From an uncultured Chloroflexia bacterium (GTDB lineage: Bacteria; Chloroflexota; Limnocylindria; Limnocylindrales; CSP1-4): a stretch of 64,000 nucleotides of DNA. Positions within the stretch are counted from its first letter, which is position 1, and every line of letters begins with the position of its first letter. Made by a program: the position numbers and the translations under genes. The notes beneath the pieces were generated by a model. That model did no database searches, had not been told where the DNA came from, and saw only the letters and a list, made by a program, of their open reading frames with translations. This document shows, one piece after another, positions 1 to 64,000 of the stretch. The stretch is from contig CAWHXD010000019.1 of assembly GCA_963833225.1 (NCBI GenBank), positions 448,001 through 512,000 of the forward strand. The letters are read 5' to 3'.

Positions 1-290
1 CCGAGCTGGGCGAGGATCCCGCCGCTCGTCTCTCGACCCTCGAGCGCGACGAGCCGGCCCACCATGCCGCGCTGATCCAGACGATCGTGTTCGGCTACTA
101 CACCGACAAGGGTGTCCGCGACCTGCTGCGGTATCCGGGCCAGGAGGCGAAGACGCTGTACTCCTGGAAGTTGCCCGAGTACATCGAGGATGGCTCGATC
201 GATGCGGTGCTGGCCCGTGGCGCTGTGTGGCGCGACCCGGCCACCGGGCAGCGGTCCGACGGCCGTATATGCGCCCATCGCTCACACCGA
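1..290 (+). CDS. 3' part of an upstream gene (hypothetical, loosely like gluconate 2-dehydrogenase subunit 3 family); end uncertain
   Basis: Open frame from the window edge, ..LIQTIVFGYYTDKGVRDLLRYPGQ..; it runs into the ALDH frame, probably because an indel removed its stop. Confidence 0.4.
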
Positions 291-299
291 GGAGACGCC

Positions 300-1766
300 A
301 TGACCGCCGATCCCGCCACCGCCGGCTGGCTCGACTCGTTCCTTGCGGACTGGACCCCGGGCACCGGGGAGCCCCACGAGATCCGAGAGCCTGCGACCGG
401 TCGCCCGCTGCTCACCCTCCCGCAGGCGACCCCGGAGGACGTTGGCCGTGCCGCTGCGGTCGCGGCCGCCGTGCAGCCGGCCTGGGCACAGACGAGCTAC
501 GCCGAGCGGGCCCGCATCCTTCGTCGGGCGGCCGAGATCTACGAGGCCCACCGGGATGAGCTGGGCAGCTGGACGCAGCGGGAGACCGGTGCTGTTCACG
601 GCAAGATGCACCACGAGCAGAACTTCGCCATCGCGGAGGTCCACAACGCCGCGGCCATGCCGTGGCAGCCGTACGGCTCGCTCGTGCCCTCGGTCACCGC
701 CGGGCGGCTTTCCATGGTCCGGCGCGTCCCGATCGGGGTGATCGGGGCGATCACGCCCTGGAACTCGCCCTCGGTGCTGGGGATGCGGGTGGTCGCACCC
801 GCTCTCGCGCTGGGCAACGCGGTCATCCTCAAGCCGGACCCGCAGACCCCGGTCTGTGGCGGCGCCATGTTCGAGGCCGTCTTCCGCGAGGCCGGACTCC
901 CCGACGGGCTGTTGCAGGTGGTCGTGGGCGGCGCCGAGACCGGCGAGGCGATCGTGACCGACCCCAACGTCCACGCCGTCTCGTTCACCGGATCCACCGC
1001 GGCGGGCCGTCGGGTGGGCGAGCTGGCCGGCGGCCGGCTCAAGAAGGTCTCGCTCGAGCTCGGTGGCAACAACGCGTTCGTCGTGCTCGACGACGCGGAC
1101 CTCGAGGCCGCCGCCTCGGCCGGCGCCTATGCTTCCTTCCAGTTCCAGGGCCAGGTCTGCTTCGCCGCCGGCCGGCACATCGTCCACCGCAGCGTTGCCG
1201 ACCGCTACGTGGCGCTGCTCGCCGAGAAGGCGCAGCGTCTCACGCTGGGCGACCCCTACCGCGAGCAGGTTGACCTGGGGCCCATCGTCAACGAGAGGCA
1301 GCTCGCCCGGGTGGACGGGATCGTCCGCCGATCGGTCGAGGCGGGATCCCGGATCGTCGTTGGAGGCACGCACGAGGGCCTGTTCTACCGGCCGACGGTG
1401 CTGGCCGACGTCACGACCAGCGCCGCCGCGTGGACCGACGAGGTCTTCGGGCCGGTCGCCCCGGTCGTGGTCTTCGACACCGACGACGAGGCGCTCGCGC
1501 TCGCCAACGACAGCGAGTACGGGCTCGCCGGCGCGGTGTACTCGCGGTCCATCTCGCGCGGGCTGGCGATCGCCCAGCAGATCCGGAGCGGCATGGTCCA
1601 CGTCAACGACCAGACGGTCAACGACGAGGCGGTCATCCCGTTCGGGGGCATGGGCGCGTCGGGCAACGGCTCGCGGTTCGGCGGCCCGGCCAACTGGGAC
1701 GAGTTCAGCCAGTGGCAGTGGGTCACGGTCCGGGACGAGCCCCGGTCGTTCCCGTTCCCGTACTGA
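300..1766 (+). CDS. Aldehyde dehydrogenase (benzaldehyde dehydrogenase-like)
   Basis: GGAG RBS before ATG300; ITPWN, FTGST, LELGGN, catalytic Cys in FQGQVC, EVFGP, PFGG motifs. Confidence 0.92.
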   Translation: MTADPATAGWLDSFLADWTPGTGEPHEIREPATGRPLLTLPQATPEDVGRAAAVAAAVQPAWAQTSYAERARILRRAAEIYEAHRDELGSWTQRETGAVHGKMHHEQNFAIAEVHNAAAMPWQPYGSLVPSVTAGRLSMVRRVPIGVIGAITPWNSPSVLGMRVVAPALALGNAVILKPDPQTPVCGGAMFEAVFREAGLPDGLLQVVVGGAETGEAIVTDPNVHAVSFTGSTAAGRRVGELAGGRLKKVSLELGGNNAFVVLDDADLEAAASAGAYASFQFQGQVCFAAGRHIVHRSVADRYVALLAEKAQRLTLGDPYREQVDLGPIVNERQLARVDGIVRRSVEAGSRIVVGGTHEGLFYRPTVLADVTTSAAAWTDEVFGPVAPVVVFDTDDEALALANDSEYGLAGAVYSRSISRGLAIAQQIRSGMVHVNDQTVNDEAVIPFGGMGASGNGSRFGGPANWDEFSQWQWVTVRDEPRSFPFPY

Positions 1767-1773
1767 GCCGGTC

Positions 1774-2874
1774 ATGGCATCGATCACCGAGGTCGCCAGG
1801 CTCGCGGGCGTGTCCGTCGCGACCGCCTCGCGCGTCGTGTCGGCAGCCGACTACCCGGTCAGCCCGGCCACCCGGGAGCGCGTCCTCGACGCGGCCCGCT
1901 CGCTGGACTACGTGCCCAACGCCCTCGCCCGCGGGCTGCTCAAGAGCCGGGTGCCGGTGGTCGGAGTGATCGTCCACGACATCACGGACCCGTACTTCGC
2001 CGAGGTGGTCCGCGGGGTGGAGGATGGCGCCGGGAGCTCCGGCTTCCTGGTCATCACCTGCAGCTCGGAGCGTGACGCCGAGCGGGAGCGGTCCTACGTG
2101 CGCCTGCTGCGCTCGATGCAGGCGGCGGCGGTGGTGTTCGCCGGCAGCGGGCTCGACGATCGCGGCGCCAACGAGGAGATGGGCGTCACTGGCCGCGATG
2201 CGTGCCGACGGCGCGGCCGTGGTCCACCTCTCGCCCCACGCCGGTGGCGAGCCCGACGTGGGCGTGGACAACACCGCGGGGATCGCGCGCATGGTCGAGG
2301 CGCTGGTCGAGCTGGGGCATCGGCAGATCGCGTTCCTCGCCGGCCCCCGGGCCCTGATCGTGTCGCAACGGCGGCTGGACGGCTACCGCCAGGGTCTCGA
2401 GTCCGCCGGGATCCCGTACGACGAGCGGCTGGTGCTGCGCACGACCTTTGACCGTGACGGCGGCGCCCTGGCCGTGGACGCGCTGCTCGGGGGCGAGGCG
2501 CCGTTCACCGCCATCTGCTGTGCCAACGACCTGCTGGCGCTGGGCGCCCTTGCCCGGCTGGCCGAGCGGGGGATCCAGGTCCCGGGCGACGTCTCGGTCG
2601 CGGGGTTCGACGACATCGCGGTCGCGGCCATGACCGCCCCGTCCCTGTCCACCGTCCGCCTGCCGCTCCGTGAGCTCGGTCGCCGCGGATACCACCACGC
2701 CGACCGCTGCTCGCCGGCCTGGCCCCGGAGCCCGAGACCCTGCCCACCGAGCTTGTGCTGCGGGCCTCCACCGGTGCGCCGCCGGTGGTCCCACTGCCCG
2801 CGACCCTGCTGCCCGCGACCTCGCTGCCCACCTCCCTTCCCGCTGCCACCCCCGCTCCAGGAGCCAGCGCATGA
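1774..2874 (+). CDS. LacI-family transcriptional regulator (frameshifted near 2185 and 2710)
   Basis: HTH ITEVARLAGVSVATASRV; the next frame carries VGVDN, LGHRQIAFL, NDLLALG, VPGDVSVAGFDD, PSLSTV. Confidence 0.88.
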
Positions 2875-3795
2875 GCCTCAATCTCCGGGGCCTGATCCCC
2901 GCCTGCGTGATCACGTTCGACGCCGACGGGCGGTTCGACGAGGCGGCCTACCGCCACTACCTGCAGTGGCTGCTCCCGCAGGGCCCCGTCGCCCTTGCGA
3001 TCAACGCCGACACGGGCGAGGGACCGCATCTCTGGCCGGACGAGCGGGAACGCGTGCTGCGGGTCGCCGTGGACGAGGCCGGCGACGTGCCGGTCATCGC
3101 GGGGCTGTCCGCGCAGTTCACGGCGCAGGCCGTGGAGGAGGCGAAGCGCGCCGAGGGCGCGGGAGCGCGCGGCCTGCTCGTGTTCCCGATCCCCGCCTAC
3201 CAGGGCACGCCGCTCGACCCGGCCATCCCGGTCGCGTACCACGAGGCGATCGCCCGCGGCTGTGGCCTGCCGCTGGTCGCGTTCCAGCTCCAGCCCGCGC
3301 TGGGCGGCGTGGTGTTCGCGGAGGAGATCGCTGCGCCGGATCGCCGCCATCGACAGCGTCGTCGCCCTCAAGGAGGCCTCGTTCGACGCCCGCCTGTATC
3401 TCCAGACGCGCCGGATGATCGAGCGCCTGGACCGGCCGATCGACCTGCTGACTGGCGACGACAACTTCATCTTCGAGTCGTTCCTGATGGGCGCCGAGGG
3501 GGCGCTGATCGGGTTCGGGACGCTCGCGGTGGACCTCCAGGTGGAGATGATCCGGCTGTGCGTCGACGGGCGCTGGGACGAGGCGCGGGCGATCTGGGAG
3601 CGGATCCTGCCGCTCGAGGAGCTGATCTTCGGCTCGCCGGTCCGCGACTACCGTGCCCGGACCAAGGTCGCGCTGCGCGAGCTGGGCGTCATCGATGGGG
3701 TCACGGCGTGCGGCCGCCGCTGCGACCCGATCGCCGAGACCGAGACCGCCGTCATCCGCGCCGCCCTCGATGCGCTCGCGGCGGGCGGGCGCTGA
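2871..3795 (+). CDS. Dihydrodipicolinate synthase/NAL-family aldolase or dehydratase (frameshift near 3330)
   Basis: RBS, then MSLNLRGLIPACVITFDADGRFD..NADTGEG; Schiff-base Lys in VVALKEAS; LLTGDD. Confidence 0.85.
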
Positions 3796-4557
3796 TGGCG
3801 GATGCGCTGGCCGGGCGGGTCGTCCTGGTCACCGGCAGCAGCCGCGGCATCGGTGCGGAGGTCGCGGTCGCGGGCCGGCGGCGGAGGGCGCGACCGTCGC
3901 CGTCCACTACCGCAGCTCGGCCGACGGCGCGGCGGCCACGTCGCCCGGATCCGTGCAGCGGGTGCGACGGGCGAGGCCTTCGCCGCAGACCTCACCGACG
4001 GGACGCAGGCCGAGGGCCTGGTGGCCGCGGTCATCGAGCGCTTCGGACGCGCTCGACGGCCTCGTCAACAACGCCGGGCGGACCCAGGTCGGGCCGTTCC
4101 TCGAGATCGACGCCCGCCGACGTGGGACGAGGTGCTGCGGACGGACCTCACGGCCGCCTTCCACACCTGCCGCGCCGCCCTGCCGCAGATGCTGGAGCAG
4201 GGCTCGGGATCCATCGTCAACATCGCGTCGCGGCTGGGCCAGATCGGGATCGCCGAGACCGCGGCCTACAGCGCCGCCAAGGCCGGCCTGATCGGCCTCA
4301 CCCGGGCGCTGGCCGCCGAGCTCGGCCCGCGCGGCGTGCGGGTCAACGCGGTCGCGCCCGGGCATGACGCATCACCGAGATGACGGCCGACCTGGCCGTG
4401 AGCGAGGAAGGGCGGCGCCGGCTGGCCGCGATGCCGCTGGGGCGCTACGGGCGCGCGGACGAGGTCGCTGAGGCGGTCGTCTTCCTGCTCGACCGACGCG
4501 TCGAGCCTGTTCCTGGGCCAGACGCTCAATCCCAACGGCGGGGGGTACATGCCGTGA
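3795..4557 (+). CDS. Short-chain dehydrogenase/reductase (several frameshifts)
   Basis: TGSSRGIG, LVNNAG, YSAAK, VRVNAVAPG, PLGRYG spread over several frames. Confidence 0.88.
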
Positions 4558-6148
4558 GCAGGTGATCGGCGTCCGCGACGCGGTCGGGCTCGTGCGCGAC
4601 GGCGCGACCGTGGTCATCGGCGGGTCGGGGGCCGGCCACGCGCTGCCGCAGCGGTTCATCGACGAGCTTGCGGCGGTCTACGCCGAGACGGGTCAGCCGC
4701 GCGACCTGACCACGGTCCGGGTCGTGGGCATCGGCGACTTCGCCGACCGCGGGCTTCTCCCAGCTCGGGCTGCCCGGGCTGCAGCGCCGGACGATCGGCA
4801 GCAACATCGGCAACGAGCCGCGGCTGGGCGCGCTCGTGGAGGCGGACGAGATGGAGGCCTACTCGTTCCCGCAGGGCGTGCTCTCGCAGCTGATGCGCGA
4901 GATCGCCGCCGGGCGGCCCGGGCCTGGTCACGCCACGTGGGCCTCGGCACCTACGTGGACCCGCGCCAGACCGGCGGCAAGCAGAACGCGCGGACCACCG
5001 AGGACCTCGTCGAGGTCGTCACGCTGCGCGGCCGCGAGTGGCTCCTGTTCCACGCCTTCCCGATCGACGTCGCCGTCATCCGGGGCACGACCGCGGACGA
5101 GGACGGCAACGTGACGATGGAGGGGGAGGCGGTCCAGGGCGAGATGCTCGCGATGGCGATGGCCGCCCGCAACAGCGGCGGCATCGTGATCGCCCAGGTC
5201 CGCCAGCTGGCGCCGCCGCGGGTAGCCTGCCCCTGCGCGACGTCAAGGTGCCCGGCGGCGCTGGTCGACCACGTCGACGTGGACCCCGACCAGTGGCAGA
5301 CCTACATCACCCGGGACTCGCCGTACTACGCCGGCGCGCTGCGCCGACCCGTCGCGGGCCGATCCGCCGCTCCCGCTCGACGTGCGCAAGATCATCGCCC
5401 GCCGCTCGCTGCTCGAGTTCCCGCCCGGGGCGATCTGCAACCTCGGCTTCGGGATCAGCCAGCTGATCGGGCGGGTGGCCTGGGAGGAGGGGATCACCGA
5501 CCGGCTGGTGCTCACGGTCGAGCAGGGCATCTTCGGCGGGGTGCCGGTGGCCGGCAACGAGGGCGGCGCCGGGCTTCAACTACCAGGCGATGATCGACCA
5601 GCCGTACATGTTCGACTTCTACGACGGCGGCGGGCTGGACATCGCGAGCCTGTCGTTCGCGGAGGTCGACGCCGAGGGCAACGTCAACGTGCACGCCTTC
5701 GAGGGCCGGGTCCGCGGGCCGGGCGGCTTCCCCAACATCAGCGCGCGCACCCGGCGCATCAACTTCGTGGGCACGCTCACGGCCCAGGGGCTGCGAGCTC
5801 GAGATCGACGGCGGCGTCCGGGTCGTCAGCGAGGGAGCGCTGCCCAAGTTCGTGCCCGACGTCCGCGAGATCTCGTTCAACGGCCGGCTGGCCCGCGAGC
5901 GCGGCCAGCAGGTCCGCTACATCACCGAGCGGGCGGTGTTCGCGCTGGAGGAGGACGGCCTCGTGCTGATCGAGGTCGCGCCCGGGCATCGACGTCGAGC
6001 GCGACGTCCTCGGCCGGATGGGCTTCCGGCCACGCGTCGCCGGACGACCTGCGCCCGATGGACGCCCGCGTCTACGCGCACGGGCGCGATGGGCCTGGCC
6101 GCGGACTTCGGGCTCGGCGCGGCGCGGACGGCGGGGCGGTACGCCTGA
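4554..6148 (+). CDS. Family I fused CoA-transferase (YdiF/propionate CoA-transferase-like; frameshifted)
   Basis: EAYSFPQGV, GLGTYVDPR, GTTADEDGN, NLGFGI, EQG, FDFYDGGGLD, GPGGFPNI, YITERAVF. Confidence 0.85.
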
Positions 6149-6975
6149 GCGGGGCGTACCGTCGCGCTCACCCTGGGCGTGGTGGCGAACCTGGAGCTGG
6201 TGAACCCGCCGCTCAACCTGGTGACCGCGGAGCTGCTCGCAGCAGCTGGACGACGGCACTGGCGACGCTCGAGGCGGCCGAGCCCGGCGACGTCCGGGCC
6301 GTGGTCGTGACCGCGAGCGGCGAGCGCGCGTTCTCGGCCGGATCGCACGTCGGCGAGTTCGAGGCCCAGCGAGGGCCGGCGCGGCCGGGCGCGCCTGGCG
6401 CTGGAGGCAGGCGATCGTGGCCCGCCTCGCGGCGCTGCCGATGCCGACGATCGCCGCCATCGAGGGCAACGCGCTGGGCGGCGGGCTGGAGCTGGCCCTG
6501 TGCTGCGACCTGCGCGTCGCCTCGGAGCGGCGCGCGGCTGGGAATGCCCGGAGGTGCGCCTCGCCGTGATGCCGGGCGCCGGCGGCACGCAGCGGCTGCC
6601 ACGGGTCGTCGGGCTCGGCCCGCGCCAAGGAGCTGATCCTCACCGGCCGGGTGCATGACGCGGCGCGAGGCCGAGCGGATCGGCCTCGTCACCGCGTCGT
6701 CGCCGCGCCGGCGAGGCCGCGCGGCTCGCCACGGAGATCGGCGAGGAGATCGCGGAGCGCGGTCCGCTGGCCGTGCGCGAGGCCAAGCGCCTCGATCGAT
6801 GCGGCGCCGAGACTGGACCTCGACGCCGGCCTCGGCCGCCGAGCTCGACGCCTCGCGAACGCATCTTCGCGACCGACGACATGCTCGAGGGCGCCGCGGC
6901 CTTCCTCGCCAAGCGCGACCCCGGACTATCGAGGCCGATGACGGCCGACCAGCAGCGAGGAGTCTGCCCACATGA
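6145..6975 (+). CDS. Enoyl-CoA hydratase/isomerase family protein (frameshifted; start approximate)
   Basis: [58 protein letters not shown]. Confidence 0.85.
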
Positions 6976-8018
6976 GTGACATCGGCCGCTTCGGCGTCTT
7001 CCTGCCGTCCTACATCTGGGAGGGCGACGGTCGCGGAGCGGGCGCGCGGCATCAAGGCGTTCGCCCGGACCGTGGAGGAGCTCGGCTTCGACTCGCTGTT
7101 CATCACCGACCACCTGCTGGCCGCGCGGCGGTTCTACTCGGTCAACTGGCTGGAGCCGCTCGACGGCGCTCGCGGTGGCCGCCGGGCGTCACCGAGCGGG
7201 TGCGCCTCGGGCACGTCGATCCTGATCATGCCGCTGCGCAACCCGGTCATCCTCGCCAAGGAGCTCGCCACCCTCCAGTTCCTGTCCGACAACCGGGTGA
7301 TCCTCGGCGCCGGGGTCGGCTGGAACGAGGCCGAGTACGAGGCGGTCGGCGTCCACAAGTCCGAGCGGGGCAAGCGCACGGACGAGATGCTGGACATCAT
7401 GCTGCCCGCTGCTCGAGGGCGAGACCGTGACCTACCACGGCCGGTACTACTCGGTCGACGACGTGTTCATCGAGCCGCGCGCCTCCCAGCGGCCCGAGAT
7501 CTGGATCGGCGGCGGCTCGCAGCTGGCGGATCCCAAGTCGCCGGACCTGCCGCGGTTCGTGGAGGCCGTCAAGGCCCGCACGATGCGCACCGACGGCTGG
7601 ATCCCGCGACCCACCTGCCCGCCCGAGGACATCGCGCGTGACTGGGCGCGAGCTCCAGGCGTACTACCGCGAGCACGGCCGCGACCCCGAACGAGTGCGT
7701 GGTCGCCCACGAGAACTTCCTGCACCTCGTCCTGACCGACGACCCGGCGAAGGCCCGCGAGGAGCAGCACCGGGCGTTCCTGAAGGTGATGAGCGCCGAG
7801 CGCGGGCGAGGACTACCTCGAGTCCGTCTACCTGTTCGGGACGCCGGACGAGGTGATCGCCTCGCTCCAGGCGCGGATCGACGCCGGCGTCGAGTACTTC
7901 ATGCTCCACACCATGACCCCCGACCCGGCCCAGCTCCGCCACTGGGTCGGACGAGATCATCCCGGCGCTGACGGTTCCCGCCCACGGCCGGTCCGGTCCG
8001 ACGCTCTCGTCGCGGTGA
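6972..8018 (+). CDS. Luciferase-like (LLM) flavin/F420-dependent oxidoreductase (frameshifted)
   Basis: EELGFDSLFITDH, PLRNPVILAKELATL, LGAGVGW, PEIWIGG. Confidence 0.85.
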
Positions 8019-8892
8019 CCGTGACGGTGACGGCGCGCGTTGCCCTGCTGGGCAAGCCACTGCGGCGGCGCCACTCGCAGGTGATGCACGACGCCGCGTT
8101 CGCCGCGGCCGGGATCGACGGCCAGTACGTGCTGCCGAGCTGGAGACCCGAGCAGGTCGCGGCGGCCGTCGCCGCGGCCCGCGGCCCGGCTGGCTGGGCC
8201 TCGGCGTCACGGCACCCTACAAGCGCGCTGGTGGCCGGGCCTGTCGACGAGGTCGAGGCCGACGCGACGCGCGATCGGCGCCGTGAACAACGTCGTCCGC
8301 ACCGACCGATGGCCGCCTCGTGGGCTTCAACACCGACGCGCCCGGTTTCCGGGTCGGCGTGGAGCTGGCGATGGGCAGGTCCCTCGAGGGCGCCGACGTC
8401 GTGATCGCCGGAGCCGGGGGGCGGCCCACGCGGTCGTCTACGCGTGCCTGACCGCCGGGGCCCGCTCGGCTGACGATCGGCAACCGGACGGTCCGGCCGC
8501 CGCCCGGCGCTGGCGCGACGCGATTCGCGTGGCATCGGCGCGCGGGCGCACTCACGGCCCTGGCGCTCGACGACGCGGCCTTCGCAGACGCGCTCCACGG
8601 CCGACCTCGCCGTCAACGCCACGACGGTCGGCATGGTCGATGCCGGGCACCGCGCTCCCCATCGAGCTCTGCGCGCCGGCGCGACCGTCTTCGATCTCGT
8701 CTACGTGCCGGCCGAGACGCCGCTGCGTCGCGGCGGCGCGCGCCCGCGGCCTGCGGGCCGCGAACGGCTCGGAGATGCTCATCGCCCAGGCGGCGATCGC
8801 GTTCGAGCGCTGGACCGGCGTCGGCGGGATGGCGGACGTGATGCGGGCCGCGGTCGCGCCCGCTGCTCGCCGACCCGGCGGCGCGGGCCTGA
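8015..8892 (+). CDS. aroE: Shikimate/quinate dehydrogenase family protein (frameshifted)
   Basis: LLGKP..HS..MHDAAF, VT-APYK, GAVN, GFNTD, NATTVGM, DLVYVPAET, NGSEMLIAQA. Confidence 0.78.
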
Positions 8893-8896
8893 CCCG

Positions 8897-9764
8897 ATGC
8901 GGCTCGCGACGATCCTCGACGGCGATGACGGCTTCGTGGTGGCGGTGATGCGCGACGGTCGGGTCGTCGGGCTGGGACCGGCGATGGGCATCGGTGCGGG
9001 CGATCGCCGCGAGCGGCGGGACGGCCTGCGCCGGATCCGCGACTGGCGGCGGGCGAGCCGCGGGGCGCTGGGCCGCGCGGCCTGGCGTACCGCTGGCGGA
9101 CGTGACCCTTGGGCCCGCGGTCCCGGACCCCGGGGCGATCTACACCGTCGGGCACAACTATCGCGAGTCCTGGCGAGCCTCGCGACGCGGTCCCGGACGG
9201 CCCGCTGGTCTACGGCAAGGCGGTCAGCGCCGTGGCGGCCACCGGGGCCGTCGCCTGACGTGGGACCGGTCAATCACGGCCAACGTCGATGCCGAGTGCG
9301 AGCTCGGGATCGTGATCGGCGCGCACGCGCCTCGACGTGTCCCCCGAGGCCGAGGCGATGCACCATGTCCTCGGCTACACGAGCATCAACGACGTCTCGT
9401 CGCGTGACGCATGGCTGGACGGCGACCAGTGGCTGCTCGGCAAGTCGATGCCGGGGTTCTGCCCGGTGGGCCCCTGGATCGTGACGGCCGGACGAGGTCG
9501 GACGCGACGACCTGCGGCTCGAGCTGCCTCATCAACGGCGACGCCGATCCAGGACGGGACGACCGCCCAGATGCGGTTCAGGATCCGCGAGATCGTCTCG
9601 TACCTGAGCCGGCACCACGTGGCTCCGGCCCGGCGACCTGATCGCGACCGGCACACCGCGACGACTGCGCGAGGCCGCCCGGACCGGATCGCCACCTCGA
9701 GGCCGGCGACGAGGTGACCTGCTGGATCGAGCGGATCGGCGAGCTGACGACGAGGATCGCCTGA
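8897..9764 (+). CDS. Fumarylacetoacetate hydrolase family protein (frameshifted)
   Basis: VGHNY, DAECELGIVIG, GYTSINDVSSRD, QWLLGKS, CPVGPWIVT, GDLIATGTP. Confidence 0.85.
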
Positions 9765-9784
9765 CAGCAGAAGGAGAAGCTGCG

Positions 9785-10592
9785 ATGAAGCCGCCGACCG
9801 TGTTCATCGGCGAGATGACCGAACCGCGAGGTCGAGGCGTACCTGCAGGACTACGAGACGGTGATCGTCCCGGTCGGCTCCACCGAGCAGCACGGGCCGC
9901 ACGCGCCGCTCGCGACCGACGTGCTCATCCCCGTCGAGGTCGCCCGGCGGATTGCCGAGCCCGCGATCGGCGCCGTCGTCGCGCCCCCGGTCAGACTATG
10001 CGCTCTCGTACCCCCACGTCGGCTTCACCGGGCGTCGTCCACATCCGAGTCTCGACGTTCATGACGCTGATCGAGGATCTGTGTGCCTCGTTCGCCGACG
10101 GTCGGGCTTTCGGCGGATCGTGTTCCTCAACGGTCACTACGACAACACGTACGCGATCGCGTACGCATGCGCGACGCGGCCGAGCGAATGCCGGCGGGCG
10201 CCCAGGCCTTCCCGGTCAACTACTGGGACGGCATGACGGCCGAGGAGGCCGCCGAGTTCTTCGACCCGTCGAACGGCCTGCACGCGAACAAGGGCGAGAC
10301 CGCGGCGGTCCTCGCAATCAACCCTGGTCTCGTGGACATGGAGCTCGCCAACGTCGAGTTCCCCGCCGTTCCCCGAGGTCACCAGCCCGGCTCCCGTCCA
10401 TACGGCGTTCTTCTTCTCGACGCCCGGCTCGGTCCACCGGGCGACCCACTCCGGGACCTGGGGCGACGCCCGCTCGGCCACGCCCGAGTTCGGCGAGCGC
10501 TACCTGCAGGTGGTGACGGACGCCACGATCCGGATCCTCGACGACGTGGAGCGCACCGACCGGGCGATGCCCCGCGCGAGGGCGGGGTCCGC
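9785..10592 (+). CDS. Creatininase (creatinine amidohydrolase) family protein (frameshifted; end approximate)
   Basis: PVGSTEQHGPH, NGHYDN, HANKGET, SGTWGD motifs. Confidence 0.82.
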
Positions 10593-11270
10593 TCAGGCCA
10601 GGCCGAGCGCCGCTCGCACCTGGACGGGCAGCGCCGTGTAGTCCGGGGCCACCGCGAACGCCCCCTCGGCGAGGAGCGCCTCGGCAGGCTGGGACGAGGT
10701 GATGCCCAGCACCGCGCACCCGGCGGCGCGGCCGGCGCGCACCCCGTTGACGGCGTCCTCCACGACCAGGCATCGAGCGGGCGGCAGGCCCAGCTGGTCG
10801 GCGGCGAGCAGGAACGTCTCCGGGTCCGGCTTCCGGCGGGTGACATCCTCCGCGGAGACCACGGCATCGAAGGTCGAGACCGGGATCCCGATCGCGGCCA
10901 GGTTGCCCGCCAGCTTCGGCCGGTCGGAGCCCGTGGCGAGGCCCAGGCGGATGCCGGCAGCCCGCAGCTCCGCGAGGAACGCATGGACGCCGGCGATCGC
11001 CTGCAGGGAGTCCGGGATCAGCTCGAGGTAGACCTCGTAGGTGAGCGGCTTGTCCACGGCCAGGTTCGCGGTCACGCCGTGGCGCGCCGCCGCCCCGGTG
11101 ATGAACCGGTCGTCGCCGGCGCCCACGAACGGCTCGAAGTCCTCGCGCGGGACCACGATCCCGTAGCGCCGCCGGAGCGCCTCGGCTGCCGCGGCGGCGA
11201 TGAATGGCTCGGAGTCACAGAGCGTGCCATCGAGGTCGAACACGACGGCGTCGAAGGTGAGATCGGACAT
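10593..11270 (-). CDS. HAD-superfamily phosphatase (beta-PGM/CbbY-like)
   Basis: FDLDGTL, KPDPE, VVEDAVNGVRAG. Confidence 0.9.
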   Translation of the reverse strand: MSDLTFDAVVFDLDGTLCDSEPFIAAAAAEALRRRYGIVVPREDFEPFVGAGDDRFITGAAARHGVTANLAVDKPLTYEVYLELIPDSLQAIAGVHAFLAELRAAGIRLGLATGSDRPKLAGNLAAIGIPVSTFDAVVSAEDVTRRKPDPETFLLAADQLGLPPARCLVVEDAVNGVRAGRAAGCAVLGITSSQPAEALLAEGAFAVAPDYTALPVQVRAALGLA

Positions 11271-11295
11271 CGGTGGGCCTCGCCGGCAGGGGTCG

Positions 11296-12486
11296 TCAGG
11301 CGCCGGCCGGGTCCCTCCCCGCGTCGATGCCGGTCAAGGCGCTTCCGTGGCGCTCCGCCTCGCCCGACGCGAACCAGCCGCGCAGGCTGCCCCGCCACAG
11401 CGCGCGCTCGTGGAATCGACCATCCGGGTTGATGCCGTCGAGGCCGCCCGACGTCACCAGGGTCTCCAGCAGGGGTGCCAGCTGCGAGCCGTAGACGTGC
11501 ATGCACGGCTCGGGGCGCACGCCCGGCCACGAGTAGCAGGACACCACCGTCCGCCGCTCGTCGGTCGGGATGCCGGGTGGGAGCGTCGCCCAGGCCGGAT
11601 CGTCCGGGTCGAACGTCCACTGGTCCAGGTGGCCCTGCGGGATGCCCTCCACGCCGCGCACGACCTGGGGTTCCACGTCCAGCAGGTAGGGGTCGACGGA
11701 CAGGTCGCAGATCACCGCGTGCTTCGGGAGGAGCGCGAGCCAGGCGTTGGGGATCAGCGGCCTGGACGGATCCCGCCTCGCCGTCGCGTCCACGAGCAGG
11801 TCGGTCAGCAGCAGCCGCGCCTTGAGGTACTCGGGGTCACCGGTCAGGTTCCGGCCGGCCGTGACGACCTCCACGCCGGGGAGCCCCGCGCGCGTGTAGG
11901 TCTCGTTGCGGGCGTCGTCGCCGTACTTGGTGGCGAACTCGACGGCGTGCCGGCCCACCCGGCCTGCGCCCATGATCAGCACCTTGACCGTCGAGTGGCG
12001 TGGGCCGCCGAGCTCCGGCCAGGTCCGCTCGAGGGCGGCGAACGCGCCCGAGATCCCGTTCCAGGCCACGCTGCGGAGGTTCTCGACCAGCCGCCGGCCG
12101 TCCTCGTTGCGAATGAGATCCAGCGCGATGGCATCGATCCCGAGCTCGGCCAGCATCCCGACACGCGCCGGCCGGGTGGCGAAGTGGAGCATGGAGACGA
12201 GGACGGAACCCCGTCGCAGGAGGTGATACCGGCCCTCCGGGGCCCGGAGCACCACCACGATGTCCTGCCGGTAGCAGTCCTCTTCGTCGCTCACCACCAC
12301 GTCGGGCGACAACGTGCTGTAGTCGGTGTCCGTGTAGCCCATGGCGGATCCGATGCCGCTCTCGACGTGAACCTCGGCGCCGTTCGCGGCAAGCAGGCCG
12401 ATCAGCGGCGGCAGGAAGTCCCGTCGCTCACCGGGCTCCCGGTGCATGCGTGGGAACCCGACGGTCACCCGGCTACGCGTTGTCAT
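11296..12486 (-). CDS. Alanine dehydrogenase / N5-carboxyethyl-ornithine synthase-like NAD(P) oxidoreductase, copy 1
   Basis: GFPRMHREPGERRDFLP, VESGIG, SMLHF, Rossmann GAGRVG, ICDLSVD. Confidence 0.75.
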   Translation of the reverse strand: MTTRSRVTVGFPRMHREPGERRDFLPPLIGLLAANGAEVHVESGIGSAMGYTDTDYSTLSPDVVVSDEEDCYRQDIVVVLRAPEGRYHLLRRGSVLVSMLHFATRPARVGMLAELGIDAIALDLIRNEDGRRLVENLRSVAWNGISGAFAALERTWPELGGPRHSTVKVLIMGAGRVGRHAVEFATKYGDDARNETYTRAGLPGVEVVTAGRNLTGDPEYLKARLLLTDLLVDATARRDPSRPLIPNAWLALLPKHAVICDLSVDPYLLDVEPQVVRGVEGIPQGHLDQWTFDPDDPAWATLPPGIPTDERRTVVSCYSWPGVRPEPCMHVYGSQLAPLLETLVTSGGLDGINPDGRFHERALWRGSLRGWFASGEAERHGSALTGIDAGRDPAGA

Positions 12487-12634
12487 TCAGCCTCCAATCG
12501 ATCGTCGGTCGCGGTGTGTCCCTTCGTACGCAGGGTCTCCCGCGGGGACGGGCGCCCGCATCTGCCGTCCGACCCCGAGCACCGGGGTCCGCATGGCCCG
12601 AGCGCCGCGCGCGAAGGAATGCAATGCTGTCAGG

Positions 12635-13777
12635 GTGACAGCGAAGAGCGAGCGCGTCCTGACGTTCGGCTTCCCCCGGATGGAGAACGAGCCCGGCGAG
12701 CGGCGGGCCTTCCTGCCATCGCTTGCCGGCACGGTGGCCGCGATGGGGGCCGACGTGGTGGTCCAGGCGGGCAGCGGGACCCGCATGGGCATCCCTGACG
12801 AGGAGTACCTGGCGGCATCGCCCCGGGTTCGGATCGCGGACGAGGCCACGGCGTTCGCCCAGGACGTCGTCGTGATCCTGCGGGCGCCCGAGGGGCGCTA
12901 CGAGCTGGTGCGGCGCGGCGCGATCCTGCTCTCGATGCTCCACTTCGTCACCCGCCCGGAACGCTCGGAGCTGCTCGATCGCCTGGGGATCGAGGCCGTG
13001 GCCCTCGACATGGTCACCGGCGACGATGGCCGGCGCCTGGTCCAGAACCTGCGCGACGTCGCCCGCAACGGGCTCTCGTCCGCCTTCGATGCCCTGGAGC
13101 GCCGCTGGCCGCCGCTCTTGTCCCCGGACCGCCGGGCGATCAGCGTCACGATCATCGGCGCCGGTGGGGTCGGCAAGCATGCGATCGAGTGGGCCGCCCG
13201 CGCCGGTACCGCGGAGCGCAATGAGCGGTTCATGCGAGAGGGGCTCCCGGGCGTGGAGGTCGTGGTCGCGGAGCAGAACCTCGCCGGCAACGAGGCCTGG
13301 TTCCGGCGCCGGCTGCCGCAGACGGACATCCTCGTGGATGCCACCGCGCGGCGGGACACGTCGCGCTCGCTGATTCCCAATGCGTGGCTGGGTCTGCTCC
13401 CGAAGCACGCCGTCATCTGCGATCTTGCCGTGGACCCGTACCTGCCCGACGACGATCCGCCCGTCGTGCGCGGGATCGAGGGCATCCCGCAGGGCAACCT
13501 GGACCAGTGGGTGTTCGATCCCGACGACCCGGCCTGGGACCGGCTGCCGCCCGGCATCCCGACCGACGAGCGGCGAACCGTCGTGTCCTGTTACTCGTGG
13601 CCGGGCGTGGAGCCGGTGGCCTGCATGGAGGCCTATGGCTCCCAAATCACGCCGCTGCTCAAGACCCTGGTCTGGTACGGCGGGACCTCTGCCATCGCGC
13701 CCTCGGTGTCGTTCCACGGGCGCGCCATGTGGCGGGGAAGCCTGCGGCACTTCCTGGGTCACGAACCCGCGGGCTGA
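12635..13777 (+). CDS. Alanine dehydrogenase / CEO synthase-like oxidoreductase, copy 2
   Basis: GFPRMENEPGERRAFLP, SMLHF, GAGGVG; collinear paralog of copy 1; start chosen by alignment. Confidence 0.75.
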   Translation: MTAKSERVLTFGFPRMENEPGERRAFLPSLAGTVAAMGADVVVQAGSGTRMGIPDEEYLAASPRVRIADEATAFAQDVVVILRAPEGRYELVRRGAILLSMLHFVTRPERSELLDRLGIEAVALDMVTGDDGRRLVQNLRDVARNGLSSAFDALERRWPPLLSPDRRAISVTIIGAGGVGKHAIEWAARAGTAERNERFMREGLPGVEVVVAEQNLAGNEAWFRRRLPQTDILVDATARRDTSRSLIPNAWLGLLPKHAVICDLAVDPYLPDDDPPVVRGIEGIPQGNLDQWVFDPDDPAWDRLPPGIPTDERRTVVSCYSWPGVEPVACMEAYGSQITPLLKTLVWYGGTSAIAPSVSFHGRAMWRGSLRHFLGHEPAG

Positions 13778-13796
13778 GCGGCCCAGGCGCGAGGGA

Positions 13797-14486
13797 TCAG
13801 CGTCGGGCGGTCGGGCGCTGCCGTCCAGCCGGTGGCATCGGATCGTGCGACGCCACGTAGCCCGGGACCTGGGCGCGATGCGCGAGGCCCAGCTTGGCCA
13901 GGATGGAGCTCACGTAGTTCTTGACCGTCTTGTCGGACAGGAACACCGCGGCCGCGATCTCGCGGTTCGTCATCCCGTCGGCGATGAGCGGCACGATCTC
14001 GCGCTCCCGAGCGGTCAGGCCGACACCTTCGCCCGAGTCCCCGCTGGCGATGCGCCGGATGCGGTCGAGGACCACGCCCGTCACGACGGGATCGAACATC
14101 GACCGCCCCTGGCCCACGGCCTCCAGCGTGCGCACCAGCTCCGCGGATCGGGTCTGCTTCAGCACGTATCCACGGGCCCCGGCCAGGACTGCCGCGAACA
14201 CGTCGGCCTCGGCCGGCGAGCTGGTGAGGAACACGACGTGGATGGCGGGGAGCTCGTCCCTGAGTCGTCGGCAGGCTTCGATGCCCGACGCGTCCGGGAG
14301 CCGGATGTCGAGCAGCGCGATGTCCGGCCGGAAGCGCCGAGCCTGGGTGATCGCGTCGGCGCACGTCCCGGCCTCGGCCACGACCTCGAACATGCCCCGC
14401 CGGTCAAGGTGGGCAACGAGCCCGCGGCGAACGACCTCGTGGTCATCGACGACGAGGATCCGCAGGGGCGAGGACGCCTCGGTCAT
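13797..14486 (-). CDS. NarL/DevR-type response regulator (REC + LuxR HTH), no adjacent kinase
   Basis: VVDDHEVVR, LLDIRLPD, GYVLK, LTAREREI..NREIA..KTVKNYVS. Confidence 0.92.
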   Translation of the reverse strand: MTEASSPLRILVVDDHEVVRRGLVAHLDRRGMFEVVAEAGTCADAITQARRFRPDIALLDIRLPDASGIEACRRLRDELPAIHVVFLTSSPAEADVFAAVLAGARGYVLKQTRSAELVRTLEAVGQGRSMFDPVVTGVVLDRIRRIASGDSGEGVGLTAREREIVPLIADGMTNREIAAAVFLSDKTVKNYVSSILAKLGLAHRAQVPGYVASHDPMPPAGRQRPTARR

Positions 14487-14492
14487 CGTCGT

Positions 14493-14756
14493 CTAGACCG
14501 GTGGCCGGCGCCCGGGAACGTCACGTCCGCGGGGCGCCACCGTGAGCTCCGACGTCCGGACCCCGAAGCGGATCGACATCGCCGCCCAGCCCGGATGGTC
14601 CGTCGTCCAGCGCTCGACCGTCGCCCCGGTCGTCGACCGTCGCTCGATCGTGCCGTCGCCCTCGAGCACCAGCGACTCACCGTCGGCAATGGGCAACGTC
14701 CGTGGGCGGAACCGCGTGGCGCCGGCCCGGCCGGTCTGCGCCCGGTGCACGCTCAC
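14493..14756 (-). CDS. Hypothetical protein, 87 aa
   Basis: GTG start overlaps the upstream stop (GTGA); abuts the response regulator. Confidence 0.55.
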   Translation of the reverse strand: MSVHRAQTGRAGATRFRPRTLPIADGESLVLEGDGTIERRSTTGATVERWTTDHPGWAAMSIRFGVRTSELTVAPRGRDVPGRRPPV

Positions 14757-14980
14757 GACGGACGGCCGTCGATGAGCGCTCGAAGCGCGACCTGCAGGCG
14801 CTTGTTGGCGCTTGCGTCCTGGGCGGAGGTTTCCTGGCTCCGCGCTTCACGCGCCTCGGCCGCATCGCGCATGGAGTCGGCGATCCGCTGGTTGAGGCGA
14901 TCGTCCTCGGGGCGATGACCGACCGGCGGGGGTGCGGCGACGGAGGGAGAACGCCCCTGCGGGCGAGAGTGGCGTGCCAT
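14753..14980 (-). CDS. Hypothetical protein, about 75 aa
   Basis: Helical, charged C-terminus; stop overlaps the next start. Confidence 0.4.
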   Translation of the reverse strand: MARHSRPQGRSPSVAAPPPVGHRPEDDRLNQRIADSMRDAAEAREARSQETSAQDASANKRLQVALRALIDGRPS

Positions 14981-15107
14981 GGTCGACTTCCAGCTGCCGG
15001 CCGGACGCAGCCACGGAGGTCGTGGCACTCGGCACGGAGGTCGGACAGGAGTCCAGCATGCCGCGTGGCGCCGGGAAGCGCAACCGTCCGGGACCGCAAC
15101 CGAGCCG

Positions 15108-15756
15108 TCAGGCTCGCGCGCGCTCCAGGATCAGCGTCTGCCAGAAGTGGCCGCGGTGGTTCTCGACCAGGGTCAGCCCGCCGGTCGCGGCGACGTTGAG
15201 CACGCCGGTCGAGCGGTGGACGTGGACCCGGAACGGGTCCCGCCAGAGGGCGCTCCAGCGGTTGCTGATTTCCCACCCCGGCGCGGATCCAGGCATCGTC
15301 CCGCGGCAGGACCAAGCCCAGTCGCCGGCGGGTCTTGTCCGCCGCCACGCGGACGAGCGCCTCCATGTGCGGGTAGCAGCAGACCACGCGGTCGAGCGCG
15401 ACCAGGTCGGCCTCCGGCAGATCGGGCGCAAGCGCCACGGCATCGCCCTTGTGGTAGGTCACCCGGCCGGACAGCCCACGCCGGTCGGCCTCTGTCCGGG
15501 CGGCCTCGAGATAGGGGCCCGAGGCGTCCACGTCGATCGCCGATGCCGCTCCGGCCGCCAGCAGCGCGTGGTGCACGGCGCCGACACCGGCCCCGATGTC
15601 CAGCACCGTCAGCCCGTCGACGCCGCCTGCCGCCAGCCCGGCGACCAGCCGGGTCGTCCATCCGTTCGGCCCGCGCTCCCGGTACTCGAGCAGACGCTCG
15701 CCGGCGCGGCGCGCGTCGAACTGGTCGTCGTAGATGGTCGGCTCGCAGCAGTCCAC
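15108..15756 (-). CDS. Class I SAM-dependent methyltransferase (frameshift near 15275)
   Basis: VLDIGAGVG, DVDAS, ALDRVVCCYP; N-terminal CC; C-terminus lies in a second frame. Confidence 0.8.
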
Positions 15757-15818
15757 GTCGTGGATCCTAGACCACCCGGATCCCGGTGGTCGCGGCGCGG
15801 CCCCTCGCGCCACGGGGG

Positions 15819-15854
15819 GCGCTCCCGCGACGGGTGGCGCTCCCGCGACGGGTG
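15819..15854. repeat. Perfect 18-bp tandem duplication GCGCTCCCGCGACGGGTG x2
   Basis: Seen directly in the divergent intergenic region; a degenerate third unit precedes it. Confidence 0.85.
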
Positions 15855-15869
15855 AGTATGCTGCGCTCC

Positions 15870-16337
15870 ATGGGTGACAGGGTCTCTCTCTCCGGCGACC
15901 AGTGGGAAGCGCTCCTGCACCTGCCGTTTGCCGTCTACTCCACCGTCGCGGATGCGGACGCGGACCAGGGCAGCGCCGAGGCGCAGTTCCGGAGCTTCCG
16001 GGAGGAGATCGAGCACGGCCGATCCGTCTTCGCCGAGGGGACGACGGGTGGCGATCTCACCAACGCGGTCGCCGGGAACCTGGACGTCCTGTGGTCCGCG
16101 CACCGGGCTTCCGGGCGGTCACCCGAGGAGGTGGTCGGCCGCGGGATGAAGGCCCTGCACAAGATCGACGACGGCGAGTCGGAGGCCATCCGGGACTGGC
16201 TGCTGGTGGTGGCCCTGGGCGTCGCCCGCGCCATCCACACGGTCGGTGAGCCGCCGGTGTCCTGGAGCGAGGTGTACGCGCTGCGGGACCTGGCCAGGTG
16301 GCTCAACCGCCCTGTGCCCGACATCACCGAGTCCTGA
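15870..16337 (+). CDS. Hypothetical helical protein (TerB-like fold possible)
   Basis: Clean ORF with protein-like composition. Confidence 0.6.
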   Translation: MGDRVSLSGDQWEALLHLPFAVYSTVADADADQGSAEAQFRSFREEIEHGRSVFAEGTTGGDLTNAVAGNLDVLWSAHRASGRSPEEVVGRGMKALHKIDDGESEAIRDWLLVVALGVARAIHTVGEPPVSWSEVYALRDLARWLNRPVPDITES

Positions 16338-16373
16338 TCCCGCCCGGGCGAGATCCCAAGCCGCCGAGCAACG

Positions 16374-17552
16374 ATGCTCTCTGCGCCCCAACCCACCTGC
16401 TTCCTGATCGCCGACATCTCCGGGTACACCGGCTACCTGGCCGATGTCGAGCTGGACCACGCGCAGGACATCCTCGCCGACCTCATCGGCGCCGTGGTCA
16501 CCGCGCTGCGGCCCAACTTCCGGCTGGCCAAGCTCGAGGGTGACGCCGCGTTCACCTTCGCGGCCGTGGAGGCCATCGACGGGTCGATGCTCCTCGACAC
16601 CATCGAGCGCTGCTACTTCGGCTTCCGCCGCCGCCGCCGCGATGTGCGCCAGGCCACTTCGTGCGAGTGCAACGCATGCAGCCGGATCCCGGATCTCGAC
16701 CTCAAGTTCGTCGTGCACAACGGCAAGGCCATCGTCCAGAGGGTCGCAGGGCGCCAGGAGCTCCTGGGATCGGACGTGATCGTCGTCCACCGCCTGCTCA
16801 AGAACGAGGTCGTGGAGCAGCTGGGGATGGGGGCGTACGCCCTGATCACCCAGGCGTGCATCGACGCCTCCGACATCGATCCTGCCGCGCTCGGCATGCT
16901 CGAGCACACCGAGACCTATGACCGGCTCGGTGATGTCCCGGCATGGGCGCACGATCTCGAGCGTCGCTGGCGGGAGGAGGAGGATCGCGCACGGGTGTTC
17001 GTGACTCCCGAGGAGTCGATCCTCACGGTGTCCGTGCCCACGAGCGCGCCCCCCCAGGTGGCCTGGGAGTTCCTGACCAAGCCCGGCCAGCGGATGACCT
17101 GGCAGCCGTGGGTCACGTCGGTCGAGATCAGGGGCGCCACCGGGGGACGGCGCGGGCCGGGTTCGGCCAACCACTGCATGCACGGCAAGGATGCCGTGGT
17201 GGAGGAGATCCTCGACTGGCGGCCCTACGACTACGTCACCGACCGCACCATCATCGACACCCCAGCGGGCAAGCTCAGGCTGCTCCACGCCATCGAGCTG
17301 GAGCCACTCCCCTCCGGGACCATGATCCACTACCGGTTCGCGCCCCCGAGGGCGAAGAAGGACCTGGCGTTGGCCCAGCAGGTGGGAGTTGCCTACGGCG
17401 AGGCGCTGCGGTCGAGCGTCCCGACGCTGATCGCCCAGCTGGAGGCCGAACTCGCGAAGCGTGAGGCGGACCGGGGTCCCGAGCCGGCCCTTGCGGCGGC
17501 CCGCCCCGAGGGACCGCTCGCAGGGATCACGCCGCTGCCGATGACCGACTGA
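16374..17552 (+). CDS. DUF2652 (nucleotide-cyclase-like) + SRPBCC domain protein
   Basis: LIADISGYT, KLEGDA, SCECNAC, LKFVVH, LLGSDVIVVHRLLKN; C-terminal APPQVAWEFLT..W..W, EILDWRPYDY. Confidence 0.8.
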   Translation: MLSAPQPTCFLIADISGYTGYLADVELDHAQDILADLIGAVVTALRPNFRLAKLEGDAAFTFAAVEAIDGSMLLDTIERCYFGFRRRRRDVRQATSCECNACSRIPDLDLKFVVHNGKAIVQRVAGRQELLGSDVIVVHRLLKNEVVEQLGMGAYALITQACIDASDIDPAALGMLEHTETYDRLGDVPAWAHDLERRWREEEDRARVFVTPEESILTVSVPTSAPPQVAWEFLTKPGQRMTWQPWVTSVEIRGATGGRRGPGSANHCMHGKDAVVEEILDWRPYDYVTDRTIIDTPAGKLRLLHAIELEPLPSGTMIHYRFAPPRAKKDLALAQQVGVAYGEALRSSVPTLIAQLEAELAKREADRGPEPALAAARPEGPLAGITPLPMTD

Positions 17553-17581
17553 TCAGCGGGCGACGCCCCTCCCCGTAGACT

Positions 17582-18316
17582 GTGACCCTTCGCCGCAGGG
17601 AGACCGCCTCGATCGTGCGCCTCGACTTCAGCGTCCTCCGGCGCCTCCGCGCGTCGCTCGTCAACTCGATCGGGGACGTGACCTTCGGGATGGAGGACGG
17701 TGCGGTCTCGGTCGCCGGCCTCGTGTTCGGCGTGGCGGCGAGCACCAACGACAGCCAGATCGTGCTCCTCGCGGGGGCGAGCGGGGCGATCGCCGGAGCC
17801 GTCTCGATGATGGCCGGCACCTATCTTGACGTGCACTCCGAGCGGAGCCGGGCGGCGGGTCTCGTCGGGCAGGCCCGGGCCTCGATCGCCGCGGATCCGG
17901 CGGCGGCCCGTGAGCGCGTGGCCGGGCAGCTTCGCGCGGCGGGCTTCACGGACACCGAGGCGCAGGGCGTCACGGCAGCGTTCGAGCGGAACCCGGATGC
18001 GCTCCTGGACTACGTTGCCGCGTTCGAGCTCGGGGTCCCACGCAGCGAGGGGGCGTCACCCTGGACGCACGCCGCCTGGATGTTCGTCGCGGACCTGTTC
18101 GCCGCGAGCGTTCCCGTGTTGCCGTTCGCCCTGTATCCGATCGAGACCGCCCGCCTGGTCTCGCTCGTGGTCACTGGCGCGCTGATGGCGGCGCTCGGGA
18201 TCGCGAGGGGCCGCATCGGGCACGAGCCGGTCTGGCGGACCGCGCTCCAGACGATGGGGATCGCCGGGGCTGCGGCGCTGGCCGGCGTCCTGATCGGCTG
18301 GCTGGTCACCCGATAG
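17582..18316 (+). CDS. VIT1/CCC1-family Fe/Mn transporter
   Basis: FGMEDGAVS, AGAVSMMAGTY, FELG, PVLPF, several TM helices. Confidence 0.88.
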   Translation: MTLRRRETASIVRLDFSVLRRLRASLVNSIGDVTFGMEDGAVSVAGLVFGVAASTNDSQIVLLAGASGAIAGAVSMMAGTYLDVHSERSRAAGLVGQARASIAADPAAARERVAGQLRAAGFTDTEAQGVTAAFERNPDALLDYVAAFELGVPRSEGASPWTHAAWMFVADLFAASVPVLPFALYPIETARLVSLVVTGALMAALGIARGRIGHEPVWRTALQTMGIAGAAALAGVLIGWLVTR

Positions 18317-18734
18317 GCGGCCGGCGAGCGGGCAACGCGCCGACCTGGAGCATCAGCCCCACCTGGTCCGCGACGCCCCAGTGCTCCACGGCCTTGCCGG
18401 CCTCGAACCGGAGAATGTCGATCACATCCACCTCGACCGGCGCGCCCGACGGGGGGTTGCCCATGACGGCGCCCGTGTTGACGCCGCGAGCCTTGTTGCG
18501 GGTCCACACGATGTCGCCGGCAACGGCCAAGTCCTCGACCGTGAGCGAGAACTCCGACATCCACCGGTGCAGCGTGGCGGCCACCTCCTTGGCGCCGTCG
18601 CGGCCCGCATGGTTGCCGCGCTGGTGCTCCACGATGTCCTCGGCCATCAGCTCGTCGAGCACGGACAAGTCGCCCTGTCCCATCCCGACCTCGATCAGGC
18701 GACGGGTGCGATCCTCGAGGTCAGCAGCATGCAT
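18306..18734 (-). CDS. SnoaL-like ester cyclase
   Basis: VEDLAVAGDIVW, MGNPPSG, DILRFEAGKAVEHWGVAD; GGAG RBS. Confidence 0.85.
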   Translation of the reverse strand: MHAADLEDRTRRLIEVGMGQGDLSVLDELMAEDIVEHQRGNHAGRDGAKEVAATLHRWMSEFSLTVEDLAVAGDIVWTRNKARGVNTGAVMGNPPSGAPVEVDVIDILRFEAGKAVEHWGVADQVGLMLQVGALPARRPPIG

Positions 18735-18751
18735 TGGGACGCTCCTTTCAG

Positions 18752-18788
18752 TAGAGTGCAACTCTATTTGAATAGAGTGATACTCTAT
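18752..18788. promoter_or_regulatory. Tandem palindromic operators TAGAGT-N3-ACTCTA (likely TetR sites)
   Basis: TAGAGTgcaACTCTA at 18752-18766 and ATAGAGTgatACTCTAT at 18772-18788, in an AT-rich divergent spacer. Confidence 0.85.
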
Positions 18789-18792
18789 CGGC

Positions 18793-19422
18793 ATGGCAGA
18801 TGTCAAGCCCGGACCTGGAGCTCGCCGACCGACCCTCCGCGCTGAGCGTGCACAGGTCACGCGCCGGCGGATCGCTGCTGCGGCTCACCGGCTGTTTGCC
18901 CGTGACGGCTATGCGACGACGACCCTCGCCGGCATTGCGCTTGAGGCGGGCGTCGCCGTCCAGACGGTGTACGCGGTCTACGGCTCCAAGGCGGGCATCC
19001 TGGCCGCGCTGCGCGAGTCGGTGGTCGACCAGCCGGAGGCCGAGGCCCTGTACGCGCAGGCGATGGCTGAGCCCTCGGCACCCCGGCGCATCGAGCTGTT
19101 CGCCAGGTCGATCCGTCGTCGCTGGGAGCTGTCGGGAGACGTGGTGGCGATCCAGCGGGACGCCGGCACCGCGGATCCCGCGATCCGGGCCGCCGTTGCC
19201 GCGATCCTCGAGCGACGCCGGAGGGGGATCGGGGCGCTGGTGGCGAGGGTGGAGCCGGCGCTGGTCGAGGCCGTCGATGTCGCGCATGCCGCCGCTGTCG
19301 TCGATGCGCTCACGCTGCCCGAGGTCTACGCGGAGCTGGTCCAGGTCCAGGGGTGGTCGCCTGACACCTACGAGGCGTGGCTGGCCGCGACGCTCACCCG
19401 GGAGCTGCTGGGCTCAGCCTGA
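18793..19422 (+). CDS. TetR/AcrR-family regulator
   Basis: RLFARDGYATTTLAGIALEAGVAVQTVYAVYGSKAGIL. Confidence 0.93.
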   Translation: MADVKPGPGARRPTLRAERAQVTRRRIAAAAHRLFARDGYATTTLAGIALEAGVAVQTVYAVYGSKAGILAALRESVVDQPEAEALYAQAMAEPSAPRRIELFARSIRRRWELSGDVVAIQRDAGTADPAIRAAVAAILERRRRGIGALVARVEPALVEAVDVAHAAAVVDALTLPEVYAELVQVQGWSPDTYEAWLAATLTRELLGSA

Positions 19423-19935
19423 GGCAGGAGGGCCGGGCCGGAACCCCACCATGCGGAGCTGCTCCACGACCCGTCGCCGAGCCTCTGGCGTGCCGTCGTA
19501 GCGCCAGCCGACCAGGCTCGAGAGCACCCGCCAGACCACCGGCCGGATCAGCCGGTTCTGCCGCTCGTACTCGGCCAGGATCGCCGTCGCCTCGTCCGTC
19601 TCGAGCACCCGGTGCACCGGCACGTACCGGTCGCGCCCGATCCGGACCTCCTGCGCCAGGCCGGCCTCCACGTTGTGAAGCCAGCCGGTCTTCACGCCCC
19701 AGCCGGCGACGACGACCGCCTCGCGGATCGACTTGTCATAGCGGACCACCTCGAGGACCGTCTCGCGTCGCAGGCCCGTGCGACGTCCCTTGGTCACGAG
19801 GAACAGGAAGCGGCGGCCGAACAGGAAGCCGAGGCCGGCGTGGTACAGGTGGACGGGCAGCCCCAGCAGCAGGCGGAGCAGGCCGCGCGGCGGAGAAGGC
19901 TGGTCGGCGACGGGTTCGCCGCTCGGTTCGGTCAT
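19414..19935 (-). CDS. Ddn-like deazaflavin (F420)-dependent oxidoreductase (DUF385)
   Basis: LVTKGRRTGLRRETVLE, VAGWG..TGWLHNV; GGAG RBS. Confidence 0.85.
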   Translation of the reverse strand: MTEPSGEPVADQPSPPRGLLRLLLGLPVHLYHAGLGFLFGRRFLFLVTKGRRTGLRRETVLEVVRYDKSIREAVVVAGWGVKTGWLHNVEAGLAQEVRIGRDRYVPVHRVLETDEATAILAEYERQNRLIRPVVWRVLSSLVGWRYDGTPEARRRVVEQLRMVGFRPGPPASG

Positions 19936-19985
19936 GTCCTTGCTCCCAGTGCCGCCCCGGCGCCATGTGCGTCGTAGCGGGTCCA

Positions 19986-20018
19986 ATGATAGCCAACTGG
20001 CAAGCAATTGGATATGCT
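19986..20018 (+). promoter_or_regulatory. Imperfect palindromic operator plus TATGCT -10-like box upstream of marR-clc
   Basis: ATGATAGCCAACTGGCAAGCAATTG; 24/25 identical to the reverse complement of 34517-34541. Confidence 0.75.
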
Positions 20019-20025
20019 GGCGAGC

Positions 20026-20466
20026 GTGACATCCCATGATCCCCTGGCGGCCCTGGACCGCATCGTCATCGGGGCCATCGGCCTGACCACGCACGCGCTC
20101 GCCGAGGCCGCTCCCGCGACCGAGCTGACCTTCCCGCAGTGGCGCGCGCTCCTGATCCTCGGCGAGGACCAGGACGGCGCCCGGGTGGGCCAGGTGGCCA
20201 CGCGGGTGGGTGCCACGCTGCCGGCGACCAGCCGCCTTCTGCGACGGCTCGCCCGGCGCGACCTCGTCGCCCTCGTCCCCGACGAGCTCGACCATCGGGC
20301 CACGCGCGCCAGGCTCACGGTCCGCGGCCGGGAGGTCCGGATCGCGATCCTCGCCTACCGCGGCGCGGCGCTGCGGGAGATCGCCAGCCGCCTGGACGAC
20401 CGTCATGGGGGCCCGACCCGGTCGTCGCTCGAGGCCCTCGCTGAGGCGTTCGAGGCGTACGCCTGA
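20026..20466 (+). CDS. MarR-family regulator (start may be 20014)
   Basis: LTFPQWRALL, ATSRLLRRL..LV, DHRATRARLT.RG; TGATG overlap with the CLC gene. Confidence 0.88.
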   Translation: MTSHDPLAALDRIVIGAIGLTTHALAEAAPATELTFPQWRALLILGEDQDGARVGQVATRVGATLPATSRLLRRLARRDLVALVPDELDHRATRARLTVRGREVRIAILAYRGAALREIASRLDDRHGGPTRSSLEALAEAFEAYA

Positions 20467-22547
20467 TGCAGGACCTCCGCCCGCGTTTCGACGCCAGGAT
20501 GCGGCGGATGCAGCGGCGGATCCGGTCCGCCAGCTACCTGCGGAAATGGGTCGTCCTGGGCGCCCTGATCGGGGTCGTCGGTGGCCTCGGCGCGATCACC
20601 TTCTATACCGCCCTGGACGTGGCGACCCACCTGTTCCTCGGGGTGCTGGGCGGCTACGTCCCGCCGTCGCCCGCCGGGGAGGGCGGCGCCCCCATCGTGG
20701 CCGGCTTCGACCGGCCCTGGGCCATCCCGCTCGTGGTCGCGCTCGGTGGACTCATCTCTGGGCTCATCGTGTTCCGCTTCGCCCCGGAAGCGGAGGGACA
20801 CGGGACGGATGCCGCGATCGCCGCCTTCCACCACCACCCGCGCGGGATCCGTGCACGCATCCCCCTCGTCAAGCTCGTCGCCTCCGCCGTCACCATTGGC
20901 TCGGGCGGCTCGGGCGGCCGCGAGGGCCCCACGGCCCAGATCAGCGCCGGGTTCGGGTCCTATCTCGGCCGGCTCCTGGACCTCGACGCACGAGACGCGC
21001 GGATCGCCGTTGCCGTCGGCATGGCCGCGGGGATCGGGGCCATCTTCCGGGCGCCGCTTGGTGGCGCCGTCCTGGGTGCCGAGCTCCTGTACCGCGATGA
21101 CGTGGAATCGGATGCCCTGGTCCCGTCGTTCATCGCCACGATCGTCGCCTACTCGATCTTCGGGACCGTCGAGGGGTTCAGCCCCATCTTCGGCGCGCAG
21201 GCACGGTTCGGGTTCAGCGATCCGGCACAGCTCGGCTGGTACGCGCTGATCGGTCTCGTGTGCGGCCTGGTGGGCCTGCTCTACATCCGCAACTTCTACG
21301 GCGTGACGGCCTGGTTCAGTCGATGGGCAGCGCCTCGCTGGCTCAAGCCGGCGATCGCGGGGTTCGTGGTCGGATGCATCGGTCTCATCATCCCCGGCGC
21401 CCTGGGAACCGGCTACGGCTTCCTCCAGGCCGGCCTCGACCGCGATGCCCTCGCGGCGATCCCGCTGTGGATGGTCCTCCTGCTGCCGTTCGCCAAGATC
21501 CTCGCGACCTCGCTCTCGATCGGCTCCGGCGGTTCGGGCGGCATCTTCGGTCCCGGGATGTTCATCGGCGGCATGCTTGGGGCCGCGATCTGGCGGCTCC
21601 TCGAGCCCATCGCCCCCGCCATCCCGGCGGATCCCGCCCCATTCGTCATCGTGGCCATGATGGCTGTGTTCGGCAGCGTGGCCCACGCACCGCTCGCGGT
21701 GATGCTGATGGTGGCCGAGATGACCGGCAACCTCTCGATGCTGGCTCCGGCGATGGTCGCTGTCGGGCTCGCCATGTTCGTGGTGGGCCCGCGGTCCATC
21801 TACAAGAGCCAGCTGATCACGCGGGCGGACTCACCAGCACACCGCTTCCGCTTCGCGCTGCCCCTGCTGGCCGCGGTCGCGGCCGGTGACGCGGCCCGCC
21901 AGGCGCGCGTGATCGTCCAGTCGGACGAGACCGTCGCAGCGGCTCGCGGGCGGATGATCGCCGCCGGTGTCCCTGGAGCCCCCGTGATCGCGCGCGACGG
22001 AACGGTCACCGGCGTGGTGGACCAGGAGGCCCTCGACGGCGTGCCCGATGACGAGCTCGTGGGCCACCACCTGACCGCTCAGGAACCGATCCTGGTGGCC
22101 GAGGACGGCCTCGATGACGCGCTGGGCGCGCTCGCCGACCACGCCCGGGACTGGGCACCCGTTGTCTCGGGCCACCGCCTGATGGGCATCCTGTCGGTTC
22201 GTGACGCGATGGGCGCCTATCGCTCCGCTCTCAACAGCAACGTCCGGCAGGTGCGCGGGTTCCGGGCGGACGGCGTCATCGTGGAGACCGAGGTCGTGAA
22301 GGGGTCGGCGCTGGCCGGCCGCACGGTGGCCGGCGTCCAGTGGCCGCGGAAGGTGGTCGTGGTCGCCATCGAGCGCCACGAGACGCTGCTGGTCCCGCGG
22401 GGCGATCTGGTGATGGAGCCGGGCGACAAGATCTCGCTGTTCGCCGACACCGGGGCAGCCGCCGAGCTGGACACGCTGCTGCACGCCGAGGCGCCACCTG
22501 TCGCCGACGCCGAAGGCGGGGATCCGGCCCCGACACCCGTCGCCTAG
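20466..22547 (+). CDS. CLC chloride channel/antiporter with CBS and TrkA_C domains, copy 1
   Basis: GHGTD, GSGGREGP, FRAPLGG, GGIFGP, EMTG, SIY; C-terminal VPRGDLVMEPGD. Confidence 0.93.
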   Translation: MQDLRPRFDARMRRMQRRIRSASYLRKWVVLGALIGVVGGLGAITFYTALDVATHLFLGVLGGYVPPSPAGEGGAPIVAGFDRPWAIPLVVALGGLISGLIVFRFAPEAEGHGTDAAIAAFHHHPRGIRARIPLVKLVASAVTIGSGGSGGREGPTAQISAGFGSYLGRLLDLDARDARIAVAVGMAAGIGAIFRAPLGGAVLGAELLYRDDVESDALVPSFIATIVAYSIFGTVEGFSPIFGAQARFGFSDPAQLGWYALIGLVCGLVGLLYIRNFYGVTAWFSRWAAPRWLKPAIAGFVVGCIGLIIPGALGTGYGFLQAGLDRDALAAIPLWMVLLLPFAKILATSLSIGSGGSGGIFGPGMFIGGMLGAAIWRLLEPIAPAIPADPAPFVIVAMMAVFGSVAHAPLAVMLMVAEMTGNLSMLAPAMVAVGLAMFVVGPRSIYKSQLITRADSPAHRFRFALPLLAAVAAGDAARQARVIVQSDETVAAARGRMIAAGVPGAPVIARDGTVTGVVDQEALDGVPDDELVGHHLTAQEPILVAEDGLDDALGALADHARDWAPVVSGHRLMGILSVRDAMGAYRSALNSNVRQVRGFRADGVIVETEVVKGSALAGRTVAGVQWPRKVVVVAIERHETLLVPRGDLVMEPGDKISLFADTGAAAELDTLLHAEAPPVADAEGGDPAPTPVA

Positions 22548-22557
22548 GCCGTGCCGG

Positions 22558-23376
22558 CTACGCCTCGGTGGCCGCGATCAGGTCGTCGTACCCGGACGGG
22601 TCCGGGGCAACCCAGCGGTGGACGTACTCGAGGCGCATCGGCTCGCGGATCTGCGGATCGTCCTCGTCCATGGTCATCAGCAGCTCCACGAACCGGGCAT
22701 GGTCCGCCCGCGTCGCGTCGAGGACCGTGAAGTTGCAGTGGTTGAACGGCGGCGAGGTCCACGCGATGGCCAGTCCCTTGTCCGCCCCGGCGTCACGGAC
22801 CGCGGCCCACGTCGGCGCCGACACGACGCACGCATCGAGCTCGCCCGCCGCCAAACGCTCCAGCTGGGCGAACTCGGCTCCGCCGGTGTCACCGTGCTTG
22901 CCGAGGTCCCGGTCGAGGCGTTCGCCGCGGAAGGCGACCAGGGGGTCGAACCCGGACCGGCGCATGGCGAAGGCCGGCAGGATCCAGGCCTGGGGCGAGT
23001 CGCTGTCGCCGAACCCGACGCGCCGGCCGCGCAGTGCCTCGAGCCCGCCGCCGGCGGCGGGTGACCCGGCGGGCACGACGACGAGGCTGGTCCATCCTCG
23101 GTCGGTGTCGCGCATCGCGATCGGCCGACAGCTTCCGCCGGTCGCTCGCAGCGTGGCCACGTACGCAAGGTTCGTGTTCCACGCCACGTCGATCCAGCCA
23201 TCCGCCAGGGCGGCCACCTGCTCCTCGTAGGACGAGAACAGGACGTACTCCAGCGGCACGCCCCGGTCGCGGAACCAGCGCCGGAACGCCTCCCAGATGG
23301 TGACCACCTGCGCCTTGTACGCGACCGCCCCGACGCGGTAGACGGCCCGCCCCGAGGGCTTCATCACGCTCCCCAT
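22558..23376 (-). CDS. PhnD/SsuA-like substrate-binding-fold protein without signal peptide (Rv1680-like)
   Basis: VGAVAY..IWE, AWNTNLAYV, RDTD, GKHGDTG, NHC; TGATG-coupled to the upstream gene. Confidence 0.8.
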   Translation of the reverse strand: MGSVMKPSGRAVYRVGAVAYKAQVVTIWEAFRRWFRDRGVPLEYVLFSSYEEQVAALADGWIDVAWNTNLAYVATLRATGGSCRPIAMRDTDRGWTSLVVVPAGSPAAGGGLEALRGRRVGFGDSDSPQAWILPAFAMRRSGFDPLVAFRGERLDRDLGKHGDTGGAEFAQLERLAAGELDACVVSAPTWAAVRDAGADKGLAIAWTSPPFNHCNFTVLDATRADHARFVELLMTMDEDDPQIREPMRLEYVHRWVAPDPSGYDDLIAATEA

Positions 23377-24521
23377 CAGAACAGGTCCATGCCGAGGAGC
23401 GCCTTGCCGACGAAGTCGCGGAGCACGTCCGTGGTGGGCGCCATCACCGTCCACGCGCGAGCGTCCCGGAAGTTCCGCTCGATCCCGAGGTGCCGCGAGA
23501 ACGCCGCCCCGCCGCAGGCACGCATCGCCGCATCGGTGACGTCGATCGCCATCTCGGCCGCCGCGGCCTTGAGCGCGAGCACCCCCAGCCGGGCTTCCGG
23601 CTCGCCGTCCTCGACCTGGCGGGCGACCTCGTAGAGCAGCGCCCGTGCCTGCATGTGGCGGATCTTCGCCTCCGCCAGGCGGGCCCGGACGCCCGGGATA
23701 TCCGCGAGCGACGAGCCGAGGTGCTGGAGGCGCGCGCCGCCGACGTGGTCCGTCGCGGTCGCGAGGGCCGCCGCGGCGATGCCCATCGAGGTGGCGGAGC
23801 CGGACAGCACGAACCAGGGGAGGGTGGCCGACATCATCAGCCCAAATCCGGAGCCGGGATCGCCCAGGCGTCGGTCCACGTCGACCTGGACCCCGCGGAA
23901 GGTGACCGGTGCCGAGGCATTGCCACGCATGCCGAGCCCGTCGAAGGCGACGGGAACGGCCAGGCCGTCGGAACGGGAATCAACGACGTACAGCTCGGTC
24001 TCCAGCGGGCTGGTTCCCCCCACGGCTCCGGTTGCCGCCACGTAGGAATCGGCTTCACCGGCCGAGGTCACCCATGACTTGTCGGCATCGATCGTGACGC
24101 TGGCTCCGGGACCTGGGAGGGCTCGCGACACCTGCGCCCAGAAGTGGCTCCGGGACCCCTTCTCGCTGTAGGCAAGCGTCGTGAGGTGTCGTCCGGCGGC
24201 AATCTCCCGCAGGATCTCCGCCTTGATCCCGTCGTCAGGCCCGGTGGTCCCCCCGGCGATGGTCCGCGAGCCGACGAGATGCATCGTGTAGACCATCCCG
24301 GTCGAGGCGCAGGCAGCCGCCACCTGCTCCACCACCCCCACAACCTCGGCCGCCGTCGCGCCGGCTCCCCCATAGGCGGTCGGCACGGCAAGGCCCAGCA
24401 GGTCGCTGCGTCGCAGGGCTTCGACCGCCTCGGCGGGGAAGCGGGCGGAGTGGTCGACGTCCGGGGCGTTGGCGCGGATCACCTCGATGGTCGCCTCGAG
24501 GTCGGGGGTCGCGACGGTCAT
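23376..24521 (-). CDS. Acyl-CoA dehydrogenase-family flavoprotein (Rv1679/FadE16-like)
   Basis: FP, GLAVP.AYGGAG, LAYSEKGSRSHFW, KSWVT, GMRGNAS, GGAAF, ERNFRDAR; ATGA overlap. Confidence 0.88.
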   Translation of the reverse strand: MTVATPDLEATIEVIRANAPDVDHSARFPAEAVEALRRSDLLGLAVPTAYGGAGATAAEVVGVVEQVAAACASTGMVYTMHLVGSRTIAGGTTGPDDGIKAEILREIAAGRHLTTLAYSEKGSRSHFWAQVSRALPGPGASVTIDADKSWVTSAGEADSYVAATGAVGGTSPLETELYVVDSRSDGLAVPVAFDGLGMRGNASAPVTFRGVQVDVDRRLGDPGSGFGLMMSATLPWFVLSGSATSMGIAAAALATATDHVGGARLQHLGSSLADIPGVRARLAEAKIRHMQARALLYEVARQVEDGEPEARLGVLALKAAAAEMAIDVTDAAMRACGGAAFSRHLGIERNFRDARAWTVMAPTTDVLRDFVGKALLGMDLF

Positions 24522-26074
24522 CTGAAATCCTCCACGTTGGTCGAGAGCCCGGTCTCGGGTTGGGCCAGGGCGCGCGTCGAGTCGGGCGCAGCCTGTTCAT
24601 TGGAGCGCGCCTCGATGACGGCTCGATGACGGGCCAGCCAGGCGGCGGTCCGGGGCGCCCTGGCGGGCTCCTCGACCACGGTGGGCGCCAGGGCGAGCAG
24701 GTCCGCGAGCGTGTCGATGTCTGGCCACGACTCGCCGGTGGCGGGCCGCCAGCCGGCACCGACAAGGCCCGCCTGCGTGGCGGCGCGAGCCGTGGTGCCG
24801 CCCAACCGGACGACCTCGAGGGCACCCCTGAGTCGCCGCTCCAGGGCCCGGCGGCGACGATCACGCAGGCGGGCCGGCCACCATGGAGGAGCGCCGGGCC
24901 AGCGGAGGCCGATGAGGTGATATCCCCCGTCGGGAGTTGGCCCCAGCACCGCCGCATCACCAGCCCGCCCGAGGCGCTCCAGCGCGGCCAGGATCACGTC
25001 CTCGTGGATCGACGGGTTGTCGCCGGCAACCGCGATCGCCCGGTCGGCCCCGGCGTCGAAGGCGGTGAGGAACACGTCCACGAGCGCCCCGGCAAGCCCG
25101 GAGGAGGTCTGGACCCGGATCGCCCAGTCGCGACCGACCAGGTCACGGATCGGAGCGACGTCCTCGATCCGCGGAACCATGATCAGGGTCGATGCCCGCG
25201 AGCGATCGGCAGCCCGGACGAGACCCGCCGCCGTGTCTGCGAGGCACGCGGCCCATGCCGAGGCCGTCAGTTCCTCGCCGATCTCCCTGGCCAGCCTGGT
25301 CTTGGCGTGGCCCGCGCCGGGCGCCTTGGCCATCAGCGCGAGGACCGGCGCCGGTCGGCGCTCGCGGACCGTGGTCTCGATCAGGGCCCTGGCTGCCGCT
25401 GCCGAGCCGCGCGGGGAGCCGGACACCTTGCTGGTCCCGCCCTGCCGGGGTCGGAAGCGAACGGCGATCTCGCGGATGACCAGGCCGCGGTCGGCCAGGG
25501 CCCGGGCGACCAGCTGGGCGGTCCATCCATACCCGTCGTGATCCAGCGCGAGGCGTCGGAGGGTGCCTGCGCGCAGGACCTTCGCCGGCGGCAGGTCGTG
25601 GACCCGCCGTCCCGTCAGCTGGCTGGCCAGGGCCGCGACGAGCGTGTTGCCGACCCGCGCGTGCCAGGGCATGGCGCCGCGCTCGATGAGCCGGCCCGGA
25701 CGACGCCCGAGGACCACGTCGGCGTCGGGGAGCGCGGCGGTGAGGCGCCCAACGTCGGCAGGGTCGCACGAGCCATCGCCGTCGAGGAACGCCACGGCAT
25801 CGTGCTCGTGACCGTCCGGGGCCGGGGCGAGCGCGACGTCGGTCCCGGTGCGGCAGGCGCGCCCGTAGCCTCGCCGCGGCTCCAGGATCAGCCGCGCTCC
25901 CGCCGCGGCCGCGACGACGGCGGTGGCGTCCCGAGAGCCCCCGTCGACGACCAGCACGCAGCACGCGGTCCCGTCGAGGAGACCTGCGACCACAGCCCCG
26001 ATCGCCGCCTCCTCGTCGAGCGTGGGGATCACGGCTGCCACCCGGAGCGGCACCCTGGCCGACGGCACGGTCAC
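24518..26074 (-). CDS. GT2 glycosyltransferase fused to a DUF2064 (CofC-like/TIGR04282-like) domain
   Basis: VIPTLDEE, VVDGGSRD, RGYGRA, FLDGDGS, GTSKVSG; then MAKAP.AGHAKTRL, AGDNP, LGPTPDGGYHLIG, DIDTLADL. Confidence 0.82.
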   Translation of the reverse strand: MTVPSARVPLRVAAVIPTLDEEAAIGAVVAGLLDGTACCVLVVDGGSRDATAVVAAAAGARLILEPRRGYGRACRTGTDVALAPAPDGHEHDAVAFLDGDGSCDPADVGRLTAALPDADVVLGRRPGRLIERGAMPWHARVGNTLVAALASQLTGRRVHDLPPAKVLRAGTLRRLALDHDGYGWTAQLVARALADRGLVIREIAVRFRPRQGGTSKVSGSPRGSAAAARALIETTVRERRPAPVLALMAKAPGAGHAKTRLAREIGEELTASAWAACLADTAAGLVRAADRSRASTLIMVPRIEDVAPIRDLVGRDWAIRVQTSSGLAGALVDVFLTAFDAGADRAIAVAGDNPSIHEDVILAALERLGRAGDAAVLGPTPDGGYHLIGLRWPGAPPWWPARLRDRRRRALERRLRGALEVVRLGGTTARAATQAGLVGAGWRPATGESWPDIDTLADLLALAPTVVEEPARAPRTAAWLARHRAVIEARSNEQAAPDSTRALAQPETGLSTNVEDFR

Positions 26075-27581
26075 GGTGCGTCGCTCGAGACAGGTCCGAG
26101 CAGCGTGAACCGCCCGTCCGTGGCGATCACCCGGCGGTCCTCCCCGCGGATTCTGGTGATCGCCCGCTCTCGATTGGCGCTGGCCCAGGAGCTGGGGCTC
26201 CATGCGTCCGCGTCGAGGAGGACATAGCCCCCCGCGATGTTCCGGGGGTTGCGGTTCACCAGCCGGATCTCCGAACGGGACGCCAGCGGCGCTGCAAGCC
26301 CCTCGTCGACGACTAGGAGGGCGTCCGGCGGCACAGACCCGGCGATCATCCGCACGGCCCCGATTGCGGCGGGCCGGTGGTACGGCGCGGCCGCGCCCTG
26401 GTCGAACGGCGGCACGGAACCCTGGACGGCGGCGACGACCAGCGCCGGTCCCGCCAGGCCGACCACGCCGACCACGCGAAGCGCTCCTGCCCCCCGGGCC
26501 GTCGCGCGTGGCGCCCAAGCCAGGCGAGCGCCCGTCGAGCGCCGAACGCGGCCGCGACGAGCGCCGGCGCCACGAGGATGATCGGGTACTGGAGGAGCAG
26601 CAGAGCCTGGGGTGGATGGTGCGAGAGGAGCACCGCCGCGAGTGGCGGTGCCAGAAGCAGCAGCCAGCGGGGCCTGAGGAGCGGCAGCCCGGCGAGCGAC
26701 ACGAGGAGCCCGGCAACCTTGAACCAGGTTCGATCCTGGGTCAGCGCGGCGATCACCCGGTCGGGCATGCGGAACGGGGTGAGCAGGATCCCGGGTCCGG
26801 AGCCCAGCCAGCGGTAGTAGGCCGCGGTGTCGACGATCGCCCCGTCGCGCGCGATGGGCATCAGGATCCCGAACACGATGACCGCCCAGGCGGTCGCGAC
26901 GATCGCCAGGGCGGCGCCTCGGCGACGTGCCCGACCATGCGCCAGCCCCCACGTCGCGAGGCCCACGACGAACACGGCATAGGTGACATCCTCGCGGGTG
27001 GACAGCGCGAGCGCGGCCAGGATCCAGGTGGCCGCTCCTCGGCCGGTCAGGGCTGCCCAGCCGGCCGCCAGGGCCAGCACGACGCCGGCGACCTCGGGAT
27101 GGAAGTCGGCCCGGATCACCTGTTGGGTGACCGCCCAGGCGGGGATGGGCAGGGCGAGCCCCAGGGCAACCAGCCCGGCGTGGCGGCTCGGCCGGAGCGC
27201 CGCACGGAGGAACAGGAAGCCTGCCGGGGCCAGCGCCGCGACCGCCATCGCATGCAGCAGGCTGAGCAGGCGAGCGTCGAGCCACAGGCCGCGCTCCAGG
27301 AGCGCCGGAACGACCAGGATGGGCGAGAAGTGCAGCCCCAGGAACGACCCGTCGCCAAAGCTGGTCAACCACGCCCCGTCCTCGCCGACCCGCCAGACCA
27401 GCTGCTGGAAGAACGCCTGGTCGTACGCCGGTGTGGCCAGGCCGTCCGCGCGGGCCAGGAGCAGCGACGCGATCCAAACGGCCGCGAGGACCGACACCCC
27501 GCAGATCACGACCGCCGTGCCAACCGATGTCAGGTGGCGCGGACGAGGCCCGACGGTCGATGTCTCTCCGACCAGCGCCAC
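26071..27581 (-). CDS. DUF2079-like polytopic membrane protein (probable GT-C transferase); frameshift near 26500
   Basis: YDQAFFQQ, FLGLHFSPI, DFHPE, RED, QY; many TM helices; C-terminal periplasmic domain in a second frame. Confidence 0.75.
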
Positions 27582-27589
27582 GATCGAGA

Positions 27590-28654
27590 TCAGGCCCCGG
27601 TCGGGATCGCAGCCGACGTGGCAGCCGCGGTCGCCCGCCGCTCGGCCGTCGTCAGGAGCGGGCTGTCGCCGGTGCGGTAGCGGCGGGCGATCCCCTGGGC
27701 GGCGCGCCTGACCGCCTCCGCCGCGTCGACCGAGGGCCGCCAGCCGAGGGCGGCGATCGCTCGGGTGTCGAACGCCACGAACGGCGTGTCGCCCCGCCAG
27801 CCGGCGCCCTTGGCGGCGACCTCCCGGTAGATCCGGGTCACCGTCGACGGGTCGATGCCGAGCGCCTCCACGATCAGGTCCGCCACCTCGTCCACGCTGA
27901 GGGTCCCCTCCGGTCCCACGTTGAGGACGGTGACCGGATCGGTCGCGAGACGCGCCGCATGGCGCATCCCGGCCACCAGGTCCGCCACGTCGACGAAGGG
28001 CTTGCGCTGGCGGCCGTCGCCCAGGATCTCGAGCCGGTCCGGATCACGCAGCAGCTTGACGACGAGGTCGTGGACCACGCCGTGGTCCGAGCTGGCACCC
28101 TGGGTGTTGCCGAAGCGGAAGGCGAGGGCCCGCCAGCCGTACAGGTGCGCGAAGCCGGACACGATCGCCTCGCCGGCCAGCTTGCCAGCCGCGTAGTGGG
28201 ATGCCGGCCGGAAGGGGCCGTCGCCCTCGGCGGTCGGCCGCCCGTGCGAGTCCCCGTAGACCACACCCGACGAGGCGTACCAGAGATCGGTCACGCCGTG
28301 GCGGAGCATCGTCTCGCACACGGTCTCCGTCCCCTGGATCCCGGCTCGGAAGTCGCGCTCGGGGTGGCCATATCCGCCCGCGATGTCGGTGCCCGCCGCA
28401 AGGTGGACGACCCGCCGGCAGCCCGCGATCGCGGCCTCGACCGCGCCCGCTTCGGCCACATCACCCTCAACGAGATGCCAGCCGGGCCTCCCGGCCAGCC
28501 GGGCCTCCCAGCCGGGGCTCGCGGTCGAGAGGTCGTCGAGGATCGTGACCTCGCAGCCGTCGTCGAGCAACGAACTGACCACTTCGCTGCCGACGAACCC
28601 GGCCCCCCCGGTGACCAGGGACGGGACGGGGGCAAGGGCTTCGGGCTCCGTCAC
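27590..28654 (-). CDS. NAD-dependent nucleotide-sugar epimerase/dehydratase
   Basis: VTGGAGFVGS, HLAA, ASSGVVYG, YAAGK, RFGN, GDGRQRK, GWRGD. Confidence 0.92.
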   Translation of the reverse strand: MTEPEALAPVPSLVTGGAGFVGSEVVSSLLDDGCEVTILDDLSTASPGWEARLAGRPGWHLVEGDVAEAGAVEAAIAGCRRVVHLAAGTDIAGGYGHPERDFRAGIQGTETVCETMLRHGVTDLWYASSGVVYGDSHGRPTAEGDGPFRPASHYAAGKLAGEAIVSGFAHLYGWRALAFRFGNTQGASSDHGVVHDLVVKLLRDPDRLEILGDGRQRKPFVDVADLVAGMRHAARLATDPVTVLNVGPEGTLSVDEVADLIVEALGIDPSTVTRIYREVAAKGAGWRGDTPFVAFDTRAIAALGWRPSVDAAEAVRRAAQGIARRYRTGDSPLLTTAERRATAAATSAAIPTGA

Positions 28655-28658
28655 CTCG

Positions 28659-29213
28659 TCAGCCGGGCCAGCGCCGGCGCGTCGCGGCGAACCGGGCGTC
28701 GAGGCCATGCCACCGGCCGGCCCGGAACGCGGCCAGGCAGAGCAGTGGGAGCCACTCCAGCGAGTACTCGTAGATCCACTTGTCGTTCCACAGCGTCGCG
28801 AACTGCAGGTGGAGCGCCATCCCGGCCGCGAGGAGGGCGGCGATGGGCGTCGCCAGGCCCAGGATCAGGAGCACCCCGACCAGCACCTCGGCGGCCCCGA
28901 GGCCGAACGCGAACAGCCCGAAGTTCGGGAGGACCACGTTCTCGACGAGGGCGCGGTACGGCTCGACGGGGTGCGGCTGGGTGACGACCTCGTACTGGAG
29001 GATCGAGTAGGCGCTGCGATTGCCGGTGGCCGCGATGACGAACCCCAGCGGGGTGTCGGGCCACAGGTTCGGGACGGCCGGCAGGAGCTTGGCAATCCCG
29101 TTGTGGAGGTACACGATCCCGAAGTAGATGCGGATCGCGGCCATCGCCCGCCCGAACCAGCGACTCCCGACGGCCTCCTCGATGGAGCCCCGCGGCGAAG
29201 CCATCGCGGTCAT
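28659..29213 (-). CDS. DoxX / TQO small subunit DoxD-like membrane protein
   Basis: RIYFG...GIAK, AEVLVGVLLILGL.T, AGRWHGLD; GGAGGA RBS. Confidence 0.8.
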   Translation of the reverse strand: MTAMASPRGSIEEAVGSRWFGRAMAAIRIYFGIVYLHNGIAKLLPAVPNLWPDTPLGFVIAATGNRSAYSILQYEVVTQPHPVEPYRALVENVVLPNFGLFAFGLGAAEVLVGVLLILGLATPIAALLAAGMALHLQFATLWNDKWIYEYSLEWLPLLCLAAFRAGRWHGLDARFAATRRRWPG

Positions 29214-29238
29214 CAGATCCTCCTCCTGCAGGCGACGG

Positions 29239-30438
29239 TCAGCCGCACACGAAACGGTCGAGCCGGGCGGCGCGACCAGCCACGAGATCCACGAGGCGGC
29301 TCCGGACGCTGTCAAGGGCAGTCGCGAGCGAGGCGTCGGCCGGTGTCGGGAGCCGCATGTCGGGGTCGTTGGAGATCGGGTGCCACGACCACCCGAGCGC
29401 GTCGTATGTCGGCTCCGGCGCGACATCGTCCGCGCGGATGGCCTCACCCGCGTCGGCCGCCCCTCGGAGCGCGATGGGTCGGAAGATGCGGTCGGCGGGC
29501 GCAACTCCCAGCTCGTCGGCCAGGCGGTGGAGCGCCGGCAGCTCGCCGAGGCTTGCCTCCGAGAGGCTGGCGGCAAGCCGGACCGGGACGCCGGCATCGC
29601 GCAGGGTCGCGATCCCCGCCAGTGCGCGCGCGTGGGCTCCCGCGCCGCGATGCGCATCGTGGAGCACGGGCGTTGCCGAATCGAGGCTCACCTGGAAGGT
29701 GACGCGCCGCCCGCCCGCAGCGACCGTGCGCAGCCGGTCCCATCGCGGGCCGCGCAGGAGCATCGCGTTGCTCAGGATCGTGACCGGGATCATGGCGGAA
29801 ACGGCGCTGACGATCTCGGGCAGGTCCGGCCGCAGCGTCGGCTCGCCGCCCGTCAGGAACAGGCGCTCGAACCCGAGGCCGGCGGCCTCGCCGGCGAGCT
29901 CGACGATCCTCGCTCCATCGACTCGGCGCGGGTCGGCACGTGGGCCGGCCACCACACAGCAGTAGTCGCAGGCGAGATTGCAGTCGTAGTTGGTGTAGAT
30001 CCACAGCCGCCGCGGCATCAGCTCGCCGACCTGGTCAAGGGTGCTCGCACCGGGCTGCGCCGAGCCCTGGTCGTCGGTGCCGGCATCACGGTCGCCGGGT
30101 GCCGCCCAGTCCGTGCGCGCTCGCCCCTTGCGCAGGTAGTACCGGCGCCAGCCCGGGCGCCCGGGATCGTCCTCGATTCGCAGGAGCCCATGACCCGCCG
30201 AGGTGGCGAAGCCCTGGAGCTCCTGGGCCAGTGCCGAGACCGGGCTCGTGATCAGCAGGACCTGTCCGCGTCGGAGGCCCAGGAGCGCCGCATGGATGCG
30301 CAGCAGGAGACCCGAGCCCAGATCTGCCCGGCCGTCCTCGAGCTCGGCGTGGACCGGGATCGGCCGGGTGCCTCCGTAGGAGGGGAGCGCCATCGGCAGC
30401 GTCATGAGCGGCACGGTACGAGGGCCCTGTGACGCCAC
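29239..30438 (-). CDS. Radical SAM protein with N-terminal TusA-like domain (Rv1681/MoeX-like); start could be 30405 or 30393
   Basis: RLWIYTNYDCNLACDYCC, LTGGEP, QVSLDS, HDAHRG, WHP, C-terminal FVCG. Confidence 0.88.
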   Translation of the reverse strand: MASQGPRTVPLMTLPMALPSYGGTRPIPVHAELEDGRADLGSGLLLRIHAALLGLRRGQVLLITSPVSALAQELQGFATSAGHGLLRIEDDPGRPGWRRYYLRKGRARTDWAAPGDRDAGTDDQGSAQPGASTLDQVGELMPRRLWIYTNYDCNLACDYCCVVAGPRADPRRVDGARIVELAGEAAGLGFERLFLTGGEPTLRPDLPEIVSAVSAMIPVTILSNAMLLRGPRWDRLRTVAAGGRRVTFQVSLDSATPVLHDAHRGAGAHARALAGIATLRDAGVPVRLAASLSEASLGELPALHRLADELGVAPADRIFRPIALRGAADAGEAIRADDVAPEPTYDALGWSWHPISNDPDMRLPTPADASLATALDSVRSRLVDLVAGRAARLDRFVCG

Positions 30439-30533
30439 GGTGACGCTTGACCTCCCCGCGCTGGCATCAGCGGCCCCGCGAGCTGCGTCCGATGGCCCTT
30501 GCCCGGGCCCCGTGACACGGGCAGCCTCGACGG

Positions 30534-31019
30534 ATGTGGACGAGACGGGGCGGCACCGGCGGGGCGCTCGACGGGCCGTCGCTGCGCGCCGCGGGCATCG
30601 TCTGGATGGTCGTGAACGCGGTGAACGTGCTCCAGGCCGCCGGGTTCGCGACGCGCCCGTTCGCCCCTGAGGTCAACCCGGTTCTCGGTCTGGTCATCGC
30701 GGCCCTGGCCGTGCCCGCCACCTGGGCGCTCCTGATCTTCGTCCGCCAGCGGGCCGGCTGGCGGCATCTTGTGGGCCCGGTCGCCTTCGACGTGTTCGTG
30801 GTCCTGATGCTGTGGGTGGATCAGATCGCCAACATCGAGTGGCGCAACCCCGTCGTCCCGGCCATCCAGGTCCCGTACCTGTCCCTGTTCTTCGGCAGCA
30901 TCCTGCTGATGGGGCTCCCCATGTTCCGGATCGACCGCCGTCGGTGGCTGGTCACAGCGGTCACGACGATCACCCTGCTTGCGGCCATGATCTACGCGAC
31001 GGCGGCCGGCGTCGGCTGA
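30534..31019 (+). CDS. Hypothetical membrane protein (about 5 TM)
   Basis: Hydrophobic helices; clean ORF. Confidence 0.7.
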   Translation: MWTRRGGTGGALDGPSLRAAGIVWMVVNAVNVLQAAGFATRPFAPEVNPVLGLVIAALAVPATWALLIFVRQRAGWRHLVGPVAFDVFVVLMLWVDQIANIEWRNPVVPAIQVPYLSLFFGSILLMGLPMFRIDRRRWLVTAVTTITLLAAMIYATAAGVG

Positions 31020-31087
31020 CGACAGCCCCCACTGGCCGGGGCCGGTGGGCACTATTGCCGGGCGTGGGTCAGCGCCATCCTTGCGGC

Positions 31088-32311
31088 ATGCCCGACGACG
31101 TCCTCGACTGGCTCCTGGATCCCGCTGATCCCGGGGTCCGCCACCTCGCGCTCCGGGATCTCCTGGGACGCCAGCCCAGCGACCCGGAGCTCACCCTCGC
31201 CCGCGACGAAGCGATGGCCGCGCCGCCCATCCGCACCATCCTCGACGCGCAGGACGCGGCCGGCTGGTGGGTCAGACCCGGCCCGGGCTACGGCGGCAAG
31301 TACACGGGAACGACCTGGTCGCTCATCTTCCTCGAGCAGATGGGTGCTGATGGTGCCGATCCCGGGATCGCCCGCGGCTGCGACTACGTCCTCGACCACG
31401 CGCAGGCACCAAGCGGCGGCTTCGGCTACGGCGGCTGGCTGGACGAGGGCAGGCGGCCGCCCCCGTCCTCGGTGATCCACTGCCTCAACGGCAACCTGCT
31501 GCGAGCCCTGATCCGCTTCGGCTGGCTGGACGATCCGCGCACGCAGGCCGCGATCGCGTGGCAGACCGCGGCCATCACCGGGGACGGCGATATCCGCTGG
31601 TACAGGTCGACGACCAGCGGACCGGGCTTCGCCTGCGGCGTCAACGAGCAGCTACCCTGCGGCTGGGGCGCGGTCAAGGCGCTGCGGGGCCTGGCCGCGA
31701 TCCCGCCCGATCGCCGAAGCCCGGAGGTCCGGGCCGCCATCGATGCCTCCGTCGCGTTCCTGCTCTCGCGCGATCCCGCGGTCGCGGACTACCCGATGGG
31801 GTGGGGCAACGCCCGCCCCAGTGGCTCCTGGTTCAAGCTCGGCTTCCCGTCGGGGTACGTGGCGGACGTGCTCCAGGTGCTCGAGGTTCTCGCGGAGCTG
31901 GGGCTCGCCGATGACCCGCGCCTGGACCGTTCCCTGGACCTCGTGCGGGGCAAGCGCGATGCGACCGGCCGCTGGCGGAACGAGAACCCGTACCGGGGCA
32001 AGACGTGGATCGACGTGGACGAGCCGCGCCGGCCCAGCAGATGGGTCACGCTTCGCGCGCTCAAGGTCCTGCGTGCGGCAGCGGGGGCGGGAGCGCCCCG
32101 GCGCTCGCCCGCATCACCGACTAGGTCGGACCCCCAGGCTCAGGGGGAGGGGCGGGGTGACCCGCTTCGTCTGCCGGTTCAGGCTGTCCAGCCTGGCCGT
32201 CCGGGTCACCCTCCGGGTCCGCGTCGGCCGTCGACGGCGGCTGCTCGGGACGAGGCGTGGCGATGCGATCGGCGAGCTCGTCCGCCAGCTCATGGTCGAC
32301 GAGCACGGTGA
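31088..32311 (+). CDS. Prenyltransferase/squalene-cyclase repeat (alpha-alpha barrel) protein; true end probably near 32100
   Basis: DWLL...P.VR, QW-like QDAAGWW, KY.GTTW, FGFP-like LGFPSGYVAD, PSRWVTLRAL; the tail overlaps the convergent gene by 190 bp. Confidence 0.7.
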   Translation: MPDDVLDWLLDPADPGVRHLALRDLLGRQPSDPELTLARDEAMAAPPIRTILDAQDAAGWWVRPGPGYGGKYTGTTWSLIFLEQMGADGADPGIARGCDYVLDHAQAPSGGFGYGGWLDEGRRPPPSSVIHCLNGNLLRALIRFGWLDDPRTQAAIAWQTAAITGDGDIRWYRSTTSGPGFACGVNEQLPCGWGAVKALRGLAAIPPDRRSPEVRAAIDASVAFLLSRDPAVADYPMGWGNARPSGSWFKLGFPSGYVADVLQVLEVLAELGLADDPRLDRSLDLVRGKRDATGRWRNENPYRGKTWIDVDEPRRPSRWVTLRALKVLRAAAGAGAPRRSPASPTRSDPQAQGEGRGDPLRLPVQAVQPGRPGHPPGPRRPSTAAARDEAWRCDRRARPPAHGRRAR

Positions 32312-34340
32312 CGCGATCCCGGGCCTCCAGCACCGTGTGCTCCGTCAGGGCGAGGCTCCGGCCGTCACGGCGAACGAGGATCGGCAGCGAGAGCGCCGGC
32401 CATGGAAGCGAGGTGAGCCGGTCGCCAACCGGTGGCTCGTCGGACGTGAAATCGAGGTCCACGATGCGGAACCTTCGGAGCCACGAAGGCGCCGGCGCCC
32501 CTGCGGGGGGACCGTCGCTGGGTGCCGCGGGAGGGGCGCCGGAATGCGACGTTGAGCCCCCAGTGCTGTAGGCACGGAGCAGGTCGTGGTGCGTCACCCA
32601 GCCGATCACCCGGTGATCATCTGCGGACAGGACCGGCAGGCCCGCCGCGCCGTGCGCCAGGAGTCGGTCGAGTGCCTGCTCGAGGGTCTCGCTGGCGTGG
32701 ACGGCGGGCACGGACTGGGCCAGGTCGGCGGCGGTGGCGTCGAACGCGCTTGTCCGCATCTGCTCCTCGACCCCGTCGGAGGTCACGATCCCGCGGTAGG
32801 TGCCGTCCTCGCCCACCACCGGGAGCGCCGCGACACCATCGACGACCAACCGGTCGACGATCTCGGTCAGGCTCGCCGCAGTCGTGACAGGCGGAGGGAC
32901 GGGACGCATCGCCTCGCCCACCGTCAGCAGCGTCATCGGGCTGGCCGCCGGTCCCTGGAGCACGTCGATGCCCCGTCGGCGGAGCTTGAGGGTATAGATC
33001 GTGTCGCGGCTCAGCAGCGAGGACACGCCCGCGGCGACCGCGATGGCGGTCATCATCGGCAGGATGATCTGATAGTCCCCGGTCAGCTCGAACAGGATCA
33101 GCACGGCGGTGATCGGCGCGTGCGACGCGGCCGCGAACACCGCGCCCATGCCGACCAGGCCGTAGGCACCGGGATCCGCCACCTGCCCGGGCAGGATGGT
33201 GTTCGCGATCATCCCAAACGCCGTGCCCAGCATGCCGCCCAGGAACAGCGACGGCGCGAACACCCCGCCGGACCCCCCGATCCCGATCGTCAGGCTCGTG
33301 GCCAAGGCTTTCCCGACCAGCAATACGAGGAGGAGCTGGAGCGAGTAGTTGCCGCTGATCGCCTGCTCCAGCGGCGCGTACCCCACGCCATACAGCTGCG
33401 GCACCACGAGCAGCAGCAGCCCGAGCACCAGCCCACCCGCCACCGGGCGGAGCCATTCGCGTCGCGGCTCCCAGAGTCGGTCGAGCACGTCCTCCATCCC
33501 GTACAGCAGCCGGATGAACCCGAGTCCGACCAGCGCGGCGACGAGGCCGAGCACCGCATAGAGCGGGTACTCGCCGATGCCCTGGATGGTGAACGGTGGC
33601 AGGGGAAGGAACGAGGACGCGCCAAACGCGGCGCGGCTGACGACGTCGGCTGTCACCGACGCGAGGACCACGGCCCCGAACGACCGCACCTCGAAGTTGC
33701 GCAGGAGCAACTCCAGCGCGAAGAACACGCCGGCGATCGGGGCGTTGAACGTGGCCGAGATGCCACCGGCGGCGCCGCAGGCGACCAGGAGCCGGAGGTT
33801 CGATTCGCTGACCCGAAGCGCCTGGCCAAGGGCCGAGCCAAGGGCCGATCCGATCTGCACGATCGGTCCTTCCCGGCCGACCGATCCGCCGGACCCGAGG
33901 CAGATCGCCGATGCCAGCGACTTGACCACCGCCACCCGCGGCCGGATGCGGCCGCCATGCGCCGCAACGGCAAGCATCACCTCGGGGACGCCGTGCCCGC
34001 GCGCCTCGGGTGCGAACCGGGCGATGAGCGGTCCGAACAGCAGGCCGCCCAACGCCGGCACCAGCACGATGAACCAGATCCCGAGGGCGGGGAACGCCGG
34101 ATGGACCGGCCGATCGAGGGCGCCGTAGTCGGACTGTCCCGTGAACAGGAGCGTGAATTCGCCGATCAGCCAGCGGAACGCGATCGCGCCCAGCCCGGCC
34201 CCGAGACCCGTGATCAGGGCGAGGATGACGAGCCCCGTTGGCCCTCGCTGCAGCGCATCGCGAGCACGCCCCAGGCGTCCGGCGGGCGCCCGGAGCCAGC
34301 CTTGCCAGCCTGCCACGCGTGCGGGTCGCAGACCGGCCAT
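32121..34340 (-). CDS. CLC chloride channel/antiporter with CBS and TrkA_C domains, copy 2
   Basis: GHGVPEV, GSVGREGP, FNAPIAG, GGVFAP, ELTGDY, TIYT. Confidence 0.93.
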   Translation of the reverse strand: MAGLRPARVAGWQGWLRAPAGRLGRARDALQRGPTGLVILALITGLGAGLGAIAFRWLIGEFTLLFTGQSDYGALDRPVHPAFPALGIWFIVLVPALGGLLFGPLIARFAPEARGHGVPEVMLAVAAHGGRIRPRVAVVKSLASAICLGSGGSVGREGPIVQIGSALGSALGQALRVSESNLRLLVACGAAGGISATFNAPIAGVFFALELLLRNFEVRSFGAVVLASVTADVVSRAAFGASSFLPLPPFTIQGIGEYPLYAVLGLVAALVGLGFIRLLYGMEDVLDRLWEPRREWLRPVAGGLVLGLLLLVVPQLYGVGYAPLEQAISGNYSLQLLLVLLVGKALATSLTIGIGGSGGVFAPSLFLGGMLGTAFGMIANTILPGQVADPGAYGLVGMGAVFAAASHAPITAVLILFELTGDYQIILPMMTAIAVAAGVSSLLSRDTIYTLKLRRRGIDVLQGPAASPMTLLTVGEAMRPVPPPVTTAASLTEIVDRLVVDGVAALPVVGEDGTYRGIVTSDGVEEQMRTSAFDATAADLAQSVPAVHASETLEQALDRLLAHGAAGLPVLSADDHRVIGWVTHHDLLRAYSTGGSTSHSGAPPAAPSDGPPAGAPAPSWLRRFRIVDLDFTSDEPPVGDRLTSLPWPALSLPILVRRDGRSLALTEHTVLEARDRVTVLVDHELADELADRIATPRPEQPPSTADADPEGDPDGQAGQPEPADEAGHPAPPPEPGGPT

Positions 34341-34507
34341 CAGGCGGGTTGGTGGAGCAGCGCCGCGGTCGGGCGTCGCATCGGCCGAGCGTGGGGGATC
34401 GCGTGCCCGATGGCCCGATCCGTCAGATTGGCCGGCATCGCGCCCCGTCCGGGTCCATCCACGCCGATCCCCTCAGCTCCTGCAGCCGCCACTCCAAGCA
34501 CGCGGCA

Positions 34508-34541
34508 AGCATAGCGCAATTGCTTGCCAGGTGGCTATCAT
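34508..34541 (-). promoter_or_regulatory. Second copy of the CLC-upstream operator plus TATGCT box
   Basis: Minus strand ATGATAGCCACCTGGCAAGCAATTG-cgc-TATGCT. Confidence 0.75.
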
Positions 34542-34593
34542 CAGCCGAGGCGTGGCCCGGACCCCCCCGAGAGCGTCGGTCGGCGCGGCCAGC

Positions 34594-35097
34594 TCAAAGC
34601 GGCAGATCGGCCTGGTGGTCGAGCGCGCGCGCGAGGGCGGCCTCCTCCACGGGCGTCAGGCGGTCCTCGAGGATGGGGATGTACAGCTCCTCCTCGGACA
34701 GGTGCGCCTTCAGCAGCGCATGCAGACGCAGCAGGATTCGCCGCAGGATGAGCACCGACCCACGATCGACTTCGGACGGCAAGTTGTCGATGAACGATCC
34801 GAGGCTTGCCACCAGTCGGCGGATCTCACGGTGCTCGATGGCCATGGGCACCGTCGAGTTGTGCGTGGCGGCAAGCCGCTCGAGCGTCGGATAGACCGCC
34901 GCCTCGACCGTGTCCATGTGGGGAACCAGGTCCCTCGTGAGGCCGTCGTGCGCTTCGCGCAGCAGCGGCAGCTCCTCGACGAGCCCCACCGTGTCAAGGC
35001 AATCGGAGGCGAGGCGCTCCGCGAGGCTGTCGAGAAGGTCGACGTGGTGCCACAACAGGTGGTGGTGCTCGTGCGACACGGTGGCCAGGGGCTGCAT
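34594..35097 (-). CDS. Hemerythrin/HHE cation-binding domain protein
   Basis: H..EH, HMDTVE..VYP, EHREI, HLSEEE.YIP; GGAGG RBS. Confidence 0.85.
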   Translation of the reverse strand: MQPLATVSHEHHHLLWHHVDLLDSLAERLASDCLDTVGLVEELPLLREAHDGLTRDLVPHMDTVEAAVYPTLERLAATHNSTVPMAIEHREIRRLVASLGSFIDNLPSEVDRGSVLILRRILLRLHALLKAHLSEEELYIPILEDRLTPVEEAALARALDHQADLPL

Positions 35098-35125
35098 GAT
35101 GCCCTCCTCCGGTTCGGCGTCCATC

Positions 35126-35151
35126 GCGCCGCCGGGGAGCCCCGGCGGCGC
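35126..35151. terminator. Strong GC hairpin between the microprotein and hemerythrin genes
   Basis: GCGCCGCCGGGG-ag-CCCCGGCGGCGC; no U-tract. Confidence 0.45.
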
Positions 35152-35163
35152 CTGCCCCGTCCG

Positions 35164-35418
35164 TCACATCTGGCTGCCCTCCCGGGATCCTCGCAGATCC
35201 TCGAGGTCTCGCTCGATGTCGCGGACCATCCGGTTCAGGTCCCCGAGTCGCGCTTCGAGCTCCGCCGCGGCCATCCCGGAATCACCCCGCCGCGGCTCTC
35301 GACCGCGCCGCCCCATGAACCGGCCGGGGTCATCAGGCCAGTCCCCGTAGCCCCAGCCGCGGCCGTGGGACCAGCCGCCGCAGGGAGGGCAGTCGTGCCA
35401 GCCATGCGAGCAACTCAC
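35164..35418 (-). CDS. Small Cys/His/Gly-rich protein with C-terminal coiled coil (DUF5320-like), copy 1
   Basis: MSCSHGWHDCPPC...ELEARL; AAGGAGG RBS; paralog at 48018. Confidence 0.75.
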   Translation of the reverse strand: MSCSHGWHDCPPCGGWSHGRGWGYGDWPDDPGRFMGRRGREPRRGDSGMAAAELEARLGDLNRMVRDIERDLEDLRGSREGSQM

Positions 35419-35419
35419 G

Positions 35420-35833
35420 TCAACCTCCTTGCCGATCGTCGGGAACCTCGAGCCCGTCGAGGAACGCCTCGACCAGTCGGCCCCGCTCGCGCATCACCGA
35501 GATCCATTCCCGCAGGGCCTGGCGGCCCTCTTCGGTCAGCCGGTATGTCCGGCGTGCCGGTCCGTCATCCGTGACCCACGCCGACTCCACGAGCCCGTAC
35601 CCCTCGAACTCCCGCAGCGTGCGGTAGGCCATCCCGACATCGACCCCGTCCGGCGCGAGACACAGCGCATCGAGCTTGGTGATCAGGGCCGCTCCATGCG
35701 CCTCGCCATCGGCCACCAGGCGCAGCAGGAACGGCTCGAGCCACCGTCCGCGCCGCCCTCCGGGCCGGACCCAGCCGCGATGGGCATCGTGGTGATGGTG
35801 GGGGTGTGCGTGATCCGCCTCGTTCGATCGCAT
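35420..35833 (-). CDS. PadR-family regulator with poly-His N-terminus, copy 1
   Basis: LEPFLLRL...AHG, AYRTLREFE..GLV..W, GPARRTYRLTEEG. Confidence 0.88.
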   Translation of the reverse strand: MRSNEADHAHPHHHHDAHRGWVRPGGRRGRWLEPFLLRLVADGEAHGAALITKLDALCLAPDGVDVGMAYRTLREFEGYGLVESAWVTDDGPARRTYRLTEEGRQALREWISVMRERGRLVEAFLDGLEVPDDRQGG

Positions 35834-35846
35834 ATGCCAATAGCAT
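35831..35846 (-). promoter_or_regulatory. ATGC-N5-GCAT palindrome abutting the padR start
   Basis: ATGCTATTGGCAT-ATG; 15/16 identical to 47583-47598. Confidence 0.65.
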
Positions 35847-36099
35847 CCTCATGCGGATGGCATTCTCAAGTGCCCCATCGCCCGTTGGAGATGACCTCAC
35901 GGCCCGGTGGTCCATCGCGAGTCCGCCCAGCGTCCGCCCGATCTGCGCGCGGGATCCACGAAAGGCCCACCCACGACGTGACATACGGCCGGTTGACAGA
36001 TGGGCCTCCCGGACGCCCACTTGCGGTTAGCGAGGGAGCACCCGTGCTTCAGGGCGTCCGCTCCTTGCGGGCTCACCAACTTCATGGAAGGGGACATCC

Positions 36100-37734
36100 A
36101 TGCGCAACGCCTCGTCCGCGGTCGGACGACGTCATCTGGTGCGCGCCGGCCTGAGCGGCGGCGTGTCGCTCATCCTGCTCGCGTCGCTGATCGGCCCGGC
36201 AGCCGTGCTGGCGGCCGTCGGCAGTCCGCCGACGCCGCAGAACGATGTCATCACGATGGATGAGAATGGGACGCCCGCCACCGGCAACGTCCTTGCCAAC
36301 GACACCGATCCCGATCTCGATCCGCTGACGGTCTCGTCATACGTCGGGGTGACCCCGACGTACGGCACGCTCACGGTCGAGACGAACGGCGACTACACCT
36401 TCACTCCCGCGGTCAACTGGCACGGCGACGCGACGGCCTGGTACTACGTGACCGACGGGGTCTACAACGTGCTCGCCTACATCACGATCCACGTGTACTG
36501 GGTCAACGCCGCTCCCGTGGCCGTCGATGACGAGATCGCCGCGACCGAGGACACGCCCGACACCTTCGCCGCCTCGACCCTGGCTGCCAACGACACCGAT
36601 ATCGATGGCGACACCCTCACCGTCACCGGCGTCGCGGATCCGGTCCACGGCGACGTCGAGCTCGCGGCCGGGAGCATCACCTTCACGCCCGACGCCGAAT
36701 TCTGCGGCACAGCCGGTTTTGACTACACCGTGTCCGACGGCGACCTCACGGATACCGGCACGGTGACCGTCGACGTCGAGTGCGTCAACGACGCCCCCGT
36801 GGCCGTTGATGACGCGAGCACGGCCGGTCAGGGTGGCGCGGACGTCGCGATCGACGTCCTCGCCAATGACACGGACATCGATGGCGACACGCTCGAGGTC
36901 AGCGATGCGGGGCCGGTCAGCCCGACTGGCGCCGGCACCGTCGCGGTTGGCGCGGGCGGTGGCGATGTCGTCTACACGCCATCGGTCAGCTTCACCGGCG
37001 ACGCAACCTTCGAGTACACCGTCACGGACGGGGAGCTCACCGACACGGCCCTCGTGACCGTCACGGTCAGTCCCGATGACACCGCCCCGGTGATGACTGA
37101 CCTCGCCACTGCCGTCGGCGGCGGTCGGGTCAATCAGACGGCCCCCGTCCGCATCAGCTGGGCCGGGACCGATGACGCCACCGGGATCGCCTCCTACCAG
37201 GTGCAGGCCAGCGTGTCTGGCGGCGCCTGGAGCACGATCTATACCGGGACTGCGACCTCCGTGAGGCAGTACTTCGCGTTCCGCAAGGACCTGGCATTCC
37301 AGGTTCGCGCGACCGACGTGGCCGGCAATGTCGGCGACTGGATCACGCTGAGCTCCAAGGTCCTGGCCTACCAGGAATCCTCCGCGTCAGTGAGGTTCAA
37401 CCCGAGGGGCTGGAGCCGGTGGGCCAGCCACAAGCACTCGGGCGCCGCCGCGATGTACACGACGACCAGGGGCAAGTCCGCCACGCTCACGTTCACCGGG
37501 TATGCGGTGGCCTTCGTGGCTCCGAAGACGGCCAACAGCGGTCACCTCAAGATCTACCTCGACGGCACGTACGCTGGTCGCTTCGACCTCAGCGCCTCGA
37601 GGACCAGGTACGGGAAGATCATCTTCCGCACCACGCTGGCCGACGGCCCTCACACGATCAAGATCGTCAGCAAGTCGTCCAAGCGGATCTCCGTGGACGC
37701 GTTCATCGTCCTTCAGAGCCGGTCGACGAAGTAG
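36100..37734 (+). CDS. Secreted protein with three cadherin-like/Ig repeats, an Fn3-like domain and a basic C-terminal beta domain
   Basis: Signal-like N-terminus (RR followed by a hydrophobic stretch); repeated N.APVAVDD, LANDTD.DGD.L, F.YTV.DG. Confidence 0.85.
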   Translation: MRNASSAVGRRHLVRAGLSGGVSLILLASLIGPAAVLAAVGSPPTPQNDVITMDENGTPATGNVLANDTDPDLDPLTVSSYVGVTPTYGTLTVETNGDYTFTPAVNWHGDATAWYYVTDGVYNVLAYITIHVYWVNAAPVAVDDEIAATEDTPDTFAASTLAANDTDIDGDTLTVTGVADPVHGDVELAAGSITFTPDAEFCGTAGFDYTVSDGDLTDTGTVTVDVECVNDAPVAVDDASTAGQGGADVAIDVLANDTDIDGDTLEVSDAGPVSPTGAGTVAVGAGGGDVVYTPSVSFTGDATFEYTVTDGELTDTALVTVTVSPDDTAPVMTDLATAVGGGRVNQTAPVRISWAGTDDATGIASYQVQASVSGGAWSTIYTGTATSVRQYFAFRKDLAFQVRATDVAGNVGDWITLSSKVLAYQESSASVRFNPRGWSRWASHKHSGAAAMYTTTRGKSATLTFTGYAVAFVAPKTANSGHLKIYLDGTYAGRFDLSASRTRYGKIIFRTTLADGPHTIKIVSKSSKRISVDAFIVLQSRSTK

Positions 37735-37749
37735 CCGGCAGCGAATGGT

Positions 37750-37820
37750 GAGCCGGCCCCGCCGGCTCGCGACGCAAGTCCGATCACCCGGCCCCCTTGT
37801 CCCCAGGGGACCGGGTGATC
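37750..37820 (+). terminator. Two tandem GC hairpins downstream of the Ig-like gene
   Basis: GAGCCGGC/GCCGGCTC (37750-37768) and GATCACCCGG/CCGGGTGATC (37782-37820). Confidence 0.55.
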
Positions 37821-37883
37821 TGCGTTCCCGGCATCGACGGCTCAGCCCGCCCGCGCCCGGAAACGCGCATCATCGGTGAGGTG

Positions 37884-38900
37884 ATGTCGTCGATCGACCC
37901 CAGGCCCGAGTCTCCCGGACGGACATTGCCGGCGCCGTCCCACCGCGGGGAGCTGTTCGCCGCCCTGGCCGCCATGGGCTTCGGGTCTGCCTATGTCGCC
38001 ACGTCGTTCGCGCTGCTTGCCTTCGAGCCGGTGCCGGCCGCAGCGTGGCGGAGCTTCCTGGCCGCGATCGCCGTCGGGATCCTGGTGGTCGTGCGTGGGA
38101 GTCGCCGCCGGCGCGCCGCCGGGGTGCCGCCCACGTCCGTCGAGGGCAGGGCGCCCGCCGTGACGATGACGGCGGTCCACCCCGGCGCCGCTCACCGCGC
38201 GGTCCGGATGCTGGTGCTTGCGACCTTTGCCGGACCGCTGTTCCTGGCATCGATGAACCTTGCGGTCGCCCACGTCGGAGCTGCGATCGCCGCCTTTGTC
38301 GCGGGGCTCTACGCCGTCCTGTCGGCGGTCATCGCGCCCGTCCTGCTGCCGGAGAGGCTGACGATGCGGGTGCTGGCCGGCTTCGTGCTGGCCCTGATCG
38401 GCACCGCCCTCCTCGCTGAGCTGGACCCCAACGGGACCGACATCGCGGGGATCGGCTGGGGCGTCCTCGCCGCGTCGTCGTTCGCGCTGTACCTGGTGCT
38501 CGCGCGTCGATGGTCGAGGCCGTTCCGCCTCGAGGGTGTCATGGTCGCGCTCTCCACCGGGGTTCTGAGCGCCGTTGTGCTTGGCGGGTTCGTGCTCATG
38601 ACCAATGCCGGGTCGCTCCTGCCACCCCGCCCGCCCGCCGAGGCGATCGTGGCCCTCGGCTGGATGGCGGCAGTGGCCGCGCTGGGCCCGGTCCTGACGG
38701 TCGCAAGCGTCCGGCGCATCCCGGCGGCGCGCTCGGCCGCCTTCCTGCTGCTCAACCCGATCACGGCGACCGTTCTTGCCGTGATCCTGCTCGGCGAACG
38801 GCTCTCACCGCTGCAGCTCGGGGGTGGCGCGCTGGTGCTGCTCGGGATGGCCGCCGCCACGGTCCCGCGCCCGGTGCGCAGGAATCGAATGGCGGGGTAG
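37884..38900 (+). CDS. DMT/EamA-family transporter
   Basis: About 10 TM helices, LLPERL, LLNPITA..LLGERL. Confidence 0.88.
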   Translation: MSSIDPRPESPGRTLPAPSHRGELFAALAAMGFGSAYVATSFALLAFEPVPAAAWRSFLAAIAVGILVVVRGSRRRRAAGVPPTSVEGRAPAVTMTAVHPGAAHRAVRMLVLATFAGPLFLASMNLAVAHVGAAIAAFVAGLYAVLSAVIAPVLLPERLTMRVLAGFVLALIGTALLAELDPNGTDIAGIGWGVLAASSFALYLVLARRWSRPFRLEGVMVALSTGVLSAVVLGGFVLMTNAGSLLPPRPPAEAIVALGWMAAVAALGPVLTVASVRRIPAARSAAFLLLNPITATVLAVILLGERLSPLQLGGGALVLLGMAAATVPRPVRRNRMAG

Positions 38901-38927
38901 GCGCCCGCCGTTCCCGCCAGCGTCGTT

Positions 38928-39797
38928 TCAGCCGGCCCGCGTGTCGATGAACCGCAGCCAGTTGCGCAGCTCGAGCTCCCGGACCTCGGGGTCGATGATG
39001 TCGTCGCCCACGTTGAGCTCCGCACGCAGCTCCGCCGAACCCGGGTTGGCGGCGAGCTCCTTCATCCTGGCCGCGTAGGTCGCCACGGCGGCTTCATCGG
39101 GGAAGTGCCCCTCCCGCACCAGCGCCTTCGCCCTCGCCGCGATCAGGCGTCCCATCTCGAACAGGTTGTACTCGGGATGGTATTGGGTGCTCCAGAACGA
39201 GGCCGCCCCGTCCTCGATGACGGCGGCCTGGATCCGGGTGTGGGCGTTGGTTGCGAGCGAGGGGGTGCCTGCGGGCAGGCGGGTGACCTCGTCGAGATGC
39301 ATGATGAAGGCATCGAACACCGCCGGCCTTCCCGCCAGCATCGGCGAGGCGCGCCCGGCATCGGTCAGCCGGATGTCGCGCGCCAGCCCCCACTCGCGCC
39401 CGCGCGGGTTCGCGGCCACCTCGCCGCCGGCCACCACGGACGCAAGCTGGAGACCCCAGCAGCTGCCCCAGCAGGCGGCTCCCGCCTGCATCAGCGCGCG
39501 CGCGAAGTTGATCTGCGCGGCAACTCGCGGGTCGTCCGCGTGATAGACGGTGAGGTCCGACCCCGTCCAGATGAACCCGTCGAAGTCGTCGATGGACGTG
39601 CCGGGTGGGAGCGCGAAGTCCGGGTCGGCGACGTAGACGATCTCGGTGGTGGCGTTGGGGGCTTCCCTCCGGAGGAAGGCGTTGAACAGGTCGTGCGGGT
39701 GACCGACGTCGGACTGGTCGAATCGCTCGCGGCTGGCCGCCGGATAGCCGTTCACGATGCAGAACCGGTGAGGCGCTGTGGTGGTGGGTGATGTCAT
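38928..39797 (-). CDS. Stand-alone type 1 glutamine amidotransferase (GMP-synthase-like)
   Basis: WTGS, GSCWGLQ, HLDEV, QYHPE. Confidence 0.88.
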   Translation of the reverse strand: MTSPTTTAPHRFCIVNGYPAASRERFDQSDVGHPHDLFNAFLRREAPNATTEIVYVADPDFALPPGTSIDDFDGFIWTGSDLTVYHADDPRVAAQINFARALMQAGAACWGSCWGLQLASVVAGGEVAANPRGREWGLARDIRLTDAGRASPMLAGRPAVFDAFIMHLDEVTRLPAGTPSLATNAHTRIQAAVIEDGAASFWSTQYHPEYNLFEMGRLIAARAKALVREGHFPDEAAVATYAARMKELAANPGSAELRAELNVGDDIIDPEVRELELRNWLRFIDTRAG

Positions 39798-40591
39798 GTT
39801 CGTGCGACTCGCTGTGGAAAATCCGTGATGAGCCCGGTGATGCCGATCTCGATCAGCTGCGAGATGGCGTCGGGATCGTTGACAGGGTAGGGGTTGAGCC
39901 TGATCCCGCGGGCAAGCTGCTCCTCGATCTGCCCGATCGAGATCCGCGTGATCCGGGGATTGAACGTGTCGAAGAACGGGTCGCTGAAGTCGATCTGGTC
40001 GTCCGGGAACAGGCCAAGGACGGCCTGGACCTCGAAGTCGGGCCTGCGCTGCTTCAGCACCTTGAGCCATGCGTGTCGGGCCGATGAGAACAGGAGGCGA
40101 TCGGGCCCGATCCCCACCTCGTCGACCAGTGCGAGGACGGCGCCGACCACGTCGAACCGGTCCTTGGGTTCGGGCTGAGCCTTGAGCTCGAGGTTGAGGA
40201 ACCAGTCCAGCTCGAGCGTCAGCTCGAACGCTTCGCGAACCGTCGGGACCTTCTCGCCGACATTGGCATCCAGCTCGCTGCGCCCGATGGCGCCGGCCGC
40301 CACCTGCTCGAACGGGTCGTCCCGCTCGAACCAGGACCCGGCGTCGAGGGACCGGATCTCCGCCAGGGTGTAGGTCGAGAACGGCGCCGGAACGCGGTCC
40401 GGGAACTTGTCGGCGACGTCGGTCGTGCGCATCATCGCGTCGTCGTGCATCAGCACGAGCTGGTCGTCGGCCGTGACCGCGACGTCGGTCTCCCACCGGT
40501 CGGCGCCGACCGCATGCGCCTTGCGGGCAGCCGCCAGCGTGTTCTCCGGCGCGAGACTCCGGGCGCCACGGTGGGCGATGTTGGTGACCAT
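39794..40591 (-). CDS. Glycerophosphodiester phosphodiesterase
   Basis: AHRG, PENT, ETDV..TAD, HD, NLELK, ITDFP. Confidence 0.92.
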   Translation of the reverse strand: MVTNIAHRGARSLAPENTLAAARKAHAVGADRWETDVAVTADDQLVLMHDDAMMRTTDVADKFPDRVPAPFSTYTLAEIRSLDAGSWFERDDPFEQVAAGAIGRSELDANVGEKVPTVREAFELTLELDWFLNLELKAQPEPKDRFDVVGAVLALVDEVGIGPDRLLFSSARHAWLKVLKQRRPDFEVQAVLGLFPDDQIDFSDPFFDTFNPRITRISIGQIEEQLARGIRLNPYPVNDPDAISQLIEIGITGLITDFPQRVART

Positions 40592-40832
40592 TCGGCTGTA
40601 TCGGCGTCTCCGACCCGGAGATGAGGCCATGGGCAACGAGTCCGGATCAAGAGTAGGGGATCAGGAGCGCCGGCGACCGGAGCTCGACCACGATCACCTC
40701 CGAGGCCAGCGCGGATCTCACCCGTCCGTTCAGCGGCGGGCCGAGCTGAGAGGTGGACGAGCGTGCAACGATCAATCGAACGTCGCGTCGCGGTCGAGGT
40801 CCGTCCGCGCGTGCGCCGTCGATCGGGAGGCG

Positions 40833-41756
40833 ATGCCCATGCGTGACCTCAAGCTGGGCCTCGTGCTCCCGCTCTACGAGGAACCGGAGACCGGGCAGCC
40901 CCACCGGTGGGACGAGCTGCGGGCCATGGCCAGGCTCGCGGAGGCCATCGGTTTCGATACGGTCTGGGTCCCCGACGAGCTCCTGTGGCGGGTGTCCGAG
41001 TGGTCCGGCCCGCGAGGCTGGTGGGAGTGCATTGCGGTGACCGGCGCCGTCGCGGAGGCGACCGAGCGGGTCGAGGTCGGGACCTGGGTGCTGTCCGCCA
41101 ACCAGCGCAACCCGGGACTCACCGTTCGTGCCGTCGAGACGCTGGACGAGATCAGCGGTGGGCGATTCGTGTTCGGTCTGGGCGCCGGCAGCGGCGACTC
41201 CGAGGCCAAGGCCTACGGACTCCCGCTCGACAAGGTCGTCAGCCGGTTCGAGGACTCGCTCGAGATCATCATGCCACTGCTGCGGACCGGCCATGCCGAC
41301 CACGAGGGGCCGTACCACCAGGCCAGGGACCTCGAATCGCGGCCGCGAGGACCACGGTCCGGTGCCATCCCCCTGATGGTGGGTGCCGGCGGTCCGAGGA
41401 CGATCGCCCTTGCCGCCCGGCACGCGGACATCTGGAGCTACTACGCGCAGGAGCGCAGCGAGCCCGCCGAGTTCGTGCCGCTGATCGCGCAGGTCGAGGC
41501 GGCGTGCGAGGCGATCGGCCGGGACCCGGCCACGATCGGCCGGTCGGCGGGGATCCTCGTGGAGCCAACCGACGCGACCGGCGCCGAGGCGACGGGCCTG
41601 GGCGTGCCGGTCCGCGGCTCGGCCGACCAGGTCGCCGATGCCATCCGGGCTTTTGCCGACGTCGGCGTGACGCAGGTCGAATGCATGCTCTGGCCAACGA
41701 CCATCGCCTCGCTCGAGGCGATGGGCCCGGTGGTTGAGCGCCTGGATCACGCCTGA
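40833..41756 (+). CDS. LLM-class flavin/F420-dependent oxidoreductase
   Basis: AEAIGFDTVW, RNP, TLDEISGGRF.FGLGAG, GPRTI. Confidence 0.88.
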   Translation: MPMRDLKLGLVLPLYEEPETGQPHRWDELRAMARLAEAIGFDTVWVPDELLWRVSEWSGPRGWWECIAVTGAVAEATERVEVGTWVLSANQRNPGLTVRAVETLDEISGGRFVFGLGAGSGDSEAKAYGLPLDKVVSRFEDSLEIIMPLLRTGHADHEGPYHQARDLESRPRGPRSGAIPLMVGAGGPRTIALAARHADIWSYYAQERSEPAEFVPLIAQVEAACEAIGRDPATIGRSAGILVEPTDATGAEATGLGVPVRGSADQVADAIRAFADVGVTQVECMLWPTTIASLEAMGPVVERLDHA

Positions 41757-41793
41757 TCGGCGCCGCTCGCCTTCTGCTCCTGCGCCGTGGTGA

Positions 41794-42219
41794 TCAGCCG
41801 TACTGGCTGAGCTCCACGAGATGGCCGTCCGGGTCCCGGGTGAAGCAGCGGGTCTCGAGGCCATTGACCACCGGTGGCGTCAGGAACGAGGCCCCGCGAG
41901 CGAGCAGCGTCCGGTAGACCGCGCGGCAGTCGGACACCCGGATTGTCATCGCGTGGCTCACGGTCGTGCGGTCCACCGGTGGCACGAACGTCACGTCCGG
42001 CTTGTCGGGCGTCGGTCCCCCGCCGGTGACCAGGAGCAGCCAGCAGCCTCCGAGCCGGAGCACGGCCGACGTTCCGCCGTACTCGCGATACGGCTCGGCA
42101 CCGAGCACGGACGTCCACCAGGTGCGGGCGCGCCCGATGTCGGAGACCACCAGGATGTGGGTCATCTCGATCCCGGCCTCCGGGAAGCCCGGCGCGGCTG
42201 GCTGATCGTCTGGGCTCAT
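41794..42219 (-). CDS. VOC/glyoxalase family protein
   Basis: HILVVSD, RCFTRDPDGHLVE. Confidence 0.88.
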   Translation of the reverse strand: MSPDDQPAAPGFPEAGIEMTHILVVSDIGRARTWWTSVLGAEPYREYGGTSAVLRLGGCWLLLVTGGGPTPDKPDVTFVPPVDRTTVSHAMTIRVSDCRAVYRTLLARGASFLTPPVVNGLETRCFTRDPDGHLVELSQYG

Positions 42220-42349
42220 GCGACTCCTCCAGCAGTGGGGGCGATGCCAGTTGGTCTTGGTCTCCACGTCTGCAGAGGCTACGTCGGCCCCGTGTAGGGC
42301 GGGCGTCGAGACCGGGATCGTGGCCAGGTCGCGGTGTAGGCTGCGAGCC

Positions 42350-43357
42350 ATGGACTTCGGATTCACGCTCAAGCCTGACCACAACGTCGCACGCTCCATC
42401 GCGCTCACGAGGCAGGCAGAGGCTGCCGGGTTCAGCTACGGCTGGCTGTTCGACTCCCACGTGGCATTCAGGGAGGTCTACCCGCTTCTCACGCTGATGG
42501 CCATCAACACCACCACGATGCGCCTCGGCACGTGCGTGACCAACCCGGCCACGCGGGAGCCAAGCGTGACCGCGAGCGCGCTCGCAACGCTCGATGAGAT
42601 CTCGGGGGGCCGCATGGATCTGGGCATCGGCCGCGGCGATACCTCGGTCCGCGCCGTCGGCAGGGCCCCCACCACCCTGAAGACCATGGAGGAGGCGGTG
42701 ACCGTCATCCGGGACCTGGTCGAGGGCCGCCCGACCGCGGATGGGCGCGGCGAGCAGGGGCTGAAATGGACGGGGCGCTGGAAGCTGCCCGTATGGATCG
42801 CCGGCTATGGCCCGATGGCGCTGGCCATGACCGGTCGCATCGCCGACGGGCTGATCCTGCAGCTGGCGGATCCGGACCTGGTTCGATGGATGGCCGGCAC
42901 CATGCGCGAGTCGGCCGAGAAGGCCGGTCGCGATCCCGCCTCGATCAAGATCCAGGCCGCAGCTCCGGCACACGTGGGCAGCCTCGAAGAGAGCCGTGAG
43001 CATGTGCGCTGGTTCCCGGGAGCCGTCGGCAACCACGTCGTCGACCTGGTGAACCGGTATCCGATCGACCAGCTGCCTGCGTCGCTGACCCGCTATCTCC
43101 GTGACCATGATGGCGAGCATGATCGCCGCCAGGACGAGTTTGGCGCCTCGGGCGCGTCGTCCGTGCCGGATGACGTCGTGGATCGATTCGCCATCGTCGG
43201 CCCGCCGGGCGAGCACGTGCGGCGGCTCAGGGAGCTCAGCGAGGCCGGCGTCGACCAGTTCAACCTCTACCTGATGAACGGGGACGAGGAGGCGCAGCTG
43301 GAGGCGTACGGGTCCTCCGTCATCCCCGCCTTGAGAGCGGCCCTCGGCGAGGCATGA
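42350..43357 (+). CDS. LLM-class F420-dependent oxidoreductase (TIGR03842-like)
   Basis: MDFG..L, WLFDSHV, GTCVTNP.TR, GIGRGD, AGYGP, QLADP, DQFNLYLM. Confidence 0.85.
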   Translation: MDFGFTLKPDHNVARSIALTRQAEAAGFSYGWLFDSHVAFREVYPLLTLMAINTTTMRLGTCVTNPATREPSVTASALATLDEISGGRMDLGIGRGDTSVRAVGRAPTTLKTMEEAVTVIRDLVEGRPTADGRGEQGLKWTGRWKLPVWIAGYGPMALAMTGRIADGLILQLADPDLVRWMAGTMRESAEKAGRDPASIKIQAAAPAHVGSLEESREHVRWFPGAVGNHVVDLVNRYPIDQLPASLTRYLRDHDGEHDRRQDEFGASGASSVPDDVVDRFAIVGPPGEHVRRLRELSEAGVDQFNLYLMNGDEEAQLEAYGSSVIPALRAALGEA

Positions 43358-43364
43358 TCCGGGC

Positions 43365-43637
43365 GTGGTGACCGCGGCAACCGGTGGCTTCGACTTCGTC
43401 GCCGGCTGGCTCGTCGTTGCCTACATCCTCGTGGGCGTCTTCCTGGTGAACGCCTTCGCCGTCGGGGATCGGGTCGTCCGAGTGGCCAAGGAGGCCGTCG
43501 AGGCGGAGGATGGCAAGCGCCCGCTGGAGGGGGTCGCTTCGGACATGGCCTCCGCCCGGGCGGTCTACCTCGTCGGCGCGAACGTCGTGCTCTTCGCGGT
43601 CATCATCGCGGACATGGTCCTCAAGCCGTTGCCCTAG
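43365..43637 (+). pseudogene. 5'-truncated membrane protein fragment (DUF2269-like C-terminus)
   Basis: Ends IIADMVLKP; only about 2 TM helices and no N-terminal half. Confidence 0.5.
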
Positions 43638-43649
43638 GCGCGTCGCGGT

Positions 43650-43674
43650 GCCGGCGGGCCGTTGGCCCGCCGGC
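43650..43674. terminator. 11-bp hairpin between convergent genes
   Basis: GCCGGCGGGCC-gtt-GGCCCGCCGGC. Confidence 0.6.
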
Positions 43675-43689
43675 GACGGTTCGGTCGGC

Positions 43690-44940
43690 TCAGTAGTTGT
43701 GCACCACCGAGTGGAACGAGTTGGACTTGAGCCCGGTCACGTGGATGGTGCCCGAGCGGTAGATACCCCAGTACTCGTGCGCGATCGAGTTACGCGCGAC
43801 GAGCACGTGAACCGGCACGGACACGCTGCCGATAGCGATCCCGGTGCGCCGCGGATGCGACTGGAAGTCGGGGTCCGCGCCGTTGCCGGAGATCGTGTTG
43901 GCCACGACCACGTTGCCCGAGACGTTCTGGCCGCTCGTGTGCGAGTGGATTGCGACCCCGGCCTCGCCGTTGTTGCGGAGCACATTGGAGATCACGAGGT
44001 TGTCGTAGGACGCCATGCCTTCCGCCGCCGCGAACATGCCGACCCCAGCACCACCGTTGCCGATCGAGACGTTGTCGAAGATCGTGTTGTGGTAAACGCC
44101 GCCCTTGGTGGGATCGGTGGTCGCCGCGGGGTTGTGAGAGGGGAGCGTGATCCCGCAGTCCAGCTTGTTGTTCCGGGCGGTGTTGTAGGCGACCAGGTTG
44201 TCGTGGTTGGGACCCACCTCGTCGCTGAGCAGGATCCCGCCCACGTTGTCGTGGACGTTGTTCCGCAGGACCTTCGAGTCGGCGACGCTCATCAGGTGGA
44301 TCGCCTCACCGCAATCACCGGGGACCGGACCCTGCGCCTGGCACTCGAACGGCTGCGGGCTGTACGTCTCGGTTGCGCCCTTGTCGTTGAACTTGACCAC
44401 GTTGTCCGCGATGCGCACGTTCGACGTCAGCGCGGCAAGGATCCCCTCTGCGGGGGCGTGCTTGACGGTGAAGCCACTGAACGAGGTGCCCGCCGAGTCG
44501 GGCCCCACGATCAGGACGCCCCAGCCGATGATCCCGGCACTGCCCAGGTCACCTCCGATGTCGGCCACGATGCCGTTGGCGTTGATCACCGCGTGGTGGC
44601 CGACCAGGCTCAGCTTCTTGGGGATGACGACCGCTTCGTGATAGGAACCGCGACGGACGATGATCGTCGTGCCGGGTGCGGCGACGTCGATGGCGTGGTT
44701 GATGTGCCGGCACGGCGCAGCGTACGAGCACGGGCCTCCGTCGCTCCCTGTCGTTGAGACCCACAACTTGCCCGGGCTCACCGCCGCGACCGGTGCGGCG
44801 CCGAGCAGGACTGCGGCCAGGGCCGTCGCAATCGCGGCGGCACCAACGCGGACGAGCACCTGCCGGATGGTCCAGAACCTTGCCAATCGGCTGACAGGCC
44901 GATCGACGGGCATGGCAAATCGGCGGGACGCGGAATCCAT
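43690..44940 (-). CDS. Secreted right-handed parallel beta-helix protein (pectin lyase/NosD-like)
   Basis: Signal-like hydrophobic stretch ending AAA; VS..GSD..PC..I..AI; Asn-ladder repeats. Confidence 0.8.
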   Translation of the reverse strand: MDSASRRFAMPVDRPVSRLARFWTIRQVLVRVGAAAIATALAAVLLGAAPVAAVSPGKLWVSTTGSDGGPCSYAAPCRHINHAIDVAAPGTTIIVRRGSYHEAVVIPKKLSLVGHHAVINANGIVADIGGDLGSAGIIGWGVLIVGPDSAGTSFSGFTVKHAPAEGILAALTSNVRIADNVVKFNDKGATETYSPQPFECQAQGPVPGDCGEAIHLMSVADSKVLRNNVHDNVGGILLSDEVGPNHDNLVAYNTARNNKLDCGITLPSHNPAATTDPTKGGVYHNTIFDNVSIGNGGAGVGMFAAAEGMASYDNLVISNVLRNNGEAGVAIHSHTSGQNVSGNVVVANTISGNGADPDFQSHPRRTGIAIGSVSVPVHVLVARNSIAHEYWGIYRSGTIHVTGLKSNSFHSVVHNY

Positions 44941-45279
44941 CTACGGATCCTCCGACTATGACTGCGGCAGGTGATCGGGCTCGCCAGTGGCTCGGCGCGG
45001 CTCAGGCGGCCGGTGCTGGGGCCGCGCGTCTTCGCCTTCATCTGCACATGTGAGTGAACTCTAGTGCGATTCTCGGAACCCATCCCAGATCGCGGATCCC
45101 GACGTCCCGCGTCCCGTTCGCCGGGCGGCGCCGAGCGACTTGGCTGGGTTCGGATGGGGTCCGCGACCGGTCGGCGCTGGAGCGATGCGCCGTGGCAAGC
45201 GAATCCGAGCGAACCCGTCAGGGCGGCACCAAGGCACACGCGTAGTCAGGTTGTCGCGCTGAGCACGAGGCAGGGGAAG

Positions 45280-45355
45280 TGGAGCGGGAGACGGGGTTCG
45301 AACCCGCGACATTCAGCTTGGGAAGCTGACACTCTGCCAACTGAGTTACTCCCGC
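45280..45355 (-). tRNA. tRNA-Gly(CCC) with encoded CCA
   Basis: GCGGGAG acceptor stem, TCAGC-TTCCCAA-GCTGA anticodon arm, GGTTCGAA T-loop, 76 nt. Confidence 0.97.
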
Positions 45356-45524
45356 TCGGGGACAGGTCCGCCTGAGCGCGGAGGCCATTCTAGCGGCCAC
45401 GGGCACCAGCGACAACGCTCCCATGCCGACAAGGGAGGTAGCTCCTAACGGCGTCTGCCTGCTGACCCCGGGTCGCTCCTGGATGACAACTGCCGCTGGG
45501 CTCTGTGGCAGGACTGCCGTCGCC

Positions 45525-45701
45525 CTACTGCGCCTCTGCCTCTGCCGAGGCGTCGGGCGTCGGCGCCACAAGCGCCTCGACGGTCGAGACCGCCTCCCCG
45601 TGCGCCGGTGCGAACTCGCAGTCCTCCGGACGGAGGAGGCACACCTGTCGGTCGCGGTCGTAGCCGGGGCAGTCCTCGGTCATGGGACATTCATCGATCA
45701 T
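45525..45701 (-). CDS. 58-aa four-Cys microprotein (absent from the ORF track)
   Basis: Manual translation MIDECPMTEDCPGYDRDRQVCLLRPEDCEF...; GC3-rich codons; TTGACA at 45737-45732. Confidence 0.55.
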   Translation of the reverse strand: MIDECPMTEDCPGYDRDRQVCLLRPEDCEFAPAHGEAVSTVEALVAPTPDASAEAEAQ

Positions 45702-45825
45702 GGCTCAACGATCTGCTCCCGGTTCCCGTCCTGTCAACCATGTCGGCGCGTGGCGCGGCATGACGCGCGACCTCCTCGCCGAGCGCGAGGACACGGTCTT
45801 CGCCTGGTGCCGCGCAGCCGGACCC

Positions 45826-45990
45826 TCATTCGCGTTCGTGCTCGCTGGCGAAGTCGCGCAGCCTGGCGATGTGCTCCAGCTCCAGTCCCACGCGATGGTC
45901 GGTCTCGACGAGCAGCGTTGGCGCATCCCGCGACGTCGCCCGGGCGTGGGCGTCAGGTTCGAACTGGTCATCGACCCAGGTCGCGGCTCG
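45826..45990 (-). pseudogene. C-terminal remnant of a HAD-like protein
   Basis: WVDD...LLVETD..VGL...H...LRDFA*; no intact 5' part. Confidence 0.35.
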
Positions 45991-46056
45991 CCCGCTGTTG
46001 CCGTCTCGGGCGGCAGACGCCGGTCGGGATCGAGGACATCTGCGAAGATCCGACCA

Positions 46057-46791
46057 GTGGGATGGGAAGCACTCGCGCAGTGGGGTGACGACGTCGCCCG
46101 CATCGAACCGCTCGCTGGCGGAGTCGCCAACGAGGTGTGGAGCGTGCGCCTCAGCGGGCGCCTCGCGGTCGGTCGCCTCGGTGCCAGGAGCGACGCTGAT
46201 CTCGCGTGGGAGACCGACCTCCTCGGGCACCTCGACCGTGAAGGCCTGACCGTGCCGGTGCCGATCCCGACGGCGGACGGACGGCTGTTCGCCGACGGTC
46301 TGGTGGTGATGACCTACGTGGAGGGCCGGCCGCCCGAGGCGGAGGCCGACTGGCGTCGCGTGGCCGACACGCTTCGCCAGCTCCATCGGTTGACGCAGGG
46401 CTGGCCGCAGCGCCCTGGCTGGCGATCGTCGACCGACCTCCTGCACGCCGAGACCGGGACGAAGATCGACCTCGGCGCGATGCCGCCTGAGGGCGTTGCT
46501 CGCTGCCGAGCAGCATGGGCGCGGCTCGCCGGACGTCAGACATGCGTCGTCCACGGCAACCCCAACAACCCTGGCAACGTCCGCATGACCGCCAATCGGG
46601 TGGCGTTGATCGACTGGGACGAGTCGCACGTCGACGTCCCGGATCTCGACCTGGTCCTGCCCTACAAGGCCGCCGGTCTCGACGACAGCGCGCACGACAT
46701 CGCCGCGCAGGCGTCGGCCGCATGGGAGGCCGCCGTCTGCTGGGACGACGACTACGCGGTCAAGCGGCTCGCCGACGTTCGAGCGGTCTGA
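46057..46791 (+). CDS. Aminoglycoside-phosphotransferase/choline-kinase-like protein
   Basis: LAGGVANEVW, VP.P, L..LH, VHGNPNNPGNV, LIDWD. Confidence 0.78.
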   Translation: MGWEALAQWGDDVARIEPLAGGVANEVWSVRLSGRLAVGRLGARSDADLAWETDLLGHLDREGLTVPVPIPTADGRLFADGLVVMTYVEGRPPEAEADWRRVADTLRQLHRLTQGWPQRPGWRSSTDLLHAETGTKIDLGAMPPEGVARCRAAWARLAGRQTCVVHGNPNNPGNVRMTANRVALIDWDESHVDVPDLDLVLPYKAAGLDDSAHDIAAQASAAWEAAVCWDDDYAVKRLADVRAV

Positions 46792-46846
46792 CTAGCGACA
46801 GCGGATCAGGTCAGGCATGAGTCGCGTCCTCGGGCTCACTCGGGCC

Positions 46847-47317
46847 CTACGGCCTCGTCCGGAGGTCCACGCTGAAGTCCAGGTGCGCGCGGAGCAGGGT
46901 CAGGGCCACGCTCCATTCCTGGAGCGCCTCCGCCCAGGCGTCGATGGCCCCTGGCTGGTCGAGCGGGAACGGACCGTCCTCGAGCTCCAGCCGGGTCCCG
47001 TACCCGGCGGGTTCGATCGTGAGCCGGACGGTCGTGACCAGGCGCTCGTCCGGAAGCCACGGCCGGCGGAACGCGAACGCACGGCCGGCCCGGGCCTCGA
47101 TCACCTCCCACCACACGCGGCGATCCGGCCACACGAGCATCGTCCGCGTGTCGACGGCGAGCGCACCCTCGACTTGCTCCGGGAGCCAGCGTGCCAGCTC
47201 CTCGGGGTCGGCCCAGGCGCGGGACACGCGCTCGGGCGGGGCGTTCAGCCGCCGGACCATCCGGACGGTTCGCCGGAGCTCGGTCCCAGCAGGCAGGGGC
47301 AGGGTCTCATCGTCCAT
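46847..47317 (-). CDS. SRPBCC/AHSA1 (START-like) protein
   Basis: RRLNAPPERV..AWADPEELARW, GTRLEL, W...L..L. Confidence 0.8.
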   Translation of the reverse strand: MDDETLPLPAGTELRRTVRMVRRLNAPPERVSRAWADPEELARWLPEQVEGALAVDTRTMLVWPDRRVWWEVIEARAGRAFAFRRPWLPDERLVTTVRLTIEPAGYGTRLELEDGPFPLDQPGAIDAWAEALQEWSVALTLLRAHLDFSVDLRTRP

Positions 47318-47582
47318 TGACCGATCCCTCCGCTACCTCCTCGAGGTCTGGCCGGCGGCCGGGCCAACGCGGTGGTCGTGCCAAGGGTAGCCCGTGCCGG
47401 GCCGTTCCCGTCGGGACCGGATCTCGATCCGGCCCTCGGTGCGATGGCCATGTGGGCGGGATCGTGCTTGCCCTCGGCCTGCTCGCCAAACCGGGGTAGC
47501 CGCCCGCGTCAGACGCCGCGACCCACGAAGGCCGCCTCCCCGAATGTGCCGTTCGGCACTAGGGGCCTCCTCAAGCACATGC

Positions 47583-47598
47583 ATGCTGTTGGCATATG
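47583..47598 (+). promoter_or_regulatory. ATGC-N5-GCAT palindrome abutting the second padR start
   Basis: ATGCTGTTGGCAT-ATG. Confidence 0.65.
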
Positions 47599-48016
47599 GA
47601 TGCTGAAACCCACCCGATCCCTCACGTCGATCCGCACCACCATCACGACGGCTACCGCGGCTGGGTGCGTCCTGGTGGTCGGCGCGGCCGCTGGCTCGAA
47701 CCTTTCCTGCTTCGCCTCGTCGCGGAGGGGGAGGCCCACGGCGGGGCGTTGATCGCGCGCCTGAACGAGCTCTGCCTGGCGCCCCGACGGGGTCGATGTG
47801 GGAATGGCCTACCGAACGTTGCGGGAGTTCGAGGCGGAGGGGCTCGTCGGATCCGGGTGGGTGACCAACGACGGGCCGCCCCGACGCACGTATCGGCTCA
47901 CCGACCCCGGGCGAGGGGCGCTCGATGAGTGGATCGCCGTGATGCGCGAGCGGGCTCGGCTGATCGATGCCTTTCTGGACGGAACGGAACGCCTCGATCG
48001 AGGCAAAGGAGGTTGA
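47596..48016 (+). CDS. PadR-family regulator with poly-His N-terminus, copy 2 (+1 frameshift in the C-run near 47785)
   Basis: Collinear with copy 1 once one C is removed. Confidence 0.85.
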
Positions 48017-48017
48017 G

Positions 48018-48281
48018 ATGGGTTGCGGGCATGGTGGGCACGGCTGCGGGCCGTGGCATGGCGGGCCGTACGGCCCCGGCTGGTACGACCCCGTGGACTT
48101 CTATCAGGGGGACGACTGGCCGATGCGCCGCCGCTCGCGGGGCTACCGTCGGCCCGAGCGCGACACCGCTCCCGAGGAGCTCGAAGCTCGGCTGGCCGAG
48201 CTGCGCGACGAGCTCCATCGGGTGGAGGCCGAGCTCGGGAGCCTGCGTGGCTCTGACGAGGCGGCCGCCGGAAAGACCTAG
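48018..48281 (+). CDS. Small Cys/His/Gly-rich coiled-coil protein, copy 2
   Basis: MGCGHGGHGC...ELEARL; AAGGAGG RBS. Confidence 0.78.
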   Translation: MGCGHGGHGCGPWHGGPYGPGWYDPVDFYQGDDWPMRRRSRGYRRPERDTAPEELEARLAELRDELHRVEAELGSLRGSDEAAAGKT

Positions 48282-48308
48282 CCGTCGGGCCGAGCGATCG
48301 GGAGGAGC

Positions 48309-49365
48309 GTGGCCGTGATCCAGACTTCGCGCGCTTGGACGAGCGCGACCCATGCCCTGCCGATCGCCTTTGGCCCCGTCCGTTCCCGTCGCCTCGGGTG
48401 GAGTCTCGGGATCAACAACGTCCCGCCCAAGACATGCACCTATTCCTGCGTCTACTGCCAGGTCGGCGCGACCGACCGGGCGCGTCACGAGCGCGAAGCG
48501 TTCTTCGAACCCGACGCCGTCGTGGCGGCGGTCCTCGAGCGCGTCGCGGCATGCGAGGCTATCGGCCAGCCGGTCGACTACGCGACGTTCGTGCCCGATG
48601 GCGAGCCCACCCTTGACCGCCACCTTGGCGAGGCCATTCGCGGCGTCGCGGCACTAGGCTCCAAGGTGGCCGTCATCACCAACGGCTCGCTCCTCTGGCG
48701 GGACGACGTCCGAAACGGAGCTCATGCCCACCGACTGGGTGTCGCTCAAGGTCGACACGGTCGACGACGCGGCCTATCGGCGGCTCAACCGTCCGATCGG
48801 GGATCTCCACCTCGAGACGGTCCTCGACGGGATGCGGCGCTTCGCCGCGGAGTACCGCGGGGACCTTGTGACGGAGACGATGCTCGTGGCCGGTCTCAAC
48901 GACGATGAGGCCTCGACCCGCCGCACGGCCGCCTTCGTCAGCGCCCTCAATCCGCTCCGGGCATACATCGCGACTCCTACCCGTCCGCCGGCCGAGCCGT
49001 GGGTGCTGGCACCCGCCGAGGACGTCGCCAGCCACGCGGCCGACATCTTCCGCACGTACGACGTCCCGATGTCGTCCCTGGTCGAGGAGATCGACGAGAG
49101 CGAGGCGCCGTTCGCGGTCGCCGGCGATCCCGCCCAGGGTCTGCTGGGGATCGTCGCCGTGCATCCCATGACCGAGTCTGCCGCTCGCGACTACCTGGCC
49201 AGGGCCGGCGCCGACTGGACGGTCGCCAGGCGGTTGCTCCACGAGGGCCTGATCGAGACGGTCCGGTACGGGGACCAGACATACCTGCGCGGTGTGCTCG
49301 AACGGCCGGGGTCGACGGCAGCGTCGCCGAGACGCCCTGGCCGTGTGACGAGACGAGTTGGGTGA
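48309..49365 (+). CDS. Radical SAM protein (TYW1-related uncharacterised family); frameshift near 48715
   Basis: FGPVRSRRLG.SLGIN, CTYSCVYC, GEPTL, ITNGS, VSLKVD, ETMLV.GLND, PTRPPAE. Confidence 0.88.
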
Positions 49366-49390
49366 ATCGATGACAGGAAGGAGCGCCGCC

Positions 49391-49570
49391 ATGAGCTCCG
49401 GGCCCGGCGGGAACTGCGTCTGCCCGGAATGCGACGCGCGGGTCCCGCACCGGCGGGGTGTTCGTTGCGAGGAGGAGCGCTGTCCGAAGTGCGCCGGGAA
49501 GATGCTCCGCGAGGGCTCTGACCATCACCGGCTCTGGCTCGCGGAGCACGAGCCGGGGCAGGCCCCTTGA
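49391..49570 (+). CDS. Small Cys-rich zinc-ribbon/rubredoxin-like protein
   Basis: GPGGNCVCPEC...H.RG..C....CPKC...MLR; AAGGAG RBS. Confidence 0.8.
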   Translation: MSSGPGGNCVCPECDARVPHRRGVRCEEERCPKCAGKMLREGSDHHRLWLAEHEPGQAP

Positions 49571-49590
49571 CCGAGGACGGAGGTGGAGAC

Positions 49591-50067
49591 ATGACCAGAG
49601 CAGCGATCCACACACCACCGATGGCGCATCCCAGCGACGACGTGTTCGTGGTCGTCGACAACACCGAGCGCGCTGACGCGACGATCAGTGCCCTGCGCGC
49701 CGCGGGCTTCTCGGAGGCGGCCATCCACGTCTTCCGGGGACGAGAGGAGATCGTCGTGCTTGCCCGCGCCTGGGCGCGACACCTGGATGGGCCGGCCTTC
49801 CTCGTGTCGATCCTGGAGGCTTTCCTGAACGACGAGCGGAATATGGAGGCGATCTACGCATCCTCCGGCTTCGCCGGTCATGTCGTCCTGGCGGTCCACA
49901 CCCTGAGCCTCGGTGACGTCGACGAGGCGACGCGCGTCCTCCGCGACAGCGGGGCGCACGACACGTGGTACTTCGGCCGCTGGACGAAAGCGTCCCCTTG
50001 GCCCGGCGGGCCGGAACGCGAAATCACGAGAGGGACTGGTGGAGAGCATGATGGCCGAGGAGCTTGA
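49591..50067 (+). CDS. Hypothetical protein
   Basis: GGAG RBS; A..AI.AL..AGF motif; lies within the operon. Confidence 0.65.
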   Translation: MTRAAIHTPPMAHPSDDVFVVVDNTERADATISALRAAGFSEAAIHVFRGREEIVVLARAWARHLDGPAFLVSILEAFLNDERNMEAIYASSGFAGHVVLAVHTLSLGDVDEATRVLRDSGAHDTWYFGRWTKASPWPGGPEREITRGTGGEHDGRGA

Positions 50068-50527
50068 GCAGCCTACGGCTCCCGCGCAGGGGCTCGTTGT
50101 CCATGACCTGGCGCGGTTGCTGGCCGACACGTACACCCTCTACCTCAAGACACAGGGCTACCACTGGAACGTGGTCGGACCGGACTTTCGCTCGCTCCAC
50201 CTGATGTTCGAGGAGCAGTACGAGGAGCTGGGCGACGCCGTCGACGAGATCGCCGAGCGGATCCGCACCCTCGGCGCGCTCGCCCCGGGGTCGTACCGGG
50301 AGATGGCGATCCTGGCGTCCGTGAGCGACGAGGAGGGCACACCCGAGGCTATGGAGATGGTGAACCGGCTGATCGATGCGAACGAGGTCGTCATCCGGAC
50401 GGCCGGCGCGGTCGTCAGGGCGGCCGAGGCGGCCGGTGATCCTGCGTCGCTCGATCTGGCGACGCGGCGGATCGCCGTCCACGAGAAGACGCTCTGGATG
50501 CTCCGCGCGACGGCGGCCGGGAGGTGA
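50048..50527 (+). CDS. dps: Dps DNA-protection/ferroxidase protein
   Basis: YHWNVVG..F..LH..FE, VDEIAERI, HEKTLWML. Confidence 0.95.
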   Translation: MMAEELEQPTAPAQGLVVHDLARLLADTYTLYLKTQGYHWNVVGPDFRSLHLMFEEQYEELGDAVDEIAERIRTLGALAPGSYREMAILASVSDEEGTPEAMEMVNRLIDANEVVIRTAGAVVRAAEAAGDPASLDLATRRIAVHEKTLWMLRATAAGR

Positions 50528-51577
50528 GCACCATGACCGAGATGGCCATCGGATATCGAGTCCATCGCCCGGCTGCTCGTCGCCCCCAGCAAGGGCATCC
50601 TCGCCGCCGACGAATCGCACGGCACGATCGGGAAGCGCTTCAGCGCCGTCGGCATCGAGTCGACCGAGGCGACTCGGCGGGCCTACCGCAACCTGCTGTT
50701 CACGACGCCCGGTGTCGAGGCGCACATCAGTGGGGCGATCCTGTTTGACGAGACGATCCGCCAGGCGTCCGATGACGGCACGCCGTTCCCGGACCTCCTG
50801 GCGCGACGGAGGATCATCCCCGGGATCAAGGTGGACCGTGGCGCGAAGGCGCTGGCGGGGGCGCCCGGTGAGAAGGTCACGGAAGGGCTCGACGGACTCC
50901 GCGAGCGACTTGTGGAGTACCGCGAGCTGGGAGCCCACTTCGCGAAATGGCGTGCGGTGATCAAGATCGGCCCCGATCTGCCGACCGACTATGCGATCCG
51001 GGTCAACGCCCAGGCCCTGGCCCGCTTCGCCGCGCTGGCCCAGGAGGCCGACCTCGTCCCGATCGTCGAGCCCGAGGTGCTCATGGATGGCGCGCACACC
51101 ATCGAGCGCAGCTTCGAGGTCACCGGGCGCACGCTCGAGGCGGTGTTCAGTGAACTCCATGCCCAGCGGGTGCGGCTTGAGGCGCTGCTGCTGAAGCCGA
51201 ACATGGTCCTGGCCGGCTACGAGTGCCCGGAGCAGGCGACGCACGCGGAGGTCGCCGAGTGGACGATCCGCGCCCTCCGCCGTCACGTACCGGCGGCGGT
51301 GCCCGGCATCGTCTTCCTGTCCGGCGGTCAGAGCGACGAGGACGCAACCGCCAACCTCGACGCGCTGAATCGCATGGGCGGACAGCCATGGCAGCTGTCG
51401 TTCTCGTTCGGCCGGGCCCTCCAGGCAGCGGCGCTCAGGGTGTGGGCCGGCGATCCCGGCAACGCGCCGGCGGCTCAGGGTGTGTTCGCCGGTCGGGCAG
51501 CGCAGACGGGAGCGGCCCGTGGCGGGATGCACCCGCCGGAGGCCGAACCCGTGGTTGCGCGTGACCGCGAGGGGTGA
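50524..51577 (+). CDS. Class I (Schiff-base, eukaryote-like) fructose-bisphosphate aldolase; frameshift near 50545
   Basis: KGILAADES, PGIKVD.G, FAKWR, VPIVEPEV, LLKPNMV, FLSGGQ, FSFGRALQ. Confidence 0.92.
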
Positions 51578-51580
51578 TGC

Positions 51581-52399
51581 GTGCGCCGTTCAGAGCCTCC
51601 GCACACGAATCGCGTCACGCCACCCGGTCAACGCCAACTGGTCCTGCTCCGGCACGGTGAAAGCGCCTGGAACCGGGAGAACCGGTTCACGGGCTGGACC
51701 GACGTCGACCTGTCGGCGGCCGGAAACGCCGAGGCTCACGCGTCGGCGGAGCTCCTGCGCGAGGCTGGCCTCGACTTCGATGTCGGGTTTACCTCAGTCC
51801 TCAAGCGGGCGATTCGCACGCTCAGGACCGTGGCCGACGACCTCGACCGGATGTGGGTGCCGGTTCACCGCAGCTGGCGACTGAACGAGCGCCACCCCGG
51901 TGCGTTGCAGGGGCTCAACAAGGCCGAGACCGCGGAGCGCTTCGGCGAGGCACAGGTCCACAGCTGGCGGCGGAGCTACGGAGTGCGACCACCGCCGCTC
52001 GTGCCTGGCGATCCCCGCTGGGAGCGGGATGACCCTCGCTATGCCGCCCTTGACGACGCGGAGCTGCCACGCGGCGAGTCGCTGGCCGACACGATCGCGC
52101 GCGTGCTGCCCTGCTGGCGCGAGGGGATTGCCCCCGCGCTTCGGGCCGGCCAGCGTGTGCTGGTCGTGGCCCACGGGAACAGCCTGCGCGCGCTCGTGAT
52201 GCATCTCGACCAACTCGGCGAGGAAGAGATCGCCGCCCTGACCATCCCCACCGGAATTCCACTCGTCTACCGCCTCACTGCCGAGCTGCGACCGATCGAT
52301 CACCGTTACCTCGGTGCGCGCCCGCGATGCGTGTCTTCGATGGCGTCGTGGCGGGCGCGACCACCTGGCCGCCGAGCGGTTATCGGCGGATGCGGATGA
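51581..52399 (+). CDS. gpmA: 2,3-BPG-dependent phosphoglycerate mutase (3' end uncertain, homology ends near 52315)
   Basis: [51 protein letters not shown]. Confidence 0.92.
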
Positions 52400-53292
52400 C
52401 TCCGCGAGGCGTCACCGTGGCGATCGTGTCCGCGGTCCTCGGCGTCGTCGGTTGCGGCAGCGAGCCAGCGAACGACGGCCGTCCACTGATCGTCGCGACC
52501 ACGACGATCGTTGGTGAACTCGTCGCGCACGTCGCGGGCGACCAGGCCCGGGTCGAGGTCCTGATGCCGGTCGGGGCGGATCCGCATGATTTCGAGCCGT
52601 CCGCCCGCCAGGCGGCCAGCCTCCACGACGCCGCGCTGGTGGTCAGCAGCGGCCTGGGTCTCGAGGTCGGGCTTTTCGACGCGCTGGAAGCGGCGGCAGA
52701 GGAGGGGACGCCGATCCTCGAGCTCGGTCCAGCGCTCGACCCGCGGCCGCTGGGCGATAACGCCGGCGTGCCGGACCCGCACTGGTGGCTCGACCCGATC
52801 CGCGCGACGCGGGCGGTGGATCTCATCGGCGAGCGCCTCGGCGGGATCGCCGCAGGCGGCTGGGCGGCACGGGCGACGAGGTATGCCGACCAGCTGACGG
52901 CACTCGATGGCGAGCTCCGTTCCACTCTCGACACGATCCCGAGCTCGCGACGGACGCTCATCACGAGCCACGCAGCCTTCGGCTACTTCGCCGAGCGCTA
53001 CGACTTCACGATCATCGGGGTCCTCGTCCCTGGCGGCTCGACCCAGGCGCAGACGGATCCGAGACAGCTCGCCGAACTGGCGGCGGTGATCCGCGCCGCA
53101 GGCGTGCCGGCGATCTTCGGCGAGATGACGCTGTCGACCAACGTGGCCGACGCGCTGGCGGCCGAGGTCGGCGAGGAGGTCCGGGTGGTCATCCTCTTTA
53201 CCGGCTCGCTTGGCGAGCCCGGCTCGGGCGCCGATACCTACGTCGGGATGCTCCGCACGGACGCCGAGCTGATCGCCGAGGCCCTGACCTGA
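52396..53292 (+). CDS. Zn/Mn ABC transporter substrate-binding lipoprotein
   Basis: Lipobox-like VVGC; [22 protein letters not shown]. Confidence 0.92.
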
Positions 53293-53297
53293 CCGCC

Positions 53298-54161
53298 ATG
53301 TTCGACTGGCTCATCGACCCCTTCTCGGTCCACTTCATGCAGCAGGCGCTCCTCGGCGGCCTGCTGGCCGCAGTGACCACCTCGCTCATCGGGACGTGGG
53401 TGGTCATCCGGGGGATGACCTTCATGGGCGATGCGCTTGCCCATGGCGTCCTACCCGGAATCGCGCTGGCGTTCGTCCTCGGGGTTGACCTGACCCTCGG
53501 CGCCGTCGCCGGGGCGCTCGTCATGGTTGCCGGCATTGCGTTCGTCCACCGCAAGGCCCGCCTGCGCGAGGACACCGGCATCGGTCTGCTCTTTGTCGGG
53601 ATGCTGGCCCTGGGGGTGATCATCGTCTCGCGGCTGCCGTCGTTCACGACCAGTCTCACGACCTTCCTGTTCGGCGACATCCTCGGCGTTCGATCGTCGG
53701 ACCTGCTCGTGCAGGCGGCAGCCGCTGCGATCGCCGTCGTCGGGATCGTCGTCCTCTACCGGCCCTTCCTCGTCCTATCGTTCAACGAGGCGAAGGCCCA
53801 GATGCTGTGCCTTCACCCGCGGCTGGCCCACATCGCGATGCTCACGCTGCTGACCCTGGCGATCGTCACCTCCTTCCGGGCGGTCGGCACGCTGCTCGTG
53901 TTCGGCCTCCTGATCGCGCCGCCCGCGACCGCTGCGCTGCTGGCGCGAAGCGTCCCGACGATGATGGTCACGGCGGCGGGTCTCGGCTGCGCCTCGGTCG
54001 TGATCGGGCTCCTGCTGAGCTGGCACCTTGGCACCGCCGCCGGCGCGACAGTCGCCGCCGTGGCGGTCGCCGTCTTCTTTGCGGTCCTCCTCGCGCGTGA
54101 CGTGGCTGATCCCGTCTTCCGTTCCAGGCGCCGGACCTCGGTCATCGATGGTGGCTCCTGA
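53298..54161 (+). CDS. Zn/Mn ABC transporter permease (AztB/MntB-like)
   Basis: GDALAHGVLPG, EDTGIG, FLFGDIL, VGTLLV. Confidence 0.93.
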   Translation: MFDWLIDPFSVHFMQQALLGGLLAAVTTSLIGTWVVIRGMTFMGDALAHGVLPGIALAFVLGVDLTLGAVAGALVMVAGIAFVHRKARLREDTGIGLLFVGMLALGVIIVSRLPSFTTSLTTFLFGDILGVRSSDLLVQAAAAAIAVVGIVVLYRPFLVLSFNEAKAQMLCLHPRLAHIAMLTLLTLAIVTSFRAVGTLLVFGLLIAPPATAALLARSVPTMMVTAAGLGCASVVIGLLLSWHLGTAAGATVAAVAVAVFFAVLLARDVADPVFRSRRRTSVIDGGS

Positions 54162-54981
54162 GGTGCGCGAGCCGGCTGTCATGGCTCGTGACCTCGTCCT
54201 CGCCTACGGCGAGCGCGTGGCCCTCGCGGCCTCGGACTTCGACATCCCGGCCGGCGCGCTGATCGCTCTCATCGGCCCGAATGGTTCCGGGAAATCGACG
54301 ATCCTCAACGCGATCTCGGGGCTCCTCGAACCGACCTCGGGACGGCTCGCGGTGCTTGCGGGCCCGCGACGGCTGGCGGCGATCGCCTACGTGCTCCAGT
54401 CGACCGCGGTCAACGAGGCGATGCCGGTCACCGTCCGGGAGGTCGTCGGCATGGGCCGTTACGGCGGCCTCGGGCCGTTCCGCCGGTTCACCACCCAGGA
54501 CCGGGCGCTGTGCGCGGCTGCGATGGACCGTCTGGCCATCACCGAGCTGGCATCGCGCCACCTCGATGAGCTGTCCGGCGGGCAGCGCCAGCGTGTCTTC
54601 GTGGCCCAGGGGCTTGCCCAGGCCGCCGACCTGCTGCTGCTCGACGAGCCGATCACCGGGCTCGACCTGCCGTCAACCGAGCGGATCCGCACCGCGATCG
54701 AGGAGGAACGACGACGCGGCGTCACGGTCATCCTGACCACCCATGAGCTGGCCGATGCCGCCGCTGCCGACTGGGTGCTGTTGCTGGCCGGGAGGGTCGT
54801 GGCGGCCGGGCCGCCCGACGAGGTCCTCGTGCCGGCGCGGCTTTCCGAGGCGTACGGTGTGTCGTTCGTGACCGAGGGCGGTCGCACAATGATCGACGAC
54901 CCGGGCCACCGCCCACGGGCGGCGCGGCATTCCGAGACACACGCACGCACGGGCCCCGACCTCGATGCGCTCCCCGAATGA
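54148..54981 (+). CDS. Zn/Mn ABC transporter ATPase
   Basis: GPNGSGKST, LSGGQRQR, LLDEP. Confidence 0.93.
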   Translation: MVAPEVREPAVMARDLVLAYGERVALAASDFDIPAGALIALIGPNGSGKSTILNAISGLLEPTSGRLAVLAGPRRLAAIAYVLQSTAVNEAMPVTVREVVGMGRYGGLGPFRRFTTQDRALCAAAMDRLAITELASRHLDELSGGQRQRVFVAQGLAQAADLLLLDEPITGLDLPSTERIRTAIEEERRRGVTVILTTHELADAAAADWVLLLAGRVVAAGPPDEVLVPARLSEAYGVSFVTEGGRTMIDDPGHRPRAARHSETHARTGPDLDALPE

Positions 54982-54983
54982 TG

Positions 54984-55067
54984 GGACGGGGGACCGCCGC
55001 TGTGGCCGACCGCCGCTGTGGGCTGCTAAGAAGAAGGGATGCTTCCGCTCCCCCGTCCGCTCCCCCG
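54984..55067. repeat. Convergent intergenic region with two short duplications and a 10-bp inverted repeat
   Basis: GACCGCCGCTGTGG x2; TCCGCTCCCCCG x2; GGACGGGGGA/TCCCCCGTCC. Confidence 0.6.
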
Positions 55068-55150
55068 CTCGTCGGATTCCAGACAAGAGGCTTGACATCG
55101 CCACGGGCGCTCAGGGGTTGAGCGCGCAACGTACTCGTTCGTGACGGCGC

Positions 55151-57442
55151 TCACTCCACCTTCTCGATCAACCCGCGCAGTGCAGCCTGGTCGGGCGCCA
55201 GCAGCTCCGCGACCCGGGTCCCGTTCACCTCCGCAACGATGATCTCGCCGAGCTCGGTCCGGACGTCGCCGTACAGTCCCAGCGCCTGCATCCGCTCGGT
55301 CTGGACCCGGTTGTCCTCGGTGGGGCTGACGTAGTGCACGGACCCTGCCTTGTAGCGGTGGACCAGGAACAGGTGCGCGAGCGTCATCAGCCGCCGCCGG
55401 CGGAATGCCGGCTCATACGTGCCCTGGTCGCGCACCGAGAGGATCGATCGGCCGCGCCGGTCGTGGATCGGGGCGAACACGATCGAGGCCACCCGCCGCC
55501 CATCGGCGCCCAAGAGGGTCAGATCCAGCAACTCCGAGCCGGCCCGATGGGGGAGCAGCCGCACTCGGAGTGCCTCGTCGACCCCGTTCGACGCCGCCCA
55601 CAGCGTGAGCCAGCTCTCGAGCAGCTTCTTGGGGACCTCCGTCTGGATCGCGTGCTGGTGCTGGGTTGAGCCCTTGCCCATCGCCATCGTCGTGGCGGTG
55701 CGCCCCGATGAGGCCCTCAGCGCGGCGTCCAGCCGCGGCCCGCCGACCAGCGTCTGCGGCGTCCGGTACGGTGACTCAAGGAGCCGGATCTTGCGCTGCA
55801 ACTTGGCCAGCGCCAGCATCCCCTCCTCCTGGAGCGAGCGAGCGAACTCCTCGCTCGCGACGCCGTCGACCTGGTGGCCGCCATAGGTGATGAAGTTGAA
55901 CACGAAGCCCATCTTCCCCAGCTCCTCGGGGAAGCGGCGCATCTCGTCGTCGCTCATCCCGGTGGAGTCCCAGTTGAAGGACGGCGACAGGTTGTAGGCG
56001 AGCATCTTGTCGGGATGCACGGCGTGGATGGCGTCGGCGAACTCCCTCGCGTCCGCGAGGTCCGCGGTCTTCGTCTCCATCCACAGGATGTCGGCGAACG
56101 GCGCCACGGCGAGCGACTTGGCGATCGCGTACGGGATCCCGCCCCGGACCTGGTAGTAGCCCTCGGGGGTGGCTGCGAGCTCCGGGTCCCACGCCACGTC
56201 GAGGCCCAGCGTGCGCGCGCGCTCCATGGCGACCGCGTGCGGGGCGCCCTCGGCGGACCTGAGCCACTCGTCTGCCGGCAGCGAGCGAGCGCCACCCTCA
56301 GACTCGGCCTCGCGCTGGCGGAGGTGGTCGGCGACGGCGTCGGCGTAGGTAACGAGCCCGGCCTCGTCATCCCACGCCTCGAGGAATCGGGCGGCGGCCC
56401 GATCGAACGTGGTGTCGACGTCGGCACCGGCAACGATCTCTGCCGCGGCCGCGTCCACCGCGGCCCGCAGGCCCGTGCGCTCGAGCCACGCATCGGCCGC
56501 GGCGTACTCGACGTCGGTGATCGCGTACAGAAGATGGCCGTTGAGCTCCTTGGCGCCGGCGGCGTGGAACCGGCGGATGAGCGCGAGGTAGGCGACCTTG
56601 TACGAGGGGACGTCGAGGTTGGTGACCCCGAGCACGAACGGCTGGTCCCGCTCGTCGGTCCGGGTCTCGATGAGGTTGGCCGACTCGGCATCGGTGCGGG
56701 CGACGATGATCCCGGGCACGCGCATGACATCGAGCTGGAGGCGGGCGGCGTTGAGGCGCTTGATCTGCTCGCTGGAGCTGACCAGCACCTTGCCCCCCTG
56801 GTGACCGCACTTCTTGGTGCCTGGCCGCTGGTCCTCGATGTGATAGCCGGGGACGCCCGCCTCCACGAACCGGCGAACGAGGTTGCGCACGTGGGGGTCG
56901 CCGCCGTGGCCGGTGTCGGCGTCGGCGATGATGAACGGGCGGTAGTCGACGGCGGGAGTCGCCTCGCGCTGGGCGGGGGTCATCCGGGAGCGCAGGTACG
57001 CCTGGTTGCGATCGGCGGTCAGCAGCGCGCGGACGAGGCCGGTCGCCTCGTCGGGCACCTGCGAGAGCGGGTATGACGCGAGATCCGGCCCCGGATCCTC
57101 GGTGGTCGAGCCCTTGGCCGAGGTCGCCCAGCCGCCCAGGTAGATGCCTTCGATCCCCAGGCGCTTCATGACCACGGCTTGGCCCGGCGAGTAGGGCCCG
57201 AAGGTGGTGACACTGCGGCCTTGGGCGAACAGCTCGCGCAGCCTCGCATGGAAGGCGGCGGCCGCCTCGCGGGCGACCGTGTGGTCCGAGGCGATCGTGC
57301 CTCGCTGCTCCACGACCTGGCGCGCCGAGTGGAGGCGGGTGAGCCCGGCGAAACGCGGCGAGGCGAGCCACGCGTGCGTCGCGGCGATGTCGTCCTCGAA
57401 CGGGGTCTGCGGGGCGGTCGTCAGGTCGAGCAGGGCGGTCAT
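55151..57442 (-). CDS. aceA: Isocitrate lyase, long ICL2 type
   Basis: [35 protein letters not shown]; extra central helical region and C-terminal extension. Confidence 0.95.
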
Positions 57443-59385
57443 GGCAGGTCTCCGGTCTCGGGCAGGTTCGGCGGGGGCTTGGCCGCCGGCGCCGGCTGGT
57501 CAGGTCGCGAGTTGAAGTCCGGATTGGCGGTGAGGCGGGTGCCGTCGCGGGCGATGGCGGCGAGGTAGCGGTTCGCCCGCTCCCGCTCGGTGGTCGGGCC
57601 CTCAGCCTCGAGGCCGAGGTTGAGCAGGTCGACGTACCAGGCTGGCTTGGCCGCCGCCGGCACGTAGGCTTCGACGGCCGCGCGGGCGACCGGCAGCGTG
57701 GTCTCCTTGGAGTCGTCGTGGACGTCGCGACCATTGGCGGCACGCAACTTCGCGTGCTCCTCGTCGAGAAGTCGCGCGAACAGGGCCGGCGTCAGCGCGT
57801 CCCCGGCGCGGACACCGGTCTCGGTGTCGTCCTCGGTGAATGGGGCGGCCTTGTGCAGCCACTCCCACAGGATCGAGAGCCGGATCTCACCGGTGGCCAT
57901 GTCCTCCATGAGGTACAGCACATCGTCATCGCCGAAGAAGTCGGCCGGCTTGAGAGCGGCAGCCTGGAAGCCGCGCAGGAACGCGTTGCCGTACTGGAGC
58001 CCCACCGAGAGCAGGTCGCGCGCGCCGCGGACCGTCCGCGGGGCCGGCTCGAGGGCAGTCAGGGCAGCCGCATCGTCCCCGTCGTAGGTGAGGGCCGGGA
58101 AGGAGCGTCCCAGCTGGTTGGCCTCGCCGGCGCGCTCCCACACCGGGCGGATGACGTGGACCATCTTCCAGTGGGCGACCCACTTGCCGGACGCGCCTTC
58201 GCGCTGCTCGCGCTCGGCGCCGGCGACGGCCTTGCCCATCGCGGACTCCACGCCCCGCTCCGAGCCAACGGGGATCTGCGCCTCCATGCCGCCCTGCCAC
58301 AGCGCGAACTGTCCGAGCGCATCGGGCGTGTTGACGGCGCGCCGCACGCGGTCCTCGTACGCACGCATGTAGGCGTACGTCATGCCGATGGCATCGATGT
58401 TCGGATTGGCGAAGCTGTCATTCCCGTGGAGCGCGTCGGCGACCGAGTTGATGTAGTCCCAGCGCCCAGTGTTGAAGCCCACGAAGTGGCGGCCGAGCGC
58501 GGCCCGGATCTCCATGAGCTGGAACGCTGCCTCGAGCTGCTCCACCAGCACGTACACGCGGATCGTGGCCGGTGGGAGTTCGAGGTGCGCCTCAAGGGAC
58601 TCGAGCAGCTCGCGCCACAGCGCCGCCTCATCGGCACGCTGGATCTTGGGCAGGTAGAGGGCGACGCTCCTGCCCTCGTCGAGCAGCGTGCGCGCGTTGG
58701 CGGCGACGTACAGGACGAGGTCCACGATCGAGGCGCCGAACCCGGTGCCGTCGGCCCGTCGGACATGCCGGTCGTCGAGATGGAGACCGCGCGGGCGGAA
58801 CAGGCGCGTCGTGAACCGGAGCTGATCTCGCCAGTCGTCGATGATGCGCCTGCCCAGGAAGGCTGCTGCCCAGTCGTTCATCTCGGCGGCAACGCCTTCC
58901 GCGATTGCCAGGAACCCAGGGTCGGCCGCGTACGCGAGCCGCAGGTTGCGCTGGTTGTCGAGCGCCATGAACTCGGTCTGGCCAAGGGCGTCCTCGCCGT
59001 CGAACATCCAGCCGTCGGCGCCTGAGAGCAGCGCGTACGCCGGGCTGCGCAGGCTCGACGCGAGCGAGCTTCGCGGCTTTGTCGCGGGCCCGGTGCCCTG
59101 GATCCACTGGCGCTCAAGGTCTGGCGGGATAGCGGCGCCCTCGAAGCGGCCGGCACGGGCGTCGGCCACCCGGATCGAGGTCCTGCCGATGGTCGAGGCG
59201 GGGTCGAGGAAGGCGACCGGCTCTCCATGGCGGGCGCGCTCGAGCCGCCGGCGGGCCCGGGCAGCCATCAGGTCGCGGCGCGCGTCGTCGAGCGGGGTCA
59301 GCGCCCTGAGGGCCGCCAGGGCGCCAGGGGTCAGGACATCCTCGTACGCGGGAAGCAGACCGCGACGAAGCTGCAGCGTGTCCAT
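57439..59385 (-). CDS. aceB: Malate synthase
   Basis: DGEDA, RPRG, YLPK, NTGRWDY, GGM, KWVAH, LMEDMAT.EI; ATGA-coupled to aceA. Confidence 0.92.
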
Positions 59386-59489
59386 TATCGGGGGCCCGGC
59401 CGTCTCGTGGTCGTGGACGCAGCCCGTGGGGAGGGTTCGCGAGTGGGGCTCATGTCGGATCTCCGCAGTGGGTGGAGCCGAATCATGAC

Positions 59490-59550
59490 GTAATCCGTCC
59501 CATCAATCCAATGCTTTGTTATGATAGTTAAGATCAACGATATCGATGGA
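59490..59550. promoter_or_regulatory. AT-rich divergent promoter with a LysR box
   Basis: ATC-N9-GAT (T-N11-A) at 59533-59547. Confidence 0.6.
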
Positions 59551-59563
59551 ATCAGGAGATACG

Positions 59564-60481
59564 GTGCTGACCGCGCAGGTCGAGGGCTTCTTGGAGATCG
59601 CCCGGTTGCGGAACCTCAGTCGCGCCGCGGGCGTGTTGCACCTGACCCAGCCAGCGCTCACGGCCCGGCTGCAGGCGTTGGAGGACGAGCTCGGCTCGCC
59701 GCTGTTCGAGCGATCCAGGCGGGGCATGCGGCTGACCGGGGCGGGCCGGGCGTTCCTGCCCTTCGCCGAGCGAGCGCTCGAGTCGATCGAGGCCGGCCGC
59801 TCGGTCGTCGCCGAGCATGCGCGGGGGCTCACCGGCCAGCTCACGATCGGCACCGCCCCTGCCGTTGGCGCCTACGTTCTGCCCGGCTTGCTGGCCCGGT
59901 TCATCCGCGACTTCCCGGGCATCCGGCTGGTCGTCCGCACCGGGCACTCGGAGGAGATCGTCCAGGCGGTCGCGGAGGGCAAGCTCGACGTTGGCCTGGT
60001 GCGCGAGCTGCACCACCCGGGCGTCACGGTCCGTCCGCTGTACGAGGACGAGCTGGTGCTCGTGGCGCCGCCCTCCAACGTGCTGGCCCGCGCCGGTCAT
60101 GTGGAGGTGGACCAGCTGGCCGACACGACGCTGATCCTGTTCGACCGCACATCGTCCTATTACGAGCTGACGCATGCCCTGTTCCGCGCGGCGGGCGTGG
60201 CACCGCGGGGCACGATCGAGCTGGACAACATCGAGGCCGCCAAGCAGATGGTGCGCCGCGGACTGGGCGTCGCCCTGCTGCCGCACTCGGCAATCGCGGC
60301 CGACGTCGCGAGCGGGTCGCTTCGCGCAGTGGCGCTCGAGGGAGTGGCACCTATGCGCCGCCGCCTGGTCGCGGTCCGCCGGGCAGGGGCGCCCGATTCG
60401 GGCCCCGCCGTCGCCGGGTTTCTCGACATTCTCGACCGTATCGACGAGATCATCCCGGACGAGGGCGCCATCCTCGCCTAG
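59564..60481 (+). CDS. LysR-family regulator
   Basis: SRAA..LHLTQPALT..L..LE.ELG..LFER, LT.AG; AGGAG RBS before GTG59564. Confidence 0.95.
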   Translation: MLTAQVEGFLEIARLRNLSRAAGVLHLTQPALTARLQALEDELGSPLFERSRRGMRLTGAGRAFLPFAERALESIEAGRSVVAEHARGLTGQLTIGTAPAVGAYVLPGLLARFIRDFPGIRLVVRTGHSEEIVQAVAEGKLDVGLVRELHHPGVTVRPLYEDELVLVAPPSNVLARAGHVEVDQLADTTLILFDRTSSYYELTHALFRAAGVAPRGTIELDNIEAAKQMVRRGLGVALLPHSAIAADVASGSLRAVALEGVAPMRRRLVAVRRAGAPDSGPAVAGFLDILDRIDEIIPDEGAILA

Positions 60482-60569
60482 ACGCCTGCGCCCGCACCCC
60501 GCCCCGTGCAAGGTCCTCGGCTGGGACAGCCCCGCCGACCGACTTCCTGGCCCTCGATCGTGTCGGTGA

Positions 60570-60896
60570 TCAGGCTGCGGGTGGTCCCTCCTTCCGCTTC
60601 GCCTGGCTGGTCCGCAGGCGGTACGCCGAGCGGTCGGTCTCGAGGATGTGGGCCCGGAAGGGGTGCCAGTCGACGACCGCGGCGGCCAGCCGCGGGTTGG
60701 TGAAGCTGAGGAGCTCGGCGAGGTACGCCCGGTGGGTGATCCGGGACCGAACCGCCGCCGTGAGCTCGTCGGCCGGGGTCAGGCTGAGCCTCTGGTCGAC
60801 ATCGCCACCCGAGAGGAATCCGATCGCGCTGGGCAGGGCGACGAGCAGCACGCCGAGCATGAGCACGAGCTGGCCCCACCGTCGGCGGTCGTTCAT
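60570..60896 (-). CDS. Hypothetical protein with an N-terminal TM helix
   Basis: Hydrophobic N-terminus; GAGG RBS. Confidence 0.55.
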   Translation of the reverse strand: MNDRRRWGQLVLMLGVLLVALPSAIGFLSGGDVDQRLSLTPADELTAAVRSRITHRAYLAELLSFTNPRLAAAVVDWHPFRAHILETDRSAYRLRTSQAKRKEGPPAA

Positions 60897-61139
60897 TGCG
60901 TGCCATCCTCGGGCAATCGCCCGGTCGAACGCCCAGGGCCGCCCACGCTACAGGGCGGAGTTGCCCCGCAAACCACGCCCTATCGGACGCGGGGTGGGGG
61001 CAAGGCTTTGCCCGGACGCGCGCGCGACCGGCGGTGGCGACCGTTCTGCTCCGGCTGCTCCCCACGCAGCATGAGGGTCGGGCAACGAACGCTTCCTGGC
61101 GTGGCGGGCGAGATCCACGCCCTCGATGTCACGATGCCG

Positions 61140-61874
61140 TCAGTGCCAGTCGACGTTCACGACCTCCATCGGCCCGGAGAGGCCCTTGAGCGTCGCGCTT
61201 CGGGCCGCGGAGGTCCGGTGCGATTCGCCCACCGTCGCCACGCTGGCGACGATATCTCCGGCGCCCCCGAGAGCGGCGATCCGGGCGGCCTCGTGGACGC
61301 CCTTGCCGTGGAAGTCGCCGCCCACCTGCGTCGCATCGGAGGCATGAAGCCCGATGCGCACCTGGGGCGCGAACCCCTGCGTCGCCCGGTGTTCGGCGAG
61401 TCGCCGCTGGATCGCGATCGCGGCGGCCACGGCGAGGTCGGGCGAGTCGAAGCTGACGAAGAAGCCATCGCCCGTGGTGGAGATCTCCTCGCCGTCGTGC
61501 GCGGTGAACACCTCGCGCAGGGTCGTGTTGTGCCAGCGGAGCAGCGTCTCCCAGGCCTCGTCGCCCAGGGCCTCGACCAGGTTGGTGGAGCCGACGATGT
61601 CGGTGAACATGAACGTCTTGAGGACCCGCCGGGCGGGTCCGGTCTTGCCCCGCAGCTGCCAGGGCAGGAGCTCCGTGACGTCCTCGAGGACGATGGCCGC
61701 CGTCGGGCACGAGAACGCGGCGGCGCGGAGGATCTCCTCGTCGACGGTGTCCGGCCCGACCAGATCGCTCTTGCCGTAGTCGCCGGCCAGCCAGTCGAAG
61801 GCGGTCGGCGCGAGGGTGATGCAGTTGCCGGCCCCCACGCACTTGTGGCGGTCGACGCGCGCCCGGATCGCCAT
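61140..61874 (-). CDS. Ferredoxin-class III nucleotide cyclase fusion (244 aa)
   Basis: CVGAGNC...CPTAAI followed in frame by FMFTDIVGST, TGDGFF, RIGLH, GDFHG.GVHEAARI. Confidence 0.88.
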   Translation of the reverse strand: MAIRARVDRHKCVGAGNCITLAPTAFDWLAGDYGKSDLVGPDTVDEEILRAAAFSCPTAAIVLEDVTELLPWQLRGKTGPARRVLKTFMFTDIVGSTNLVEALGDEAWETLLRWHNTTLREVFTAHDGEEISTTGDGFFVSFDSPDLAVAAAIAIQRRLAEHRATQGFAPQVRIGLHASDATQVGGDFHGKGVHEAARIAALGGAGDIVASVATVGESHRTSAARSATLKGLSGPMEVVNVDWH

Positions 61875-64000
61875 CAGCGGGACCCCACAGTGGCGAGTCC
61901 GCGGAAGGCCAGCGACGTCGCCTCGGCGCGGCTCGACGCTCCCAGCCGGGCCTGCAGGTGCGCCAGCCGGCGGGCGACCTCGTCCTCGCCGACGTCGAGC
62001 TCGGCGGCGATCTCGGTGTTCGTCCGGCCCTGGGTCAGCAGCTGGAGCAGGCGGCGATCGGCCGCATCGAGGCTGGGTGCCGCGCCGGCCGGCCCGGGAC
62101 CCGTGGCCGGAGCGGGTGCCTCCATCGGCCCCGCCAGCTCGACCAGCCGGCGCCCGACCGGCCCGGTGAGCCACCGGACGCGGATCGCTTCGTCGGCCGT
62201 GCCCTGCGCGATCCTGGCCAGCGTCAGTTGGAGGTAGCCGCGGACGAACGCCTGGACCTCGGGCGGACCCCCGGCAAGCAGCGCCCGGGCCGCGGGAATG
62301 AGGATCTCCAGGCTGGTGTCCTCGTGAAGCCCGGCCTGGAGCGCCTCGAGGGCGGCACCGCCGGATGCCGCCGCGGCCGCCGTGTCGCCGCGCGCCAGGG
62401 CGACGTGGGCCAGTGCGGCGTCCGCCTGCGCCACCCACGGGGCGTGACCCGGAAGGAGTGGCAGGAGCGACGTCACCTGCGCCACGGATCGCTCGACGAC
62501 CTCGACCAGCGCGGCGTCCCGCTCGGTCGTGCCGGCCGCCGGCAGGCCGTCGGCGGTTCCGCCTTCGATGTGGCCGGCAGCCTCGATCGCGAGCCGCGCC
62601 AGCGTCTCGCAGCGGGCGGAGGCCCGGCCGCTTTCCGTCGCGATCGCGACCGCCCGCTCGAGATGGCGGAGCATGCCCTCGACATCGCCGGCCCCGGAAC
62701 GCACGATTCCCCGCCAGGTCTCGAGCTGGCGGGCACGAGTGCGCGACGGGGCCATGGACGCGGCCGTGGCGGCCAGGTCGAGCCAGCGCTCCGCCCCGTC
62801 CACGTCGCCGAGGTCGAGCAGGGCGAGCGCCACGCCACCGGCGGCCAGGAACTCGGTGCTCCGGTCGCCCAGCAGCCGGGCCGCCCGGTGGGCATCCTCG
62901 CCGCGCGTGATCGCGAGGTCCGGGACCACCTTGGCCCGCGAGTACACGTGGACCCCGAACAGCATCTGGAGATCGAGCCGATCGCGCTCGCTCTCGGTGA
63001 CGATCTCGGACAGGCGCGACGTCACCAGGCGGATCTCCTCGAGGTGGCGCGCCGAGTTGGACAGGTGCATCGCCGGCCCGTACCGCGCGTAGGCCATCGC
63101 GATGACGGTCGACATGACCCCGGTCCGGTCGCCGAGGCGCTCGAAGATGCCGAGCGCACGCTCGAGCACGTCCGTCGCCTCGGTCATCAGCGGGCCGATC
63201 GGCGAGCCGAGGATGAGCGCCTCCACGTCGGCACCCGATGCCACCGCGGCAACCATCTCGTTGGCGCGGCCGGCCATCACCTCGCCGCCGAACCACGCCC
63301 GGCCGCGGGCGAAGTCGATCATCCCGATCTCGCGCAGCGCCGCCGCCAGCTGGCGCTCGTCACCGAGCTGCCCGGCGAGCTCGATGGCGCGGCGGTATGC
63401 CTCCTCGGCCGCATCGAGGTCGATCTCGATCGCGGCGCCGCCGAACGACTCGCCCAGCGGGCTCCGGAGGGCGGCCTGGCCAAGCTCCATGGTGGCCCGG
63501 AGCTCCGTCCTGGCATCCCCGCGCTCGTGGGCCCGGGCCCGGACCCGCCCGGCCAGCTCCGCGGCCGTCTCCTCGTCATGGCTCATCCGGAGCGCCGATG
63601 CCCGCCGCAGCTGGACGTCGAGCTCGACCTCCGGGTCACGCATCGCCTCGGCGAGCGAAGCGAGCTCGGTCAAGCCATCCAGCCGCTCGCCGGTCTTTCG
63701 AAGGACGGCGTACGCGTCGTCGCGAGTCGCGAGGAGGACCCGCCGGTCGGCAGGGGCCGACACGACCGGGAGCGCCTGCTCGACGAGCCGGAGCGCCTCC
63801 TCGGGGGCATTGGAGGCCAGGGCGGCGCTCGCGGCATCGATCGAGAACCGGGCGGCCCGGGCGGTATCGCCGGCGGCGAGCGCGTGCTGGGCCAGCATCG
63901 GCAGGCCGGCCGGGGCGGGATCGCCGCCCTCGAGCAGCAGGTCGACGACGGCGGCGTGGACCTGGCGGCGACGCGCAGCCGACAGGTGGCTTGCGGCGAA
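61874..64000 (-). CDS. Large STAND/MalT-like regulator, C-terminal part (helical repeats + LuxR HTH); 5' end outside the window
   Basis: LSAARRRQVH, LAQH..AAGD..RA, TPR-like helices, GRTNTEIAAEL...LG..SR. Confidence 0.8.
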   Translation of the reverse strand, partial: FAASHLSAARRRQVHAAVVDLLLEGGDPAPAGLPMLAQHALAAGDTARAARFSIDAASAALASNAPEEALRLVEQALPVVSAPADRRVLLATRDDAYAVLRKTGERLDGLTELASLAEAMRDPEVELDVQLRRASALRMSHDEETAAELAGRVRARAHERGDARTELRATMELGQAALRSPLGESFGGAAIEIDLDAAEEAYRRAIELAGQLGDERQLAAALREIGMIDFARGRAWFGGEVMAGRANEMVAAVASGADVEALILGSPIGPLMTEATDVLERALGIFERLGDRTGVMSTVIAMAYARYGPAMHLSNSARHLEEIRLVTSRLSEIVTESERDRLDLQMLFGVHVYSRAKVVPDLAITRGEDAHRAARLLGDRSTEFLAAGGVALALLDLGDVDGAERWLDLAATAASMAPSRTRARQLETWRGIVRSGAGDVEGMLRHLERAVAIATESGRASARCETLARLAIEAAGHIEGGTADGLPAAGTTERDAALVEVVERSVAQVTSLLPLLPGHAPWVAQADAALAHVALARGDTAAAAASGGAALEALQAGLHEDTSLEILIPAARALLAGGPPEVQAFVRGYLQLTLARIAQGTADEAIRVRWLTGPVGRRLVELAGPMEAPAPATGPGPAGAAPSLDAADRRLLQLLTQGRTNTEIAAELDVGEDEVARRLAHLQARLGASSRAEATSLAFRGLATVGSR

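Follow-up and report, generated by a model that had tools for sequence, protein, structure and literature searches.

The three-component GtrA/GtrB/GtrV system represents a general scheme of periplasmic glycosylation, in which a cytoplasmic GT2 enzyme forms a polyprenyl-phosphate sugar, a small membrane protein takes part and a GT-C enzyme transfers the sugar outside the cytoplasm. For methylthio-xylose (MTX) capping, Angala et al. reportedly proposed in 2017 a route from MTA via MTR-1-P to an NDP-sugar, followed by C-3 epimerisation. Neighbours of the MTX genes in M. tuberculosis are Rv0535 (MTAP), Rv0536 (GalE3) and Rv0540. The decaprenyl-P-MTX donor is synthesised by MtxS (Rv0539), and MtxT (Rv0541c) is the enzyme that transfers MTX (PMC8780516, PMC12088412). 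For the families NF049973, NF049985 and NF049984, which are those of Rv1681, Rv1680 and Rv1679, the literature searched yielded no published function.

The window analysed here, a stretch of 64,000 nucleotides from a Chloroflexota metagenome-assembled genome (MAG; G000), contains seven minus-strand genes at 22558-30438, which overlap or are separated by at most 25 nt (Table 1). A preliminary description had reported co-directional genes with overlapping or <30-bp junctions, and the refined gene ends bear this out. The gene identities and their order (TusA-like/radical SAM, DoxX, SDR epimerase, DUF2079 GT-C, GT2-DUF2064 fusion, ACAD-like, signal-less PhnD-like) were confirmed, and each of the seven translations has a Pfam match; the actinobacterial framing of the cassette does not apply, since the host is a Chloroflexota MAG. 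The junctions are +25 nt between the radical SAM and DoxX genes, +4 nt (or a 50-nt overlap) between DoxX and the epimerase and +8 nt between the epimerase and DUF2079, while the last three are overlaps of GTGA (DUF2079/GT2-DUF2064), ATGA (GT2-DUF2064/ACAD) and TGATG (ACAD/SBP). Analysis of the seven gene ends revealed no gap big enough for a precursor peptide. The seven genes form one real operon, which is translationally coupled in the window.

Table 1. Genes and sequence features of the operon (positions in the window).
Feature	Position	Strand	Details
Radical SAM protein, 399 aa	29239..30438	-	GTG start at 30438; Pfam PF04055, NCBIfam NF049973
DoxX/DoxD-family small membrane protein, 184 aa	28659..29213	-	ATG at 29213 behind Shine-Dalgarno-like AGGAGGAGG
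Extended SDR NDP-sugar epimerase-like protein	27590..28708	-	Start ATG 28708 or, more likely, GTG 28654
DUF2079 GT-C-type membrane protein, ~503 aa if read through	26071..27581	-	Pfam PF09852
G6 homopolymer, frame break of the DUF2079 gene	26490..26495	-	Sequence and reading frames
GT2-DUF2064 fusion, 518 aa	24518..26074	-	Pfam GT2 17-143, DUF2064 289-394
ACAD-fold flavoprotein, Rv1679 type	23376..24521	-	NCBIfam NF049984; four Pfam ACAD domains
PhnD-fold SBP-like protein, Rv1680 type, 272 aa	22558..23376	-	Pfam Phosphonate-bd, NF049985

The DUF2079-like membrane protein described earlier was recovered by Pfam, whose model PF09852 matches the N part with E 1e-26, but its gene is split in the assembly by a 1-nt frameshift at the G6 run. 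The N part comprises 364 aa; the remaining 138 aa, which make up the C part, lie in another frame and resemble the C-termini of the proteins of loci L084 and L085. The only two contigs listed at this site, from metagenome runs X2 and X3, carry one extra C (plus strand) behind 26489, which gives a frame running on into the C part. The protein has no detectable similarity to GT87 or to the GT-C candidate of the actinobacterial genome G697.

All seven genes are present in the same order in the related MAGs L105 and L106, with 57-77% protein identity, and L085 has all seven families co-directional in a different order. In other orders the gene set was found in further Chloroflexota, in Actinomycetota and Myxococcota and in an archaeon. 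We surveyed 32 loci anchored on an Rv1681-type radical SAM gene with at least 6 kb on either side: 26 contained DUF2064, 24 GT2, 19 DoxX and 17 NUDIX genes, and a GT-C gene was present in 19 (GT87 in 16, DUF2079 in three). As background, the 201 other 20-kb windows of G000 contained no DUF2064, no DoxX and five GT2. Since the order recurs in L105 and L106 and DUF2064 is found in none of these 201 windows, the seven-gene arrangement exceeds chance.

Among the Chloroflexota genomes sampled, DUF2064 was found in 17/20 radical SAM-positive and 95/381 radical SAM-negative genomes (one-sided Fisher p = 8e-8), and among the Actinomycetota genomes in 19/20 and 92/381 (one-sided Fisher p = 1e-10); both p-values overstate the co-occurrence, because related genomes are non-independent. 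Taking both phyla together, DUF2064 accompanies the radical SAM gene in 36 of 40 carrier genomes, and in 10 of the 19 double-positive Actinomycetota genomes the two lie at most 5 kb apart. DUF2064 is present in about 25% of the radical SAM-negative genomes and thus does not depend on the radical SAM protein. Linkage of radical SAM and glycosylation genes extends across Chloroflexota, Actinomycetota, Myxococcota, an alphaproteobacterial MAG and a Thermoplasmata MAG, showing that the combination of a radical SAM core with glycosylation genes, claimed earlier for this stretch, does occur in other genomes and in several phyla. Because the pairing recurs in this way, the two gene sets probably serve one sugar pathway.

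The GT2-DUF2064 protein is encoded by a single ORF (Glycos_transf_2 E 8e-13, DUF2064 E 1.5e-14), and the fusion is covered by one tblastn HSP in L084, L105, L106 and L120. Its GT2 domain matches AglJ (81 bits), dolichyl-P-hexose transferase (63 bits) and also PpgS in NCBIfam and appears to be of the polyprenyl-phosphate sugar-synthase type. Because of these matches and the adjoining GT-C protein, the earlier proposal of a lipid-linked donor and a GT-C transferase is reasonable. The DUF2064 domain has the conserved nucleotidyltransferase-like KAPxPGxxKTRL motif and CofC/MobA-type matches. GGAGFVGS and YAAGK motifs are present in the translation of the SDR protein (Pfam Epimerase E 1e-43; GalE model 108 bits), which has no dehydratase-type Asp-Glu behind the catalytic Ser. 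DoxX (Pfam DoxX E 1.2e-9, DoxD 1e-6; 74-84% identical in L084, L105, L106 and L108) may be either a flippase or a quinone-linked redox partner, since the set has no other conserved small protein with several membrane passes. The operon resembles the GtrA/GtrB/GtrV scheme in combining a GT2, a small membrane protein and a GT-C, but its small membrane protein, a putative flippase, belongs to the DoxX and not to the GtrA family, and it adds a nucleotide-sugar-forming domain and radical chemistry.

The likeness to MTX capping was traced through G697. This genome contains a cluster of the order MTAP-SDR-(two membrane ORFs)-GT2-DUF2064, followed by a divergent 454-aa ORF, for which Pfam gave no match, and an AMP-ligase gene; this order presumably matches that of Rv0535-Rv0542c. 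The GT2 of the cluster is 42% identical to the GT2 part of the window protein, its SDR 30% identical to the window's epimerase and its DUF2064 30% identical to a reference DUF2064. A DoxX-ACAD-SBP-radical SAM set is located 11.7 kb from this cluster, and its radical SAM protein scores 537 bits, above the cut-off. In the Gaiellales locus L113 a bona fide MTAP (346 bits, cut-off 306) adjoins DUF2064-NUDIX. In G000 an MTAP gene and the operon are about 390 kb apart, and neither an MTAP nor a nucleosidase is among the seven operon genes; beside radical SAM genes, MTAP could merely remove inhibitory 5'-deoxyadenosine. Operon and MTX pathway have in common an SDR epimerase, a GT2 that would load a sugar onto polyprenyl phosphate, a DUF2064 beside or fused to the GT2, and a GT-C enzyme. 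The operon differs in the lack of MTAP, the fusion of GT2 to DUF2064 and a GT-C of the DUF2079 family, and it adds the radical SAM, DoxX, ACAD-like and SBP-like proteins. The glycosylation half follows the logic of MTX capping with its enzymes MtxS and MtxT (PMC8780516, PMC12088412), and the pathway, previously regarded as undescribed, has a precedent in this half.

We propose that the seven genes specify a pathway for decorating an envelope glycan, organised like MTX capping and joined by a radical SAM tailoring or supply unit, a reading to which we give an even chance of being correct. Gene content and order, domain families, active-site features, recurrence and genome co-occurrence are computed; from these we infer substrates, step order and acceptor as follows. 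A 5'-substituted adenosine, for which methylthioadenosine, 5'-deoxyadenosine and a new adduct from the radical SAM enzyme are candidates, would be cleaved by MTAP-type phosphorolysis to a 5-deoxy-5-substituted pentose-1-phosphate, which the DUF2064 domain, as a CofC/MobA-like nucleotidyltransferase, would convert to an NDP-sugar. The SDR epimerase would alter the configuration of this NDP-sugar, and the fused GT2 domain would load the sugar onto polyprenyl phosphate. The lipid-linked sugar would then cross the membrane, with DoxX as flippase or quinone-linked redox partner, and the DUF2079 GT-C enzyme would pass it to an extracytoplasmic acceptor. The Rv1681-type radical SAM enzyme, with a single [4Fe-4S] cluster and co-varying Cys161/Cys398, would produce or alter the sugar or its 5-substituent, with sulfur chemistry as the likeliest means, and the ACAD-like and cytoplasmic PhnD-like proteins would be an accessory, separable pair for a small anionic ligand resembling an S-, P- or Se-oxyanion.

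For the radical SAM, SBP-like and ACAD-like proteins a match to Rv1681, Rv1680 and Rv1679 had been claimed. The three motifs quoted for it are present in the translations and the respective families are the best in NCBIfam, but the scores stay below the equivalog cut-offs (NF049973, 267 bits, cut-off 380; NF049985, 245 and 400; NF049984, 420 and 600), and no curated NCBIfam equivalog cut-off is reached by any of the window's proteins. Judged by their sequences, the three are homologues of these families and not equivalogs. Motifs are shared with the families, and the order ACAD-SBP-radical SAM with DoxX upstream recurs in actinobacterial loci, whereas in the window four genes part the radical SAM gene from ACAD-SBP. 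The N-terminal extension of the window's radical SAM protein is also longer, with ~138 aa against ~67 profile positions in NF049973. This protein (Radical_SAM, PF04055, E 6e-21) consists of a Cys-less TusA-like domain (~31-103), a linker and an Rv1681-type core (139-398), which bears CNLACDYCC and a Cys as penultimate C-terminal residue; with only five Cys in total, it should have no auxiliary cluster. In its AlphaFold model (pLDDT 87, pTM 0.85) the N-domain is beta-alpha-beta-alpha-beta-beta. Alignment of the fused N-domains with stand-alone TusAs of related loci (hhalign, probability 98.2%, E 6e-14) shows that they are homologous, and the active-site Cys of TusA is not conserved in the fused domain in this alignment.

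The ACAD-like protein is without the canonical catalytic Glu and has Ala361 in a conserved VMAPT motif, where in an alignment to PDB ACADs YEG stands opposite its MAP; Ala361 is nearly invariant across 38 homologues. In the SBP-like protein (Phosphonate-bd E 4.5e-27) the motifs AWN..LA, GKHGD and HC are invariant in 37 homologues, and the N-terminus of the translation has neither a hydrophobic leader nor a signal peptide, suggesting a cytoplasmic PhnD-fold protein. G014, a genome of the same genus, has the other five operon genes and an SBP match nowhere in the genome, and ACAD is missing at the L108 locus; the ACAD-SBP pair is therefore separable from the rest of the operon.

TusA and DsrE proteins have a general role in sulfur trafficking. 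Among the 32 loci, DsrE was present in 13 and TusA in 11; in related loci the Cys of stand-alone TusA proteins is invariant, the DsrE-like proteins carry CPPC, and a second radical SAM protein and a NUDIX protein are added. Together these proteins point to sulfur chemistry, which is a live option for the operon. As in a TusA/DsrE sulfur relay, Cys-bearing TusA and DsrE-like proteins adjoin the radical SAM gene in related loci and the window's N-domain is TusA-homologous, but the latter has no Cys at the active position. Because of this Cys-less domain, and since the 201 other windows of G000 contained no TusA and only one DsrE reference match, a sulfur relay here is extrapolated from other loci. 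Some related loci encode a PhnCDE-type importer and an oxidoreductase of the SelD-associated type (best match the 'N-terminal to SelD' family, 117 bits, cut-off 310); these, together with SelD in G000, leave room for phosphorus or selenium chemistry. Of the S/Se/As-containing moiety suggested before, sulfur is thus supported by related loci, but nothing was found for arsenic. Taking the preliminary description as a whole, the single operon, the co-occurrence of radical SAM core and glycosylation genes, the lipid-linked donor with GT-C transfer and sulfur are retained, but not the arsenosugar link, the lack of precedent and the actinobacterial framing.

The radical SAM enzyme might instead tailor a sugar without heteroatom insertion, catalysing the radical epimerisation, dehydration or decarboxylation of an NDP- or lipid-linked sugar, with the TusA-like domain having a docking or structural role and Cys161/Cys398 acting as H-donor. 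Among proteins of solved structure, those nearest to it in sequence and fold include BlsE, DesII, viperin and AbmM, which act on sugars of nucleotides or nucleosides, and EpeE, a radical epimerase, although such fold matches (TM 0.36-0.48) are common to the SPASM/MoaA-like branch in general. A thiol as H-atom donor is known from radical SAM epimerases, and the co-variation of the two Cys residues (both present in 21 of 35 homologues, both missing in 13) would fit this role, as would loss of the active Cys from the fused domain fit this reading as a whole. The Cys-bearing TusA and DsrE-like proteins beside unfused enzymes would, however, make little sense unless sulfur or selenium is transferred, and we consider such tailoring possible but unlikely. 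Rather improbable is a core of radical SAM, ACAD-like, SBP-like and DoxX proteins that makes a redox-active or sulfur metabolite or cofactor, which GT2/DUF2064 would glycosylate or nucleotidylate, the envelope not being the target. Parallels would be MftF, which decorates mycofactocin, and CofC of F420 synthesis; the radical SAM protein scores 62 bits with MftC, the GT2 weakly matches the MftF-like TIGR04283, DUF2064 is CofC-like, and DoxX-ACAD-SBP-radical SAM sets are found without adjoining GT genes in Kribbella, Actinomadura, Phytoactinopolyspora and other loci. This is opposed by the GT-C genes in the anchored loci, which accompany the set also in Myxococcota and the archaeon, by GT2 matches that are best to polyprenyl-phosphate sugar synthases, by G014, which has radical SAM and glycosylation genes without the SBP family, and by the missing precursor-peptide gap.

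The arsenosugar link drawn earlier rests on database names, NCBIfam labelling TIGR04282, TIGR04283 and TIGR04167 as arsenosugar biosynthesis. Radical SAM, DUF2064 and GT2 are common to the operon and the ArsS/TIGR04282/TIGR04283 trio, and both may work by processing a pentose that derives from a 5'-substituted adenosine, but the operon has a GT2 of the polyprenyl-phosphate synthase type and a GT-C, and its proteins miss the three cut-offs by wide margins (ArsS, 45 bits, cut-off 300; TIGR04282, 84 and 134; TIGR04283, 31.5 and 182). An arsenosugar- or selenosugar-type pathway, in which, after the example of ArsS, the radical SAM enzyme joins 5'-deoxyadenosyl with a species of As or Se and the resulting sugar is processed by GT2/DUF2064, would be in line with the DUF2064 of Anaerolineae loci, which exceeds the TIGR04282 cut-off (177, cut-off 134), and with SelD in G000 and the oxidoreductase of related loci. 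We regard it as very improbable, since a Pfam scan of six flanking ORFs revealed no arsenic-related family and the selenium-related matches are far below their cut-offs. It is just as hard to believe that two unrelated modules adjoin here, an organosulfur or organophosphonate catabolic unit (ACAD-like, SBP-like, radical SAM, DoxX) and an ordinary cell-wall glycosylation unit. The parts do separate, in G014, in L108, in L109 (GT2-DUF2064 9 kb away) and in the core-only actinobacteria, and the nearest characterised relatives of the ACAD-like protein in NCBIfam are a desulfinase (3-sulfinopropanoyl-CoA desulfinase, its second-best match with 139 bits) and sulfur-acquisition oxidoreductases. Yet the linkage recurs in differing orders over all the groups named above, DUF2064 is present in nearly all radical SAM carrier genomes, and the genes in the window are translationally coupled.

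Seven co-directional genes on the minus strand, in a region of 72% GC, were identified by ORF listing and translation. According to Pfam, the encoded proteins contain the domains Radical_SAM (E 6e-21), DoxX (1e-9), NAD-dependent epimerase (1e-43) and DUF2079 (1e-26), followed by Glycos_transf_2 (8e-13) and DUF2064 (1.5e-14) in the same ORF, four ACAD domains in the ACAD-like ORF and Phosphonate-bd (4.5e-27) in the SBP-like ORF. Inspection of start and stop codons gave distances of 25 nt, 4 nt (alternatively an overlap of 50 nt) and 8 nt for the first three junctions, and the last three are overlaps (GTGA, ATGA and TGATG); within the 25 nt between the radical SAM gene (rSAM) and the DoxX gene, AGGAGGAGG precedes the DoxX ATG. 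The operon is flanked by a convergent ClC-type channel gene, with a second ClC-type gene farther off, and by a divergent small membrane ORF, and with these flanking genes and the tight junctions it is therefore well delimited. The two ClC-type genes are not kept beside the operon in related loci. A scan of 22300-30700 for promoters and terminators returned no site of either kind, which is uninformative at this GC content. A RiPP system was also considered, since the rSAM is kin to peptide maturases, and was dismissed for the window, as none of the gaps between the genes could accommodate a precursor gene. Close to the operon start lies a 408-aa ORF with a prenyltransferase-like look, the sole match of which is sub-threshold (squalene-hopene cyclase C-terminal, 20.9 versus 26.1 bits). 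The surroundings also include an ORF whose product carries an F420H2-dependent quinone reductase-like domain (E 3e-6).

Positions of the operon, its surroundings and features of related loci (coordinates of loci L016 to L170 are those of the respective locus)
Feature	Position	Strand	Location or remark
ORF with F420H2-dependent quinone reductase-like domain	19414-20406	-	window
ClC-type chloride channel gene with CBS and TrkA-C	20466-22547	+	window, brackets region
Seven-gene operon	22558-30438	-	window
G6 run, DUF2079 frame break	26490-26495	-	window
Divergent membrane ORF	30534-31019		window, between operon start and 408-aa ORF
408-aa ORF	31085-32311	+	window
ClC-type chloride channel gene with CBS and TrkA-C	32121-34340	-	window, brackets region
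PhnD/PhnE/PhnC-type ABC importer	7059-9002 and 6281-7042		L016
Pyridine-nucleotide-disulfide oxidoreductase	4502-6235	-	L016
DUF2079 frame break	~7523-7530		L084
Class I SAM-dependent methyltransferase	10768-11409	-	L084
Break in DUF2064-containing gene	within 6447-7271		L108
Break in DUF2064-containing gene	within 6049-6795		L165
Position at a Solirubrobacterales ACAD-SBP locus, example	10594-12066		L170
MTAP-linked cluster and rSAM cluster	G697:C1:3830001-3866000		L184/L185

The complete gene order (rSAM-DoxX-epimerase-DUF2079-GT2::DUF2064-ACAD-SBP) is also present in the loci L105 and L106, with identities of 57-77%, and the loci nearest to the operon belong to MAGs labelled Limnocylindria or Chloroflexi. 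G014, a genome of the same genus, contains the first five genes with a class I SAM methyltransferase ahead of them (locus L084) and no match to the Rv1680 family anywhere in its 93% complete genome. Locus L108 is without the ACAD gene, L109 contains rSAM-DoxX-ACAD-SBP with the GT2::DUF2064 gene 9 kb off, and L085 (genome G176) encodes all families co-directionally in a changed order, with separate GT2 and DUF2064 genes and an intact DUF2079 of 473 aa. These variants show that the parts of the operon are modular. Outside Chloroflexota, the Gaiellales order is ACAD-SBP-(CMD)-rSAM-(membrane+GT2)-(DUF2064+NUDIX)-MTAP, and in Streptomyces DoxX, ACAD, SBP and rSAM are divergent from DUF2064, GT2 and the epimerase. 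In Myxococcota, an alphaproteobacterial MAG and a Thermoplasmata MAG, the ACAD-SBP-rSAM genes are accompanied by GT2, DUF2064 and a GT-C-like protein. The carriers include culturable, non-pathogenic organisms, namely Kribbella catacumbae DSM 19601, Streptomyces ovatisporus, Glycomyces xiaoerkulensis and Oscillochloris trichoides DG6.

Partner genes within 10 kb were counted with a multi-reference tblastn survey, restricted to loci that extend 6 kb or more to both sides of the anchor. With the rSAM as anchor, 32 of 80 loci were usable, and 201 other 20-kb windows of G000, the genome carrying the operon, served as comparison. This survey replaced an earlier tblastn survey with the window proteins alone, which undercounted partners, and was used instead of single-linkage all-against-all clustering, since the latter put ACAD and SBP into one cluster, and GT2, DUF2064 and NUDIX into another. 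When the SBP gene was the anchor (42 usable of 80 loci), ACAD was detected at 37 loci, rSAM at 20, GT2 and DUF2064 at 14 each, DoxX at 11, the epimerase and NUDIX at 6 each and MTAP, a phosphorylase gene, at 3.

Partner families near the rSAM anchor and in other windows of G000
Family	rSAM loci (of 32)	G000 windows (of 201)
DUF2064	26	0
GT2	24	5
Second rSAM, SPASM/twitch type	21	0
DoxX	19	0
NUDIX	17	2
GT87	16	0
DsrE	13	1
TusA	11	0
ACAD	6	2
DUF2079	3	0
SBP	2	0
Epimerase	1	4

Co-occurrence at the genome level was determined in one sample of 401 genomes per phylum, identical for rSAM and DUF2064. DUF2064 is encoded in 17/20 rSAM-positive versus 95/381 rSAM-negative genomes of Chloroflexota (one-sided Fisher p = 8e-8) and in 19/20 versus 92/381 genomes of Actinomycetota (p = 1e-10); both p-values overstate the case, since relatives are not independent. 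After removal of the genomes flagged as unpublished (G310, G212, G078, G266; G536, G574, G602; G693, G472, G772, G628) the numbers are 17/20 versus 91/377 and 16/17 versus 88/377, respectively. Of the 19 Actinomycetota genomes with both genes, 10 have DUF2064 at most 5 kb from the rSAM gene; with the flagged genomes removed, this is 9 of 16.

G000 is a Chloroflexota genome of 3.89 Mb in 20 contigs and is 86% complete. The distribution of the rSAM is patchy: with the window protein as query (E <= 1e-20), G014 was the only one of 24 other genomes of the same genus to give a match, and the 16 genomes of a second genus of the same order gave none. At E <= 1e-30, 20 of 401 genomes of the phylum contain it, G000 included, and only 44 of 1.84 billion cluster representatives match.

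The DUF2079 ORF stops early in the assembly and the conserved C-terminal part goes on in a different frame; Pfam PF09852 reaches 94.6 bits (gathering score 28.2) on the N-terminal part. The frame break is located at a run of six G residues on the minus strand. Contigs of four public metagenome runs (X1-X4, salt-marsh type, 95-99% alike) were aligned to the operon; the only two contigs listed at the G run, from related populations in X2 and X3, each have one extra base, the length that joins the two DUF2079 parts, and no contig of X1 or X4 reaches this place. Most likely the break reflects an error in the homopolymer or a difference between strains, and not decay. In the same-genus copy the frame is broken elsewhere in the gene, which fits a long-read error; L105 is an example of a related locus with an intact gene. 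Frame breaks or in-frame stops were also observed in DUF2064-containing genes of two related MAGs (loci L108 and L165), and these and the L084 break may be assembly errors.

The preliminary description had recognized a resemblance to M. tuberculosis Rv1679-Rv1681, and this is real homology: the best NCBIfam matches of all three proteins are to these families, yet below equivalog level. The rSAM reaches 267.2 bits with NF049973 (Rv1681 family, cut-off 380; positions 68-325 of the 326-position profile), the ACAD-like protein 420.3 with NF049984 (Rv1679 family, cut-off 600) and the SBP-like protein 245 with NF049985 (Rv1680 family, cut-off 400). The homologues of G697, an actinobacterial genome (537 bits), and of G437 (513 bits) exceed the rSAM cut-off. 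In the ACAD-like protein, the sequence MAP (Ala361) aligns with the YEG motif that contains the catalytic Glu of ACADs in the PDB, and this Ala is conserved with few exceptions across 38 members of the family. Its nearest characterised kin in NCBIfam are sulfinopropanoyl-CoA desulfinase and sulfur-acquisition or desulfurisation flavoenzymes. The GKHGD and HC motifs of the SBP-like protein are invariant, and its N-terminus, judged by eye, has no leader or signal peptide.

The rSAM belongs to the superfamily, with PF04055 at 75.7 bits (cut-off 29.5) and the CX3CX2C motif within CNLACDYC (residues 153-160), which is invariant across 35 homologues. It contains only five Cys residues: three for the cluster, C161 adjoining the motif and the penultimate C398; the Cys-rich C-terminal auxiliary cluster of SPASM/twitch enzymes is thus absent. 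A twitch/SPASM region is present in the second rSAM encoded at Anaerolineae loci, a gene that the window does not contain. No solved structure was found for the Rv1681-type family. A confident AlphaFold model (pLDDT 87, pTM 0.85) shows residues 31-103 as a beta-alpha-beta-alpha-beta-beta unit with TusA fold; the fold neighbours of the model are the usual MoaA/SPASM branch (SkfB, SuiB, BlsE, EpeE, MoaA, DesII, viperin and AbmM). A profile of this fused N-terminal domain matched the stand-alone TusAs of related loci in hhalign (probability 98.2%, E 6e-14); on the window rSAM itself, TusA PF01206 gave 11.6 bits (E 0.26, cut-off 28.6). The persulfide-carrying Cys that is invariant in stand-alone TusAs is replaced by Gly or Leu in the fused domains of the alignment. 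C161 and C398 are both present in all 19 fused forms examined; among 16 unfused forms, 13 contain neither, two contain both and one has C398 alone. By this Cys pair, the family appears to split into a fused and an unfused subtype. Unfused rSAMs often adjoin a Cys-bearing TusA and CPPC DsrE-like proteins in related loci.

The glycosylation half includes a GT2 domain whose best curated matches are synthases of polyprenyl- or dolichyl-phosphate sugars (AglJ, 81 bits; dolichyl-P-hexose transferase, 63; PpgS, 42). The DUF2064 part scores 54.3 bits with PF09837 (cut-off 25.8) and 83.8 with TIGR04282 (cut-off 134); used alone as query for related loci it retrieved no relative. Because DUF2064 proteins share the N-terminal motif KAPxPGxxKTRL and also match CofC, MobA-like NTP-transferase and F420-CofC, we read the domain as a putative nucleotidyltransferase and not as a glycosyltransferase. 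The SDR epimerase contains the Rossmann and YxxxK motifs and no dehydratase-type acid pair. A GT-C membrane protein recurs but not as an orthologue: DUF2079 is found in the window and in the loci L085 and L099, and a GT87-like GT-C instead in most loci of Anaerolineae, Myxococcota and the archaeon. DoxX could act either as flippase within a three-component scheme or as an electron partner linked to quinones.

This set of an epimerase, a protein for nucleotide activation, a synthase of lipid-phosphate sugars and a GT-C follows the logic of the mycobacterial methylthio-xylose (MTX) cap pathway. The MTX pathway reportedly proceeds from methylthioadenosine to 5-methylthioribose-1-phosphate and a nucleotide sugar, followed by C-3 epimerisation and formation of decaprenyl-P-MTX. 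G697 (5.09 Mb), found through the phylum sample, allowed a direct test. It encodes on one strand MTAP, an SDR, two membrane ORFs (one DUF7937), GT2 and DUF2064 (100 bits), followed by a divergent 454-aa ORF without Pfam match and an AMP-ligase; this is what we take to be the order of Rv0535-Rv0542c. DoxX-ACAD-SBP-rSAM are located 11.7 kb beyond this cluster on the same strand. The window GT2 shares 42% identity (E 8e-32) with the MTAP-linked GT2, which by gene order is presumably the orthologue of MtxS, the polyprenyl-P-MTX synthase. Identity is 30% between the SDRs (E 4e-14) and likewise 30% between a reference DUF2064 and the DUF2064 of the cluster. The similarity does not extend to the GT-C: neither DUF2079 nor GT87 references matched the G697 region in tblastn (E <= 1e-5), and by this comparison the window DUF2079 shows no kinship to an MtxT-type GT-C. 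In G000, MTAP, which in the MTX pathway would supply 5-methylthioribose-1-phosphate, is encoded about 390 kb from the operon (293.5 bits, cut-off 274.85). No MTX-type cluster was detected in the 17-genome order of a MAG labelled 'Mycobacteriales'.

We give about even chances to the reading that the operon encodes an MTX-like pathway for lipid-linked pentose capping, in which the Rv1681-type enzyme would supply or tailor the sugar. A bolder reading, tentative and rather doubtful, is that the Rv1679-Rv1681-type cassette with DoxX is an unrecognised partner of MTX-type capping in at least five phyla and that the rSAM produces a pentose of a new kind, 5-thio- or 5-substituted. By new chemistry on a SAM-derived pentose, the enzyme would either join a 5'-deoxyadenosyl group to a sulfur (or other lone-pair) species, in the way that ArsS joins it to arsenic, or insert relay-delivered sulfur at C-5. 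If this were true, the envelopes of these bacteria would carry caps from a family of 5-thio- or 5-substituted pentofuranoses, and the homologous mycobacterial cassette would have an equivalent role. That the rSAM is a plain radical epimerase or sugar-tailoring enzyme is unlikely. A glycosylated cofactor as product appears decidedly improbable, with the CofC-type matches of DUF2064 on one side and the lipid-phosphate synthase matches of GT2 on the other. Mere adjacency of two modules that share no common pathway is hardly credible: the modules are linked in varying gene orders, and DUF2064 is present in 36 of the 40 rSAM carriers of both phyla together.

An S-, Se- or As-containing moiety, attached via a lipid-linked donor and a GT-C, had been proposed before. 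Nothing supports arsenic, and an arsenic pathway was rejected: the window proteins miss the cut-offs of TIGR04282, TIGR04283 (31.5 versus 182 bits) and ArsS TIGR04167 (45.3 versus 300). An arsenic or selenium sugar pathway as a whole is accordingly given very little credence, even with SelD present in G000. For the MTX-like pathway, the heteroatom is probably sulfur; phosphorus and selenium are kept as alternatives because of this SelD, a PhnCDE-type importer and a SelD-associated oxidoreductase match below cut-off. The importer lies beside the rSAM cluster in L016, with similar genes in L010, L024 and L035 (Anaerolineae), and its PhnE reaches 235 bits (cut-off 217). The oxidoreductase, a membrane-anchored pyridine-nucleotide-disulfide enzyme paired with a DUF1440 membrane protein, is encoded, with neighbouring genes, near the cluster in L016 and also in L021, L029, L035 and L049; its best match is the 'N-terminal to SelD' family (117 bits, cut-off 310). 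The methyltransferase gene of G014 overlaps the rSAM gene start and has homologues in about nine related loci and none in G000; the enzyme could methylate a thiol on the pathway product. An analogy to hopanoid side-chain synthesis is weak by its scores (HpnA 60 and HpnB 16 bits for window proteins; HpnH 58 bits, from the unfused L016 homologue and not the window rSAM), and the squalene-hopene cyclase-like match of the neighbouring gene is sub-threshold.

In the parts of the literature that were accessible, no function is assigned to the conserved cassette Rv1679-Rv1681, and Rv1681/MoeX and FadE16 appear only in biomarker or omics listings. The literature searched, which did not extend to supplementary gene lists, contained neither a treatment of any two of Rv1679, Rv1680 and Rv1681 together nor a combination of methylthioxylose with radical SAM; TIGR04282 is named in passing in three papers. 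New here are the full seven-gene form, the genome-level co-occurrence in two phyla, the occurrence of both clusters at the G697 locus, the analysis of the TusA domain and Cys co-variation, and the probable explanation of the frameshift from metagenome-run data. The operon, its relatives and the co-occurrence place the Rv1679-Rv1681 cassette in a testable context of DUF2064, GT2, epimerase and GT-C machinery, which by analogy to MTX may make rare 5-substituted pentose caps. Should this link be borne out, sugar biosynthesis would gain a new radical-SAM reaction, the recurrent DUF2064-radical SAM neighbourhoods would be explained, and MTX-like envelope caps would be indicated as widespread among soil and sediment bacteria; otherwise the operon still represents a clearly bounded pathway with wide conservation.

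ACAD-SBP pairs also occur without the rSAM. Many loci (within L104-L183; Solirubrobacterales loci such as L170) contain the pair alone, with an ACAD 35-41% identical to the window protein, and at 23 loci a conserved, Pfam-less protein of about 466-490 aa comes next. These loci look like a distinct sub-system.

What the first reader, a model, noticed from the sequence alone, without database searches (positions are those of the whole stretch)
61140..61874. Ferredoxin fused to a class III nucleotide cyclase: candidate Fe-S redox-gated second-messenger enzyme
Seen: a 244-aa protein hidden inside a longer spurious ORF. About 65 aa of single-cluster ferredoxin (C-x2-A-x2-C...CP, the [3Fe-4S]-type pattern) is joined by a short linker to a complete cyclase domain. 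Both metal-binding Asp residues and the catalytic Arg are present. The adenine-specifying Lys is replaced (ISTTGD) and the transition-state Asn is His (VHEAAR), as in class IIIc enzymes such as Rv1900c. I know of no characterised cyclase with this ferredoxin type. Inference: cNMP output is controlled by O2, redox state or iron.
Basis: partly seen in the sequence, partly recalled or inferred. Interest (0 to 1): 0.75.

Follow-up and report, generated by a model that had tools for sequence, protein, structure and literature searches.

The report
Ferredoxin-cyclase fusion partnered with STAND regulator
This is a real, widely conserved soil-bacterial gene that joins a small iron-sulfur ferredoxin to a cyclic-nucleotide-making enzyme, always sits behind a large ATP-dependent transcription regulator, and probably links redox, oxygen or iron status to gene control, which nobody has tested.

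Summary
Window 61140-61874 (-) encodes a 244-aa protein with a Fer4_13/Fer4_15 ferredoxin domain (residues 7-62) and a class III cyclase domain (87-214 by Pfam, folded to 244), both above Pfam cut-offs. It is not an artefact: 80 of 80 related genome loci keep the same fusion. C12, A15, C18, C56, P57 (the CxxAxxC..CP three-Cys motif), both metal Asp, His194 and Arg198 are invariant in 81 of 81 sequences.

The nearest solved relatives are the Rv1900c and Ma1120 cyclase domains.

The gene's ATG overlaps the stop of a 1139-aa AAA_16/helical-repeat/LuxR (STAND) regulator gene, which lies directly upstream in 83 of 83 loci. A ferritin-like gene is often adjacent.

A complex prediction places the ferredoxin domain alone, with its cluster face, in the regulator's helical-repeat domain (score 0.82, best control 0.00).

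Redox gating remains an inference. An Fe-S-linked redox-regulated cyclase is already characterised (CyaC of S. meliloti, [2Fe-2S]), so I rate this a new variant of a known kind. This scan noted the same family before on three other genomes.

The parts
61140..61874 (-). Fd-CHD gene: 244 codons plus stop (stop at 61140-61142)
   Evidence: 80 of 80 related loci carry a full-length orthologue at 71-93% identity.
61680..61874 (-). Ferredoxin domain, residues 1-65 (Fer4_13/Fer4_15)
   Evidence: Pfam. PDB sequence hits to mono-cluster ferredoxins: 1rof/1vjw at 8e-7, plus 4id8, 1dwl and 2z8q. Mean conservation is 0.86, equal to the cyclase domain. This is the only part of the protein at the predicted interface with the regulator.
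61821..61841 (-). Cluster motif C12-V-G-A15-G-N-C18
   Evidence: C12, A15 and C18 are invariant in 81 of 81 sequences. CXXA/GXXC(X)nCP is given as the [3Fe-4S] motif in PMC6237146 (passages).
61704..61709 (-). C56-P57, the third cluster Cys and the following Pro
   Evidence: Invariant in 81 of 81 sequences.
61623..61679 (-). Linker, residues 66-84, with the conserved LLPWQLRG motif
   Evidence: Mean conservation 0.885. pLDDT is below 50 in the AF2 model. Contigs from other runs bridge it.
61143..61622 (-). Cyclase homology domain, residues 85-244. Codon positions: D92 61599-61601, S132 61479-61481, D136 61467-61469, D187 61314-61316, H194 61293-61295, R198 61281-61283.
   Evidence: Pfam PF00211. 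phmmer to Rv1900c CHD 1ybt at 7e-23 and Ma1120 at 1e-20. AF2 pLDDT is above 90 over most of the domain. Foldseek: 4wpa E 2e-16, TM 0.90; 1ybu TM 0.87.
61872..61876 (-). TGATG stop/start overlap between the regulator gene and the Fd-CHD gene
   Evidence: Read. Every junction string printed (its 12 commonest; the others were not printed) has the same CTGATGG.
61874..64000 (-). 3' part of the STAND-LuxR regulator gene (1139 aa). It runs on beyond the window to the equivalent of position 65293.
   Evidence: AAA_16 at residues 50-216 and GerE at 1080-1129. The gene lies directly upstream on the same strand in 80 of 80 loci and in 3 of 3 more distant loci. A ferritin-like PF12902 gene precedes it with an ATGA overlap, outside the window at L001:8294-9652 (-).

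Best explanation
The gene encodes a soluble two-domain signalling protein. Its N-terminal mono-cluster ferredoxin domain has only three Cys ligands and most likely holds a [3Fe-4S] cluster. Its C-terminal domain is an Rv1900c-like short-arm class III cyclase that keeps both metal-binding Asp residues and the Arg, with His in place of the transition-state Asn.

It is the last gene of an operon with a STAND-type AAA/helical-repeat/LuxR transcription regulator, and in many genomes also a ferritin-like protein. I propose that the ferredoxin domain docks, cluster face first, into the helical-repeat sensor domain of the regulator. That would tether a cyclase to the regulator non-covalently. Close cyclase relatives achieve the same by direct fusion (AAA_16-GerE-CHD). 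The state of the cluster (oxidised, reduced, damaged or absent) would then set cNMP synthesis, regulator activity, or both.

Shown: the fusion, the conserved residues, the operon and the fold.
Predicted: the ferredoxin-regulator contact.
Inferred: cluster binding, catalysis, the nucleotide made, and the redox/O2/iron input.
For: Domains and motifs.

Conservation of the cluster ligands and catalytic residues in 81 of 81 sequences.

Constraint: the ferredoxin domain and linker are as conserved as the cyclase domain (0.86, 0.89 and 0.87).

Fold: Ma1120 and Rv1900c are the best matches.

Operon:
- The regulator is directly upstream in 80 of 80 loci and in 3 of 3 loci at about 64% identity from other families of the phylum.
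- The stop/start overlap is conserved.

Fusion precedent: the closest non-ferredoxin relatives of the cyclase domain (50-61% identity) sit at the C-terminus of AAA_16-GerE, TPR, BTAD-AAA, protoglobin, FHA-FtsK and kinase-STAND proteins.

Complex prediction:
- Regulator residues 400-1139 with Fd-CHD scored 0.82; the best of 3 controls scored 0.00.
- That mark was reached by 116 of 157 solved complexes and 2 of 215 mismatched pairs.
- The runs agree in at least 76% of contacts, and the partner's pLDDT is at least 76.
- All confident contacts of Fd-CHD lie in residues 9-59, including A15, N17, C56 and P57.
- Interface residues of the regulator are somewhat more conserved than their surroundings (0.76 against 0.67, permutation p 0.013).

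Ferritin-like gene:
- Adjacent in 27 of 80 loci (24 upstream, 3 downstream) and in 2 of 3 distant loci in other arrangements.
- Found in 6 of 7 sampled genomes with the fusion, against 21 of 394 without it (one of the 21 is the unpublished genome G272).

cNMP signalling in the genome: 7 cNMP-binding matches and 6 cyclase-domain matches.

Precedent: CyaC is redox-regulated, carries a [2Fe-2S] cluster and forms a complex with transcription factors (PMC10463352 passages).
Against: - No experiment exists for any member, and the organisms are uncultured.
- The complex model has no Fe-S cluster, so Cys ligands that would wrap a cluster are modelled as surface. The score is the model's own confidence, and my own alignments were used.
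- Only the C-terminal 740 residues of the regulator were tested.
- AF2 gives the ferredoxin domain a pLDDT of only 52-64 and does not orient it relative to the cyclase domain.
- The substrate-specifying Lys is Ser and the Asn is His. By recall, Rv1900c with this Asn-to-His change is a weak enzyme, so activity could be low or the product unusual.
- D187 varies in 11 of 81 sequences.
- The ferritin-like gene is missing from 53 of 80 loci. It also occurs without the pair, for example in a genome of the same genus.
- The regulator has no recognised cNMP-binding domain.
- The 83 loci come mostly from one class, so the counts are not independent.
Confidence: 0.45

Rival explanations
1. Free-standing redox-gated cyclase. 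The Fe-S domain regulates the fused cyclase within the same protein. The cNMP diffuses to the genome's cNMP-binding proteins. The regulator next door is merely co-expressed or is a downstream target.
For: The domain fusion and the conserved linker LLPWQLRG. The genome has 7 cNMP-binding matches. The regulator has no cNMP-binding domain that would need a local supply.
Against: The regulator is upstream in 83 of 83 loci with a conserved overlap. The complex prediction uses the ferredoxin domain as the contact. Relatives of the cyclase domain are covalently fused to the same kind of regulator.
Confidence: 0.25
2. Fe-S co-regulator with a non-catalytic or barely catalytic cyclase-like domain. The protein is a sensor subunit of the STAND regulator, and the cyclase fold serves only for dimerisation or nucleotide binding.
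For: The canonical Lys and Asn are replaced. Only the ferredoxin domain is at the predicted interface. This cyclase clade is habitually attached to STAND, TPR and LuxR modules whose output is DNA binding.
Against: Both metal Asp residues, the Arg and the His are invariant in 81 of 81 sequences, which is unexpected for a dead enzyme. The solved relatives Rv1900c and Ma1120 are deposited as adenylyl cyclases with substrate analogues bound.
Confidence: 0.15
3. Electron-transfer ferredoxin for the ferritin-like (putative di-iron) protein of the operon. The cyclase reports electron flux through that enzyme.
For: The ferritin-like gene is adjacent in 27 of 80 loci and 2 of 3 distant loci, in three different arrangements. 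It is present in 6 of 7 genomes with the fusion against 21 of 394 without. I read two ExxH motifs in its sequence.
Against: It is absent from most loci (53 of 80). It also occurs without the pair. No reductase is conserved nearby: a Pyr_redox_2 query found nothing in the 85 related loci searched (all but the window's own L001). The ferritin-like protein's function is unknown; it gives only weak partial hits to VioB and to PDB 3hl1.
Confidence: 0.1
4. Pycsar-like anti-phage pyrimidine cyclase.
For: Weak partial PADLOC hits to PycC models (E 3e-5 to 1e-3, over residues 81-177 at most). The purine-specifying Lys is absent.
Against: No effector with a cNMP-binding domain is adjacent. The hits cover under half the domain, whereas Rv1900c and Ma1120 match at 1e-20 to 1e-23. 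The conserved partner is a transcription regulator.
Confidence: 0.02
5. Assembly or gene-calling artefact joining two genes.
For: The window comes from a metagenome-assembled genome (86% complete, 20 contigs).
Against: The same 244-aa protein appears in 116 of the 120 best protein clusters listed. It is in 80 of 80 genome loci from many assemblies. Short contigs from four other runs bridge both junctions.
Confidence: 0.01

Closest known systems
Rv1900c (LipJ) and Ma1120 cyclase homology domains of mycobacteria (PDB 1ybt/1ybu, 4wp3-4wpa)
   Same: These are the best sequence matches (7e-23 and 1e-20) and the best fold matches (TM 0.85-0.90). As in Rv1900c, His replaces the transition-state Asn, the Asp and Arg are kept, and there is no Lys at the purine-specifying position. 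The dimerisation arm is short.
   Different: In its NCBIfam name and the 1ybt title, Rv1900c is joined to a lipase or alpha/beta-hydrolase domain; Ma1120 was seen only as its catalytic domain. This protein has an N-terminal ferredoxin. The Lys position holds Ser here, against Asn in Rv1900c and Lys in Ma1120.
CyaC (SMc01818) of Sinorhizobium meliloti and the ferredoxin-associated class IIIb cyclases with a 6TM cytochrome-b-like anchor
   Same: A class III cyclase linked to an Fe-S module. CyaC activity is redox sensitive, and CyaC forms a complex with transcription factors (Clr, CycR) (PMC10463352 passages; PMC4821796 passages).
   Different: CyaC is membrane-bound, with a di-haem-B 6TM anchor and a [2Fe-2S] cluster, and is class IIIb. 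The protein here is 244 aa with no room for a 6TM anchor, and Pfam finds a Fer4_13 mono-cluster domain with three Cys. Its cyclase domain is Rv1900c-like, and its partner is a STAND-LuxR regulator.
CHD+LuxR regulators of mycobacteria (Rv0386 type) and the AAA_16-GerE-CHD proteins found here (P0131, P0196)
   Same: The same three functions are combined: a STAND ATPase, a LuxR HTH and a class III cyclase domain. The CHD+LuxR sub-family and Rv0386 are described in PMC3466318 (passages). The cyclase domain here shows 58% (P0131) and 56% (P0196) identity over the matched stretch (47% and 46% in the alignment); their domains are.
   Different: Here the cyclase is a separate polypeptide with a ferredoxin domain at its N-terminus, and is predicted to dock through that domain. 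The regulator resembles P0131 and P0196 only in the NTPase (about 30% identity) and HTH parts. That Rv0386 has its cyclase domain at the N-terminus is recalled, not seen in a call.
YHS-domain class IIIc adenylyl cyclase of Mycobacterium phlei
   Same: A minimal soluble class IIIc cyclase joined by a short linker to a small metal-binding sensor domain (PMC4626032, abstract and passages).
   Different: The YHS domain is C-terminal and proposed to sense copper. Here the sensor is an N-terminal Fe-S ferredoxin, and the protein has a dedicated regulator partner.
[3Fe-4S] mono-cluster ferredoxins of the Fer4_13/Fer4_15 type (P450 redox partners of actinobacteria)
   Same: [quoted passage not shown]
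   Different: Those are free-standing electron carriers encoded beside P450 genes. This one is fused to a cyclase. No P450 was seen among the 10 neighbouring ORFs scanned, and a Pyr_redox_2 query found nothing in the related loci.

Membership tests
Class III nucleotidyl cyclase (Pfam PF00211) | Profile match above the curated cut-off | tested here: met
   36.8 bits against a cut-off of 21.9, residues 87-214.
Class III nucleotidyl cyclase (Pfam PF00211) | Cyclase homology domain fold | tested here: met
   The AF2 model has pLDDT above 90 over most of residues 82-244. Foldseek: 4wpa E 2e-16, TM 0.90; 1ybu TM 0.87.
Class III nucleotidyl cyclase (Pfam PF00211) | Two metal-binding Asp residues and the transition-state Arg | tested here: met
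   D92, D136 and R198 align with Rv1900c and are invariant in 81 of 81 sequences.
Class III nucleotidyl cyclase (Pfam PF00211) | Canonical Lys/Asp purine-specifying pair and transition-state Asn | tested here: not met
   Ser132 stands in place of Lys (80 of 81). D187 is kept in 70 of 81. His194 stands in place of Asn (81 of 81). Rv1900c has the same His at this position. That Rv1900c is nevertheless active is recalled from Sinha et al. 2005, which I could not read.
Class III nucleotidyl cyclase (Pfam PF00211) | Homodimer with cNMP-forming activity | not testable with these tools
Subclass IIIc | Short dimerisation arm (7 residues classify a domain as IIIc, per PMC4626032) | tested here: inconclusive
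   The segment D180-G186 between the RIGLHAS strand and D187 is 7 residues, by my reading. The Pfam match uses 128 residues for 142 profile positions. The nearest relatives are Rv1900c and Ma1120. I made no formal alignment to class IIIa, IIIb or IIId references.
Mono-cluster [3Fe-4S] ferredoxin (Fer4_13 / Fer4_15) | Profile match above the curated cut-off | tested here: met
   Fer4_13 scores 29.8 against 24.5; Fer4_15 scores 25.7 against 22.4.
Mono-cluster [3Fe-4S] ferredoxin (Fer4_13 / Fer4_15) | CXXA/GXXC(X)nCP motif with no fourth Cys | tested here: met
   C12, A15, C18, C56 and P57 are invariant in 81 of 81 sequences. The protein has only three Cys. The motif definition is from PMC6237146.
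Mono-cluster [3Fe-4S] ferredoxin (Fer4_13 / Fer4_15) | Bound Fe-S cluster | not testable with these tools
   This needs anaerobic purification with UV-vis, EPR or native mass spectrometry.
CyaC-type redox-regulated membrane cyclase | 6TM di-haem-B anchor | tested here: not met
   The protein is 244 aa, the ferredoxin domain starts at residue 1 and the cyclase domain runs to the last residue, and no membrane-anchor family was found.
CyaC-type redox-regulated membrane cyclase | [2Fe-2S] ferredoxin module | tested here: not met
   The domain matches Fer4_13/Fer4_15, and no 2Fe-2S family is listed.
CHD+LuxR / STAND-CHD fusion regulators | Cyclase domain in one polypeptide with the ATPase and the LuxR HTH | tested here: not met
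   The two are separate genes with a 1-nt stop/start overlap in different frames. Apparent single-ORF versions among metagenome proteins (P0125, P0126, P0128, P0134) contain frameshifted stretches.
Pycsar cyclase (PycC) | Full-length PycC match with an adjacent cNMP-binding effector gene | tested here: not met
   Only partial hits, E 3e-5 at best. The neighbours are a LuxR-STAND regulator, a ferritin-like gene, a LysR regulator and glyoxylate-shunt genes.

The most novel reading that the evidence does not exclude
The ferredoxin domain is the physiological 'ligand' of the STAND regulator's sensor domain. Docking would depend on the Fe-S cluster and would recruit a cyclase to the regulator, so that iron, O2 or redox state is read at a protein-protein interface rather than by a small molecule.

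In the model, the regulator helix 776-787 lies against A15, the position of the missing fourth cluster ligand. That helix includes the conserved residues H782 (0.92) and Y784 (0.74). The boldest version is therefore that the regulator completes or bridges the cluster across the interface.
Probability: 0.25. Interest if true: 0.85.

Novelty: new variant of a known kind. Interest (0 to 1): 0.62.

Why it matters
STAND/LAL-type LuxR regulators and the class III cyclase domains attached to them, including the mycobacterial Rv0386 group, are widespread. How signals enter them is largely unknown.

This family offers a small, soluble, two-gene system in which the input may be an Fe-S cluster and the contact surface is predicted. 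The idea that a ferredoxin domain acts as the sensed ligand of a STAND regulator can therefore be tested directly, with two recombinant proteins.

The family would also add a second, structurally unrelated type of Fe-S-linked cyclase beside CyaC. It belongs to the Limnocylindria-type Chloroflexota named in the record titles, a group without cultured representatives for this gene.

Tried and rejected
Expression:
- No RNA holder was listed for window 60900-62600. All holders had small shares, so this says nothing about expression or habitat.

Neighbour analysis:
- My first neighbour-clustering script crashed.
- The repaired version was swamped by antisense ORFs of these high-GC genomes and gave no usable neighbour families.
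- I replaced it with targeted tblastn.
- The genes downstream in the window are not conserved beside the pair: 0, 2, 1 and 1 of 80 loci for the 108-aa ORF, LysR, malate synthase and isocitrate lyase.

Apparent fusions:
- Metagenome ORFs that seem to fuse LuxR-HTH, ferredoxin and cyclase (P0125, P0126, P0128, P0134), and one that seems to fuse Fd-CHD with Pyr_redox_2 (P0124), contain frameshifted stretches. I rejected them as fusion evidence.
- The Pyr_redox_2 part of P0124 found nothing in the 85 related loci searched (L002-L086).

Other families:
- PADLOC gave only weak partial PycC hits.
- NCBIfam LipJ scored 103.5 bits against a cut-off of 800, so the protein is not a LipJ equivalog.

Structure:
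- AF2 of the monomer did not orient the ferredoxin domain.

Papers:
- PMC2447327 is held only as abstract and references, so Rv0890c/Rv0891c as a split CHD/LuxR pair rests on recall plus the search listing.
- Sinha et al. 2005 on Rv1900c was not held under the two ids I tried.
- Wissig et al. 2019 on CyaC was seen only as a citation.
- Searches for a described Fer4-type ferredoxin-cyclase found nothing beyond Beltz et al. 2016.
- I opened no supplements.
Full report
**1. The observation**

On the minus strand, an ATG at 61874 opens a 244-codon frame that ends at the stop 61140-61142. The mechanical ORF list shows the same frame open back to 63296 (718 aa). Its first 474 codons overlap, out of frame, a gene whose own frame carries a GerE/LuxR HTH.

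Pfam places three domains on the protein, all above the curated cut-offs:
- Fer4_13 on residues 7-61
- Fer4_15 on residues 6-62
- Guanylate_cyc on residues 87-214

The protein has exactly three cysteines, arranged C12-x2-A15-x2-C18 ... C56-P57. Child et al. 2018 give CXXA/GXXC(X)nCP as the [3Fe-4S] form of the mono-cluster motif, and CXXCXXC(X)nCP as the [4Fe-4S] form (PMC6237146, passages).

**2. The cyclase domain**

Against PDB sequences, the best hits are the cyclase domain of M. tuberculosis Rv1900c (1ybt, E 7e-23) and M. avium Ma1120 (4wp3, E 1e-20). In the Rv1900c alignment:
- FTDIVGST and GDGF carry the two metal Asp residues (D92, D136).
- S132 lies where Rv1900c has Asn. That canonical enzymes have Lys there is recalled.
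- D187, H194 and R198 align with the D, H and R of Rv1900c.

An AlphaFold2 model built on a 65-row alignment has pLDDT above 90 over most of residues 82-244. The ferredoxin domain reaches only 52-64, and the linker (66-79) falls below 50. Foldseek ranks Ma1120 (E 2e-16, TM 0.90) and Rv1900c (TM 0.87) first.

The hairpin between the RIGLHAS strand and D187 is about seven residues long. Linder 2015 uses a seven-residue arm to assign class IIIc (PMC4626032, passage). I made no formal comparison with the other subclasses.

**3. Not an artefact, and under selection**

- *Protein search.* The 5.8-billion-protein search scored 8000 candidates and found 2979 with E <= 0.001. Of the 120 best listed (77-92% identity), 116 are 244 aa long, and 116 list both PF00211 and PF13370; the other four list PF00211 only. 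Source names include Candidatus Limnocylindrales and Chloroflexota.
- *Genome loci.* In one-genome-per-species contigs, 454 of 553 candidate stretches encode a relative. The best 80 loci are all essentially full length (query residues 1-3 to 243-244) at 71-93% identity. They come almost entirely from Chloroflexia, Limnocylindria or Limnocylindrales MAGs.
- *Invariant residues.* Across these 80 loci plus the window, C12, A15, C18, C56, P57, D92, D136, H194 and R198 are invariant (81 of 81). S132 is kept in 80 of 81, and D187 in 70 of 81 (N 4, S 6, Q 1). Translated lengths were 244 aa (69 sequences), 245 (9), and 238, 252 and 571 (one each).
- *Even constraint.* The ferredoxin domain, the linker (with a conserved LLPWQLRG) and the cyclase domain are equally conserved: 0.86, 0.89 and 0.87.
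- *Independent contigs.* Short contigs from four other public runs, of four studies, bridge the ferredoxin/cyclase linker and the regulator/ferredoxin junction.
- *Phylum sample.* In 401 genomes of the phylum, a full-length match was found in 7 (G000, G293, G277, G160, G261, G140, G292), plus a broken one in G365. It was not found in the three other sampled genomes of the window's own genus. The distribution is patchy.

**4. Context**

The window is G000:C19:448001-512000. Extending it (L001) shows that the upstream gene encodes a 1139-aa protein with AAA_16 (residues 50-216), a long helical region and a C-terminal GerE HTH (1080-1129). Its TGA overlaps the Fd-CHD ATG by one base (TGATG).

The same gene lies directly upstream on the same strand in 80 of 80 loci. 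All junction strings that one search printed (its 12 commonest) share the overlap motif CTGATGG. It also lies upstream in 3 of 3 loci fetched from more distant genomes, where Fd-CHD is about 64% and the regulator 47-51% identical.

Upstream again, with an ATGA overlap, is a 453-aa ferritin-like protein (PF12902, E 8e-43).
- It is adjacent in 27 of 80 loci: 24 upstream and 3 downstream.
- It is adjacent in 2 of the 3 distant loci, once downstream and once divergent.
- In the phylum sample it occurs in 6 of the 7 genomes with the fusion and in 21 of the 394 without it. One of the 21 is the unpublished genome G272, and related genomes are not independent.
- It also occurs without the pair, for example in G349 of the same genus.
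- Its function is unknown. It gives weak partial matches to the C-terminal part of VioB and to PDB 3hl1.

The genes downstream in the window (a 108-aa ORF, LysR, malate synthase, isocitrate lyase) are not conserved beside the pair.

**5. Relatives of the cyclase domain**

The 1.84-billion-representative search gave 331 proteins at E <= 1e-30. I scanned 49 of the 150 listed against Pfam.

Apart from a handful of ferredoxin-cyclase clusters (P0123 at 69% identity is a clean one), the nearest cyclase domains (about 47-61% identity) sit at the C-terminus of several kinds of protein:
- AAA_16-GerE proteins (P0131, P0196)
- GerE proteins (P0190)
- TPR proteins of about 650 aa
- BTAD-AAA_16 proteins
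- a protoglobin (P0169)
- FHA-FtsK and kinase-STAND proteins

This cyclase clade is thus habitually the C-terminal appendage of STAND-type regulators. The operon here is the same combination split into two genes, with a ferredoxin at the new N-terminus.

The regulator resembles P0131 and P0196 only in the NTPase (about 30% identity) and HTH parts. CHD+LuxR proteins of mycobacteria, including Rv0386, are described in PMC3466318 (passages).

**6. Does the pair bind?**

I folded regulator residues 400-1139 (39-row alignment) with Fd-CHD (65-row alignment).
- The median score was 0.82 (runs 0.82, 0.83, 0.75). The best of 3 controls scored 0.00.
- That mark was reached by 116 of 157 solved complexes and 2 of 215 mismatched pairs.
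- The runs agree in at least 76% of contacts, and the partner's pLDDT is at least 76.
- The tool states that the counts hold only roughly with my own alignments, and that a pass supports binding but does not show it.

All confident contacts on Fd-CHD lie in residues 9-59, that is, in the ferredoxin domain, including A15, N17, C56 and P57. On the regulator they lie in residues 610-992.

Regulator interface residues are somewhat more conserved than the rest of 600-999 (0.76 against 0.67; permutation p 0.013). They include E615, R665, H743, R755, Q776, G780, V783, L947-H950 and W953.

Caveats:
- The model contains no cluster.
- The N-terminal 399 residues of the regulator were left out.
- No hard control with another ferredoxin could be run.

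**7. Mechanism**

The best-supported reading is as follows. A three-Cys Fe-S ferredoxin domain tethers an Rv1900c-like cyclase to the sensor domain of a STAND-LuxR regulator. The state of the cluster sets cyclase output, regulator activity, or both. The genome has the receivers for a cNMP signal: 7 cNMP-binding matches and 6 cyclase domains.

What remains inferred: cluster binding, catalysis, the nucleotide made (the Ser/Asp pair predicts nothing I can defend) and the nature of the input.

Rivals:
- a co-regulator subunit whose cyclase fold is not catalytic;
- an electron carrier for the ferritin-like protein;
- a Pycsar-like cyclase, supported only by weak partial PycC hits.

**8. Comparison with what is known**

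Fe-S-linked cyclases are not new.
- Beltz et al. 2016 listed 30 class IIIb cyclases with a cytochrome-b-like 6TM anchor and a ferredoxin (PMC4821796, passages).
- CyaC of S. meliloti has two haems B and a [2Fe-2S] cluster. It is activated by oxidation through quinones and forms a complex with the regulators Clr and CycR (PMC10463352, passages; the primary paper, Wissig et al. 2019, was seen only as a citation).

The protein here fails both defining features of that family, the 6TM anchor and the 2Fe-2S module. It may work like CyaC, but it is not a member.

My searches found no paper on a Fer4_13-type ferredoxin fused to a cyclase.

This scan has noted the same family on three other genomes, with the same partner regulator (e1-1260066, e1-2369378, e1-1501951). 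I re-derived those points independently here. The summaries returned do not mention the predicted ferredoxin-regulator interface or the ferritin-like association; I saw only those summaries.

**9. Verdict**

The gene is real, conserved and uncharacterised. It is a new variant of a known kind (Fe-S-linked class III cyclase, and STAND-associated cyclase). Its mechanism is specific and testable. Interest 0.62.

Noticed in passing
L001:8294-9652 (-), equivalent to window positions 65293-66651, just outside the window: A 453-aa ferritin-like protein (PF12902) with two ExxH motifs and a weak partial match to the C-terminal part of VioB. Its stop overlaps the regulator's start (ATGA). It is adjacent to the pair in 27 of 80 loci, in several arrangements, and is found in 6 of 7 sampled genomes with the fusion.
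   Followed up: partly
window 55151-59385 (-) and 59546-60481 (+): Glyoxylate-shunt genes: a 763-aa isocitrate lyase and a 648-aa malate synthase, with a divergent LysR regulator, lie just downstream of the cyclase gene. They are not conserved beside it in relatives (1-2 of 80 loci).
   Followed up: partly
L001:9671-14082 (+), outside the window: A 1167-aa hybrid histidine kinase (PAS x2, HisKA, HATPase, two receiver domains, Hpt), followed with an overlap by a receiver-GGDEF diguanylate cyclase. It is divergent from the ferritin-like gene, giving a dense signalling neighbourhood.
   Followed up: no
window 60570-60896 (-): A 108-aa ORF directly downstream of the cyclase gene, with a hydrophobic N-terminal stretch. 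It has no Pfam family and no match in any of 80 related loci, so it may be lineage-specific or not a gene.
   Followed up: partly
proteins P0124, P0125, P0126, P0128, P0134, P0142: Several 50%-cluster representatives of this family are frameshifted chimeras, for example LuxR-HTH read through into the ferredoxin, or the cyclase domain read into a neighbouring Pyr_redox_2 gene. Architecture counts taken from such collections would overstate the number of fusions.
   Followed up: yes
regulator residue C895 (L001 frame), near interface residues 888-893: C895 is invariant in all 39 aligned regulators and C37 is kept in 97% (C102 in 69%). Several His residues are also conserved (H743, H782, H950). 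These lie in or beside the predicted contact with the cluster face of the ferredoxin.
   Followed up: no
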